In this document: positions 1 through 64,000 of the stretch, in pieces | How positions within the stretch are numbered: position 1 is the first letter of the stretch | How the letters are laid out: each line of letters begins with the position of its first letter | NCBI GenBank assembly: GCA_963575745.1 | Contig: CAUYUJ010000181.1 | Location: 1-64,000, forward strand | DNA length: 64,000 bases | Direction of reading: 5' to 3' | DNA from: Prorocentrum cordatum | Lineage: Eukaryota | Made by a program: the position numbers and the translations under genes | The notes under the pieces: model-generated | What the model saw: only the letters and a program-made list of their open reading frames with translations | Databases searched by the model: none | What the model was told of the DNA's origin: nothing

Positions 1-90
1 CCCCTCCTCCTCCTCCTCCTCCTCCTCCTCCTCCTGCTCCTCCTCGTATTCCTCCTCCTCCTCCTCCTCCTCCTCCTCCTCCGCCTCCTC
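1..90. repeat. (CCT)n microsatellite
   Basis: Directly visible. Confidence 0.95.
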
Positions 91-211
91 ACCCAAACCT
101 ACTCCAGCGGGGCGTGGAAGCTGACCCGCGCGGAGGTCAAGACGACACAGGAGTAACGGCAGCCCAAGACAGCGCTGAGAGAGCCCCCGACCGGACCCCA
201 GGCCTCCATGC

Positions 212-779
212 TGTTGTTGATGTTGATGATGATGATGATGATGATGATGATGCTGAGGGTGGTGGTACTGAGAATGATGTTGATGTTGAAGACGATGCTG
301 ATGCTGATGGTGATGCTTACGAGGATATGGTGGTGATAACGACGATGAGTATGAGGATGGTGGTGGTGATGCTGCTGCTGCTGATGATGGTGAGGATGAT
401 GACGATGCTGGTGATGGTGCTGTTACTGATGATGATAACGATGACGATGACACTGATGATGATACTGGTGAGGATGATGTTGCTGGTGCTGGTCATGCTG
501 AGCATGGTGAATAAGATGAGTATGATGGTGATGCTGCTGCTGCTGATGATTGAGATGGTACGGCTGGTGACGGTGTTGAGAGTGAGGGTGATGATGAAGA
601 TGACTATAGATTTAATTATGTGGGGAAGGCGATGGTGATGCTGCCGATGCTGATGATGATGGTGATGATGATGATGATGATGATGCTGATGGCGATGGTT
701 GTGGTGATGATGATGGTGATCGTGAGGCTGATGATGCTGAGGATGCTGACGATGCTGCTGCTGCTTGTGAAGGTGGTGG

Positions 780-814
<35 letters not shown>

Positions 815-842
815 CTGGTGATGCTGATGATGATGAAGAAGA
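212..842. repeat. Degenerate (GAT/GCT/GGT)n trinucleotide tract
   Basis: Directly visible; produces the poly-M/H/D ORFs. Confidence 0.9.
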
Positions 843-1031
843 AGTCTGCAGCCCAGCTTCGAGAAAATGCTGGGCGAGCCCGATACCATAGTCACGAGTG
901 AGAAGTACGCTCAGGATTCAACAAGAACTGTCATCGTCATCGTCACTCATTCCCCCCTCCCTCATCCCTTCACCTCTTCCCTCCCCCGACGAGGAGCGAC
1001 GCTGGTGCTCAAGGGAAGGCAACCCTCCCCC

Positions 1032-1146
1032 GAGGAGGAGGAGGAGGAGGAGGAGGAGGAGGAGGAGGAGGAGGAGGAGGGGGAGGAGGAGGAGGAGGAG
1101 GGGGAGGAGGAAAAGGAGGAGGAGGAGGAGGAGGAGGAGGAGGAGG
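1032..1146. repeat. (GAG)n microsatellite; similar tracts at ~5802-5917, 20402-20464, 20878-20985, 43986-44050, 45165-45305, 55770-55890, 61340-61470
   Basis: Directly visible. Confidence 0.95.
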
Positions 1147-1521
1147 GTGGAGACGACGCGAACGAGAGCCTTGGCAGTGCGCCAGCCGGGGTCGGCGCGC
1201 GCTCGCGAGCGCCCGCGCGATGCTCGGCACGGACCACATGTTGCGGCAAGGAACGTCTGAAGCGCGATGCCCGCTGAGCTATCCTCCGGGCCTCAAGAGA
1301 GATTGCCAGAAATTTCTCGCCCCTCAGGGCCTCAAGAGGAGATCCCAATCTTCAACACACTCAATTTTTTCAGTTCCCATAACCGTCCAACGGATCCCTT
1401 CTCCCATGCTCTCGGATGCCCGCGCGGCGCGTGGCAACACATCGGCCCTGGGGCCAAGGGGGGGGGACTCTCAGGAGGAGCCGGAAGCCTCGGTAGAAAC
1501 ATCCTCAGAAGGCAGTCGAGT

Positions 1522-2294
1522 TGGTTGTTGTTGAACATTATTACTTCTAAAGAATAATTATTGTTGGGGCCCCTGGTGCATGGCCCCCCCGCCGCGCCTA
1601 GGCCGCAGCCTCATTTTCATCACTTTCGTGAGGAAGTCTCAGGTAAAACGATGTCATCCAGATCCGGTTGTGTTGTTACGATCGGTTTTCCCTTGCGAAA
1701 AATAAGCTAAAGTGGACATTTCTTGTCTAACATAACCAAACTTCAAGAATCCCTTGCAAAAAATATGGTAAAGTGGACATTCGCGCGCGCAAAACGAAAT
1801 CCTTCCAAAACCTTAGTTTTCGTAGCGATTTTAACATAGAAGCATCAAAAAACCAATGGTTTTTTCAAAAAAAGATTGTCAAAATTTCATCCCGCGCGCT
1901 CTTGCGGATTCGTAGGAAACCCAACACTTTTTAATCATTTCTGTCAAACGGGCTTTTGCGAGCAACTTTTTCGAACTTCTGCAACAACGGTTGCGCACCT
2001 GCCAGGGCCATCATCCCTGTCAAATAATACCATGCGGGACACATTCGTTTTTTCTTCGCGCGCGCACGCCGTCGTCGTCGGCCGCGGGGCCCTGAATAGT
2101 AGCCACGGTCGTCCGCATGCCACGAAGTGAAGTGTCCGAACGTCATAGGGCGGGAAGCTGGGTGTGGGTGGTGGCGAAGAGTCGTTTGGAAATTTGGTAG
2201 AGCTTGAACCGGCCCCCCCACAAAGTGGGGGTATTGCCCGCCTCCTATGAAAACCCTGGCACTGGTGAGAACGGAGTGTCCCCACGTGCTAGTA

Positions 2295-2348
<54 letters not shown>

Positions 2349-4295
2349 GAATATTATTACTTCTAAAGAATAATTATTGTTGGGCCCCCTGGTGCACGCC
2401 CCCCTCGCCGCCTAGGCCGCAGCCACATTTTCATCATTTTCGTGAGGAAGTCTCAGGCAAAACGGGGGATCCGATCCGGTTGTTTTGTTGACGCCCGCTT
2501 TCCCTTGCAAAAAACAATATAAAATGACATTTCTTGTTCTAACATAACCAAACTTCAAGAATCCTTTGCAAAAAATGAAGGTAAAGTGGACACTCGCGCG
2601 CGCAAGACGAAATCCTTCCAAAACCTTAGTGTTCGTAGCGATTTTAACATAAAAACATCAAAAAACCAATGGTTTTTCAAAAAAAAGTGTCAAAATTTCA
2701 TCCCGCGCGCTCTTGCGGATTTGTAGGAAACCCAACACTTTTTAAACATTTCTGTCAAACGGGCTTTTGCGAGCAACTTTTTCACGTGCTTCGAACTTCT
2801 CCAACAACGGTTGCGCACCTGCCAGGGCCATCATCCCTGTCAAATAATACCATGCGGGACACATTCGTTTTTTCTTCGCGCGCGCACGCCGAAATCTTCA
2901 AAAACCATTGGGTTTCTCAGGAATTTTAGCACCGCGCAACATACAATCATACGAATCGCACCGTAGGTCCTCGAAAAACATCTGTACGAATTTTCAAAAT
3001 TTCTACCCGCGCGCGCTGTCCGAATCCTAAAAAACCAATGGTTTTTCAACATTTATGTTACATGAGCTCGCGCGAGCTACTTTCGCATCAGACGCTAGCG
3101 CCTCACCAGCCAAAGCAGTCCATATCATTGTAGGACCTACAGACAGTACCGGCGTCGTACTGGTTTACCGTGGTTTCCTATTCTAACGTCAGGAACACGT
3201 TGCCACCAAAAACCAGTACAGGTGTCCAGTGTTGGAACAGGGGGAAAAGTCGTATACTAAGCTAGCGTCCAGAAAATGTTACCACAACAAGTCACTGCAC
3301 CCATGCACCAGTGTAGTAGCCACGGTCGTCCGCAGGCCACGAAGTGAAGTGTCCGAACGTCATAGGGCGGGAAGCTGGGTGTGGGTGGTGGCGAAGAGTC
3401 GTTTGGAAATGTGGTAGAGCTTGAACCGGCCCCCCCACAAAGTGGGGGTATTGGCGGGCGTCGTATGAAAACCCTGGCACTGGTGAGAACGGAGTGTCCC
3501 CACGTGCTAGTAATTGTTGTTGTTGTTGTTGTTGAACATTATTTATTCTAAAGAATAATTATTGTTGGGCCCCCTGGTGCGCGCCCCCCCTGCGCCGCCT
3601 AGGCCGCAGCTACATTTTCATCATTTTCGTGAGGAAGCCTCAGAAAAGAGGGTGTGTACAGGATCCGGTTGTTTTGTTGTAATCCGCTTTCCCTTGCAAA
3701 AAACAATAGAAAATGACATTTCTTGTTCTAATATAATCAAATTTCAAGAATCCCTTGCAAAAAATAAGGTAAAGTGGACACTCGCGCGCGCAAGACGAAA
3801 TCCTTCCAAAACCTTAGTGTTCGCGACGATTTTAACATAAAAACATCAAAAAACCAATGGTTTTTTCAACAAAAAAATGTCAAAATCTCATCCCGCGCGC
3901 TCTTGCGGATTCGTAGGAAACCCAACACTTTTTAAACATTTCTGTCAAACGGGCTTTTGCGAGCAACTTTTTCGAACTTCTGCAACAACGGTTGCGCACC
4001 TGCCAGGGCCATCATCCCTGTCAAATAATACCATGCGGGACACATTCGTTTTTTCTTCGCGCGCGCACGCCGTCGTCGTCGGCCGCGGGGCCCTGAATAG
4101 TAGCCACGGTCGTCCGCATGCCACGAAGTGAAGTGTCCGAACGTCATAGGGCGGGAAGCTGGGTGTGGGTGGTGGCGAAGAGTCGTTTGGAAATTTGGTA
4201 GAGCTTGAACCGGCCCCCCCACAAAGTGGGGGTATTGCCCGCCTCCTATGAAAACCCTGGCACTGGTGAGAACGGAGTGTCCCCACGTGCTAGTA

Positions 4296-4352
<57 letters not shown>

Positions 4353-5109
4353 GAACATTATTTCTTCTAAAGAATAATTATTGTTGGGCCCCTGGTGCGC
4401 GACCCCCCCGCCGCGCCTAGGCCGCAGCCACGTTTTCATCATTTTCGTGAGGAAGTCTCAGGCAAAACGGGTTGGTCCGGATCCGGTTGTGTTGTTACGA
4501 TCGGTTTTCCCTTGCAAAAAATAAGCTAAAGTTGACATTTCTTGTTCTAACATAACCAAACTTCAAGAATCCCTTGCAAAAAATAAGGTAAAGTGGACAT
4601 TCGCGCGCGCAAGACGAAATCCTTCCAAAACCTTAGTTTCGTAGCGATTTTAACATAAAAACATCAAAAAACCAATGGTTTTTCAAAAAAAATGTCAAAA
4701 TTCATCCCGCGCGCTCTTGCGGATTCGTAGGAAACCCAACACTTTTTAAACATTTCTGTCAAACGGGCTTTTGCGAGCAACTTTTTCGAACTTCTGCAAC
4801 AACGGTTGCGCACCTGCCAGGGCCATCATCCCTGTCAAATAATACCATGCGGGACACATTCGTTTTTTCTTCGCGCGCGCACGCCGTCGTCGTCGGCCGC
4901 GGGGCCCTGAATAGTAGCCACGGTCGTCCGCATGCCACGAAGTGAAGTGTCCGAACGTCATAGGGCGGGAAGCTGGGTGTGGGTGGTGGCGAAGAGTCGT
5001 TTGGAAATTTGGTAGAGCTTGAACCGGCCCCCCCACAAAGTGGGGGTATTGCCCGCCTCCTATGAAAACCCTGGCACTGGTGAGAACGGAGTGTCCCCAC
5101 GTGCTAGTA

Positions 5110-5178
<69 letters not shown>

Positions 5179-5179
5179 G
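1522..5179. mobile_element. Head-to-tail array of four ~760-bp non-coding units separated by (TTG)n; unit 2 is a longer variant
   Basis: Units at ~1533-2294, 2349-3513, 3534-4296 and 4353-5110. Each starts AA(C/T)ATTATT..TTCTAAAGAATAATTATTGTT and ends GGAGTGTCCCCACGTGCTAGTAA(TTG)n. Confidence 0.85.
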
Positions 5180-7029
5180 CTCTCTCTCTCTCTCTCCTGT
5201 TTCCATGCCTGTTGTTCTCTCTCTCTCTCTCGCTCTCCCTCTCGCTTTCGCAAGACAGCCGCCTCGGCCATATGTCTAGATTTGTTTATTGTTTCTGTTA
5301 TTTGCTTTCTCCCTCGCTCTCTCTTTTTCGCAAGACTGCCGCCTCGCCCATCTGGGCCTCGCGGCTTCCTCCCAGCGGACTAGGGCAGACGGTTCGCAAA
5401 CTACCTTATGATGCGGACCTCGGACCCCGAGCCCTCCGCCCGCCTCGGATGCGCCGAAGAGGGATGCCAGGAAGTAGAGGCCTCCTAGAGGGGCTCCGAG
5501 CAGAGGGGGTCGGAGAATCCCGCCGCGTCGCCGATACATCGGCGATGTACTGGCGACGTCGGCGGTGCATCGGGGACCTCGGCGTGGGGAAACTTGGGCC
5601 CCACATCGAGCCGCGTCGCCGATGCCTCGCCGACGCACCGGCGATGCATCGGCGATGCGGCGCGAGACCTCCGACCCCAGCTGCTCCGACCCCATCCGGG
5701 AGGCATGGAGCAAGAGGGGGGGGGAGGGGGCGCAGCATGACCCGAGGCACGTGCGCGGACGAAAGGGGGGGCCCAGTGGCGTGGCTCTTGAAGGAACAGG
5801 CCTCCTCCTCCTCCTCCTCCTCCTCCTCCTCCTCCTCCCTCCTCCTCCTCCTCCCCCCTCCTCCCCCTCCTCCTCCTCCTCCTCCTCCTCCTCCTCCTCC
5901 TCCTCCTCCTCCTCCTCGGGGCCCTGACATCTGGAAGATGTCATGGCCATGGCCATGATGACATCCACACCCCCTGCAGTGGGGGCTCGCCCACAGGAGA
6001 CCATCCACAAGACGCCCAACCCTGAGACCCCAGGACGTCCATTGATTCTTGCTGCCGCGGGAAGATCACGCTCTCCATCGCAAAACCATCGAAACCCGGG
6101 GCACCCTGGAAGCAGGCAGGGTGTCTCTTGGCATGGGTCTCCACTGCAATCTCGGAGCGGAGCGAGCTGGGATGGTGGCGGCTCGGACTCGGTCCCCAGA
6201 GCCTCCGGGGGTCCGACCACACACACGTGTTCCGAGCTGCGTCCAGCCGTGGGCGGCGACGGGAGGGGAGTCTCTCGGAGGCCAGGCACCGTGGCCCCAG
6301 CTCTCCTCCGATGGCCATGCCCCCCCCCTTGTAGGAGCCCGCGACTGACAGCCGCCCCCCTCGCCCTTGCCCCTCCCCTGCGCGCGCGAAGGGGGCGTCA
6401 TCGTTGGCGTCGGCGGCGTCGGCGTCGTCGTCGGCGTCGGCGTCGTCGGCGTCGTCGTCGTCGTCGTCGTCGTCGATGGCCGCCCGCCTTTGACGGCGGG
6501 GCGCCCTGGGCGGCGCACCCGGTGGAGCGCACCAGCGCCGCGCGCGGCCGCGCGCGCGCGCATGGCGGCGGGCGGGGCCGTAGCTCGAGCTGGGTCTGCG
6601 TCGCCATCGTTGAAGACGTACTCCTCTTCTGCAGAGGAGCGATTGCTGGCACAGTCAACCCGTATAGCAAGGACGCGCGATGAGGATGCAAGGGGCTTGG
6701 ACGCCCATTTCGAAGCTCTTCGAGCGGGGCGAACCCGTCCAGTAAGGATGCGCGATAAGGATGCAAGGGCCTTGGGCGCCCCCACTTCGAAGCTGCTCGA
6801 GCGGGGCGCGGCCGACGAGAGTGGCCAAGAGTGGACCGAGGCGGCAAGGATGCAAGGGTGCCCTTGGGAAGGGTGCCCATCTTTACTATGCGGGCTGGCT
6901 GTAACGATTGCTGGTCTGTGGAGACGGTTGTGGGCGTTCTCGTCTCGACGCTGGCTACATGTTCTATGGCATCGAGGATCCGACTCGAACGCGGGCCTGC
7001 TTCCCCACCTGGCCCGCGGAGGGCCCTGC

Positions 7030-7250
7030 TGCGACGGCAACGGCTCCCGCCGAATCCCTACCCAGAACTTACTCCGAGACGCCTTGGCCAGTGAGGCCAC
7101 CAAACTCAGGGACGGCGCTCTGGCTGGATACGACCTCGCAAATCAGTCAATTTGGCGAAGGCCCAAATACGACGACAACGGCTCCCGTTCGATGCTTCCC
7201 AGCGATTGACTCCGAGGCGCCCTGGTCAGAAGACGCCTCCGCTCTAAGTA
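7030..7250. repeat. Degenerate ~135-bp repeat family; more copies at 14340-14770
   Basis: Shared motifs CGACGACAACGGCTCCCG and ACTCCGAG(A/G)CGCC(T/C)TGG. Confidence 0.6.
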
Positions 7251-7389
7251 ATGGCACTCTCGCCTGGGATTTCCTCGACAACAAATCCCACCAGCCTTTT
7301 GGGCTCAGGTGGTCCAAAAAACCTCTCTCCTTTGTGGAGGGTTACTCTCCCACTTCCCACCCTGATGTTTTTGGGGCGGGCCCCGATCG

Positions 7390-7940
7390 GTCACGGCGCC
7401 CAAAAATGGTTCCAAGAGGGCCTCCGATGCTCCAAGATGGCCTCCAAAGCGGCTCAAGATAGCTTCCGACATGCCTCCAAGAGGCCCGACGAGGGCCGCA
7501 AGACTGCTCTGAGCCCCCTCCTCAGGACTCCCCAAGAGGCACGACTCGTTCTTGTAAAACCCTAGGGAACATCAATGAATTGCACCTTCTCGCCGTTCTG
7601 CTTCCGGTGCGCCGTTGATGCCCGAAGAAGGCCCCAGGATGGCCCAACAGAGCCCCAAGATGGGCCCAAGCAGCCCCCAAGACGGACCCAAGAGCGCCCA
7701 AGAGCGTTCCAAGAAACGGTGTTGATGGCCTCCCGCGGGGGGGGGGGGCAACTCGAAGGCCCCCCCTCCTTTGACCGGTAGCCGACAAGATTGTCTCTGG
7801 AGGCCCCCCAGGGCCCACAAGAGGCCCTCAAGAGAGTCCCATGACGGCCCCCTCCAAGTCATCCGAATGAGACCCACGAGGATACAACTATCCTCTAGAA
7901 AAGCCCCAATAAGGCTCCAAGAGGCGATTCTAAGGACTCT
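7390..7940. repeat. CCAAGA(TG)GCC-rich dispersed repeat; related copy at ~42540-42860
   Basis: Recurrent CCAAGATGG/CCAAGAGGCCC motifs. Confidence 0.6.
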
Positions 7941-8569
7941 GTCCTCGTCCTCGTTGTCCTTCTCCTCCTCCTCCTCGTCCTCGTCCTTGCCCTCATCGTC
8001 TTCCGTTTCCTTTTTTACCCTCTTCCTCGTAGTCGTGGTCGTCGTGGTCGTCATCGTCGTCTTCTTCCTCCTCCTCCTCCTCAGCCTCCTCCTCATTTTT
8101 CTCCTCCTCCTGGCCTTGCCCCCACGCAGACCCCAAGGATGGTCCGAAGAGGCCCTCCAAGACTATTCCCTTGCTCCAGAAACCTGTCTTGTCACCGTGC
8201 TTGCCCTCGCTGTTTCACTATATGTGTCGCTTCGTCCCTTTTCCTGTCAACTCGCATTGGCAGGGTTTCTGAATGGGCTAGTGGCGTTCCTTTTGTTTTA
8301 CAGCCGCAGGCGGAGGCGCCAGCGGCGAGCGGTGGCTAGTGGCGATACGCGAAGCGAGACGAATTGGGTCGGTCAAAACCCAAACTACTATACATCACTT
8401 TCGCTACATGAGTACTTCGCCAGGCAATGCTGCTGCTGCGCTGTAAGCGCCACAAAAGATAATGATTCCTAGCGGGCACGCTGCAGCCACGACATGGCCT
8501 GAGACCCGGCAGATTATGTCAACCCAGTGGGGTAACATGCATACCAGGATGGAGTTTGCACAGAAAGCG

Positions 8570-11400
8570 CGCTGGTTGGGAAGGATGTCGGGGCTAGGAG
8601 ACATGTAACAACAAAACCGCCTGGGCTGGAACTGGTTTTGGGGCTAGGACGGACTTTACATAGAAAAGTCGTGGACTGAAAAAAGTAATGTGGTTAGGCA
8701 AGGTTTGAAACAAAACGCGCTTTGGTTGAGAAACTTTTGGTGCTAGGGGCGAGCTTATACGGAGAAATCATGGCGTGGGGCGGATGTTGGTGATAGGGAG
8801 AGTCTAACAATGACAACGCGTGGACTGGGACGGGTTTTGGAACCAGGCATGACTCTTGACAGAAAACGCTTGGGCAAGGGAGGTCGGGGACAGGACGGGA
8901 TAAAACAGCGAAAGCGCTTTGGGTGGGCAGGATTTCGGTGCCAGGAATGACTCTTCAAAGACAACGCTTGGGTTGAGAAGGATTCTGGGGCCAGGAATGA
9001 CTTTGCAACGAAAGCGCCTGCGCTGGGACGATTTTGGGGACCAGGAAAGATTTTAAGCAGAGAGCTCTTGGGCTGGGGCGGGTTTGGGAGACAGGAAAAA
9101 CTTGGGAGGAAACAGCAACAACAACACCACCACCACAACCACCACCAACAACAACAACAACACCAACAACAACAACAACACTATCACCGACAACGGCAAC
9201 GACAACACCAACAACACCAACAACAACATCAACAACATCATCATCATCATCACCAACACCAAGCGCATGGGCTGGGAATCGTTCTGGCACCAAGACGGAT
9301 GATGCAAAGAGAAAGCCTGGCCTGGGTAGGATTTTGTTGCGAGAGAGGGTTTTAAAATGACACCGCATGGGCTGGACTAGGCTTTGGGTCTAGGATGGAG
9401 CTCGAGCTGAAAACGCATGGGCTGGGGCGGAGTTGGGGGTTAAGAAGGCTCCTTTTATCTAACAAGGAAGCGCCTGGGCTGGGAATGAGTTCGGGGCCGT
9501 GGGGGATTGCAAACCGAAAGCGCCTGGACTGAGGCGGACTTTTGACTCAGGGATGATTTTGCACAGACGACGCCTGGGCTGGACATGATTTTCGGGCCAG
9601 GGGGGAGTTTAAACAGAAGGCGCTTGGGCTGGGTGGGGTTCGGGTGAATCGAGATCGCCTGGTCTGGGAATGATTTGGGGCATCAGAAAAGTTAGCAGAG
9701 AAAGCGCATGCGGAGAGGAAGGATTTGGGGACTAAAAAATAGTTCGCGCAGAAAGCGCTCAGGCTGGAAACGGTTATTTTGGCCGGGGCGGCATTCTATT
9801 CAGAAGCTGCCAGGACTCGAAAAGAGCCTGGTGCCAGGGGGGATTTTGCACAGACGACGCCTGGGCCAGAGTGGATTTGAGGGCCACAAGGAAAGCACCC
9901 GGTCCGGGAAGGTTTTTGGGGCCAGAGAAGGGCAGCAGAAAACGATTAGCAAGGGGTGAATTTGGGACCAGGACGGGTTTTAAGACGAAAGCGCCCGGGC
10001 CAAGGCGGCTCGTGGGGTTGGGGCAACTTTCACATCGAAAACGCAAGGGCCGGGGGGAATCTTGAGCCAGGGGAGATTTTACAAAGGAAGCGCTCGGGCT
10101 GGGAAAGGCTTCTTGGCCAAGGGGGATTTCAGACCGAAGACGTTCGGGCTGGGGCGGAGTGTGGAGCCAGGAATTATCTGGAAACAGAAAACGCCCGTGC
10201 TGGGACGGATTTAGGGGTTAGGAAGGATAGCGCAGAGAAAACGCTTGGGCTGGGGGGGGATTTGGGGGCCTGAGGGGATTTCACACCGAAGCGCCTGGAC
10301 TGGGGAAGATTTGGGGGCCCAAAAGGGGTTTTACACACAATTCGCTCGGGCCTGGAAGAATTCAGGGGCCAGGGGTGGCGCACAGAAAACTCATGGGCTG
10401 GGAAGGATTTCGGGGCGGGAAGGATTTACACAGGAAGGTTTGGAAATCGAAGACGCTCGGGATGGGGATGGCTCTGGGGCCAGGAAGGGTTTGCACGCAG
10501 ACAGCGACGGGGCTGGGAAGGATTTGGAGGCTGGGGAATGGCGCTGGGAAGACGCCAGGGCTGAAGGGATTTTTAAGCCAATGCGGATTTTACGCAGGAG
10601 GCGCCAGGGCCAGGAATGATTTAGGGGCGGAGGATCCCGCAAAGAAAACGCAAGGGCTGGGAAGGATTTGGGAAATTAGGGGATTCTGTGAACCCCCTCT
10701 CGCCCCAGAGTTCCCCCCAGCCGTGGCGCTGTCTTTGCGCAGCCGCCCATGGCCCCAAAGTTCTTCCCAACTCTGTCCTCTTCTGTGCAAAATCTGTCCT
10801 GGCCACAAAAGCCCCTCCCAGCGCAATCGCCATCTGTTCGCACTCCTTCCCTCTCCCAAAAACCCGCCCCGTCCCGTGTGTCTCACGTGGGAAATCCCCC
10901 CTGGCCCCCGAATGCGCCCCGGCCCGAAGTCTTCGCGTTGAAAAGCACCCCCGGCCCCCAATTTCAGCCAGAGCGTTTTTTTCGCACCCCCCCTAACTCC
11001 AGAACCCGTTCCAGCCCAACCGCGTTCTGCGCCGAGCCCTTCCGGGCCGCGAAATCCGCCCCGGCCCCGGCGTCTTCTCTGTAAAACCCTTCCTGGCCTC
11101 AAAATCAGCCCCAGCCCGAACGTTTCCCGCGCGCAATCCTACCGAACCCCTAGAAGCATTCCCAGCCCAATTGCGCTCTATTTGAAAATCACCCCAACCC
11201 TAAGAATCCGACCCAACCCAAGCGTTTTCTGTTCCGCTCCCCCGGGTCCCTAGCACCCCCCCCAACCCCAGCGTTCTGTTCAGAATCGCCCCTGGCGCCC
11301 GCATCATGCCCTGCCTGCGAGCGTTCTGTTCGAAATCTCCCGTGGCGCCAACATCCGTTCCTGTCTCGGCGTTTTCTCTTCAAAATTCTTCCTAGCCCCA
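8570..11400. repeat. Diverged ~45-bp satellite; orientation flips at ~10690; another block at 13660-14000
   Basis: Consensus ~CAGAAAGCGCCTGGGCTGGGAAGGATTTTGGGGCCAGG on + up to ~10690, reverse complement after it; (CAA)n insert at ~9110-9260. Confidence 0.75.
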
Positions 11401-12449
11401 GAGCGAACTTCTAGATGGGATCTGTCCGGGAGTGGGCGTCCCCCCCCACTGGGCCAAGCCACTCCCCCAAGTATTTTGCTCGCCTGGAAGGATGGCGCCC
11501 CAGAGCGGGGCTGCTCGCGCCGCCCGCGCGCGACGCTCGTTGCGGCCAGACCAGAAGAGCAGCGCGAACGCTGTCGCGTGGATGTTCAGCTCGCGCCCAA
11601 GAGGCACCCCATGCTCCTCGAAGACGCCCTGGCCAGTTGCGATGCGATGCGTGGCGCGGAGGCCCGCCGGGGCCGCGCCGTCTGCGCGGCCGCGCAGGCA
11701 GGCCGACGGCGCCGGGCGCGGGATCCGACGGGGCAGGAGATCGGACGCAACTGCGAACAGGAGAATGGAGAGAGGGCAGCTATGTCGAACGCACCGTCTA
11801 CGTTCGAAGCCCGCGCGCCGAGCGACCCCGCGCTCCGCGGAGCGCGCGCTGTAAGCGCGCGGCGCGGACGGGAAATTCAACGGCCATGGGGGCCCAGCCA
11901 AGCCCCCGACAGCCCCCGAACGTCGCCTCGCGCTCCAGGGAGGGAGAGCGGCGGCGAGATCGAAGAAGAGCGCCCCGCCCTCCGCTGGCGAACGCGCCGT
12001 CGTCGCCGCGGCTTCTTCGACGCGCAAGAAGGAAGGCTTTCTCGCAGAATGCAATCTGCTAGGCCTTGGGGCCCTCGAACAAGATCGCCGCGGAAAGCAA
12101 CGGCGACATCGAAGAAGAGCGCCCCACCCTCCGACTGCGAACGCGCAAATCGTCGCCGCGGCTCCTCCGGGGTCGACGACGTTGGCCAGCGCGCCGCGCC
12201 CGGCCAGGAAGCCCCCTGGGGAGCTGGGCGACCCTCGAGCCCGCCGCGGGCTCGAGGAGATGCTGGACCGCGTTGGCGAGCAGCCGGCTGTCGGCGTTTA
12301 GAGGCCGACAGGAGGCAGGCGTGCTCTGGCTCCAAATGCCCGCCCCCGCCCCTGAGGGCGCCTTTGGGAGGGTGGAGCAACAAACTCTCGTGAAACTCAG
12401 CCCGCTCCTTCCGCGCGAGCTCGCCCTGCGGGTCGCCCGCGAGGGCCCG

Positions 12450-12850
12450 CGCGACGCCGAGCTGAAAAGCTGATGCCCAATTGGGGCCAAGGGCGGAATT
12501 GTTGGAGTTCTTGGAGTTCTTGGAATTATTCGGAATCGCGGGAAGGCGACGGCCCGGTCTTGGCCGGCGCCGGGCGGCCCCCTGAACTCAGCGCCCTCCT
12601 GCAGCCGCCCATCCAGGAGAGCGGAATCAATGCCGCGGGGGGCGAAGACTTGGCTCCGACGCTTCCGCAACCCCATCGGCCATCAACGCTGGGATGAGGA
12701 CCTGTCCGGACTTCGCTTGATCGGCGGAGAGGCCCATTGCCTTGGAGGAAGCAAAACGGCGAAGAAGGCTAAGGTTGTTATGTCGCGTCTGGGGCACAAG
12801 GCGGGAACCCGCGCTGACCAATTCGCTGTGGGAAGTCCGCAGCGCGCCCG
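12450..12850 (+). mobile_element. Decayed Ty1/copia-like RNase H (pol C-terminus) relic
   Basis: Across frames: RSW..., PELSALLQPPIQESGINAAGGEDL, SDASA...AINAG, LEEAKRRRRLRLLCRVWGTRREPALT. These resemble the copia motifs EAE.YA...E..G, DS.AA and LQE.V....I....V.G..NPAD. Confidence 0.45.
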
Positions 12851-15399
12851 ACGCATGCTCCCGGGCCAGCCCAACTGCGTGCTCTGGTCGCGTGGGTTGC
12901 CGATGGTCTCGGGGAGGACTGCGTAACGCTCCTAGCAAGAAGAAATGCTAGCTAACCGCCCGTTTTCTACGCTCATGATGAACTTCATCGTGACTCCCAG
13001 TCTGTCCTCTCAGGCGGCAACCGCTGGGGGCATGCCCATGGAGGAGTCCAGGCGCCACGCCACCTCTCTGATGCAAGCATGGACCAGCTGAAGTCGCGCA
13101 ACATACCCAGGCTCCAGGAGATTTGCTTTGCAAAAAAAAGCAAAGTAATCCGGAGACAACAAGCGCGGAAAGTCATCATGTCGGAGTGCGCGATCAAGGA
13201 AATAAGCGCTCCCACACCTACGCCCACTGAGGACTGGAACGAGAACCGAAGATGGCTCGATGCGAGGATCACTCCACGTGCCACTCCAGGGCGGATGCGC
13301 GAATAGAGCGGTCCAACCCTTCAGACGCGTGGAAATTCATATGCAAACGGTCCAGGCGGGCCCTGGAACAGGCAGCCGGGTGCTTGGGTTCACCTTGATC
13401 TAGCTCGTGCAGGCCGTGGGGACGAGCCAAGACAGCTTGAAACTAAGCTTCCTCGCCCAAGTCTCGGCAGCCGGAAAGGACCCTCGTCGTGAGAGACGTG
13501 CGGTCGTCCGGGTCGGAGGCGTCCTTGAAGTGGCCGCTCGACACGGTCAGGGCTCTGTCCATCGAGGAGACCCTGCAAGCCAAGCGATTGCGCAAGTGCG
13601 CCCGCAAAGCTGGGAAAGACATCGTCCGATCACGATGTTTATCAGAAGCGCTATGGAAGTCGCTCTCCGTAACCAGCCCAAACGCTTTCTGCCTAAAGCC
13701 CTTCCTGGCAACCAGATCCGCCCCGGCCCACCTGTTCTCTGTGTTAAAGTCTTTCCTAACCCCAAAACCCTTCCAAAACCAACGATGTTCGGTGTAAAAG
13801 CAATTATACCCCAACATCCTTCACAATGCAAGAATTTTCTTTGTAAAATCTTGCCTCGTCCCAAAGTCCTTCCCCGCCTTAGCGTTTTCTGTGCAAAGCC
13901 CACCCTAGCCCCATAATCTTTCCCAACCAAAATGCGCTCAAACGAGAAACCCTTCATAATCTCCAAACGCTCCCGAGTCCAATGTGTGTTTCAAACGCCT
14001 TCCAACCCCAACGGTCTGAGTTGAATTTCCCTGTGAATCGGAGACATGACTGGCAATTGTTCTTCGAATGTACATCAAAGCCACAAGTTTCTCTATAGGG
14101 CGCTTGCGCGCGGGCCTACATCATCAATGTTCGTTACCATTCTCGTTGTAACTGCCGACGCTGCGCGCTACAATAAATATGTCCTGAACCAATTAACGGT
14201 GCACCGTAGCGGCAACATAATACATAATACGAGGGTAACAATTGCCGCTTGATATTTTCCTTCAGCTTACTCGCGCGGGCCTTGTTCATATGCACCCGCG
14301 GCGCTCTCGCGAGAGGCGCTCTCGCAACTCAGCCAAGATGGTGTATGCCCAACTGCGACGACAACATTCACTCTCGACACGCCCTCGCACTGTACTCCGA
14401 AGCGCGTTGGCCAAAGACGGCGCCGCTCGCAGGAGTGACGCGCTAACCCGATACTGAATCGCATCTCAATCCGGGTGGTGCAAGCCCAGCTACGACGACA
14501 ACTGCTCCAAGTTTATACCCCCCTGCAATTTACTCCGAGGCGCCTTGGCCACAGAGGCCCCGCAACTCAGGAACAACGCTCTTGCCCGAGACGCCCTCGC
14601 AATGCATTCAAGTTGGTGAAACGACAACGGCTCCCGCTCAATTATTGCTCGTATATTATTTGCGCGGATCCGTGGGATGTGCATTATCACACTCAGGAGT
14701 AGCGCTCTCGCTCGAGACTTCCTTGCAAGCCGCTCATATGGATGAAAACCCAACTGCCACGACAACAACTCATGCTCAGTCACCCCCTGCAGGCCCCAGA
14801 GCTTAGGAACCGTGCTCTCTCCCGGTGCTTTCTCGCAGTTCGCACAACTTGATGAGTTGCCCGCGGGCGCGATAGCTCGCGCGATGGCCATGGCGCCGCG
14901 GTTCGCGCACAGAGGGCAATGTTGAATGTCTCCCCTAAGAGCTGGTCCGAGAAGATGCCCTCCCAAAAGCGGGTCGTTCATTGACTTAGCGGGCGGGTAC
15001 CAGGGGGAAGGAAAAACACAGGAAGCCAAGCCAGTTTGCTAGATCACATGTGAACCAAGTGGTCGTCTTCGTTGTGGTGGCGATCGTCGGCGTCGTCGGT
15101 TTCGCCGTCGTCGTCGTCGTCGTCGTCGTCTTCAGTGCCGTCGATGTCGTCGATGCCTTCGTCGGTGTCGTCAGTGTCTTCGTCGGTGCGGCTTTCGCTT
15201 CGCCTGGGGTGCGCTGGGCCAAGGGTTCTCTGCGCCTAGGGTTCGTTTCGCGGGGGGTCCGCTTCGCCAGCGCCGCGGCCATGCCCCACCAGATCCCCTC
15301 CTGCCCACAATGAAGAACCGACCACACATATGAACGCAACAACAACTGCGCGGCGCGAGCGAGGCAACGCGTGTGCGGCATGAAACGGACTCGCATGAC

Positions 15400-15830
15400 T
15401 GCAGAAGCATTGCTCCGAATAGCGGCCACATGCAAATATTTACAAGCATGTGCCACAAGCAATGAACGAGTGCACGCTGGATGTGTAAGACATGTGAAAG
15501 TGCAACCTATGTGGTGCCAACCACGTAAAGGAACATGTGCAAGCAATGTGTTACAAGCAGCCTGGTGCAATATGTAAAATGCAGCATGGGCAAAGTATGA
15601 GGAGCAATGTTTGATGCAAATAAGTACAATATATGTGATGCGTGCTGTTGGGTGCAAGCTATGTGGTGCAAGCTCTGTTGCGAAAGCTGTGTGGTGCAAC
15701 CTGACTGGAGTAGCCTATGTGGTGCAGGCTATGTGGTGCACCCTATGTGGTGCAAACTGTGGGTGCACACTATGTCGTACAGTCCATGCGATGCAATCTG
15801 TGGTGACCGCTATGTGATGCAAACTACAAA
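15400..15830. repeat. Degenerate ATGTGGTGCAA-type short-period satellite; reverse-complement blocks at ~40790-41030 and ~46840-46960
   Basis: Recurrent TATGTGGTGCAA / TTGCACCACAT. Confidence 0.75.
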
Positions 15831-18423
15831 ATTTGTTATAATAACGGGTGCCTACCGGGCGAAAGCTCGGCAAATCCAACCATACGAGGCACCCACGACG
15901 CGCCCCACGGTCGCCCACTGGGCGAACCTTCGCTGGCAGACCCTCCCACACGAGGCGCACACGAAACTCCCACGGGCGAAACCCGGGCAAACCCAACCAC
16001 TTACGCGGAGAAGTAAGGAAGAACTGCATAGTGCAAGCATCGTTTGGGGAACCTGCGCATTTGTGTATATTTCGGCCCCTCCATCAAAATACCTCATACA
16101 TGCAGACGACAGCATCGACATGCAATGCTCACGAACACGGAGAAAAACAGGGAAGGGATGCCATTAATCAGTGAGAAGCAAAGCGAAGCAGTCCCATGCC
16201 GCGTACATGGTCCCTGTCAACATCGTGGCGGACAACGGTCTGGGCCCCACCATGAATCCAGCACTGCGGGCGAGCGCGGGGAATCACACAAATGATGAGT
16301 GCAGCGGCAAATGGGATAACTTTGCTGATAGGACAACTAAAGTCTTAGTACTCACGCAAATGAGGAAACGCAACCGTGATTGTCAACCAATGTGGAAATC
16401 ATGTGTGCGCACAAACCTTCCGAACCTAACTGCCGTGGCATAGCCCCTGCCGCATGTGGCCAATCGGAAGCCTCAGAAAAGGAATATTCCCGAACAGTGA
16501 GAAAAGGCACTACATTCACAACGAGACCGCCCATACTGGATTTGGTATCCTTGGGAAAAATTCCACACGACCTTTCCTCCGAGCCAGTTTCCTGGAGCGG
16601 CTAAAAAAAACGCCATGCTGTTCTCAACTCCTTTCCATGCAGAGACGAATTGCTGCAAATCGTCCACGACTGCGAGATAGCGAACATGGATGGCAAGCCA
16701 AAGTTCCGTACTGGGTGGCACCTCAGGAGCATCTTGAAACAACCTTGCCTGTCTACGCGAACGGGGACGCTGGCATGCGATAGGATGCAGATGCGTATTC
16801 ACTTCGACGGGCCGCCGTATTCGAACACGCTGTGGGCGGTGTTTTTGCCACGGCCGACGGGTAACAAAACTTGGCCAGATGTGAGCGACCGTTTTCTTCT
16901 TTGTCGGGAGGGAAGGCGCCTCGTATGAAGAACGGTCGGCGCGTCGAGGCGTGCGGGCCTGCGCCCGTTCCCCCCGTCATGGGCCGACTGCCAGGGCATG
17001 CAGCTCATGCATTCGCTGTTCGGCTTGGCGGCCAGACGATGAGTTCCGCCGCGTTCCACGCGGCAGCAGGTCTTGACATCGGTCTTTTTGTTGCAACGTC
17101 GGGGGCGGCTGAAAGACGGTTGCGAGTACGGGGGGAACCGATTGTACGTAGAACTCGCGCTCGCATCACGGACGCTGCAGCAGGTTGCTTCGCGTGGCAC
17201 GCGGGCAACAAATCAAATCACAGACATCGGACACATCATATTCCCAAATGCTTAAGCTCTCGCAACAACAATTATTTCCAGCCTTGCTCTGGCATGGAAT
17301 TCATACCGAGCCAACATGGGATAGCACGACCACCTGTTCATTCACGACCAAACGTGAATTACGCCAGAATGTGACCACACGGATCCGACCGGTCGTGCGC
17401 AGGACCGTCTGTGCATAGAAAGGAATACCGACGAGATAGCGGAACCCCTAGACGTCAGCGTATCCAGAGATATGATCAAGCTCACCCAACGAATTTGCAA
17501 CGTTAACGACAATCGTCATATGAGTGTTCGGTATCTGGCATATATCCACAGATTCTGGTGGGGAGCCGTTCAAAGCGATACTATTCCGCCGAAGCACGTA
17601 AATAAAATCCAGCCACCGCCCAATGTGGTGGGTCAAGTGTCGCCAGTGGGAAAAGCATGACAAGGGTGCATGTGCAGCGTCTCCTTGAAATTACTGGGTA
17701 GAGGGCAGAAAATTGAGAAACGACATACTGAAACAACACCAAGCCAGTGCAGCGCGGTCAGGTGTGCACGCATTCTGTTTAGTGGCTACTCCAAGCCTCA
17801 AGCAATGCCTTGGCCTGCCAGGGAGCCTGAAAAGAAAACCGAACCTGCGAAAACCTTGTGAGTTCACGCTGCAAGTAAACACACGCCTTTAAAGACTCGT
17901 GCAACACTCGAGCACACATTGCGCGGAACCTGCCTCGCAACCCAACTGCTGTTCATATCTTTGGCACTGCAAACTTTGGCGAGCGAGCATCTCGCGAGGC
18001 GGGCCTCAACTTCTACGGTGTAGATAGCTGTGCAAATCTGTTTGAAGGGATTGGAGCCTGAACTGCCCCCAGAAAGCAGGCACTGTGAGAACACGAAGAG
18101 ACACGGATAAGCGAAGAGGCCTCCAACATAATTTGAGCTCCCGCGCTCCAGCTGGAAAGGCCTGGTGGATCTGTTGAGGATGGGCTCGCGACTGCCAGTG
18201 CGAATCGATCCTCGCAGTATACTCTGCGAGAGGATCGGCTGATGCACGCCACCATGGGGCCCCACGGGTGTGCAGCCCGCAGCGGCACGCCGAAGGCCGC
18301 AATCGCTCAGGCACGCGCAGAGCTCCTTCGCGACTGTGTCCCCGCTCGGGCGGGACGAGGGAACGGCTGGCAATACCCCACGAGGTGCAGAGCGCCCTGG
18401 TCTGTCTTCAAAGTAAGGGTAGC

Positions 18424-18612
18424 ACTAAGTCGGGCCTGTCCCCCTACAGGGGGATATTCGACGACAAATGCAAAATACCCCAACAATAATCAAACAGTAA
18501 TGAAAAAATAGTCTGGGGACTATTTTTTGAATATTTTTTGATCATCTTGGGGCATTTGTTGGGTATTCTTATTTTTCGTCGAAAATCCCCCTGTAGGGGG
18601 ACACGCCCGACT
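18424..18612. mobile_element. MITE with ~38-bp TIRs and a 10-bp direct repeat; same family as PDE intron 63435-63691
   Basis: TIR AGTCGGGC(C/G)TGTCCCCCTACAGGGGGAT(A/T)TTCGACGA; TAAGGGTAGC at 18414-18423 and 18613-18622. Confidence 0.9.
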
Positions 18613-19939
18613 TAAGGGTAGCCCGTGCCTTCGTCTGCGGATCACCACGAAGACTGCGGTGCGCAAGCCCAAGGACATGAGGCCGGCAGAGACTGACCCT
18701 TGGCCACCTGGATAGAATGCAGTGCCTGGCCGAACGTCGGCCCACGCCTATGATCCTTGCTGGTGACAAGAGCCTGTTCCTGGACAGATCCTGAAGACTG
18801 TACGCGTTGGTGTTGTACCGAACTCAACCATTGTTTGCTGGCGACGCGTTTCGGGCGCCGGGTCCTAATCAGGGCCTGAAGCAGTTGGGGTAAGCGCGTA
18901 CTGTGCAGCGCGAGAGCACGGCACCAAGAAGTCGTTTAGCCACTGTGGGCGCAGGGAGTATCTTCCAACGAGCTTCATCGCAACAACAAGACACGACTGA
19001 TAAATCCGTCACCTTCCGAGTGACAAGTCCAACCGCCGTGCGATATACTGTGCAGGACAAAATGCGCATGGCAATACCACACTGCGCAAGTGATAGCAGC
19101 GTGGACCAGCATCCAGAGGCCACCCTGCGTCAAACCTGATGAGCAACTACTTGCGAGAGACTTGTTGGAATCCACTCCAAAACAAAAGTCTCAGCAGCGG
19201 AAGCCCGTGCTGTGCGCCGTGGTGTCTCACGCGCATTGCCTGACTCATGGTGGTGGCGACCGCTACGATCCCCAAATGCAACGCCTGCTTGCGAACATGC
19301 GACCTTGCCAAGAAGCCGCCTGAAAATACACCGACCCTTCGGCGTGTGGAAGACGCTGTCGTCGCCGTCATCGTCGCCGTCGTCAATCTCAAGGGGATTG
19401 GAAAACTAGGGAAAAGAAGAAGCCCCTTCCCTTTCTCCCTCCCCTGCCGGGGAGGGGGGGGGGGAAGGGGGGAAAGGGGGGGGGGGTCCCGGGTCAGAAT
19501 TCCCCCGGGGTCCAGGCGGGCCCCGGCGGGGGGTCGCCAGCGGGGATCCTGGCGGAGGTCCCGCCTTCAGATAGTCGGCGGCATCGGCCGTGAGGCCTAC
19601 CTCGGCGAGAGTGCCCCATACTCGAGAAAGTCGTCATGGCCATCGCTGGCGCACGACTCTGACGACGGCGAGCATGACGATGCGGATGATGCTGGTGGCG
19701 GTGGTGGTGATGCTCGCGACGATGGCGAACAAGACGATTCGTGGGTGGACGAAGTCCCCGTTAGCGAAAAACGCTCTTCGTGAAAACGACCCGGGGCCAG
19801 ACTCCCCGGCGGGCGCAGGCCCGCCACCGCTGCGGCCGCGACGCCCTCTCGAGGGCCGGTAGAAAGGGCAGCTCGCCGATCGCCTTGGCAGGGTGGGAGT
19901 TTCCTCTCAACCTCCGAACCCTGTCCACCCCAGGTGTGA

Positions 19940-20125
19940 GAAGAAGAAAAAGCGCCATAAACAGAAACCGTTGGCGCTCCGCGCGGAGCTGCTGGATCTG
20001 CGCTGGACCCCCCTCCCTGGCGCGCGGAGCGCGCCAGCGGCGGCGCCAGAGGCGCAGCCGGGGGGGGGGGGCCCAGCGCGGATCCGAGAGAACCGCGCGG
20101 AGCGCCGAAAATTCTTCTTCTTCTT
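19940..20125. mobile_element. GC-rich palindromic MITE (family P); copies at ~22860-22990, 59525-59722, 59960-60160, 61050-61260, 62790-63020
   Basis: Arms CATAAAC..CGCGCGGA..TTGGATCCGCGCTGGACCCCC and the reverse complement around a GGCGCC-rich core. Confidence 0.85.
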
Positions 20126-21224
20126 CTTCTTCGTCGTCTTCTTCTTCTTCTGCTTCGTCTTCTTCTTCTCTTCGAGATATCCTGTTTCCGGGCCGCGGCC
20201 CCATGGGGGAGGTCCCGACCGCTCTCCCCGGGGATGGCTTCTGCCTCCCGTGCAGCTCCAGCTCTCTGTTGGCCCCGGCGCTCGACGGCGGGCCCCACGA
20301 GGCCGGCATCAAAAAAGAGAGAGAACACGCTGGCTGCAAACGACGGGCAAATTCTCCACCACCGCTACCACATGTAGGACGGGGGAGAAGGGGGGAGGAG
20401 GTCCTCCTCCTCCTCCTCCTCCTCCTCCTCCTCCTCCTCCTCCTCCTCCTCCTCCTCCTCCTCCTACCTATGGTCGTGGTGGTGGAAAATGGGCCCATCA
20501 GCAAACCTGAGGCCGTCGAAGATCTGGGAGCGAGTGACAGTGACGAAGATGACGGCCAGTCTCTCCCGCTGCGCTCCGCGACGGGGCGGGCCCACCCCGC
20601 GGCTTACGTTGCACCCTCGGGGGACCTCGCCTGTCCCGTCACGGCCCTGTCCGCGTCGCATCCGCGCCGAGCCCGTGTCGGCCTCGTCGGATGCGTGCCG
20701 AGCCCGCGTCGAACCCGCGCAGGATCCGCGTCGAAGCCGCATCGAGCCCGCGTCGGGCACGAGCAGCGACGCGAATTCCTTTGGGGGGCAAGCGAGGCCC
20801 CGGGCGCTCCCGGAGCGGAGCCTGGCGGCCCGGAGCGGTCATCTTCGGGGTTCCGAGGGCCAGTCGGGGAGGTGGGGGAGGAGGAGGAGGAGGAGGAGGA
20901 GGAGGAGGAGGAGGAGGAGGAGGAGGAGGAGGAGGAGGAGGAGGAGGAGCAGGAGGAGGAGGAGGAGGAGGAGGAGGAGGAGGAGGCCCCCCGAGGGATG
21001 CCACGCAGCCTGGCGGGCCCGCCCCCCGAGGCGCACGCAGCAGCGGCCCACAGCAGCGCCGCGGCACGGACCCAGGCCCGAGGTGCCCGCTCCCGCGGCG
21101 GGCCGAGGCGCCCCGCGCGGGGCGGGGCGGAGGCGCTCGTGCGCCCGGGGGGGGGGGGGCAGCGAACGTTAGGAGGCAACTACTGGGAGGTTTTCGTCGG
21201 AAAGATTAAAAAGGATTTAGCCCC

Positions 21225-21380
21225 GTTTGGGAGCTGTTACGCCGGAGTGGGCCTCGCACTGAGCTGGATTAAGCGGAATTAAGCCCCATTTGGGAGCTGT
21301 TACGCAGGATTCAGCCGGATTAAGCGGGATTAGGCGGGATTAAGCTGGATTAAGCGGAATCAAGCCGGATTTAGCCGGAC
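21225..21380. repeat. ~10-bp tandem repeat GGATTAAGC(G/C)
   Basis: Directly visible. Confidence 0.8.
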
Positions 21381-22566
21381 TTCGGACCAGGGCAAAATCA
21401 GAATTTGACCTCCCAGGAGTTGCATCCGAGCGAACGGGGGGGGGCGGCAGCTTTAACAAGTGGCGCGCAGAGGGGGGTATGGCGGAGGGGGAAGGCTTCC
21501 TATCGGCTGCACGCAAGAGCGACCCTTGGCAAGAGGGGCCTTTGGTGCGCGGCTTGTGGGGGGGGCCCGCGGGGTGGCCAAACACGGGCGCGCAAGGCGC
21601 TGCTGTCGCATCGCGTTCGGCGATCGGGGGGCCCCACTGTCCCCGCACCAGAGGTCACTCCGGCGAAAGGTCACTCTTACGTGTAGTCGATCTTAGAAGG
21701 AGACTGCTCCTTAGAAGGCGCCGGCCTTACATGTACAGACAAGGCCCGCCGCTTCTAAGGAGCACGGGGTGCTTCTAAGAAGCCTTCCCCCCTCCCCCAC
21801 CTCTGCGTGTGGCCGATGTAAGACGAAACCATGACGAGGATAACAATTGAACAGGGACCGACCGGCCCAGCATTCCTGTGGACCTACCAAGGCGTGTTCT
21901 GAGAGCCCAGAGGTGTTCGAATCACAAGAGCAATGTTCATAGAACGTAGACCCGATGTGTCGGCACAAGACAGTCTCGACGAGAAAGGTTCTAAGAGTCG
22001 CGCAGACCACCAAGGTTTTTGGAACATTATTTGGTGGGCCTATCGGCAAGCCGGGACGCTTCGCCACTGCTTCAAACGGGGGGCGGCGGCAGCTCTGTGA
22101 CAAAGCCACGACGAGGATCACATCGTGCGAGGAGAAGTCAAAGATATATGATACCCGGCGGCTCGGAGGGATGTCTCGGGCGCCGCGGCCTTCTCAAGGG
22201 CGTCCTGGAAAGCTCTGGAACGGCGCCTCTCGGAAGCCTCACGACAGCAGGCCTGCGGAGATGCCTCTGGGCCCTTCGGGGGCCGCCACGTGCCGCCCTC
22301 CGCGCCCCACCCCCTCGGGCGCGTCACCAGGCATGGGGCGGCGAGATCTACACATACAGTATAAAGGGGCCCCACCACAGGAAGCCTTTCCGCAAGAAGC
22401 CCGAACCTGAGACCCCAGGACGTCCATCGACTTTTGGTGTGGGCACGCCACGCTTTCCACGGCACAACCCTCGAAGCCCGAGAAACCCAGGGCACCCTGG
22501 AGGCAAGCAGGGCGGAGCCCAAGAATGTTGTCATCCCTGAAGGGCTCAGAATCGATTCCCGCTGTC

Positions 22567-22762
22567 AGCGGCGAGCGAGGGGGGGAAGTGAGAAGGAGGA
22601 GGCCTTTTCAGAAGGCGGCGGGACCTCTCAGAAGCGCTCCGGCCTTCTGAGAAGTTTTCTGCGTCTCCGGGGAAGGCTCCGAGAACTTCTTGGAAGGCCG
22701 GGGCCTCCCGAGACTTCCGAGAAGGCCTTCTTCTTTTCGCTTCCCCCCCAGGCTCGCCGCCG
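22567..22762. mobile_element. Palindromic ~195-bp MITE; second copy at ~46608-46807
   Basis: Ends CGGCGAGCGAGGGGGG..GAGAAGG and CCTTCT..TTCCCCCC..GCTCGCCGCCG; repeated TTCTGAGAAG/TCGGAAGG motifs. Confidence 0.75.
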
Positions 22763-23863
22763 AGCTGTCATCCCTGCAGGCCTGGAAGAACTGATTCCGG
22801 CTGGCTTCCGCGGGAGTCCGCTGGACGAGGCGCCCAATCGTCTTGCTTCCGCCACCCTGGCACTGGACCCACCTCCCTGGCGCGCGGAGCGCGCCAGGGG
22901 CGGCGCCGGAGGCGCCGCCAAGGGGGGCCCAGCGCGCATCCAAGAAATCCGCGCGGAGCGCCAAAAGTTTACGTTTATGCGTTTTTTTCCTGGCTCGATC
23001 ATTGTTTCCGGCTGGCTTCCGCGGGAGTCCGCCGGACGAGGCGCCCGATCGTCTCTGCTGCCGCCGCCCTCCGCCCGCCGCTCCCGCCGAGGGAGGGGGC
23101 GCGCCGCTGGCCTCGATGTGCCTCTCGGAGGCGGGGCCCTTCCTGGAGCACGCCAGGCGCAGACTGGGGAGACGTGAGTGAAAGGGGCCCTGGGACACAC
23201 AAATATATACACACAGAGAAAAAGATCCCCCATATTTTTTCACATTTACTGGGTTTTCGTCTTCCCCCCCACTGCCCATGCTTTCCCATATTTTCCTGGG
23301 GATGGACGATTAATTGTGTCTGTGCGTTTCTTCCCCTCCTGAGTAAGACTCGTCGGGGGACTCGGGTGGAGCAGCGGCCGGCCGTCCTGGCATTCCTATA
23401 TAGGCCTACCACGACATGTTCTCAGAACCCAGAGCTGCTCTAAGAACAATCAACAGTGCAACGCCGATGTGTCAAAACAGGACCGTCTCAACCAGACAGG
23501 TTGTTCTAAGCCCATGCCGCGCAGACCACAAGAGGATCCTAGAGCATTCTTTGGTGGGCCTATGTGCGATCCCCGACGCTTCGTCACTGCTTGAGTAAGA
23601 CTCGTGCTCGGGGGACTCGGGGGTTCGCCCGACGGGGCCATCATGAGAATGACGAGACCCGGTCTGTAATTTGACGCGAGCTCCCGCTGCAGACACCCCA
23701 CGAAAACCGGACCGTCAGAATCCAGGACGCGCTCGGCAGCAAGCGGCGGCAAACCCGAGTTCTGGCGCGCACCAGAGTCCTACGTTTCCCCCGTCGTCGC
23801 CCCAAGGTCTGACCTTCACCTCAGGCCTGGCGCTCGCAGGGCGGCCGGCTCGGAGTCATCACG

Positions 23864-24091
23864 TCATCGAGGCGTCCTCCAGGCGTCCCTGACGTCGGGC
23901 GGCCCTCCCCCTGGCCGCCCGGCCGCCTCGTCCTCACCGCCGGCGCGCTGCTCCACCGTCTCCCGCCCGTCGTCCTCGGCCTCGTCCTCCAAGGAGGCCA
24001 TCTTGCCCGCAGTCACGTGCCCGTGCTGCTTCACCAGTGCAGCCCAGCTCTCCCTGTTCACCCTGAGGTTGCTCAGCAAGGTGTCGGCCAC
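23864..24091 (-). CDS. Cyclic nucleotide phosphodiesterase, probable terminal exon
   Basis: Pyrimidine tract + CAG|GTG acceptor. Encodes VADTLLSNLRVNRESWAALVKQHG...*, matching the PDE C-terminal helix L..NL..N...W. Phase 0 fits exon 60469-60586. Confidence 0.75.
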   Translation of the reverse strand: MADTLLSNLRVNRESWAALVKQHGHVTAGKMASLEDEAEDDGRETVEQRAGGEDEAAGRPGGGPPDVRDAWRTPR

Positions 24092-24824
24092 CTGCCGAGG
24101 AGGGCCGAGGAGGGAGAGGAGCGGCTGGCGTGGCTGGCGGATCGCCCTCGTGGCCTGTTGAAGGGGCGAGGGAGGGCGAGGAGGAGGGCTCCTGGAGGGG
24201 GACGGGCAGGAGGCCAGGGGGAATGAGGACGGTGCGCGAGGATCAGAGGAGGTGGCGGAAGAGAAGGCAGAGGAGAATCTTAAGAAGGAAGATCAGAAGG
24301 AGGTCCTCCTCCTCATCCTCCTTCTCGCTACTCCTCCTCAGGAGGAGGAGCAGGAGGGAGAAGAAGAGGAGGAGGAAGAGGAGGAGGAGGAGGAGGAGGG
24401 AGAGGAGGAAGAGGAGGAGGAGTAAGAGGAATAGGAATAACCCTGGGGCGCCCGAAATCTCGCCAGCGGGCCTGAAGCGGGAACGCCTCGGTTCGAGCAT
24501 TGCTCGGCAGAACGATACACACAAGCGTGCAGGCCAGCGCCGCTGTGGGCTGGCACGGGCATGGTTGCGTAGCCTGCGGCGCGCAGCCTGTGGCTGCCAC
24601 CGTCAGCACCATCCCCTGGGAGAGAACCTTGCCTGGGGAGGCGCGCAGCTTCATAGCAAAGGGATGGACCCAGGCGAGGACGGCGAAGGGAGGAAGAGCA
24701 GCCCACAAGGGAACTGCAGTCCCCCTCCTTTCCCAGCGCTCTCCACCTGGAACCCTGCCCCCTGGCAGCTCCCCTGCCCCGGCGGGCGGGGGGCCTAGGA
24801 AGCTCCACCGCTGGCCCAGCTTCG

Positions 24825-24995
24825 CGGGCTCAAGGCCAGGAGGGGAGGCCACCAGAGGAGGGGGCGGGGGCTCAAGGCCAGGAGGGGAGACCACTGTGGG
24901 GTGGAGGTGAGGCGGGGGCTCAAGGCCAGAAAGCGCACTGCGGGGTGGAGGTGAGGCGGGGGCTCAAGGCCAGGAGGGGAGACCACCAGGAGGAG
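24825..24995. repeat. Four ~45-bp tandem units with the core GGGCTCAAGGCCAG
   Basis: Directly visible. Confidence 0.85.
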
Positions 24996-25059
24996 TGAGG
25001 AGAATGGGCACTGCACGGCCGGCCGACCCAGCGCACGCGCCTGGCAACGTGCTCAGACG

Positions 25060-25935
25060 AGAGCCCTGCCGCCAGCAGCGCCCGTGCTCTCTCGCCGAGC
25101 CTCCTGTGGACGGCGCCACCAGCCGACGCAGCACGAGCACGGGCACTGGGGCCTCCTCCTCCTCCTCCTCCTCCTCCTCCTCCTCCTCCCCTACGTCGCC
25201 GCGTCGAGGCACCCCTGCGCCCGTCCTCACAAACGCGCCTCGGGGGCGCGCCGACGGCCTCTCGACCCCGCCCTCTGCGCCTTCGGCGACGCGCGGAGCC
25301 CCTGGAGAAGGACCCCCCCGCCGTCGGGAGCCCGCCGCTCGCGGGGAACTGCGCCTCGGCCATCTCCGAGCCAGCCGTCCCGTGCTTGCTCTCGAGACGC
25401 CGGATCCTGCAATGACGAACAATATCTGACGGCTCCTCGGGGCACCGCATCGAGCGCACCGCCCTCTCCCGATACCTCTTCAGGGCGATGCGATCCGGCG
25501 GGAGCTCCGTCCAGCCCCCGAGGTCCGCGCCCCACTCCACCCTGGCCGCGAAGGCCAGAAGGTGCGGCGGACAGCGCTTCTTCTTGGTGTTGGACGTGTT
25601 GTTTTCCTTCTGGGCCTGCTTCTCCTTCCCCCTCTCCTGCTGGGCCTCCGCGTTGAATGCCTGGTTCTCCTCGAACATCCGTTCCACCACTTTCGAATCG
25701 AGCGGCGCCAACCACGTGTCGTAGACGGCGCCGATGAGCGCCCGCAGCTCCGCCTCGCCGGCGAGCGCCAGCTTGGCCAGCACGACGACCAGCTCGTCTA
25801 TGAACTGCTTGCGAGCGGCGGCGCCCTTCTGCTTAAATGCGTCATCGCCTCCTGCGCCACCGTCTCCGTTCTTGGCCGACTTCGTCGGTGGAGGAACGTC
25901 GCCCTGCGACGCCATCCAAGCGGGGCGCGACATCG
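25060..25935 (-). pseudogene. Decayed hypothetical protein, possibly ORF1-like cargo of a retroelement
   Basis: Complex helical ORF (DELVVVLAKLAL..ELRAL..VYDTWLAP..PPHL..VRHCR) with GC3-biased codons; 3' part disrupted by a (CCT)n tract; function unassigned. Confidence 0.45.
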
Positions 25936-27060
25936 CACTCGTCGATGTAATATTGTCTGGTTCGGTCGCACGCACGTTTTGCCCGAGGGAAAAGATACGA
26001 GCATGCTTCTGAAGTCATATAGATCCGAGGCGTGGTACTCGCACAATGAACCACATAAGTCCCCTAGATCATGAGGGGGGCCCTGGGTGAGTCCGCCGCG
26101 AGTGTAGCAGCAAGATCCCCCTTTCATGCGACCAACCAACTGTCTAGCTGCAATAACGCTGCAAAACAATTCCATACAATTCGGGCAGTGATTTGAATTG
26201 CAAAACAGTTCCCCACGGAACCATAATTATGATGAAGGCGTAGGGTGGTTCAGAGCAGCCTTTGTATCCCAGATACTCGCACCGCGCTGCAGCTGAGCCT
26301 CTGCCCCAGCGCTGCGAAAACAAAACCCACATACCCACATGAGCCCGCCCTCCTGCTCACCCGGTTGCGCCTCCTCCCCCACTAAAGCTGCAGCGACATA
26401 CCCCTCGGGGGAGGGACGGCGCAAGAATGAGGCCGCCGTCGCAACATCGCGACGTCGATCGCGCAGAAGGCTTTTCCAAGCTCCTTCTCCCACCACAGTG
26501 CCAGGAAGAAGAGCGTCGCAGTCGGGCGAGGAGATCCTCGCCCAGGGGCTGGCATGGGCAGCCAGCCCCCCGCGCAGCCGCGCTGAGGCCCGCCGCCCAC
26601 CGAGAGCTCAGCAGACAACGCCGCGGCGGCCTGGGCGCGCCGAGCGGGCCTGGTGACGATCTGCTGTCGCTTACCCAAACGCCGGCCTCGATACTCCAAC
26701 GAGGTGGGCGCTACCTCCAATGTGAAATGCTCGTTCGTTGCTGAAGAGGTGTTCATGATCATCGGCGTCGCAACAAGCCCCCCCCCCCTCGGCACCCACT
26801 CTACATTATGAAATCAACGCCGTGTCGACCCTCCTGCACTGCCCCCCGGCCATCAGAAAAGGCCTTTGCAGCCCCGCGCATTGAACCCGGGGTCGCGGAC
26901 CGCCTACGACGAAAAGCGCGCCGACGTCGGCCAGAATTTCCCCGCGGCATGGAAAGACGCCTGGGACGCCGATGTACGTCTAGAAACTTCAACCAGCATA
27001 CATCTCACGGCACGGATCCGCCCGCTCATGGACGGAGCCGCGCGTCCCGGAAGAAAAAAA

Positions 27061-29589
<2,529 letters not shown>

Positions 29590-29800
29590 TTATTCACTGC
29601 GTGGGGATCCCCATATGTGCATCTCCTTGCTGGCGCTCCCTTGGTGGTGGGACTCGGTGAGGACGAATCTGGATTTAAGTGTGACTGAGCTGCCTCTCTC
29701 TCTCTCTCTCTGCTCTCTCTGTCTCTCTCTCTCTCTCTCTGCCCTCTCTCTGTCTCTGCCTCTCTTTCCCTGCCTCTCTCTCTCTCTGCCTCTCTCTCTG

Positions 29801-29837
<37 letters not shown>

Positions 29838-29874
29838 CTCTCTCTGTGCCTCTCTCTCTCTGCCTCTATCTCTG

Positions 29875-29917
<43 letters not shown>

Positions 29918-29934
29918 TCTCTCTCTGCTCTCTC

Positions 29935-29967
<33 letters not shown>

Positions 29968-30008
29968 GCTCTCTCTCTTCTCTTCTCTTCTCTTCTCTTC
30001 TCTCTCTC

Positions 30009-30106
<98 letters not shown>

Positions 30107-30148
30107 TTCGCTCTCTCGCTCTCTCTTGCTCTCTCTCGCTCTCTGTCG

Positions 30149-30179
<31 letters not shown>

Positions 30180-30228
30180 GCTCTCACTCGCTCTCTCTCG
30201 CTCTCTCTCGCTCTCCCTCGCTCTCTCC

Positions 30229-30268
<40 letters not shown>

Positions 30269-30337
30269 TCAGTCTCGGCTCGAGAGCATCCACTCAGAGC
30301 GAGCCCCAGGAGGCAGCCTTCGCGCGGCGAGACTGTC

Positions 30338-31216
30338 ATGCCGATGCCTCCTACCCCATCCCAAGTCTACGCAGGTACTGCCGCCATGGAGCCACTAGCC
30401 CAGCGCCGCAATGCCCGCACATGCAGTTCGTTTCACCCTCAGCTACTGCCTGGACCGCTTCGAGAATGCCACTGCCAATTCATCGAGCATAGGCACCAGG
30501 ACCTTGTCATCTACGTGCCCGTCCTGCACGGGCGCGACCTTCCTGAACCACCTGGCCACGCCCCACGCGTGCTTCGAGCGAATCTCCACGAAGATCTCCG
30601 CATTCTAGAGCACGACGTGTACCACCTGCGCGCTGAGCTGCGCGCGCACCGAGCTGACCACCACGCCCACCCACACGGCACTAACGCCGACACCGACGAC
30701 TTCGTCCAGCACTTGCCCACCCCGCTACGGCCAGGTAATCGGGGAGGGGTCGGGCTCCCGACTGCTGAGGGAGACGGTGCTGAGAGCGGTCGGGCGTGTC
30801 CCACGCCTGCCGTCGTCGCGCCGTGCGCGACAAGCAGCCGGACCCCGACCCCCCCCCGGGAGCGCTTCCGCGGCCTCGCCAGCACCGCCCTCACCTTCAC
30901 TGGCATTATCCCGCTGAACTTCGGGTGCGTCCTCGGCCCCACTTCCGGCATCGTTCTCGGCATCGTCGACGCGGTCCTGCGCACCATCGGCACGGGCACC
31001 AGGAGCGTCGTCAACAACATTGTCGACTCCACCAGCACGGCGGGCCCAGCCCACCCTAAAAGGGCCGTCAAGGTCGGCAGCATGATCTTCGGCGCCATGC
31101 GCGCTCCAAGGGCACGGCGGGTCTGGCCCGCCCCAAACGTGCCACCATTCTCGCCGCCGTCATGCTTGTCGTCGCATCGACCCCAGCATCGACACCAGCA
31201 CTGCCGACCGCATTGA
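30338..31216 (+). CDS. ORF-A of the insertion, 292-aa hypothetical protein (short coiled-coil-like and hydrophobic segments)
   Basis: ATG 67 nt inside the element; C/G-ending codon bias (e.g. GIVLGIVDAVLRTIGTG). Confidence 0.5.
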   Translation: MPMPPTPSQVYAGTAAMEPLAQRRNARTCSSFHPQLLPGPLRECHCQFIEHRHQDLVIYVPVLHGRDLPEPPGHAPRVLRANLHEDLRILEHDVYHLRAELRAHRADHHAHPHGTNADTDDFVQHLPTPLRPGNRGGVGLPTAEGDGAESGRACPTPAVVAPCATSSRTPTPPRERFRGLASTALTFTGIIPLNFGCVLGPTSGIVLGIVDAVLRTIGTGTRSVVNNIVDSTSTAGPAHPKRAVKVGSMIFGAMRAPRARRVWPAPNVPPFSPPSCLSSHRPQHRHQHCRPH

Positions 31217-34200
31217 CGCCAGCCCCGACGAGCCCACCGCCATCACCTGCCCTGTCCCATCGCCCGTGCCCGCCAGCGAGGGTGCAGTCTTCAGGCGCAC
31301 CTTCGGCTGCGGGGGCCGCCATGCCACGATATGTCATGTCCTCGGCACCTGCAGTGATGAGCCTTTCAACATCCTCTGTCCTGACGCCTCGCCCAGGGCC
31401 GCTGGCGAGGGTGCAGTCTTCAGGCGCACCTGACGTCAGTGGGGCTGCCCTGACATGCCATGACCCGTCCGCCTTGTCGACATCAGCGTCCGTGCCAATG
31501 CCCGCATCGACGTCAATATTGACGCCAGCATCGTCCTCGGCAGCACCCACGCCCACGTCCATGACGGACCACACCCCAGCACCGCAGACAGCACTGAAGC
31601 CAGCTGTAACGACGGCACTGCAGTCAGCCTCGACGCCAGCGGGGGGCACAGATTCGACACCATCCCCGCCCCCTCCCTCGCCCAGCCCCGCTGGAGGAGG
31701 AGGAGACGACGACGACGACCACGACGACCATGACGACGCTGCACCGACGCCGGCTCCGATGTCAGCATCGACGCTCGCATCGACGGCAGCAACGACCACA
31801 GCTTCGCCGACTCCGACGGCAGCATCAACGGCAGCGATGACGGCTCCGACGGCAGCACCGTTAGCATCGTTAGCAGAGATGGCAGCTACGATGGCAGCAT
31901 CGTTAGCACCGCCGGCTCCGACGTCAGTTTCGTTAGCATCGTTGACTCCGACGGCCGCATCGACGGCAGCGACGACGGCTCCGCCCGCAGTTTCACAGAC
32001 TCTGACGGCGGCATCGATAGCATCGCCGGCTCCGACGGTAGCATCGACGGCAGCGATGCCACCACTGCCAGCGGCGGCTCCGACGTCAGCATCGACGGCA
32101 GCGACGCCAGTACTGCCAGCGACAGCCCCGACGGCCGCAAGAGACGTCAGCACCACAATCAGCCACTCTTGCGCTCCCTGTATGGCCACTCGCTCGGCGG
32201 CGCCTTCAGGCCCGCCGAAGCCTGGTGACCTACAGACCTCTCACCGGCATCATCGTCTCTTAGAGTTGCAGCCAGCTTCGACGCCAGCTCCGACGTCCGT
32301 ATCGAGGCCAGCACCGATGCCCGCCCCTACGACAGCACCACCAGCGTCAACACCCACGCCTGCGCCTACGCCGGTACCTACGCCAGAGTTGCAGGCCGCA
32401 TCGACGCCAGCTCCGGCGTCTCCATCGAGACCAGCACCGATGACAGCTCCTACGCCAGCACCGCCAGCGTCAGCACCTACGCCTGCGCCTACGCCCGTAC
32501 CCACGCCAGAGTTGCAGCCAGCGTCGACGCCAGCTCCGACGTCTGCATCGAGGCCAGCACCGACGACAGCTCCTGCGACAGCACCGCCAGCGGCACCACC
32601 CACTATTTATCCCACCCCGCCGACGACCCTGGGTGTCCCTAGGCCAGCACCGCCGACCACCGCATCGATTGAGGCGCCCACGTCCACATCAACGTCAGCA
32701 CCGACGGCCGCATCGAGGCCAGCCTCGATGAGTCCGCAGACAGTCATTGCTCTGACGCCTCGTCCAGGGCCGCGGGCGGGAGTGCAGCCTTCAGGCGCAC
32801 TCTCCGCTAGTAGGGCCGCCATGTCATGTCATGCCACGTCCGCCTCGTCGCCCGTATCGTCTGTGTCACTATCTGTGCCGACGACTACATCGACGCCACC
32901 ACGGACGGCAGCTGGGACGTCCGCATCGGCAGCGACAGCTTTCGGGCGACCGCCTTCGACGTCAGCAGTGGCAGACTCGCCGGCGGCGGCACCAACGTTG
33001 GCACCCACGTCGGCATCTACGGCAGCACCCCAAACGGCCTCCACAGCGGTATCCACGACAGCACCCATGACTGCATCCACGGCGGCATACACGGCCGTGG
33101 CTCCCGCGCCCACGTCCGCACCGACGCCAGCATTGACGACAGGGTCGGCCTCAGTATCGTCGGCACCGACGGCGGCATCGACGACGAGATCGACACCGTC
33201 AGGCACACCCACGGCTATTGGGGCCGCCATGCCACGCCGTATCATGTCCGCCACGTCGACACCTACGCCTGCGCCACGGCCCGCATCGACCCCAACAGCG
33301 ACGTCAGCACCGACGACCGCATCGACGCCTGCCTCGACGAGCCCTCAGCCATTCACTGTCCTGACGCCTCGCCCAGGGCCGCTGGCGCGGGTGCCGTCTT
33401 CAGGCGCACCCTACGCTAGTGGGACCGCCATGTCATGTCATGACACGTCGGCCTCGTCGATTTCATCGTCTGCGGCACAGTCTGCATCGACGACAACATC
33501 AACGACAGCATCGGCACAGTCTGCTCAAGGCTGGCTCAAGGCCTGGTGGGGCGGGCGGGCCACTCAGTCCGAGTGGGGCTGTACCCGCTTAAATTCCCGA
33601 TCGCACTTGTACCCCCTTAAATTCCCGATCCCTCCACAGTCATCGACGACAGCACGGACGGCAGCTGCGACGGCCGCATCGGAAGTGCCAGTCTTCGGGC
33701 AGCCGCCCACGGCGGCAGCCATGTCAGACTCGCCGGCGGCATCATCGTCTACGGTAACATGCGTACCACTGAACGTATCAGAGCAAATAGGTGGGACAAA
33801 ATGCGTTGTACTTTTCAAGAGCGTGTCAGGGCAGTGCTGTGCACAGTACCCCATGGGCACCCACTGCGACACCCCGTGGGGCAACAACTACAGACCAGCG
33901 AAAACAGCCTCACAAGTAACACCTACGCCCACGACTACGGCGCCACCAACACCAGACCCGCACGCAGCTCCGACACCAGCGACAGCGCCGGCCCCGAGTG
34001 CAGCCGAGGCGTCAGCACCAATGACAGCAGCTCCGACGCCAGCATCGGCAGTGTCAGCATCCACGCCTGCCCCCTGGACGGCGATGTCAGAGCCGAAGGC
34101 AGCACCGACGTCCTTGTCGACGCCCGCACCGACGCCAGCACTGACGACAGCTCTGACACCAGCACCTCCAGCGCCAGCGGCCGCCCCCACCACGCCGGCA

Positions 34201-34572
34201 CCAAAGCCAGAGTCACAGGCAGCAGCGACGTCAGACCCGACACCCACCCCGACGTCAACAGTGAGGCCAGCACCGACGACAGCTCCGACGCCAGCACCGC
34301 CAGCGCCACCACCCACGCCCGCGCCTACGCCGGTACCCACGCCAGAGTTGCAGCCAGCATCTACGCCAACTCCGCCGTCCGCATCGACGCTCGCATCCAT
34401 GGCAGCATCGTCCATAGTTTCGACACCAGCACTGCCAGCGGCAGCACCCACGCCCACGCCTACGCGGGCACCAAATGTTGACACCAGCACCAACGCCGGC
34501 ACCGAGCGCAGCCGAGACGCCATCGCCGACGACAACTCTCACGCCAACCCTGCCAGATTCAGCACGCCCTGA
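31162..34572 (+). CDS. ORF-B, 1136-aa Pro/Thr/Ala/Ser-rich, mucin-like repetitive ORF
   Basis: 3.4 kb open; internal repeats TPAPTPVPTPELQ.ASTP x3 and LTPRPGP.A.V..SGA x3. Confidence 0.55.
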   Translation: MLVVASTPASTPALPTALTPAPTSPPPSPALSHRPCPPARVQSSGAPSAAGAAMPRYVMSSAPAVMSLSTSSVLTPRPGPLARVQSSGAPDVSGAALTCHDPSALSTSASVPMPASTSILTPASSSAAPTPTSMTDHTPAPQTALKPAVTTALQSASTPAGGTDSTPSPPPPSPSPAGGGGDDDDDHDDHDDAAPTPAPMSASTLASTAATTTASPTPTAASTAAMTAPTAAPLASLAEMAATMAASLAPPAPTSVSLASLTPTAASTAATTAPPAVSQTLTAASIASPAPTVASTAAMPPLPAAAPTSASTAATPVLPATAPTAARDVSTTISHSCAPCMATRSAAPSGPPKPGDLQTSHRHHRLLELQPASTPAPTSVSRPAPMPAPTTAPPASTPTPAPTPVPTPELQAASTPAPASPSRPAPMTAPTPAPPASAPTPAPTPVPTPELQPASTPAPTSASRPAPTTAPATAPPAAPPTIYPTPPTTLGVPRPAPPTTASIEAPTSTSTSAPTAASRPASMSPQTVIALTPRPGPRAGVQPSGALSASRAAMSCHATSASSPVSSVSLSVPTTTSTPPRTAAGTSASAATAFGRPPSTSAVADSPAAAPTLAPTSASTAAPQTASTAVSTTAPMTASTAAYTAVAPAPTSAPTPALTTGSASVSSAPTAASTTRSTPSGTPTAIGAAMPRRIMSATSTPTPAPRPASTPTATSAPTTASTPASTSPQPFTVLTPRPGPLARVPSSGAPYASGTAMSCHDTSASSISSSAAQSASTTTSTTASAQSAQGWLKAWWGGRATQSEWGCTRLNSRSHLYPLKFPIPPQSSTTARTAAATAASEVPVFGQPPTAAAMSDSPAASSSTVTCVPLNVSEQIGGTKCVVLFKSVSGQCCAQYPMGTHCDTPWGNNYRPAKTASQVTPTPTTTAPPTPDPHAAPTPATAPAPSAAEASAPMTAAPTPASAVSASTPAPWTAMSEPKAAPTSLSTPAPTPALTTALTPAPPAPAAAPTTPAPKPESQAAATSDPTPTPTSTVRPAPTTAPTPAPPAPPPTPAPTPVPTPELQPASTPTPPSASTLASMAASSIVSTPALPAAAPTPTPTRAPNVDTSTNAGTERSRDAIADDNSHANPARFSTP

Positions 34573-36238
34573 GTCGTCCGCGGCGGCACCAAAGGTGGCA
34601 CCCACGTCGGCCTACACGGCAGCGTTCGTGGAGCGTGTGTGTTTGGAGGTCATCGAGTGGTACAACGTGGTGTCACCGTCCACGTGGGCCATCCTGTGCG
34701 CCACGTACGTCATGTACTACTTCTTCATCGGCTTCCGCGACGAGTGGCGGCGACGGAGTGCAGCTACAGCGCGGCGGCGACGCCGACAGCGCGGCGGCGA
34801 CGTCGACCGCAGACGCCCTCTAGGCCACCAGACGGCCGCCCAGGGCCGCCCTGGCATCAGCCCCCACACTGCCTCGAGCCTCGAGCCGACCTCCCTGCCA
34901 AAACCTGGTAGCACGCCAGCGGGGGCGGCTTCAGCCCCCCCGCATGGCACCACGCCTGCCATTCCTGTCATCGGCCCCCACACTGCCTCAAGCCTCGAGT
35001 CGACCCCCCCGCCAAAACCTGGTAGCACGCCAGCGGGGGCGGCTTCAGCCCCCCCGCATGGCACCACGCCTGCCATTCCTGTCATCGGCCCCCACGCTGC
35101 CTCGAGCCCTGGGGTGACCTCCCCGCCACAACCTGGTAGCACGGCAGCGGGGCCAGCCTCGGCCGTCTCGCATGCCCACACGCCTGCCCTGGGTCCTGGC
35201 CCCCTCGAAACCTCGCGTGTTAGCACCAGCACTGCCAGCACTAGCACCGCGACTGTACGGGAGCACTTCGAGCGCTTCCTCGGACCGCAACCAGCCACCA
35301 TCGGTCACCTCCGAGCCGTAAACTGCCGTTTGGCCGCTTGGATCCCACCACGGCTCCACGCGGGCACAGCGGTCATCGTCCAGGGTCAAGTCCACAACCC
35401 CATCAACGGCCTCCGAGGTATCGTACGGGGGCAGTCCAGCGAGCACCCCGGCCACTGGACCGTCACGCTGTCGTCTGGGGACACCGCCCACCTGAGCTGC
35501 TCCAGTCTGACCATCCCTGCACTTGCGCTCCGCGCCGAGATTCCGTCCCCCAGTACGGGCGCACAGACCAAGGCCCAAACTCAGGGACCCCAGCCCGGCC
35601 CAGCAGTGAACCCACGCCACCGTACCTCAGCAGCACAGCGCCCTGACGTCACGGCAGCAGTACCCTGCAGGCCACCTGCGCTGACCGTCCCACCAGGCAG
35701 CCGCGCCCAGACTGAACGCACAGCTGACTGGGAAGTCGCACTCCGAGACGTCGCGAAGATGCTGTCGCACCTGAAGGAGCAGGACCTGCTCCAACGACTG
35801 GAGGCTGAGGAGCGCTCCGACAGGAGGAGGCTGAGGAGGCTGAGGGCCAAACGCAAGGCCGCAGCAGCCGCCGAGGGGGGCGGCGGGGCCGCCGCGCAGG
35901 CCCAGGAGGAGCCACCCTATCAGGATGCTCCGGCTCCTGCGCTCCGCCGGGCCAAGCGGATCCTCTTGTCATGGGTGTTGGCCGCGTACCTGCCCCCTCT
36001 TGTGACCGTCCCCGACCGCCGCCCTGCTAGGCACACCCACTGGTTCCGCGAAGCTGGACCACAGTACGACGGACCGAGAAAGGCCGACGCAAGGTGGCTC
36101 AAGGTGGTGCAAGGTGATTCAAGCTGCACCCCCTTAAATTCCCGATCGCGCCAGTACCCCCTTCAATTCCCGATCTCACTCATGCCGATGCGCAGCCGAC
36201 TGCCCACCGATGCATCGAGCTCCGCCTTTGGAGTCTGA
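34475..36238 (+). CDS. ORF-C, 587 aa: TM-like helix, 40-aa tandem repeats, SH3/KOW-like module, coiled coil
   Basis: WAILCATYVMYYFFIGF followed by a basic stretch; GTAVIVQG...PINGLRGIV...GHWTVTLSSG; LRDVAKMLSHLKEQDLLQRLEAEE. Confidence 0.55.
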   Translation: MLTPAPTPAPSAAETPSPTTTLTPTLPDSARPESSAAAPKVAPTSAYTAAFVERVCLEVIEWYNVVSPSTWAILCATYVMYYFFIGFRDEWRRRSAATARRRRRQRGGDVDRRRPLGHQTAAQGRPGISPHTASSLEPTSLPKPGSTPAGAASAPPHGTTPAIPVIGPHTASSLESTPPPKPGSTPAGAASAPPHGTTPAIPVIGPHAASSPGVTSPPQPGSTAAGPASAVSHAHTPALGPGPLETSRVSTSTASTSTATVREHFERFLGPQPATIGHLRAVNCRLAAWIPPRLHAGTAVIVQGQVHNPINGLRGIVRGQSSEHPGHWTVTLSSGDTAHLSCSSLTIPALALRAEIPSPSTGAQTKAQTQGPQPGPAVNPRHRTSAAQRPDVTAAVPCRPPALTVPPGSRAQTERTADWEVALRDVAKMLSHLKEQDLLQRLEAEERSDRRRLRRLRAKRKAAAAAEGGGGAAAQAQEEPPYQDAPAPALRRAKRILLSWVLAAYLPPLVTVPDRRPARHTHWFREAGPQYDGPRKADARWLKVVQGDSSCTPLNSRSRQYPLQFPISLMPMRSRLPTDASSSAFGV

Positions 36239-36657
36239 AAGCTCCTGGCCCCCGCCCGACTCTGGCCGCAGTTCGGACATGTGGTGACGTTTACCTGAAT
36301 GTGGTGACGTTTACCCGGCCGGCCACCTTCGCTTTCTACAGCTAGGTTTTCAGAGCAAATAGGTGGGACAAATTGCGTTGTACTTTTCCAGAGCGTGTCA
36401 GGGCAGTGCTGTGCACATTGCGCTGGGGCTTCCCATTCACTTTGCCCTCATCCTGACCAGCGTGGTACGGCCTCGCCCTTGCCGCATCTGCGCGTCCTGC
36501 CTTGCTCACCCGGGCGCTGTTCCCTGGTGTGCCGTACCTGCTGGCGGAGGTGGCGGCTTCTGCCCCGCCCCACGCACCCGTGCCATCACGCCATGTCATG
36601 TCTGCCATGTCGTAGCGGGTCCACCCGCTGTGAGGGCCTCCTCTGCACCCTTGCACT

Positions 36658-37185
36658 GTCTCTGCCTGTGCGCATGCTGGGCCATTCGGCCCCAGCATGT
36701 GCACCTTTTCCTCGGCGCGTCTGGCGCCCCTCTGCCGTCCGCCGCCTGGCCGCGGTCTCTGTCACTTTCGAGGTCCGCCAATGGGGGCTAAAGGTTAGCT
36801 GGCAGCGGCTGGTGCCGCTGTGCTGTCGGCTAGTTTTTGCCGCTCCTGTTGGGGTTCTCGGCCTGTACGCACTGCGCTGGGCCATACGGCCCCCAGCTGG
36901 TGCACCTTTTCTCTTTTCGTCTCTCTGCCTGTGCGCATGCTGGGCCATTCGGCTCCCCGCATGTGCACCTTTTCCTCAGCGTGTCTGGCGCCCCTCTGCC
37001 GTCCGCCGCCTGGCCGCGGACTCTGTCACCTTCGAGGTCCGCCAATGGGGGCTAAAGGTTAGCTGGCAGCGGCTGGTGCCGTTGTGCTGTCGGCTAGCTT
37101 TTGCCGCTCCTGTTGGGGTTCTCGGCCTGTGCGCACTGTGCTGGGCCATTCGGCTCCCAGCTGGTGCACCGTTTCTCTTTTCGCC
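36658..37185. repeat. ~262-bp tandem duplication in the 3' region of the insertion
   Basis: GAGGTCCGCCAATGGGGGCTAAAGGTTAGCTGG at ~36770 and ~37034. Confidence 0.9.
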
Positions 37186-37549
37186 AGCCCGTGCGCCCGC
37201 GAGGCACCGCGTCCACGGGGCCTGGGCGCGGGGGCGGGGGGTGCCCCGTCTCTGCGCGCCGCGCAGCGGCCAAGCGCCCAACCGGCGGTCCGCCAAGCCG
37301 CCTTAGCCACGTTCTTCACGTCGCCACTTGCGTTGGGGCCTTCTTCTTCACGCGGTCTGACAGGTGAGATCTTCATGGTCTGTCCGCCGTCTTTTACTTC
37401 AGACGCATTGCGCCGGGGGAGGGGGCCTGTCGCCCGCCCTCGTATCTTAAGGCTGCACCGCCGCTAATAGTGTTTTGCGGGTTGTCGCACCGCAGTGCGC
37501 CTCGCGGACGGACCCTGGTCCGCCTACTTGTCCGTTCTCTCTCTCTCTG

Positions 37550-37617
<68 letters not shown>

Positions 37618-37776
37618 TCTCTTCTCTCTCTCTCTCTCTCTCTCCCTCTCTCTCGCTCTCTTCTCTCCTCCTCCCCCCCCCCCCCCCTCTCTCTCCACTT
37701 TTTCTCTCTTCTCCTCTCCTCTCTCTCTCTCTTTCTCTCTCTCTCTATCTCTCTCTCTTCTCTCTTCTCTTCTTCT

Positions 37777-37831
<55 letters not shown>

Positions 37832-37867
37832 TCTCTCTCTCTCTTTCTCTGTCTCCTCTCTCAACTC

Positions 37868-37909
<42 letters not shown>

Positions 37910-37955
37910 CTCTCTCTCTCTTCTCTCTCTCTCTCTCTCCCTCTCTCTCGCTCGC

Positions 37956-37992
<37 letters not shown>

Positions 37993-38094
37993 CTCTCTCT
38001 CTCTCTCTCTCTCTCTCTCTTGCTCTCTCTCTCTCTCTCTCTCCTTCTCTCTCTCTCTCTCTCTATCTTCCTCTCTCTCTCTCTCTCTCTCTTC

Positions 38095-38125
<31 letters not shown>

Positions 38126-38131
38126 GCTCGC

Positions 38132-38165
<34 letters not shown>

Positions 38166-38190
38166 GCTCGCGCTCGCGCTCGCGCTCGCG

Positions 38191-38234
<44 letters not shown>

Positions 38235-38242
38235 CTCTCCCG

Positions 38243-38324
<82 letters not shown>

Positions 38325-38609
38325 CTGCTCTCTTCGCTACTGGCTTCTGACGGAGTCTGGGTTAGGTGAGCCTGAGTGTGGGTGAGTCTGAGTATGGGTA
38401 CGTCTGTGTGTGCCTGACTCTGAAGAAATGAATCTGAGTGTGAGTGAGCTTGTGTATGAGTGAGTCTGGGTGCGAGTCTGAATCCCAATGGTGCCCCTGG
38501 CAGTGTCTGGCGACTAGGAGGCCCGGGTCGACTCCTCTTTGGGAAGCCAAAATGCTGCCCCTGGCAGCGTTTGGTGACTATGAAGCCCCTGGTGGACCCC
38601 CCCTGGGGC

Positions 38610-39252
38610 TCCCAAATGATGCCCCTGGCAGCGTTTTGTGACCATGAGGCTCTCAAGAGATACATGTTGGGGACGCCAAACGGCAATTCTAGCTGAGGCG
38701 TCCCACCAAAATCGGCGCGAACGGGCTCGTGAGATCAGCCAGGGTGGCTCCCCCTTGGGGCTCCCAAATGATGCCCCTGGCAGCGTTTTGTGACCATGAG
38801 GCTCTCAAGAGATACATGTTGGGGAGGCCAAACGGCAATTCTAGCTGAGACGTCCCACCAAAATCGGCGCGAACGGGCTCGTGAGATCAGCCAGGGTGGC
38901 TCCCCCTTGGGGCTCCCAAATGATGCCCCTGGCAGCGTTTTGTGACCATGAGGCTCTCAAGAGATACATGTTGGGGAGGCCAAACGGCAATTCTAGCTGA
39001 GACGTCCCACCAAAATCGGCGCGAACGGGCTCGTGAGATCAGCCAGGGTGGCTCCCCCTTGGGGCTCCCAAATGATGCCCCTGGCAGCGTTTTGTGACCA
39101 TGAGGCTCTCAAGAGAGACATGTTGGGGAGGCCAAACGGCAATTTTAGCTGAGACGTCCCACCAAAATCGGCGCGAACGGGCTCGTGAGATCAGCCAGGG
39201 TGGCTCCCCCTTGGGGCTCCCAAATGATGCCCCTGGCAGCGTTTTGTGATCA
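38610..39252. repeat. ~152-bp satellite array, ~4 units
   Basis: Same unit as 28250-29345. Confidence 0.95.
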
Positions 39253-40019
39253 TGAGAGAGTGTGAGTGTGAGTGAATGTGACTGTGAGTGAGTCTGAGTG
39301 AGAGTGAGTCTCATCTTATCTTATCGAGTCCTATCTTATCTTACCTTTATTACCCTCTATCTTATCTTATCTTGAAATCTCTTATCTTGTCTTAGCTTAT
39401 CTTATACCAACTCATCTTATCGCATCATATCTTGTATTATCTTATTACTCCATAGACTGTCTTATCTTATCTATTATCATACCTTGTCATATATCTTATC
39501 TTACCTTATCATATATTGTGCTATATTATCTTATCTTGTAGTATCTTATATTGTCTTGTCTTATCTGGTGATTATCATTGGGAGGAGGGAGGCGCGAGCG
39601 GGAGGAAGGAGGAGCAGTGGGAGGCGTCAGAGTAATAACAAGAACCCCAATCCTTAGGATATGGGGAATAACAAGAACCCCAATCCTTAGGATATGGGGA
39701 AAAAAACATGCGCACGCACTTGCGAAATCTTGAGACAACCAAAAGTTTTCCAAGATTTTCAACCAAAAAAAAGCTACCAAACGGGCTTCGCGCGCGCGCA
39801 TGTCGAAATCCTGAGAACGCCCTTGCGCGCGTGCCGTCGCGAGAATCCTCTGCAAAAAATGAAACGAAGTGCACGGGCACGCGTCGTCGCGCACGCATGC
39901 CGAAATCCTTCAAAAACCTTCGGTTTCGGAAGGATTTCAAAATCGAGTGCCCGAAAACATACAAGAAAACAAGGTTTCGCAACGCGGATGTTCAACAAAA
40001 GCGTGCGCCTGCGCTCTTG

Positions 40020-40657
40020 CGTCGTCGTCGTCGTCGCCGTCCTCCCTCCTCCCTCGTCGTCGTCGTCGTCGCCGTCATCGTCTTCTGTCTTTCCTCATCG
40101 TCGTCGTCCTCCTCTTTGGCGTCGTTGTCGTTTCCGCCGACGTTGTCGCCCTCATCGTCCTTCCTCCTCCCTCGTCGTCGTCGTCGTCGGTCGTCGGCGT
40201 CTCGTCGTCGTCCCTCCTATTAAGTCGCCGTCGTCGTCGTTGTCGTCGTCTTCCCTCCTCCCTCGTCGTTGTCGTCGTCGGCGTCGCCGTCTCCCTCCTT
40301 CTTCGTCGTTCGCGTCGTCGCCGTCCTCCCTCCTCCCTCGTCGTCGTCGTCGTTGTCGCCGTCGTCGTCCTCCCCCCTCCCTCGTCGTCGTCGTCGTCTT
40401 CGTTGGCGACGTCGTTGTCGTCGTCGTCTTATCGGCGTCGTCGCCGCCGTCGTCGTCGTCGTCGTCGTCGGCGTCGTCATCGTCGTCGTCGTCGGCGTCG
40501 TCGTCGTCGGCGTCGTCGTCTTCGTCGCCGTCGGCGTCGACGTCGTCGTCGTCGGTGTCGGCGTCGTCGACGTCGTCGTCGGAGTCGTCGTCGGTGTCGT
40601 CGTAGTCGCCGTCGGCGTCGTCGTCGTCGTCGCCGTCGTCGTCGGCGTCGGTGTCGT
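40020..40657. repeat. Degenerate (GTC)n tract
   Basis: Directly visible. Confidence 0.9.
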
Positions 40658-41034
40658 TGCCAAGTGCCATTTGGTACCTACCGTCACGGTCCTCAGAGGT
40701 CTTGCGACCAAGTTGCGGGTGGGAGGGTGGGATGTTTGCACGAGCAGTGGAGAGGACAGCTTCAAGACAGTCAAAGTGGATTGATGACATCAGTTGCACA
40801 ACATAAACTGCACCACACGCATTGCACAACGTCGATTGCACCACATAGATTGCGCACCACGTCCATTGCACCACGTCGAGTGGACCACATGCAATGCGCA
40901 ACATAGATTACTCAACATAGACTGCACCACATAAATTACAACACCTAAATTACACCACCGATAGTGGTCCACAAAGGTTGCACAACATAGATTGCAGAAA
41001 TAGGTTGCACAACCTAAGTTGCATCCTAATACAC

Positions 41035-41830
41035 TATCCCTAACACCCGAATCCAACCCTGACACCCGTGCAGTAACACCCTAACCTTAATCCTGACAAC
41101 CTAACCCGACCCCCTTACCCTTCAAACACCCTAACCCTACCACCGTAAATTTACACCCTAACCCCACTACACTTTAATCCTACCACCCTAGCCCTAACAT
41201 CCTACACCTAACCCTACCGCCCCAACCGTAACCCTACCACCCAAAGCGTAACACCGTGACATCCTACCCTAACCCCGACACCCTAAAGCGTAACACACAG
41301 CCCTTAACAGGATAAGCCTAACACCATCGCTTTAAACCCTTAACCCAAAAACACCCTAAGCCTAACACCGTACCCCGAAGACTACCGCCCTAAGTGTAAC
41401 ACCCTAACCCTGACACTTTTCCCCTAACACCCGAATCCGAACCCGAATATCCAGATCCTAACACCCTGACCCTCACGCCCTAAGCCTAACACCCAAAACC
41501 TAACACCCTGACCCTAACACCCTAAGCTTAACATCCTAATCTTCCGCTCCCACATGAAACACACAACTGTCCTGACACCCTAACCCTAACACCCTAACCC
41601 TAACATTAACCCTACCGCCCCACCCTTTAACCCTAACACCCTAACACCAACACCGAAACCCTGACACCCCAACCCTAACACCCTAACCCTAACACCCGAA
41701 CCCTAACACCATGACCCTAACCCTGCCCGTAAACGTACCAACCTAAGCCTGGCACCCTAACCCTAACACCCTAACCCGAACCCTACCGCCCGAACCCTGA
41801 CACCTTGACCCTAACACCCTACCCTAACAG
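41035..41830. repeat. Degenerate telomere-like (CCCTAA/CCCTAACA)n interstitial tract
   Basis: e.g. CCCTAACCCTAACACCCTAACCCTAAC at ~41578. Confidence 0.8.
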
Positions 41831-44800
41831 TCTGACCGGCGCAAAGGGATAGGAGCGGGGGGGGGCCCCCGAACCCTCTCGCCGGCGCAAGGGGAAGGGG
41901 GGGGGATCCGAAATCCTTCCCCTCCCCCTTTGGCGCAAAAGGGGGGGAGGGGGGAGCGGGGGGGGGGAACGAAACCCCCACCCCCCCTTTGAAAGGGAGG
42001 GTGGGGGGGTCCAGAAACTCTCCCCGCCCTTTTGAGGAGGGGGAGGCGGCGGGGCCTGTGCGAGCACACCTTCCCGTTGCAAGTGGAGCGGGCTCCATTC
42101 CTTGCCGCCCTCTCGTACAAAAAAGAAACTGTGGGTTCGCGCGCCCAAAGCCACGATCCCTCGTGGAGAGGAAGGAGAGGAAAAGCAAAAACAAAGCAAA
42201 AAAAAACGATTGGCCCGCGCTCCCGAGGCCGCGATCCCTCCTGCAAAACCTGGGCCCGCGCCCCCGAGGCCACGATCCCCCGTAAGGAACAATGTAAGGG
42301 ACCGGACTCTATACACCGACGTTTTCTACGGCCCCGCACTGAAATTCGCACAAGAAGGCGGATCCTGGTTTTATACGGGATCCTGGTGTATACATTTTTC
42401 GTGACTTCCACGGGAACACGGGGAAAGTAGTATACACCACACCACTCCGACGTCGTCCCCGACCCTCACAAAGTTCTGGGACTGAAAAGCAGCCCGCCAC
42501 TGGCAGTGTATATGTTCCAGTTTCCGACACTGGCCTCGCGCCCCCGAGGCCCAAGATGGTCTCAAGACGGCCCAAGAGGCCCCCAAGGCAGCCCAGGAGG
42601 GCCACGAGAGGACCCCCAGTGGGTGCCGAAGACAGCGCGATCACCGATGCCCCTTGAATCTTTGAAAGACCTTGACGCCTTTCTCTTCTCGGGCTCCCTT
42701 CGGCTCTAGACGGCCCCAGAGGCCTCCACGGCGGTCCCGAGGCGGCCCGAGAGGGCCCCCAAAGGACCCAGTGATCCTCCGAGACGGCCCCCAGACGGCC
42801 CAGGAGGGCCCCGGTTCGGCCCGGGACGGCCCCAAGAGCCCCCACGAGGCCGACGCCAAGCACGACGAGAAGCACGCACCGACACGACGCGGAGAACTGC
42901 TGAACGCCTGACGGCACTCCCGAGCCCAGGTACACAGTGGTGCTGCACGTCACGGACGCCCGTGCGCCCTCGAGCAGTCCCCACCCAGAATGCCGGGCTG
43001 GCGCGGCGGCGGGACTTGCCGCAGGCAGCTGGACATGCATAGGTGCACACATCTGTGTAAGTGTGTAGCTGGCCATCGCTCGGACGTCCATTCCCTGTGC
43101 TTCCTTCAGTTTCGTGCGTGGTTTTTTCGCCAAATGATCAGGGATGCTCCTCGATGGTCCTCGCGGAAGGAAAATGCACACGTCCGAGCGATGCCAAGGC
43201 AGTGCTCTATTCACAGATGTACAACAAAATGACTCCCCCCCTCGATCACACCACACGCGCACTCTCCCCAATTTCCCGCCGTATCCACCCATGAGCCTTC
43301 CGGCCTCGGCCAGCTCTGAGTGTGCCCTGATCTCAACTTGCCTACTGTTGGCGCGAGGGCGTCGCCCAACTTCACGATCGAATGGCCGAACGAAGAAGAT
43401 TTCCCGATGCTGTAATATTGCACCCCCTTTCCCCCCATTCTCGCCCTCGTATACACGTGCGAAGATCCCGGAACGCAGCTCTCAGAGAGCTTAACACAGC
43501 GCTTGCGGTACCGAGGATGAAGAGAGCGCAAGCAGGGAAAAGGGGAAAAAAGGCCGTGGAGAAAGAAGGACAGAGTAAAAGGAGAGGACGGGCGGAGGAG
43601 TGATGCCTGCTCTCGTGCTCTGTCCCGCGCCTTTCCTCATATGAGAAAGAAAAGGAGAAGGAGAGGAAAGGAGGGAGAAGGACGGATGGCGACGAGGAGA
43701 GGAGAAGAAGAGAGGGGAGAAGGGAGGCGGGGAAAAGATCCCCCATCGAAGGGGCCGATCTCACAAGCCTCGCTCCCAGCGCTCCCCGCTCACCTGGAAA
43801 TGAGGGGTGGCGAGAGCCAAGGCGACGAGACGGACGCCCCCACGGGCTCTGGGATGCGAGGATGCCGAAAGTTTTCCTCGCCGCCCCGCCATCTCCTAGA
43901 AGCTCCAGAGACACCACAGAGCTTCTTAGAAGACACCCCCAAAACCACCCACCAGACAACAAACTTCTCCCCAACCACGCGCATCCTCCTCTTCCTCCTC
44001 CTCCTCCTCCTCCTCCTCCTCCTCCTCCTCCTCCTCCTCCTCCTCCTCCTCGAGCGCCTAGCTTGCAGTTCTCCGCGCACCAGTCCTTCAGGTCCCTCAC
44101 CATCGCCTGCACGCCCCCAGACCCGCGCGGAAAGGAAAAGGCAACAGGGGCGGAAAGACGGAGAGATAAGAGGGAAAGAGAAGGGGAAGGGGACGGGGAG
44201 GAGAGAGAGAGAGAGAGAGGCAGAGGACAAGGTAGGTGCGCCCGCGCCGTACCTGACATCATTCTACTGTGCTCAATAGTTTCATGATCGCCAGTCCAGG
44301 TGTCGACTGGGAGCTCGACCCTTGCATTGCATGTGCAGCGCAGATAGGGGCCAGGCGAAAGGATGGAGGAGGGGAATGAAGAGGACCAGGGGGAGGAGGA
44401 GATGGAGAAGGAGGCGGAAGCCAAGGAGGACGACGAGCGCTGCGGACGCGGTGCGCCTCGGGGTCCCCGGCCCCCCAGGGCGGCGCGGGCTGCGCCCGCG
44501 GGAGTCGCGGCCCCAGGCACCGGGCAGCATCGGGGGAGAGGGGACTCCCGAGACGAGCGCGTTCACCTGCTCTTGTCACGAGCACACGTGGAGTCGGTTT
44601 CGATGATCCAGCTATCCTTCGACATCCTGACGGATGCATCCTGCGACCGCCATCAGAAGGATGAGGGTCTCCTGCGCGCGCTGGCAGCGTCAACATGCAC
44701 TCCCCTATCACATGAGATAGAGACCCCGAACACTGCAGATCCGCCGCGGGGGACCCTGTTTTGCGGTCGAGCGCTGGCGAGCAGGCGCTGTGCGAGTGGT

Positions 44801-45699
44801 GGAACGCGCTCGGTGCGGGGAGGGCCGCGCTCGTGGAGCGCGGGCGCGGCCGCCTCGCGCCCTGGCCGGCGGTTCCGAGCGTCTCGCGGGGTGGCCGCCC
44901 GCGTCTCCGCCTCTCGCCGCCGCCTCGCTCGCCAGGCAGTGCTTGCACTCGAGGGCTCCTGCTGTCTCTCGCACGCAGGCGGCTGGCACATCTCGGGCCG
45001 GGCGAGAGAGGGGGACAGCAGAGAGGGGGGGGGGGGGGAGAATCAGCTCACGTGGCTGATTTCCCCGGCGCTTCCCGGCGCCGGGAGGCGCCCATGCATC
45101 GAGGAATGGGCCCCTCGGTGGGGCCGAAACCAGCTGCACGCAGCAGATGTCGTAACCCTCCCTCCCTCCTCCTCCTCCCTCCTCCTCCTCCTCCTCCTCC
45201 TCCTCCTCCTCCTCCTCCTCTCCTCCTCCTCCCTCCCTCCTCCTCCTCCTCTCCTCCTCCCTCCTCCCCCTCCTCCTCCTCCCTCCTCCTCCTCCTCCTC
45301 CTCCCCCCCCCTCTCCCAATCCCCCCCTCTCGTCCGGCCCGACTCGCCCAGCCGCCGCCCGCTGCCGCCTCGCCGCAGCCCCCACGCCGCCTCGTGCGCT
45401 GGCCGGGCCGTGCCGGGCGCCTCGCCGGGTGGCCGCCCGTGGGCGCCCGTGGCCGCCCGCCGCGTCGCCGCCCCGTCCGTCCGCCGCGCACGGCGCGGGC
45501 CAGGCTGCCTCGCTGGGGGGCCACGTGCGAAGCCTACCCCCTGCGAAATGCTTAAGAAATCATGGGTTAAGAAATTCATAGTCTCAGAACTTGAATAAAA
45601 AAAAACCCAAATTTCTATTAAAATCTTAGGATTTACATTGAAACGTTAAGAATAATCGAGACTCTGGCCGAAAACTTGGGTTTTCTTAAGCATCGCCTA

Positions 45700-48420
45700 A
45701 GGTGTACCCCCTACCCCACACGATAGCCAGACTGCATGCGTGGCAGAGGAGCAGAGGAGGGCCACGCTGCTTCGATGGGGGGCCACGTGCGAAGCCTACC
45801 CCCCACCCCCCACGATTTCTGAGGGGGGGGGGTCATTTCGCTCGGGAGCTCCTGAACGAAGAGAAAGAGAGAGAGAGAGAGACAGAGAGACGGAGGGACA
45901 GAGAAACAGGGGCAGAGGCACAGGCAGAGACAGAGACGGAGATAGAGACGGAGACAGAGACAGAGACGGCGACCGACGGGCAGCCCGGAGCGGTAGAGCA
46001 GCAGAGGAGGGCAGGAGTGCGGCAGGCGCCACGGCGAGAGCGCCCTTGCACAGGATATGGCCGAAGACGAGCGGCCGAGGACGATCCGGTGGAAGAGACG
46101 CGGAGGAGAGACCATTAGGGGGCCACATGCGAACCTTACCCCTACCCCCCACGACTTCTGAGGGGGAGGGCGGGGTTCATTTCGTTCGGGAGCTCCCGAG
46201 CGAAGTGATGCCTTCCAGTGCGGAGGCCACCTCTCCAGCACATTGTCCTTTCCTTACACAGGGATTTCAAACGCTGTCAGTCTGAAACTTGCTTGGTTCG
46301 ATCGGGCTGTCCTCGGCATGGTTAGGGGGCCACATGCGAACCCTACCCCTACCCCCCACGACTGTGAACCCCACCCTCCCCCTCAGAAGTCGTGGGGGGT
46401 AGGGGTAGGGTTCGCATGTGGCCCCCTAGTCGTCGGTGGACAAAACCTCCCTCTAGCAAACCTCCATTTAGTGAAAACGGCCTGGGACCGAAACCGACGG
46501 ACCTGGAACCGCAAAAATGTCGGCCGCGACGCCCTCTCGCGAACCGAAAAGGGCCAATTCCTTAATCGACGTGTCAGGGTAAGGGGTCTGTCCACCCCCG
46601 ACACATATCGGCGGCGAGCGAGGGGGGGAAATGAGAAGGAGAAGGCCTTCTCGGAAGGCGGCGGGACTTCTCAAGAGCCCTCGCGCCTTCTGAGAAGCTG
46701 TTGTTGGTCTTCGGGGGAGGCTTAGAAAGCTTCTCGGAAGGCCGGGGGGCTTCCGAGCCTTCTGAGAAGGCCTTCTCATTCTCACTTCCCCCCCTCGCTC
46801 GCCGCCGAACACAGCTTCCACCACGCGGCCCGCACCGCATTGATGGCACCACATGCCCTCCACCGCAGAGCTTCCACCACCCAGCGTCCATCACGTATAT
46901 GTTGCGCTACATAGGTTGCACCGCACTGCTCTCACAGCGTCGCTTGCACCACATGGCTTCCACCAGTACTGGCATATCCACGGTGCATGATTTCACTCTT
47001 GGGGGGTCCACGGTGGCAGACGTTGAAGTCCCCTGTACGGATGTACAGCACGCGGAAGTGGAGGCCCCCGCACTGGACAGTGCCAGGAGAGAAAGAGAGA
47101 GAGAGAGAGACAGAGAGACGGAGGGACAGAGAAATAGAGAAACAGAGACAGAGGCACAGGCAGAGACAGAGACGGAGACGGAGACGGAGACAGAGACAGA
47201 GACAGCGACAGACGGGCAGCCAGAGAAACGGAGAAGAGCGGCAGCCAGGTTGCATGCGTGGTAGAGGAGCAGAGGAGGGCAGGAGTGCGGCAGGCGCCAC
47301 GGCGAGAGCGCCCTTGCACAGGATATGGCCGAAGACGAGCGGCCGAGGACGATCCGATGGAAAAGACGTGGAGGAAGGACCATGCCGAAGACAGCCCGAT
47401 CGAACCAAGCCAGTTTCAGACCGACAGCGTTTGAGATCCCTGTGCAAGGAAAGGACAGTGTGCTGGAGAGGTGGCCTCCGCACTGGAAGGCATCGCGAGA
47501 GAGAGAGAGAAGAGCAGCACGAGAGATCGTTTTTGTTGGTTCGGCGGCAGCCCAAGTGGTCCTTTGGGGGGAGAGGAAGCTGCCGGCCGATGACCGAACC
47601 TTTTCCATCCCGGGCAGCCCTGCGCGTGCCCGCGCGCCCCGGCACTGCGTATCCCCCGTCGGACCTGCGCAGCCGACAAGGCCAGGTGATCCGGAACTCG
47701 GGTTACAGTCGGGGCCTTGACCTAAAGGAACCCAAAATAAGGAACGAGGCCCCTTTTTGTTCCATTAGTTAAACTTCGGTTTCCCATCGAAAACACGAGG
47801 AAAGCCTGAGGCAAGCTGCGAAACGCTTGAGGAACGCGGAGCCCCTCCCCAACGAAAAAGGTTCCTTCTTCAGGGCCCCGACTGTATCGGCGGGCCCTTT
47901 GAAAAATAGTCCCTACTCATATCGAGCAATTGTGGAGGGAGGAGCGGGAGTACGGCAGGCGCCGAAGCGAGGGCGCCCTTCCGGACGGCCGAGGACGAAC
48001 GGCCGAAGGTGACCCAACAACGGGAAAGACACCGAGGAGAGGCCATGCCAGAGACGGCCCGATCGAGCAAAACATGTTAGAACTAGCAGTGTTTGATCCT
48101 GTGTGGGAGAAGGCAGTGCGTAGGAGAGGCGGCCCCCGCACTGGGCAGACTCAGGGAAGAGGAGAGATTAGCACTCATGTTGAGTAATGGTAGAGGGAGG
48201 GACAAGAGCATGGCAAGCGCCGAGGAGAGTGCCCTTCCGGACGGCCGAACACGAACGGGCGAAGACGACTGAACCAGCAAAACACTGGAGAAAGACAATG
48301 CCAGAGATGGTCCGATCGAACTAAGCATATTCAAACAAACAACGACGTTTGAAATCCTGCGTGTGGAAAGACAATACGCTGGAGAGGCGGCCCCAGCACT
48401 GGTCAGCATCACGAAAAAGA
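45700..48420. repeat. Cluster of related dispersed-repeat fragments
   Basis: 45860-46110 resembles 47090-47375; the GGCCGAGGACGA module recurs at ~47950-48300; GGGGCCAC(A/G)TGCGAA recurs at ~45517, 45778, 46118, 46326. Confidence 0.7.
46323..46428. mobile_element. ~105-bp hairpin element with perfect ~40-bp inverted arms
   Basis: TAGGGGGCCACATGCGAACCCTACCCCTACCCCCCACGACT and its exact reverse complement. Confidence 0.85.
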
Positions 48421-51204
48421 GGGGAGCAGTACTCATATTGAGCAGTGGTGGAGGAAAGGGCGGAAGGGAGAGGAGGAGCTGTCCCCTTCCCCTCCCCAGT
48501 CCTCTCTCCTCACACTTGCTCCCCCCCCCTCCTCCCCCCTCCTCCCACATCCCCACTCCCAGCTCCCAGTTCCATCTCCTACTCCTCTCCCTATCCCCCT
48601 GCCTCCGTCCTTCGTGTCCTCCTGCATCCCTTGTCCCAAAAAATATGTGCTTCCTGTCGCACCACTGGACACGTCGTTAGGGCGGGCCGGGCGGTTCGCC
48701 TGAGACTTCCGCACTACTTACAATCTTGAGGCTTGACAATTCCAACACTTCCAGGGATAGAGGGCGGGTGGTTTCCGGAATTGGACTCTCGCATTGGCGC
48801 CGCGCATACAGATTCCAACAATTACAAGGATGGACAGCGAATGGTTTCCACCAGAGGACTGGCGCCGCACACATTCGTCTCGCTCACTTCCAACCACAAC
48901 ACGGCTGGAGGGCGGTTCCTTTCCATTCACCCATTCCCCTGCTCACACCCCAGCCTCACGAGGGGCTGGAGTGGAGGCATGGATAGACGCCCGGCCTCGA
49001 GACGCCGCGTTTTTGCTCATGCCCTCACCCGATCATCCGAACGAAGGACGAGAACCGTCTCAATGACGCAGCCAGCTGGCCTCCTGGAGGCCTCCGACAG
49101 AGCTCCAGAAGGCTCTGGAAACCCCCCAGAGAGCTCCAGAGTCTGGACGCCTCAGGGGGCCTCGGGGAACCTCGTGAGACCTTCAGCGAGTGTGGCTGGA
49201 AGCGTCCACAAACACGGAGAGCAAACAAGGTGAAGCCGCCCTTGTAGATTGGGTTGCGGTCCGCCCCGAGAAAAAAGAAAAGTAGGAGACTTCAATAATT
49301 GAAACAGGAAGGTGCTTCATGATAGATGCTGCTAATTGGAGTTCCAGAAATGCTGCCTGCGACGACCGACGGGTGTATGAAGTAAGTAGGGTTTTATTAA
49401 GGAAAAAAGAGCGTCCGCAATGTAGGATCCCACCAGGGTTTAGCGACGACAACGAGAGCGCTCTCAAAGCCTTCGAAGATTGAGAAAACTATTCCAGAGA
49501 TCTGGAGTAGCGGTGTAGTTCCAAACCCCCTAGCAAGCCACTCCCAGGCCATTCACCCACACAGACGCACACCGAAACGCGCCTCGATACTGGTCTATGC
49601 GTCCAGGCCTCCTCGTCCCAGCACGACGCCCGTGCTCCCTGGCTGCCGTTCCTCCCTCCATCTCTAGCCCGACCGGCAGGGCACCGCGCGAGAAGGCTCG
49701 CCAGACTCGCTGCGGACAAGAGGAGGCGAAGCACGCCCTCGAACCATCAATCCCCCAAAACCTTCCAGGCAGACCCGACAAGCGTTTCAAACAGCAGCAA
49801 GCCGTGACCGGAAAAAGGCTGCCGCCTGCCACAGAGGTACGGCCGCAGGCAGCAGCACCCCGACATTGGAAGCCCCGGTTCGCACCTTGAGCGCCTTCGC
49901 CCAAGCGGTCTCGGGGTCCTGGCGCGGTCAGCCACGCACACCACAGACAGTGCGTGGGAGGGCGCACAGAGGATTGGCAGTGCTCGAAGAAAACTTCGTG
50001 GACAATCATCCGCAGTATCATTTCTTGGGCTTGGGTTGGGCCACCACGGTAAGCTGCGAAGTTTTCACACTCACAATCATTCTTCAGTGTCCAAACGATG
50101 GTATGGCGCCTTGCTTCCCGAATGTCGAGACAGAGTGTAATCGGATATAAAGCAGAAGAGCATACCTCAACGACATAGGACCTTCCGCCGGCCAAAACAA
50201 ACAGAACATCCAAGGGTACCCTCCCCAGGATGCACAAGAACACCCAACAAACACGAAGAACACGAGGGCACCCTCCCCGAACCGACCTCGATCTTATACC
50301 TCGGTCCGACTGTAATCGCTTGCCATGCCCGCTCACAATATGAGCACACCGTTTGTGTGTGAGTGCGACGTGTTGCTGGAATGTATGCTGATGTTGATGA
50401 TGCTGCGTCCTTCTGCGTGCGAGCTACTGGACATGGCGTTTCGCTCTCCCTGTCGTAGAAAAAGCCGTCAGCAACAACAGGAAATAATTGCAACGATAGC
50501 TGGCGTGTCGCGTCCCGTTTGCGTTCATACGCAGCACGGTTGCTTGTAGATCTGTATATCCAATATACACATAGTTTGTTCCACATACAACACAGAAACA
50601 CAAGCACAAACCTTTTATACATATAACGCATATCTGCATACACATCTATATGTATAAGAACACCGAAAACCATTCAACTATGTGGAATCGGATAAAGGCC
50701 ACCTTGCAACAGAGTGGGTGCTTGCCCAGAGACTATGCTCAGCTGACATGTCATAACACAAACACACGGACACACACACACACACACTTTCGGTCGTTGC
50801 GGCGCGGCGACTCGCCAGCGCGTTGGGCGCCCCACGCGGGGTGCGCAGTTCGAAAGGTCCTTCAGAAACCCCTCGTTTTAATGGAAGCAACTCATTTTTG
50901 GCGCGGGCTGGCCAACGGATTGGGACGGGAAACCACTGGGAAAACAATTCCCTCCCGCGGCGGCCACTGCTGGGGTTCCTACGGAGTCCTGGGGGTCATG
51001 GGAGTCCTACAGATTCAGACGTTTGCCTAAGAATTCTGCAGCTCCCCTCAGGATTCCGAAGGAACCCTCCGACTTCGTGGAAGTCCTCAAGGTCGGACTG
51101 GAATCCTGGCAGGGAGTCCTAGAAACCCATCTACAAAAAGGACCCAAGGACACCCCCAGGATTCCTACAGGATCCTTGGAAGTCCTGAGATTCAGAAGAC
51201 GTCC

Positions 51205-51885
<681 letters not shown>

Positions 51886-51886
51886 G

Positions 51887-51986
51887 NNNNNNNNNNNNNN
51901 NNNNNNNNNNNNNNNNNNNNNNNNNNNNNNNNNNNNNNNNNNNNNNNNNNNNNNNNNNNNNNNNNNNNNNNNNNNNNNNNNNNNNN
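51887..51986. other. Scaffold gap (100 N)
   Basis: Directly visible. Confidence 1.
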
Positions 51987-54900
51987 GGTGGCTCCCCCTT
52001 GGGGCTCCCAAATGATGCTCCTGGCAGCGTTTTGTGATCATGAGGCTCTCAAGAGAGACATGTGGGGAGGCCAAACGGCAATTTTAGCTGAGACGTCCCA
52101 CCAAAATCGGCGCGAACGGGCTCGTGATATCAGCCAGGGTGGCTCCCCCTTGGGGCTCCCAAATGATGCCCCTGGCAGCGTTTTGCGACCATGAGGCTCT
52201 CAAGAGAGACATGTTTGGGAGGCCAAACGGCAATTTTAGCTGAGACGTCCCACCAAAATCGGCGCGAACGGGCTCGTGAGATCAGCCAGGGTGGCTCCCC
52301 CTTGGGGCTCCCAAATGATGCCCCTGGCAGCGTTTTGTGACCATGAGGCTCTCAAGAGAGACATGTTGGGGAGGCCAAACGGCAATTTTAGCTGAGACGT
52401 CCCACCAAAATCGGCGCGAACGGGCTCGTGAGATCAGCCAGGGTGGCTCCCCCTTGGGGCTCCCAAATGATGCCCCTGGCAGCGTTTTGCGACCATGAGG
52501 CTCTCAAGAGAGACATGTTGGGGAGGCCAAACGGCAATTCTAGCTGAGACGTCCCACCAAAATCGGCGCGAACGGGCTCGTGAGATCAGCCAGGGTGGCT
52601 CCCCCTTGGGGCTCCCAAATGATGCCCCTGGCAGCGTTTTGCGACCATGAGGCTCTCAAGAGATACATGTTGGGGGCGCCAAACGGCAATTCTAGCTGAG
52701 ACGTCCCACCAAAATCGGCGCGAACGGGCTCGTGAGATCAGCCAGGGTGGCTCCCCCTTGGGGCTCCCAAATGATGCCCCTGGCAGCGTTTTGTGACCAT
52801 GAGGCTCTCAAGAGAGACATGTTGGGGAGGCCAAACGGCAATTTAGCTGAGACGTCCCACCAAAATCGGCGCGAACGGGCTCGTGAGATCAGCCAGGGTG
52901 GCTCCCCCTTGGGGCTCCCAAATGATGCCCCTGGCAGCGTTTTGCGACCATGAGGCTCTCAAGAGAGACATGTTGGGGAGGCCAAACGGCAATTTTAGCT
53001 GAGACGTCCCACCAAAATCGGCGCGAACGGGCTCGTGATATCAGCCAGGGTGGCTCCCCCTTGGGGCTCCCAAATGATGCCCCTGGCAGCGTTTTGTGAT
53101 CATGAGAGAGTGTGAGTGTGAGTGAATGTGACTGTGAGTGAGTCTGAGTGAGAGCGAGTCTCATCTTATCTTATCGAGTCCTATCTTATCGAGTCCTTGT
53201 CATATATCTTATCTTACCTTATCATATCTTGTGCTATCTTATTTGAGGGAGTTTCTGTGGAACTCACGTCATCCTCACCCCCGGCGCGAAGAGCACGAGC
53301 CCAGAGCGGCCTCCGGCACCGTTTCCGGACGGATCCGCTGGATCCGCTGGATCCGCTGGATCCGGTGACGAATCCCAAACCGGCGCCCTCGCCTGAGACA
53401 TCCTCACAAAACGGGCCCCGGGGGGGATGCCCAGAGGAGCCCAGAGCGGCCTCCGGCACCGTTTCCGGACGGATCCGCTGGATCCGCTGGATCCGCTGGA
53501 TGACGAATCCCAAACCGGCGCCCTCGCCTGAGACATCCTCACAAAACGGGCCCCGGGGGGGATGCCCAGAGGAGCCCAGAGCGGCCTCCTGGCACCGTTT
53601 CCGGACGGATCCGCTGGATCCGCTGGATCCGCTGGATCCGGTGACGAATCCCAAACCGGCGCCCTCGCCTGAGACATCCTCACAAAACGGGCCCCGGGGG
53701 GGATGCCCAGAGGAGCCCAGAGCGGCCTCCGGCACCGTTTCCGGACGGATCCGCTGGATCCGCTGGATCCGCTGGATCCGGTGACGAATCCCAAACCGGC
53801 GCCCTCGCCTGAGACATCCTCACAAAACGGGCCCCGGGGGGGATGCCCAGAGGAGCCCAGAGCGGCCTCCGGCACCGTTTCCGGACGGATCCGCTGGATC
53901 CGCTGGATCCGGTGACGAATCCCAAACCGGCGCCCTCGCCTGAGACATCCTCACAAAACGGGCCCCGGGGGGGATGCCCAGAGAGCCCAGAGCGGCCTCC
54001 GGCACCGTTTCCGGACGGATCCGCTGGATCCGCTGGATCCGCTTGATCCGGTGACGAATCCCAAACCGGCGCCCTCGCCTGAGACATCCTCACAAAACGG
54101 GCCCCGGGGGGGATGCCCAGAGGAGCCCAGAGCGGCCTCCGGCACCGTTTCCGGACGGATCCGCTGGATCCGCTGGATCCGGTGACGAATCCCAAACCGG
54201 CGCCCTCGCCTGAGACATCCTCACAAAACGGGCCCCGGGGGGGATGCCCAGAGGAGCCCAGAGCGGCCTCCGGCACCGTTTCCGGACGGATCCGCTGGAT
54301 CCGCTGGATCCGCTGGATCCGTGACGAATCCCAAACCGGCGCCCTCGCCTGAGACATCCTCACAAAACGGGCCCCGGGGGGGATGCCCAGAGGAGCCCAG
54401 AGCGGCCTCCGGCACCGTTTCCGGACGGATCCGCTGGATCCGCTGGATCCGCTGTCCGCTGGATCTCCCAAACCGGCGCCCTCGCCTGAGACATCCTCAC
54501 AAAACGGGCCCCGGGGGGGATGCCCAGAGGAGCCCAGAGCGGCCTCCGGCACCGTTTCCGGACGGATCCGCTGGATCCGCTGGATCCGGTGACGAATCCC
54601 AAACCGGCGCCCTCGCCTGAGACATCCTCACAAAACGGGCCCCGGGGGGGATGCCCAGAGGAGCCCAGAGCGGCCTCCGGCACCGTTTCCGGACGGATCC
54701 GCTGGATCCGCTGGATCCGCTGGATCCGGTGACGAATCCCAAACCGGCGCCCTCGCCTGAGACATCCTCACAAAACGGGCCCCGGGGGGGATGCCCAGAG
54801 GAGCCCAGAGCGGCCTCCGGCACCGTTTCCGGACGGATCCGCTGGATCCGCTGGATCCGGTGACGAATCCCAAACCGGCGCCCTCGCCTGAGACATCCTC

Positions 54901-55710
54901 ACAAAACGGGCCCCGGGGGGGATGCCCAGAGGAGCCCAGAGCGGCCTCCGGCACCGTTTCCGGACGGATCCGCTGGATCCGCTGGATCCGGTGACGAATC
55001 CCAAACCGGCGCCCTCGCCTGAGACATCCTCACAAAACGGGCCCCGGGGGGGATGCCCAGAGGAGCCCAGAGCGGCCTCCGGCACCGTTTCCGGACGGAT
55101 CCGCTGGATCCGCTGGATCCGCTGGATGACCGGTGACGAATCCCAAACCGGCGCCCTCGCCTGAGACATCCTCACAAAACGGGCCCCGGGGGGGATGCCC
55201 AGAGGAGCCCAGAGCGGCCTCCGGCACCGTTTCCGGACGGACGACCTGACTGCATAACACGCCTGGATATGCCGACGGGGGCGAAGGAGGAGGAGGAGGA
55301 GGAGGAGGAGGAGGAGGAGGAGGAGGGGGAGGGGGCAGGCGAGGGAGCCCCGGCCCTGGGGGAGGGGCCCTGAGGGAGCCCTGATGGGCTTCCGGCACCA
55401 TGGAGAGGTCCTGTGGGGCGGCCGCCCCTTCTTCTCTCGGTCGTTTCCCTCTCGCCCAGAAGCGCGCGCCCCTTCTTCTATATATATATATATATACACA
55501 CAGAAACTCCCGATCAACCGCAGAGCGGCGGATGTTCTTATCTTGTAGTATCTTATCTTGTCTTGTCTTATCTGGTGATTATCATTGGGAGGAGGGAGGC
55601 GCGAGCGGGAGGAAGGAGGAGCATCGGGAGGCGTCAGAGTAATAACAAGAACCCCAATCCTTAGGATATGGGGAACAAGAACCCCAATCCTTAGAATATG
55701 GGGAAAAAAC
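51987..55710. mobile_element. Composite element, copy 3 (head lost in the gap): 152-bp array of at least 7 units (51987-53102), (TCTTA)n split by the TIR element, tail with duplicated hairpin
   Basis: Modules match 28250-29589 and 38610-39706. Confidence 0.85.
53243..55517. mobile_element. TIR-bounded insertion carrying a 131/140-bp tandem array (~14 units, 53297-55240)
   Basis: TTGAGGGAGTTTCTGTG (53243-53259) vs CACAGAAACTCCCGATCAA (55499-55517); the host TCTTAT tract is uninterrupted at ~29470-29500. Confidence 0.8.
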
Positions 55711-56289
55711 CCTGCCGCCGTAGCCGACGATTCGCACTAGCAGCGCATCGGCCCAAAAGTGGGACCATCCCTCCTCCTCCTCCTCCTCCTCCTTTCCCTC
55801 TCCCCCTCCTCCCCCTCCACCTCCCCCTCCCCCTCCTCCTCCTCCTCCTCCTCCTCCTCCTCCTCCTCCTCCTCCTCCTCCTCCTCCTCCTCTGCTCACT
55901 TCAAAAATCTGCCCTCGGCCACCCTCGGCCAGGGCAGCGCCCGGCAGAAGACTCGAGCGGCCGCCGGCGGAGCTGCGCCCCGCCGGACCAGCAGCCACCA
56001 TGGAGGACTCCGCTCCTCCTCCCGCGTGTAGCTCGCTTCGGTCCTCTGCGCTTTCTAGTCGGGCCTGAGGCGCCCCCCCCCCTCTCCATTGCCTCCCATG
56101 GAACCCATCGGCGCGGAAAAAGCCCCTCCTCCCGCGTGTAGCTCGCTTCGGTCCTCTGCGCTTTCCAGTCGGCCTGAGGCGCCCCCCCCCCTCTCCAGTG
56201 CCTCCCGTGGAACAACTCGGCGCGAGAGAAAAGCTCTTCCGTCCCTCGACACTCTCGGAGCTGGTCGCTCCACTTCTGCGCTGGTGTGG

Positions 56290-58620
56290 AGGGAGCTCTC
56301 CCAGAACCCTCCACGGCATGAGGGTCGCCCGTGAACGCTCCGCACTCCGGGCGGACAACGAGCGGTCGGTCCCGGGTAGGCAGCGCAGTGGGCGCCTGGC
56401 GGAACCTGTTGAGGTCAAGTGCGCGGTCTGCAAACTCTAAAGGCTCCGAGTTGGCCCCCTGCAGAAGATTCCAAGAAGCCGACGGGAAAGCATGGCTGCG
56501 GTCCGCGTTGGGCCAAGAAGCACTGAAACCAGCCATTCCGAATCCGTGCAGCATCATCTGGTCAACCACCGTGGCCCACTCCCCCCTCCTCCCACGCGAG
56601 ATGCCCCAATCGCAGGGCCCCGATGGTGGAGCTTGATGCCCAACGAGGAGGAGGAGGAGGAGGAGGAGGAAGAGGAGGAGGAGGAGGAGGAGGAGGAGGA
56701 GGAGGAGGTGGTGGGGCTTCGGGGCCCCAGCGAGCCCAACCACCCCCCACGGGCCCAGGAGGTGAATGACACGTTTACCTCTGGGGCCCTGGGGCCGCCG
56801 ACTCCGGCGGAGCACGCCCGTAAGTTTGACTTCCCAGGCCCTCGAGAAGCGCCTGGCAGGCCGACTGGTTCACCGGCGTGTGAAGAGTCGCTTCGGAACG
56901 AAAAGGGGGGGACTTCAGCGCCGACGCCGCGCCTCGTCTTGCCGAGTCCAGAAGCTCGGCTCAGTCCTCCCGCCCCAGGTCTCCGCGGTGACGACCCGCG
57001 GGGGGGCAGGCGCGACGCTCGGGCGAGCGCCGAAGGTATTTCCGAATAGAGCGCACGTCAGTCAAAGCCTCCACATTGAAAATGTGAACGTTTCCCTCCA
57101 CCCGCGTCTCCTGGTTGAACCCGCTCTCATTGGCTTCCTCCGCCTCCATCCCTCTGCGAGGTCCAGTTTGCCGCCAGGCTGAGAGCCATTCTTCAGCAGA
57201 CAGAGCAGCCCCCTGAAGATGGCGTAATTTGCGACCTCGCGGAGCCTTGCCGCGACAGGCAAGGATCCTGATCAAGGGGTAAGCCCCCTTCAACTTTCGA
57301 GCTCTCCAGGCCTTCCCCGGCTCATTCGCGATCTCCTGCCTCCATTGACGAAATTCACCCCTCCGGAGCGCGAACCACCTCTTGCTCAAAATCTTCAAAC
57401 GCACCTTGGCCGCCTCCTCCTCCTCCTCCCCCGTCACGGTCTTAGAGGCAGCCTGTTTCAGCTCCGGGCGGCGTTGTAGAAGTGCGCGGTGCTCGGCTGC
57501 ATGTGTTATGTGCCACTCGGGGCACTGCGCCACTGAACCTCCAGAGCATCCTGCATCCTGCCCGAGCGAGATCTCATCGACGACGGGGAAAAAAGAGTCG
57601 GGCTTCCTCTCCCTCGCTGCAGCCTCTCGGACTTCCGAGCCTGCAGCCCGCGCCTCAGAGACCCGTTCCAAGAAATAACGACGTTCTTAGTGTTGTCTCA
57701 TAGTTCCAGTGGGCCCTGCTAGGCGAACGGGCCTCTGGAGAAACAACCTCCCACCGAAAATTGCACTGAAGGGGCATGTGATCTCTAGGGTGCCTGGAGG
57801 GGATCTCCTGGTGATTCTTCATGATGCCCATAAGGGGCCCACCCGATGATGTAACCAAATATGTTGCTACTGTCGCACCTATAGTGTAGTCAACTCTTCC
57901 ATGGGTACCACCATTGTGCCCATACCAGGTAGGTTTTACATTGTTTCGTGGCCGAAGAGCAACCACACCGAACTCATCCACTGGCACGCGTAATTGTTCT
58001 CCAACGCCCCCAGCTAGATGTTCACGGCTGGCTAGCCCAGAGGAGCTCACATCTGTGTTCGTGTATACCCATGTGCCCTGTACGCTGGTGTCCCCGATTC
58101 CGTCGTTCAAGTCAACGCTGACTATCTGACAAAAACGCAAGAGATGTGGCCCGCTTCGGTCTGAACAAATCTCGGCGACGCAATCGAAAGAGACGCGGTA
58201 ACAAACTACTCGGGGTTCCTTGGAGCCTGGGACGCCGCGGAAAGAAATAACAACCTAGAACAGCAACGTCCATGCCCGATCGCTTCACCCGAACTCCGAG
58301 CCCCTGCCCCTGTAGGGCAGCGGGACAAAGCACAATTCGTACAATGTGACTCTCTCGAAGCCTGCAGGACGGCGAAACGGAAATACTGTTGGTCGATTCG
58401 TATGCGCACCTCGTCCGTACCCCGCCTCGAACAAGGAAACGCCACCGATCTTCTTACGAGTCAGAGCTGCATCGGGAAGAACACGGACTTGGGTCCCCAC
58501 GAAAAACGCCGCGTGGAAAGACTTTGCAATGACAGAGAGTACTTCTTCTTGCCGTTCGCTGGAAATGAGGCTCAGAGGATCCCAGCTCAATAATCTGAAC
58601 GTAGCAATGAAGATGGCCAC
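56290..58620 (-). mobile_element. Decayed LINE ORF2 (APE endonuclease, linker, N-terminal half of RT)
   Basis: LLSWDPLSL..R..E, VGTQ, GLGVRVK..D..V..CYF.P, VDLND, PTWYG..GRVDY, DHMP; then KRVIHLLGP, G.SRGRR.E, DRSHAFPS, GAFTGDP; frameshifted. Confidence 0.75.
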
Positions 58621-59154
58621 ACGTAGTGATCCAACACTTGGCCGAAAGAAAAACGCTTGGGTAAGCGAAGCGTGTGTCTGCATTGCGAGTGTGGCAGGGC
58701 GGGGGCCTGAAAGAGGGAACTCGATCCGCCTGACGAGGAAGAGGATGAGGATGAGGAGGAGGAAGAGGAAGAGGAAGAGGAGGATGAAGAGGAGGAGTTC
58801 CTCCTCCTCCTTTTTACTATTCGTCCTCTCGGTTTCCTGCTTCCCTCCCTCTTCATGGGGAAGGGCATGCAGGTTTTCTTTCGCTGCAGAAGGAAGGGAA
58901 GGGAAGGAGGGGGACCGAGCGGGAGGTGCACGCAGAGCGAGCGAAGGATGAGTATCGGAGGAAGGCCCATTGAGACAAGGGCATCTGCCCCCTTCTAGCC
59001 CAAAGCCGGTCAACATCTGTCTCCGGACACCTCCCGGGGTCCTCGACCTCTCGGTCGACGCGGATCCAGCCGCGGCGACCAAGGAACCCTCAGGAAGCCC
59101 AGAGACGACGACCAAACACCCGGGAGTGTCGCTGCTGCCCAGGACGCCCGAGAT

Positions 59155-59333
59155 TCAGCGAGCGAAGAACGGTATAAAATAAACTTTTTCGCCGTCGGGG
59201 GCGCCTGCCCCAGGGCGGCTGGAAAGTTTATACCCTTACGGTGGCACCGTAGGGGTATAAACTTTCCAGCCGCCCTGGGGCAGGCGCCCCCGACGGCGAA
59301 AAAGGTTGTTTTATACCGTTCTTCGCTCGCTGA
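59155..59333. mobile_element. 179-bp near-perfect palindromic MITE with a 5-bp TSD
   Basis: Arms TCAGCGAGCGAAGAACGGTATAAAA...TACGGTG and the reverse complement; GAGAT at 59150-59154 and 59334-59338. Confidence 0.9.
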
Positions 59334-59524
59334 GAGATGGGTACGGAACAAATGTCTAAGATGCCCATCGCCACAGGTTGTCCGAAACCGACAGCGGCAG
59401 CTGTTGGGCAGGCGGCTTTGTGTCTCGACTGGACCACGCCATCGGCGACACCGACACCGAGCTCCGTGAATCAGGAACAGGCACTGCTGCCGGTCTTCCT
59501 ACCTACTCTTTGCGTGCCTATTTC

Positions 59525-59722
59525 TAGGGGAACGAAGAATGACATAAACATAAAAACTCGAAGGTCCTCGCTGATTTCTCGGATCGGCGCTGGACCCCCC
59601 TCCCTGGCGCTCGGAGCGCGCCAGGGAGGCGCTGGAGGCGCCGCCAGGGGGGTCCAGCGCGGATCCGAGAAATCCGCGCGGACCTTCGAGTTTTTATGTT
59701 CATGCCATGGCTCGTTTCCCTA
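59525..59722. mobile_element. Family P palindromic MITE with a 5-bp TSD
   Basis: TAGGGGAACGA...TCGTTTCCCTA; ATTTC at 59520-59524 and 59723-59727. Confidence 0.85.
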
Positions 59723-60235
59723 ATTTCGATCGTGCCGATCCCACGTAGGCTACACGCAAGAGCGACCCTGGGTAAGATTGACCTCTGGTGCGCGGCTTCT
59801 TGGGGGCCTTGGGGGGAGGCCGCTGCTGGCGCTTCGCGTTCAGCCATCTGGGGACCCATCTGTGCCCGCACCAGAGGTCACTCCGCCGAAGGAGTAGAAG
59901 ACAAACATTAAGAAGCCTGCATACAACGGAAAACATGCTACAATTATTCTATAGAGCTCTATAGAAAAAAAGCGGCAGAAACGTAAACTGCTGTCGCTCC
60001 GCGCGGAGTTCTTGGATCTGCGCTGGACCCCCCTCCCCGGCGCGCGGGCTGCGCCAAGGGCGGCGCCGGAGGCGCCGCCGGGGGGGCCCAGGCGCGGATC
60101 CAGGAAGTCCGCGAGGAACGAACGCCACACTTTTATGTTTATGCTGCTTTTTCTCCTTTGACAAAGGTCACCCTGGCGAAGGGTCACTCTGACGTCTAGT
60201 CGACCCTGGAAGTTAGGAATGCCAGCCACCACCGG

Positions 60236-60443
60236 TACTCCTCATCTCGGATCGGCGATCGACACAAATCGGATCGCCAGAAATCGGCAGCCGAGTCGGG
60301 AAGAGTCGAATCGGCGAAAATTGGCAGGCTAGTATGCCTCCAATGAGACATCGGACTTCGAATCGGAATCCCACATCGAATCGGAATCGGAATCGGCAGC
60401 CCTCGAAGTCGAATCGAATCGGACTGGAAGAATCGAAACGAGT
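60236..60443. repeat. GAATCG-rich insert bounded by a degenerate 31-bp direct repeat
   Basis: 60205-60235 resembles 60444-60474. Confidence 0.7.
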
Positions 60444-60468
60444 CCTGGAGACGAGGAGTGCCGGCCAC

Positions 60469-60586
60469 CGCCGGGAGGACGAAGAAGCAGAAGGGCTCGA
60501 GCAGGGGCTGCACGAGCTTCTCCAGAAAGAACCCCTGGCTGCTCGCGGCCGAATCCTTCGCGCGGTCCATCAGCGGCATGACGGGC
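60469..60586 (-). CDS. PDE exon (PVMPLMDR...SQGFF...EPFCFFVLPA)
   Basis: Contains the invariant Gln and Phe clamp of class I PDEs; GT donor at 60468; 5' boundary non-canonical. Confidence 0.9.
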
Positions 60587-61784
60587 CCGGGGTCGATGGG
60601 CCACCCCAGGGGCCAGCAGAGCAGAATAACCAGGTGGCCATCAACAGTCAGCGTGCTATCATGTGGAACGCAGAAGCAACGAAGGGGCTTTCCTGGCCAC
60701 TGCGAGCCTCGGCTACGAATAGGCTCCCCGACCGAAACCCAAGGAACGGCCAGAAAACCAGAGCCACTCCTGAGCCCAAAGCGGTCCTTATTTTCAAAGT
60801 GTTGACTACACTCTGTGCGCGTCTGCCTGGGCTGACCTGAAAAATGAACCTGGCGCGACTTCAATTCGGGACACAGTTCCTCAGTGGCACTGGTCGGCGT
60901 TGCTTGGCGTTTCTTGGCATTGCTTGGCGTTGAAAGGAAGCGAAGAACAAGCAAGCAGCCCAGGAATGGCGTTAATTGGGAACAGAACCAAACAATCCAG
61001 GGAATGCAACACGAAAAACAAAAAGGCAGAGCCACCCGGGGACGGCAGTCATAGAAGAAGAACAAAAAAAACATGCTCCGCGCGAATTTCTTGGATCTGC
61101 GGCTGGACCCCCTCCATGCCGCGCTGAGCGCGCCAGGGGCGGCGCCGGAGGCGCCGCCGGGGGAGCCCAGCGCGGATCCAAGAAATCCGCGAAGAGCGCC
61201 AAGAGTTCATGTTTATGGCGTGTCTTCTTCTTCTTCTTCTTCTTCTTCTTCTTCTTCGAAGCAAGGACACGAGACCAGACAGCGCCGTGCAAGGCCGCGT
61301 GAGGACACTGTAGACCAGGCAACCCCGGGGAGCGCTCCTGGAGGAGGAGGAGGAGGAGGAGGAGGAGGAGGAGGAGGAGGAGGAGGAGGAGGAGGAGGAG
61401 GAGGAGGGGGAGGAGGGGGAGGAGGAGGAGGAGGAGGAGGAGGAGGGGGGGGAAGAGAAGGAGGAGGAGGCCGCGCAGCCCTCGGGCACGCGCCGGCCGG
61501 CCAGGTCCGGCGCCCACCAGGCTCTCAAGACAGGCAGGGGTCCCTCGGGGCAAGGCCTCTCGCTGGGAGAAGAACTCGTTCCTGCAAGTCCGGCTTAAGT
61601 CGGCTCGTCTGCGCAACAGTATCTGTGCAATGGCTGGCGCGCTCCCAGCCTCGTTTTTGACCACGTCTTTTGACATTCGTTTCGCACGATTTCTTGCCGA
61701 CGCGCTGGCTAGCGGCTCGGCGCGGCTTCTTGGGCTTCTGGCGTGCGTGCGTCTGGCCCCCAGGGGTGAGCCGAGCGACCTGGG
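60587..61784. mobile_element. TIR element (~30-bp degenerate TIRs, 8-bp degenerate TSD) occupying a PDE intron position; carries a nested MITE and a (GAG)n tract
   Basis: TIRs 60587-60616 and 61753-61784; TSD TGACGGGC (60579-60586) / TCATGGGC (61785-61792). Confidence 0.75.
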
Positions 61785-61792
61785 TCATGGGC

Positions 61793-61850
61793 AGCCCAAG
61801 CTCCCGCTCCCGGTCCCCCTGCCTAAAGAACTCCTCCTCCAGCGCCGCCA
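61793..61850 (-). CDS. PDE exon (VAALEEEFFRQGDRERELGL)
   Basis: Canonical EEFF.QGD.E...G motif. Confidence 0.92.
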
Positions 61851-62030
61851 CCATGTGAACGACGAAACAAAAAGGGGTCTTACGCGAGATGGCATAGCTA
61901 TCCTGCGCGGTGGCCTACGCGGGCCGCCAGCGCGGCACGCTGCATTGCAGACGAAGGTGCTCACGCGCGACCTGACGCGGGCAGCTTACGCGCCAGCGTC
62001 GGCGCAGACGACCCTGCTTTCTCCCGTCGC
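61851..62030 (-). other. 180-bp insertion/intron with a 7-bp direct repeat and weak TIRs; in-frame stop; no AG at the junction
   Basis: CCATGTG at 61851-61857 and 62031-62037. Confidence 0.8.
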
Positions 62031-62783
62031 CCATGTGCCTGTGCACCCTCCATGGCCTGCAGGTGTGCCCGAGGTCGAACACGTGGACGCAGCACTGCAG
62101 GAGCATGCGCCTGTCGACCCTGCTCGCCTCCCGCATCTTCATGTCGGTCTCGAACTCTGTGGCCAGCGGCTGGTCGGAGCTCCGCAGCACCCGGGCGGAG
62201 AGCTTCTCCACCAGCTCGAAGTGGTGAGACATGTCCGTCGCCAAGATCGCCTCGATTATCTTCGAGCGGAGCGTAGTTGCCGCATCCGACTCTATACTTT
62301 CCAGCACGTTCATGCCCGGCAGCCTGAACGTCTGGAAGACCCTGTGGGCGTGCATGTTCTCCAGAGGCGATATGTCGTTGTATGTCATCGCGAGTGAGTG
62401 GGAGGTCTTCACCAGGAAGGCATTGTTCGTGCCCATGTGCCCAACGTCGTGGCCCACGCAAGCGATGAGGAGAGCCAATATGTCGTGATAGCTGAAATAC
62501 CTGCAGAACTGCCCTTCCGTCAAGGCCACATATGCAAACTGGACTGTGTCGACGGCGTGCCTCCAATCGTGGTATGGGTTGGCATTGTACTGCCTTGCAG
62601 ACGCGCCCATCCAACAGCGTAGCACACTCTCCTCGATGTTGTAGCGCTCCAGCAGCCCGAAGGGTGACTTGAAGGCGACCGACAGCAGGGCGACGTCCAG
62701 ATCGATGTCGCCCCTGGAACGCTTATCGAAATCAATCGACCTGAGGGTGGCCAAGTCGGAGTCTTCACTGGGTGCACCTCCGC
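62031..62783 (-). CDS. PDE main catalytic exon (PDEase_I, HD domain)
   Basis: NPYHDWRHAVD, HDVGHMGTNNAFL, YNDISPLENMH, ILATDMSHH, HVFDLGHTCRPW. Confidence 0.97.
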
Positions 62784-63075
62784 CTCTAGAAGGAGAGAAA
62801 ACGTAAACATAAACTATTGGCGCTCCGGCCGTTCCGCAAGGATTTCTTAGATCCGCGCTGGACTCCCCTCCCTGGCGCGCGCAGCGCCTGAGGGGCGGCG
62901 CCAGAGGCGCCGCCGGGAGTGGCCCATGCGCAGATCCAAGAAATCCGCGCGGAGCGGCGAAAGTTTATGTTTATGGCGTTTCTTCTTCTTCTTCTTCTTC
63001 TTTTCTTCTCCTTCTTCTTCTTCTTATGATTATTATTGTTATTGTTGTTATTATTATTGTTATTGTTGTTGTTAA

Positions 63076-63116
<41 letters not shown>

Positions 63117-63333
63117 GTAGTAGTATTAGTATTATTATTGTTGTTATTCTTAGTATTATTATTATGGTTATTGTTGTTATTATTAATACGATTATTGCTA
63201 TTGTTGTTATTGTTAGTGTTATTCTTATTACTATTAATATTAATATTATTATTAAACTTAGTATTATTACTATTATTGTTATTACATTATTTCTTCTTCT
63301 TCTTCTTCAAGTCTTCACAGGGCGCACCTCCAC
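62784..63333 (-). other. GT-AG intron: family P MITE + (TTC)n/(ATT)n, flanked by a 27-bp direct repeat
   Basis: 62760-62786 vs 63310-63336, 3 mismatches; frame is preserved on splicing. Confidence 0.8.
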
Positions 63334-63434
63334 CTCGGTATCGCGGTGGGGAGCACGAGGCTTGGCTGGTGCCTCTGCTCCGGATGCCGCCCTGCAGGCC
63401 AGAGTCGTCGAGGGCCTCCAGCGGCAGCCTCCGC
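63334..63434 (-). CDS. PDE exon, low-complexity linker (RRLPLEALDDSGLQGG...)
   Basis: AG|G acceptor and AG|GT donor; phases match both neighbours. Confidence 0.75.
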
Positions 63435-63691
63435 CTCGAGTGAGGTCGGGCATGTCCCCCCACAGGCGGATTTTCGGAAGAACAATACGTAAAACTAGTT
63501 GTTTAAAAAGGCCTCAAAATGGCCTCAAAACTAGGAGTCGGTAAAAAAAAGGCCTCAAAAGGCCTCAAAACTAGGATTTTCTGTTAAAAAAGGCCTCAAA
63601 ATGGCCAAAAATAGCCCAAGAATCGTCCCCAGACTATTTTTTCTATCATTTCTGGATATTCGCCCTGTAGAGAGACATGCCCGACTGAAGC
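63435..63691 (-). mobile_element. GC-AG intron that is itself a MITE (introner-like)
   Basis: TIRs 63445-63466 / 63664-63685; direct repeat GCCTCGAG at 63433-63440 and 63690-63697. Confidence 0.85.
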
Positions 63692-63849
63692 CTCGAGGTG
63701 GGCTCCGGCGACGAGACCCGAACAAACGACGAGGTGGCCCAGCTGTCCATCGACTCGTTGTCCCCCCGGTGTCGTGCGGCGCCGCACTTCCGGCAGAAGC
63801 GCGCGTCGGGCATGAAGACGTTGCCGCACTGGGCGCAGGCGGGGTCCTC
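63692..63849 (-). CDS. PDE exon with a zinc-ribbon motif (CAQCGNVFMPDARFCRKCG)
   Basis: CxxC-x10-CxxC; AG|G acceptor and AG|GC donor. Confidence 0.85.
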
Positions 63850-63948
63850 CTCGAAGGAGGAAGAGGAGGAGGTGGAGGAGGGAGGGGGGAGGAGGAGGAG
63901 GAGGAGGAGGAGGAGGAGGAGGAGGAGGAGGAGGAAGAAGTGATTCTC
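63850..63948 (-). other. 99-bp GA-AG intron made mostly of (CCT)n
   Basis: 13-bp direct repeat CTCCTCGAAGGAG at 63847-63859 and 63946-63958. Confidence 0.7.
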
Positions 63949-64000
63949 CTCGAAGGAGATCCCGAACCCAGGCAACACCGAGGCGAAGTCGCGGTCGCAG
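63949..64000 (-). CDS. PDE upstream exon, truncated by the window edge (CDRDFASVLPGFGISFE)
   Basis: In frame with the next exon across the GA-AG intron. Confidence 0.65.

What the first reader, a model, noticed from the sequence alone, without database searches (positions are those of the whole stretch)
60579..62037. Two consecutive transposon-derived introns in an intact PDE catalytic domain lack an AG acceptor; both can be read GC...GG
Seen: removing 61851-62030 gives RPWRVHRHMVAALEEEFF, and removing 60587-61792 gives ELGLPVMPLMDR. Both match class I PDE spacing exactly. No register within either direct repeat yields a 3' AG. GC...GG is available for both, and the short one also allows AT...AC but lacks the U12 ATATCC motif. 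Both inserts have terminal inverted repeats that would pair the ends. Their TIRs/TSDs are decayed, and one carries nested insertions, yet the exons keep all metal-binding residues and the invariant Gln with no stops. Inference: these are long-tolerated inserts removed by non-canonical, possibly structure-guided splicing, in a gene whose other introns end in AG. Known precedent: repeat-bounded non-canonical introns in Amoebophrya and euglenids.
Basis: partly seen in the sequence, partly recalled or inferred. Interest (0 to 1): 0.85.

Follow-up and report, generated by a model that had tools for sequence, protein, structure and literature searches.

The report
AG-less transposon introns in dinoflagellate gene
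Two transposon-like inserts inside a phosphodiesterase gene of the red-tide alga Prorocentrum cordatum are cleanly missing from its RNA although neither ends in the usual AG signal, and the public gene model is cut short because of this.

Summary
The window is Prorocentrum cordatum. Its minus strand carries a class I PDE gene.

**What the RNA shows.** In 4 of 4 laid runs from 4 studies (one on record as polyA RNA), a single contig joins 62031 to 61850, skipping 180 nt. The same contig joins 61787 to 60580, skipping 1206 nt. An independent JGI protein, P0122, spans the same junctions.

A 7-nt boundary repeat allows 8 registers and none ends in AG.

**Insert 2** has the right length, but its register is 6 nt off. 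The RNA keeps the upstream repeat copy (Ile, not Val). The intron therefore reads GA..GT or TG..CG, not GC..GG.

**Other features.**
- Both inserts have paired ends well beyond shuffled controls.
- The other four introns in the window are G[T/C/A]..AG.
- The deposited model P0002 reads into insert 1 and stops there.

**Reading.** These are AG-independent, transposon-derived introns like the Amoebophrya introner elements, here in a core dinoflagellate (about 0.68).

**Main rival.** The RNA could come from an unassembled copy that lacks the inserts (about 0.2). No DNA run was available to test this.

The parts
63949..64000 (-). upstream coding exon (runs off the window end)
   Evidence: tblastn of P0002/P0003; sequence
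63850..63948 (-). intron Ia, 99 nt, GA..AG, (CTC)n inside, 13/13 boundary direct repeat
   Evidence: no terminal pairing (z -0.1)
63692..63849 (-). coding exon (zinc-ribbon part)
63435..63691 (-). intron Ib, 257 nt, GC..AG; MITE-like: 8/8 repeat CTCGAGGC supplies AG|GC, 12-nt perfect inverted repeat
   Evidence: (duplex z -6.6, 0/200)
63334..63434 (-). coding exon
62784..63333 (-). intron Ic, about 550 nt, GT..AG (donor one of two GTs), 24/27 boundary direct repeat; holds (TTA)n, (AAG)n and a palindromic MITE copy
   Evidence: (contig piece ends at 62786)
62031..62783 (-). PDE catalytic exon (PDEase_I profile 1-171)
   Evidence: 0 other letters in 62031-62786 in 4 of 4 runs
62031..62037 (-). 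upstream copy of the 7-nt direct repeat CACATGG of insert 1
61851..62030 (-). insert/intron 1, 180 nt, skipped in RNA; no register ends in AG; in-frame stop inside
   Evidence: fold MFE -85.6 vs -74.3±4.1
61851..61857 (-). downstream copy of CACATGG, left single-stranded 3' of the terminal helix
61787..61850 (-). 64-nt exon 2 (…VAALEEEFFRQGDRERELGLPI)
   Evidence: (0 other letters)
61787..61792 (-). upstream repeat copy GCCCAT of insert 2, kept in RNA
60581..61786 (-). insert/intron 2, 1206 nt, skipped in RNA; GA..GT (or TG..CG, shifted by 1)
60581..60586 (-). downstream repeat copy GCCCGT (1 of 6 differs), removed with the intron
61075..61258 (-). nested (AAG)n + palindromic MITE-like element inside insert 2; copies at 62833-63014, 19976-20157, 22863-22979, 59996-60120, 59565-59712
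61340..61470 (-). (GGA/CTC)n microsatellite inside insert 2
60469..60580 (-). exon 3 (…MPLMDRAKDSAASSQGFFLEKLVQPLLEPFCFFVLPA; holds the conserved Gln)
24092..60468 (-). intron I3, 36,377 nt, GT..AG, 11/12 boundary repeat; holds tandem arrays, an N gap and MITE copies
23864..24091 (-). last coding exon with stop (VADTLLSNL…DAWRTPR*)

Best explanation
**What they are (inferred from anatomy).** Two MITE-like DNA transposons sit in the catalytic-domain coding sequence of a Prorocentrum cordatum class I phosphodiesterase gene. Each has imperfect terminal inverted repeats and a short target-site duplication.

**What happens to them (shown).** Each is removed from the transcript exactly as 'element plus one duplication copy'. 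This restores the pre-insertion reading frame. Neither has an AG at its 3' end in any register that the RNA allows.

**How this most likely works (inferred).**
- The 5' ends can be read with the usual dinoflagellate donors: GC for insert 1 and GA for insert 2.
- The 3' cut is not chosen by an AG. It falls at the place equivalent to the 5' cut in the second repeat copy.
- In the RNA, the terminal helix places that second copy next to the 5' site.
- A third element in the same gene (Ib) has the same build, but its duplication happens to contain AG|GC. It is therefore an ordinary GC..AG intron.

**Consequence.** Gene-prediction pipelines that allow only G[T/C/A]..AG cannot model such introns. The deposited protein consequently runs into insert 1 and ends at a stop codon there.
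For: **Removal from RNA**
- in 4 of 4 laid runs (studies P1, P2, P3, P6; X15 on record as polyA RNA) one contig of 1292-2376 nt covers 62786-62031, 61850-61787 and 60580-60458 contiguously. It shows 0, 0 and 1 other letters in the three pieces.
- That single letter is explained by the 11/12 repeat at the next intron.
- 16 runs of 6 studies hold 0.36-0.39 of the sampled words. The exon share is 943 of 2601, or 0.36.
- P0122, a JGI contig product not among the laid runs, reads ...RHMVAALEEEFF...ELGLPIMPLMDR...FFVLPAVADTLL..., which spans all three junctions.
- the 92%-identical P0127 has the same spacing.

**The spliced product is a normal PDE**
- gapless alignment across both junctions with 6 homologues and with PDB 6ezu_A.
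- Ile at the junction matches 5 of 6 homologues.
- PDEase_I reaches profile position 234/238 in P0122. In the annotated P0002 it stops at 173/238.

**No AG, transposon-like build**
- no AG in 8 of 8 registers for insert 1 and in 2 of 2 for insert 2. None would appear either in all 7 registers of a perfect 6-nt repeat.
- terminal pairing beyond shuffles for I1, I2 and Ib, but not for Ia, Ic or I3.
- boundary repeats of 7/7 and 5/6.

**No intact second copy found**
- no other NCBI P. cordatum protein matched exon 1 or exon 3, so no intact paralogue is annotated.

**Why this would have gone unseen**
- (PMC10666404, passages): the annotation allowed only GT/GC/GA donors with AG acceptors.
Against: - No genomic DNA reads of the organism could be laid. 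No listed run held half or more of the words, and the tool gave no table of the joined form in other runs (table 5b). A DNA copy without the inserts is therefore not excluded.
- 'Element plus one repeat copy' is exactly how an empty site differs from a filled one, so precise removal also fits that rival.
- Only contigs were available, not raw reads. Splicing efficiency, lariats and minor isoforms cannot be seen.
- Three of the four laid runs have no recorded library kind.
- Contig pieces inside insert 1 exist at low depth in X1 (61860-62002, depth 3.8 against 19) and X5 (61975-62019, depth 2.2). Whether they come from this locus or from other copies is open.
- The role of the helix in choosing the 3' site is pure inference.
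- No other copy of either outer element lies in the 64 kb, so family membership rests on anatomy alone.
- P0122 also lacks 57 nt inside exon 1 at non-GT boundaries. Such contigs can therefore carry odd deletions.
Confidence: 0.68

Rival explanations
1. Empty-site copy. The RNA comes from another copy of the gene that never received the two inserts. This could be a recent duplicate, an allele in a non-clonal culture, or a retroposed copy. The window's copy would then be a transposon-broken gene that is silent or degraded.
For: - The skipped stretches equal 'element plus one target-site duplication', which is exactly the difference between empty and filled sites.
- P. cordatum has many duplicated genes (PMC10666404, passages).
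- Insert 1 has a perfect 7/7 repeat and could be young.
- Contig pieces resembling insert 1 but not fully matching it (tables 3 and 8) suggest other, similar copies of the element are around.
- No DNA run was available.
Against: - The window's exons are identical to the RNA over 756+64+112 nt, and the shared introns Ic and I3 fit too.
- Insert 2 looks old, yet the exons around it show no difference from the RNA. Its repeat is 5/6, its inverted repeats are imperfect, and its nested MITE is only 84% like the neighbouring copy.
- An old filled copy should have drifted from an empty one.
- No second P. cordatum protein with these exons was found in three database searches. This is weak evidence, because the assembly is incomplete.
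- All 4 laid runs, from 4 studies under three organism labels, show the same joined form.
Confidence: 0.2
2. Reverse-transcriptase template switching. The real mRNA keeps both inserts. During cDNA synthesis the enzyme jumps between the direct repeats across the hairpin, giving a false precise deletion.
For: Direct repeats flanking a strongly paired insert are the classic setting for this artefact (recalled from the literature, not read here). Both inserts have this build.
Against: - The joined form is the only form assembled across the junctions in 4 of 4 runs from 4 studies, and in a JGI contig.
- An unspliced mRNA would end the protein at the stop inside insert 1.
- The downstream exons are nevertheless intact, in frame and 73% identical to P0003 over exon 3. 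That is no less than the 63% of the exon upstream of the inserts.
Confidence: 0.05
3. Insert 2 is cut at 60587-61792 (GC..GG). The A seen in RNA at the junction would then come from G-to-A editing of 60582, or from a strain or assembly difference at that base.
For: - It would give both inserts the same GC..GG ends.
- mRNA editing is reported in this species (PMC10666404, passages).
Against: - It needs a complete change in all 4 runs and in P0122.
- Keeping the upstream repeat copy explains the same letters with no extra event.
- Even under this reading the intron still lacks AG.
Confidence: 0.05

Closest known systems
Non-canonical introns / introner elements of Amoebophrya A25 and A120 (Farhat et al. 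2021, PMC7789003; passages read)
   Same: - Dinoflagellate lineage.
- RNA-validated introns with many different end dinucleotides.
- Short direct repeats overlapping the boundaries.
- Inverted repeats that pair the two ends.
- No transposase inside, so MITE-like.
   Different: - Those are in parasitic Syndiniales, where more than 60% of introns are non-canonical and U1 snRNA was not found.
- Here it is a free-living core dinoflagellate whose published intron catalogue is all G[T/C/A]..AG.
- The direct repeats here are 6-7 nt, against 3-5 nt there.
- There is no perfect 8-20-nt inverted repeat within 30 nt of the ends of I1 or I2.
- Only two cases have been seen.
Introner-like elements of Polarella glacialis and Symbiodinium (Roy et al., bioRxiv 10.1101/2020.10.14.339549; passages read)
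   Same: - DNA-transposon insertions with 3-8-nt target-site duplications create introns in core dinoflagellates.
- Splice sites are taken from the duplication and the element ends.
- GA and GC donors are common in young introns.
- Intron Ib here fits this description fully.
   Different: - All classes described there use G[T/C/A] donors with an AG acceptor. The read passages show TSD motifs such as AGGH, NAGGH and GHNN.
- I1 and I2 have no AG available.
- Multi-copy families could not be tested here.
Identically repeated intron boundaries (IRIB) of dinoflagellates (Mendez et al. 2015, PMC5032977; abstract, section 11 and passages read)
   Same: - A 2-9(11)-nt repeat at both intron ends is kept once in the mRNA. 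All six introns in this window show it.
[quoted passage not shown] Insert 1 (…CATG|G) fits the GG-without-A case.
   Different: - The paper reports AGG always present at the 5' site. Insert 1 has TGG there.
- Insert 2 has no GG at either junction.
- No transposon anatomy was described there.
Nonconventional introns of euglenids (as summarised in PMC11282704; passages read)
   Same: - Non-canonical ends.
- TSD-like repeats at the junctions.
- Terminal pairing that brings the ends together.
- Suspected MITE origin.
- Lengths from tens to thousands of nt.
   Different: - An unrelated lineage.
- The CAG/CTG motif at +4..+6 / -8..-6 is absent here (I1 has ACG, I2 has CCA at +4..+6).
- Excision as circles was not tested.
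U12-type AT..AC introns
   Same: One of the 8 registers of insert 1 reads AT..AC.
   Different: - The 5' end in that register is ATGGGCGA, not the U12 donor consensus (motif recalled).
- The minor spliceosome is reported absent from alveolates (PMC7789003 passage).
- Insert 2 has no AT..AC register allowed by the RNA.

Membership tests
Class I 3',5'-cyclic nucleotide phosphodiesterase (PF00233) | Full-length match to the PDEase_I profile above the gathering score | tested here: met
   - Exon 1 scores 175.6 bits over profile 1-171.
- The spliced product P0122 scores 207.9 bits and reaches profile position 234/238.
Class I 3',5'-cyclic nucleotide phosphodiesterase (PF00233) | Catalytic His/Asp motifs and the conserved Gln aligned to a solved PDE | tested here: met
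   Alignment to 6ezu_A: HDvgH, LEnmH, atDmshH, fDLgh and sSQgfF all align with no gap across either junction.
Amoebophrya-type introner element (Farhat et al. 2021) | Intron validated by RNA, with ends other than GT..AG | tested here: met
   contigs of 4 runs; registers. The validation is by contigs, not by counted junction reads.
Amoebophrya-type introner element (Farhat et al. 2021) | Direct repeat overlapping the exon/intron boundaries (3-5 nt in the original description) | tested here: met
   7/7 for I1 and 5/6 for I2. These are longer than the 3-5 nt described.
Amoebophrya-type introner element (Farhat et al. 2021) | Inverted repeat of 8-20 nt between the two intron ends (within 30 nt, as applied in PMC10666404) | tested here: not met
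   - The longest perfect inverted repeat within 30 nt is 5 nt for I1, 6 nt for I2 (8 nt within 40) and 12 nt for Ib.
- Imperfect pairing is nevertheless significant.
Amoebophrya-type introner element (Farhat et al. 2021) | Member of a repeated family of introns in the genome | not testable with these tools
   - No genome is held, and there is no second copy in the window.
- The only hint is contig pieces similar to insert 1 in X1 and X5.
Dinoflagellate Introner-like elements (Roy et al.) | Target-site duplication of fixed length flanking the element | tested here: met
   Ib 8/8, I1 7/7, I2 5/6.
Dinoflagellate Introner-like elements (Roy et al.) | Splice sites G[T/C/A]..AG recruited from the TSD and/or element ends | tested here: not met
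   Met for Ib (GC..AG). Not met for I1 or I2, which have no AG in any register.
U12-type (minor spliceosome) intron | Conserved 5' donor motif after AT/GT and a matching branch-site motif | tested here: not met
   The AT..AC register of I1 begins ATGGGCGA. The consensus is recalled, not taken from a tool.
Euglenid nonconventional intron | Pairing of +4..+6 with -8..-6 (usually CAG/CTG) and excision as a circle | tested here: inconclusive
   The ends pair but the motif is absent. Circles are not testable here.

The most novel reading that the evidence does not exclude
Prorocentrum cordatum, and perhaps core dinoflagellates in general, may have an AG-independent way of erasing MITE insertions from mRNA. 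It would cut at equivalent points of the two target-site-duplication copies, which the element's terminal helix holds together.

If so:
- The Amoebophrya phenomenon is ancestral or widespread in dinoflagellates rather than a parasite oddity.
- A hidden intron class has been filtered out of every G[T/C/A]..AG-only annotation, leaving many truncated gene models.
- Coding exons of these giant genomes would be far more tolerant of transposon insertion than those of other eukaryotes.
Probability: 0.35. Interest if true: 0.82.

Novelty: new member of a known kind. Interest (0 to 1): 0.62.

Why it matters
- Published dinoflagellate intron catalogues outside Amoebophrya list only GT/GC/GA donors with AG acceptors. 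This holds for the papers read here: PMC10666404, PMC11453091, PMC5177918 and the Roy et al. preprint.
- My searches found no report of AG-less, repeat-bounded introns in Prorocentrum or other core dinoflagellates.
- If these two introns are typical of a class, three things follow:
  - Splice-site rules hard-coded into dinoflagellate annotation pipelines systematically truncate proteins, as they did here.
  - The tolerance of these genomes to transposon insertion in exons gets a mechanistic handle.
  - The question of how a 3' splice site can be chosen without AG becomes testable in a culturable, free-living species with existing RNA-seq and proteome data.

Tried and rejected
- **Wrong frames.** I translated the wrong frame. 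This was replaced by the three-frame script.
- **Repeat finder.** The inverted-repeat list was swamped by (GGA)n/(CTC)n pairs. Only the nested palindrome was useful. Terminal pairing was tested by duplex folding with shuffles instead.
- **No genome.** No whole genome is held, so no genome-wide census of AG-less introns and no copy count of the elements could be made.
- **Other genes in the window.** 26 of the 288 stop-to-stop frames of 110 aa or more were scanned against Pfam. I picked most of the longest ones, all 241 aa or more. None matched above threshold, so no second gene was available for comparison.
- **Metagenome loci.** The scan with P0122 returned 14 loci, the best 46% identical. 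There were no close nucleotide relatives, so dN/dS could not be computed. The per-exon protein identities were used instead.
- **Rfam.** Only sub-threshold miRNA-like hits caused by microsatellites.
- **Earlier scan notes.** Nothing held.
- **U12 reading of insert 1.** Rejected, because the donor motif is absent.
- **Internal canonical sites.** No contig uses them.
- **Uncovered parts.** In all four runs the interior of insert 2, apart from the MITE, carries no contig depth. In X15 insert 1 carries none either. The argument rests on the joints.
- **Depth arithmetic.** In X5 and X8 the bins around insert 1 hold more summed depth than the exon contig and the single shown intron piece explain (table 2). 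The contigs responsible are not among the rows shown, so this stays open.
- **Supplements.** Two supplementary files of PMC10666404 were searched for three terms. Its tables S1 and S2 on introner elements were not seen.
Full report
**Organism and gene.** The window is GC-rich and full of repeats. The 251-residue translation of 62784-62032 (minus strand) is 100% identical to P0002. NCBI names P0002 'unnamed protein product [Prorocentrum cordatum]'. This stretch is a class I phosphodiesterase catalytic domain (PDEase_I, E 1.7e-51, profile positions 1-171 of 238). The translation of 60585-60400 continues the profile at 193-229.

tblastn of P0002 and of homologues P0003 and P0004 places further exons at 64000-63949, 63849-63692 and 63434-63334. 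The last coding exon lies 36 kb downstream at 24091-23864. No whole genome is held for this window.

**The observation.** On the minus strand, exon 1 ends ...CACATGG at 62031. The next 180 nt (62030-61851) end in the same 7 letters. All 8 registers that this repeat allows were listed by script: GC..GG, GG..TG, GG..AT, TG..CA, AT..AC, CA..CA, AC..TC and CA..TT. None ends in AG. Read through, the insert brings a stop codon after 39 codons.

**RNA evidence.** The run search listed 16 runs of 6 studies holding 0.36-0.39 of the sampled words of 60300-62900. No run held half or more. The exon share of that stretch is 943 of 2601, or 0.36.

I laid four runs from four studies on 56800-62975: X1, X5, X8 and X15. 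Only X15 is on record as RNA (polyA). In each of the four, one contig of 1292-2376 nt covers three pieces back to back in the record:
- 62786-62031
- 61850-61787
- 60580-60458

The pieces show 0, 0 and 1 other letters (tables 5 and 8).

The joints skip 61851-62030 (180 nt, 7 letters ambiguous) and 60581-61786 (1206 nt, 1 letter ambiguous). All runs are contigs, so depth, strand and rare forms cannot be judged.

The three runs without a recorded kind behave as RNA. Their contigs also lack the flanking introns Ic and I3.

The contigs instead keep the window's letters through 61787 (…GCCCAT) and resume at 60580 (CATGCC…). This gives ...LPIMPLMDR. With the window's letters as they stand, the intron is GA..GT or, shifted by one, TG..CG.

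The boundary repeat is GCCCAT (kept) and GCCCGT (removed), 5 of 6. Because the two copies differ at one place, the RNA itself shows that the cut lies after that place. GC..GG would be possible only if the A in the RNA came from a change of 60582 (editing, strain difference or assembly error). Even then none of the 7 registers ends in AG.

The single mismatch in the piece 60458-60580 has a simple cause. The next intron (60468-24092, GT..AG) is flanked by an 11/12 repeat, so the aligner ran 11 letters into it.

**Independent support.**
- A database search with exon 3 found P0122 (356 aa, JGI, contig of 1196 nt). It reads ...RPWRVHRHMVAALEEEFFRQGDRERELGLPIMPLMDRAKDS...FFVLPAVADTLLSNL...DAWRTPR. 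This spans both AG-less junctions and the 36-kb intron exactly as deduced.
- P0127 (92% identical over its overlap with exon 1) has the same spacing.
- In alignment A1 the spliced product runs without gaps across both junctions against 6 homologues. Five of the six have Ile at the junction.
- The alignment to the solved PDE 6ezu_A is also gapless there. It shows the His/Asp motifs and the conserved Gln.
- PDEase_I reaches profile position 234/238 in P0122.
- Exon 3 is 73% identical to P0003, against 63% for exon 1. The exons downstream of the inserts are therefore no less conserved than those upstream.

**The public gene model.** P0002 continues from ...RVHRHM into insert 1 (...GDGRKQGRL...PRWRPA) and ends at the stop inside it. 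Its PDE domain stops at profile position 173/238.

The genome paper states that the mapping and prediction tools were modified for GC and GA donors. It also says introner elements were searched only inside annotated introns, as 8-20-nt inverted repeats plus 3-5-nt direct repeats within 30 nt of the ends (PMC10666404, passages). An AG-less intron could not be modelled by that pipeline.

**Anatomy of the inserts.**
- *Insert 1.* It folds at -85.6 kcal/mol against -74.3±4.1 for 200 dinucleotide shuffles. Its first 9 nt pair with nt -16 to -8. This leaves the downstream repeat copy single-stranded.
- *Terminal duplex energies,* from the first and last 60 nt:

| Intron | Observed (kcal/mol) | Shuffles | z | Shuffles reaching it |
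|---|---|---|---|---|
| I1 | -51.0 | -36.3±4.5 | -3.3 | 1 of 200 |
| I2 | -64.6 | -43.9±5.1 | -4.05 | 0 of 200 |
| Ib | -49.1 | -22.6±4.0 | -6.6 | 0 of 200 |

- *Controls.* Ia, Ic and I3 show nothing (z -0.1, +1.5, +0.8).
- *Intron Ib* is the instructive comparison. It has the same build: an 8/8 repeat CTCGAGGC and a 12-nt perfect inverted repeat. Its repeat contains AG|GC, so it is an ordinary GC..AG intron.
- *Insert 2* is composite. It holds a (CTC)n array, an (AAG)n run and a palindromic MITE-like element (61075-61258). That element has five other copies in the window, the best 84% identical.
- *Copies elsewhere.* Neither insert 1 nor the outer parts of insert 2 have a second copy in the 64 kb.

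**Mechanism.** Shown: the RNA lacks 'element plus one repeat copy' at both sites, and no AG is available.

Inferred:
- Both 5' ends can be read with normal dinoflagellate donors (GC, GA), so 5' recognition may be ordinary.
- The 3' cut ignores the nearest downstream AGs, which lie inside exons 2 and 3 (contexts). It falls at the position equivalent to the 5' cut in the second repeat copy.
- That copy sits just 3' of the terminal helix. The helix is therefore the obvious candidate for placing it.
- Whether the spliceosome or another activity does this cannot be told here.

**Rivals.**
- *Insert-free gene copy as the source of the RNA (about 0.2).* Precise 'element plus duplication' removal is exactly what an empty site looks like, and no DNA run could be examined. 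Three things count against it:
  - The window's exons are letter-for-letter the RNA's, although insert 2 looks old (5/6 repeat, imperfect arms, diverged nested element).
  - No second P. cordatum protein with these exons turned up in three searches.
  - All four studies show the same form.
- *Reverse-transcriptase jumping (about 0.05).* It fits the geometry, but it would have to be complete in every library. It would also leave conserved, intact downstream exons unexplained.

**Literature.** For each paper, what I read is given in brackets.
- Amoebophrya A25/A120 have more than 60% non-canonical introns. A subset carries 8-20-nt inverted and 3-5-nt direct repeats (PMC7789003; abstract and passages).
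- Polarella and Symbiodinium introner-like elements have 3-8-nt duplications. In the passages read they always use G[T/C/A]..AG (bioRxiv 10.1101/2020.10.14.339549).
- Mendez et al. describe 2-9-nt identical boundary repeats. [quoted passage not shown] Insert 1 fits that wording; insert 2 does not.
- A 2024 review lists 'other boundaries' only for Amoebophrya (PMC11453091, passages).
- A review of transposon-derived introns groups Fritillaria, Amoebophrya and euglenids as the non-canonical cases (PMC11282704, passages).
- Seven full-text searches found no report of AG-less introns in Prorocentrum or other core dinoflagellates. The library lacks most subscription papers, including the printed version of Roy et al.

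The phenomenon is of the Amoebophrya kind, seen here in a free-living core dinoflagellate where the annotation rules hide it. It rests on two introns in one gene, and the DNA-level control is missing.

Noticed in passing
window 61918-62030 (minus strand), protein P0002: The deposited P. cordatum gene model reads through insert 1 and ends at the stop inside it. It thereby loses the last quarter of the PDE domain and the exons at 61850-61787, 60580-60469 and 24091-23864.
   Followed up: yes
window 62784-63333, 63850-63948, 24092-60468: The canonical introns of the same gene are flanked by unusually long direct repeats: 24 of 27 nt (Ic), 13 of 13 (Ia) and 11 of 12 (I3). These are longer than the 3-8-nt target-site duplications described for dinoflagellate introners. 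Their ends do not pair. The origin is unexplained.
   Followed up: partly
window 62491-62547 (minus strand), protein P0122: The JGI protein P0122 lacks 19 residues (TVQFAYVALTEGQFCRYFS), which is 57 nt inside exon 1. The ends read AC..GC or, shifted by one, CA..AG. None of the four laid contigs shows this gap. It could be an alternative non-canonical excision, a strain deletion or an assembly artefact.
   Followed up: partly
window 62833-63014, 61075-61258, 59996-60120, 59565-59712, 19976-20157, 22863-22979: A palindromic MITE-like element of about 180 nt is often preceded by (AAG)n. It has six copies in the window, 69-89% alike. It draws very high summed contig depth in all four runs (up to 2412 in X5), so it is abundant in transcripts genome-wide.
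   Followed up: partly
window 57212-57623: Contig depth appears in all four runs inside the 36-kb intron. The same 207-letter loose end at 57423 is seen in all four. This suggests an exon of another transcript nested in the intron. No Pfam match was found for the long frame there.
   Followed up: no
window 52000-53106 and 53297-55241; N run 51887-51986: Two large tandem arrays lie inside the 36-kb intron, next to a 100-N assembly gap. One has a 152-nt unit repeated 7.3 times at 97% match. The other has a 131/271-nt unit over about 1.9 kb, with an embedded GGATCCGCT 9-mer.
   Followed up: no
window 61860-62002 and 61975-62019: Short low-depth contigs in X1 (152 nt, G>A at 61907, ends unaligned) and X5 (151 nt, only 45 nt aligned) resemble the interior of insert 1. 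They do not match it end to end. This is a hint that the element has other transcribed copies elsewhere in the genome.
   Followed up: partly
window 63024-63284: An AT-only (TTA)n tract of about 260 nt (87 units, 73% match) lies inside intron Ic of a gene whose coding exons are very GC-rich.
   Followed up: no
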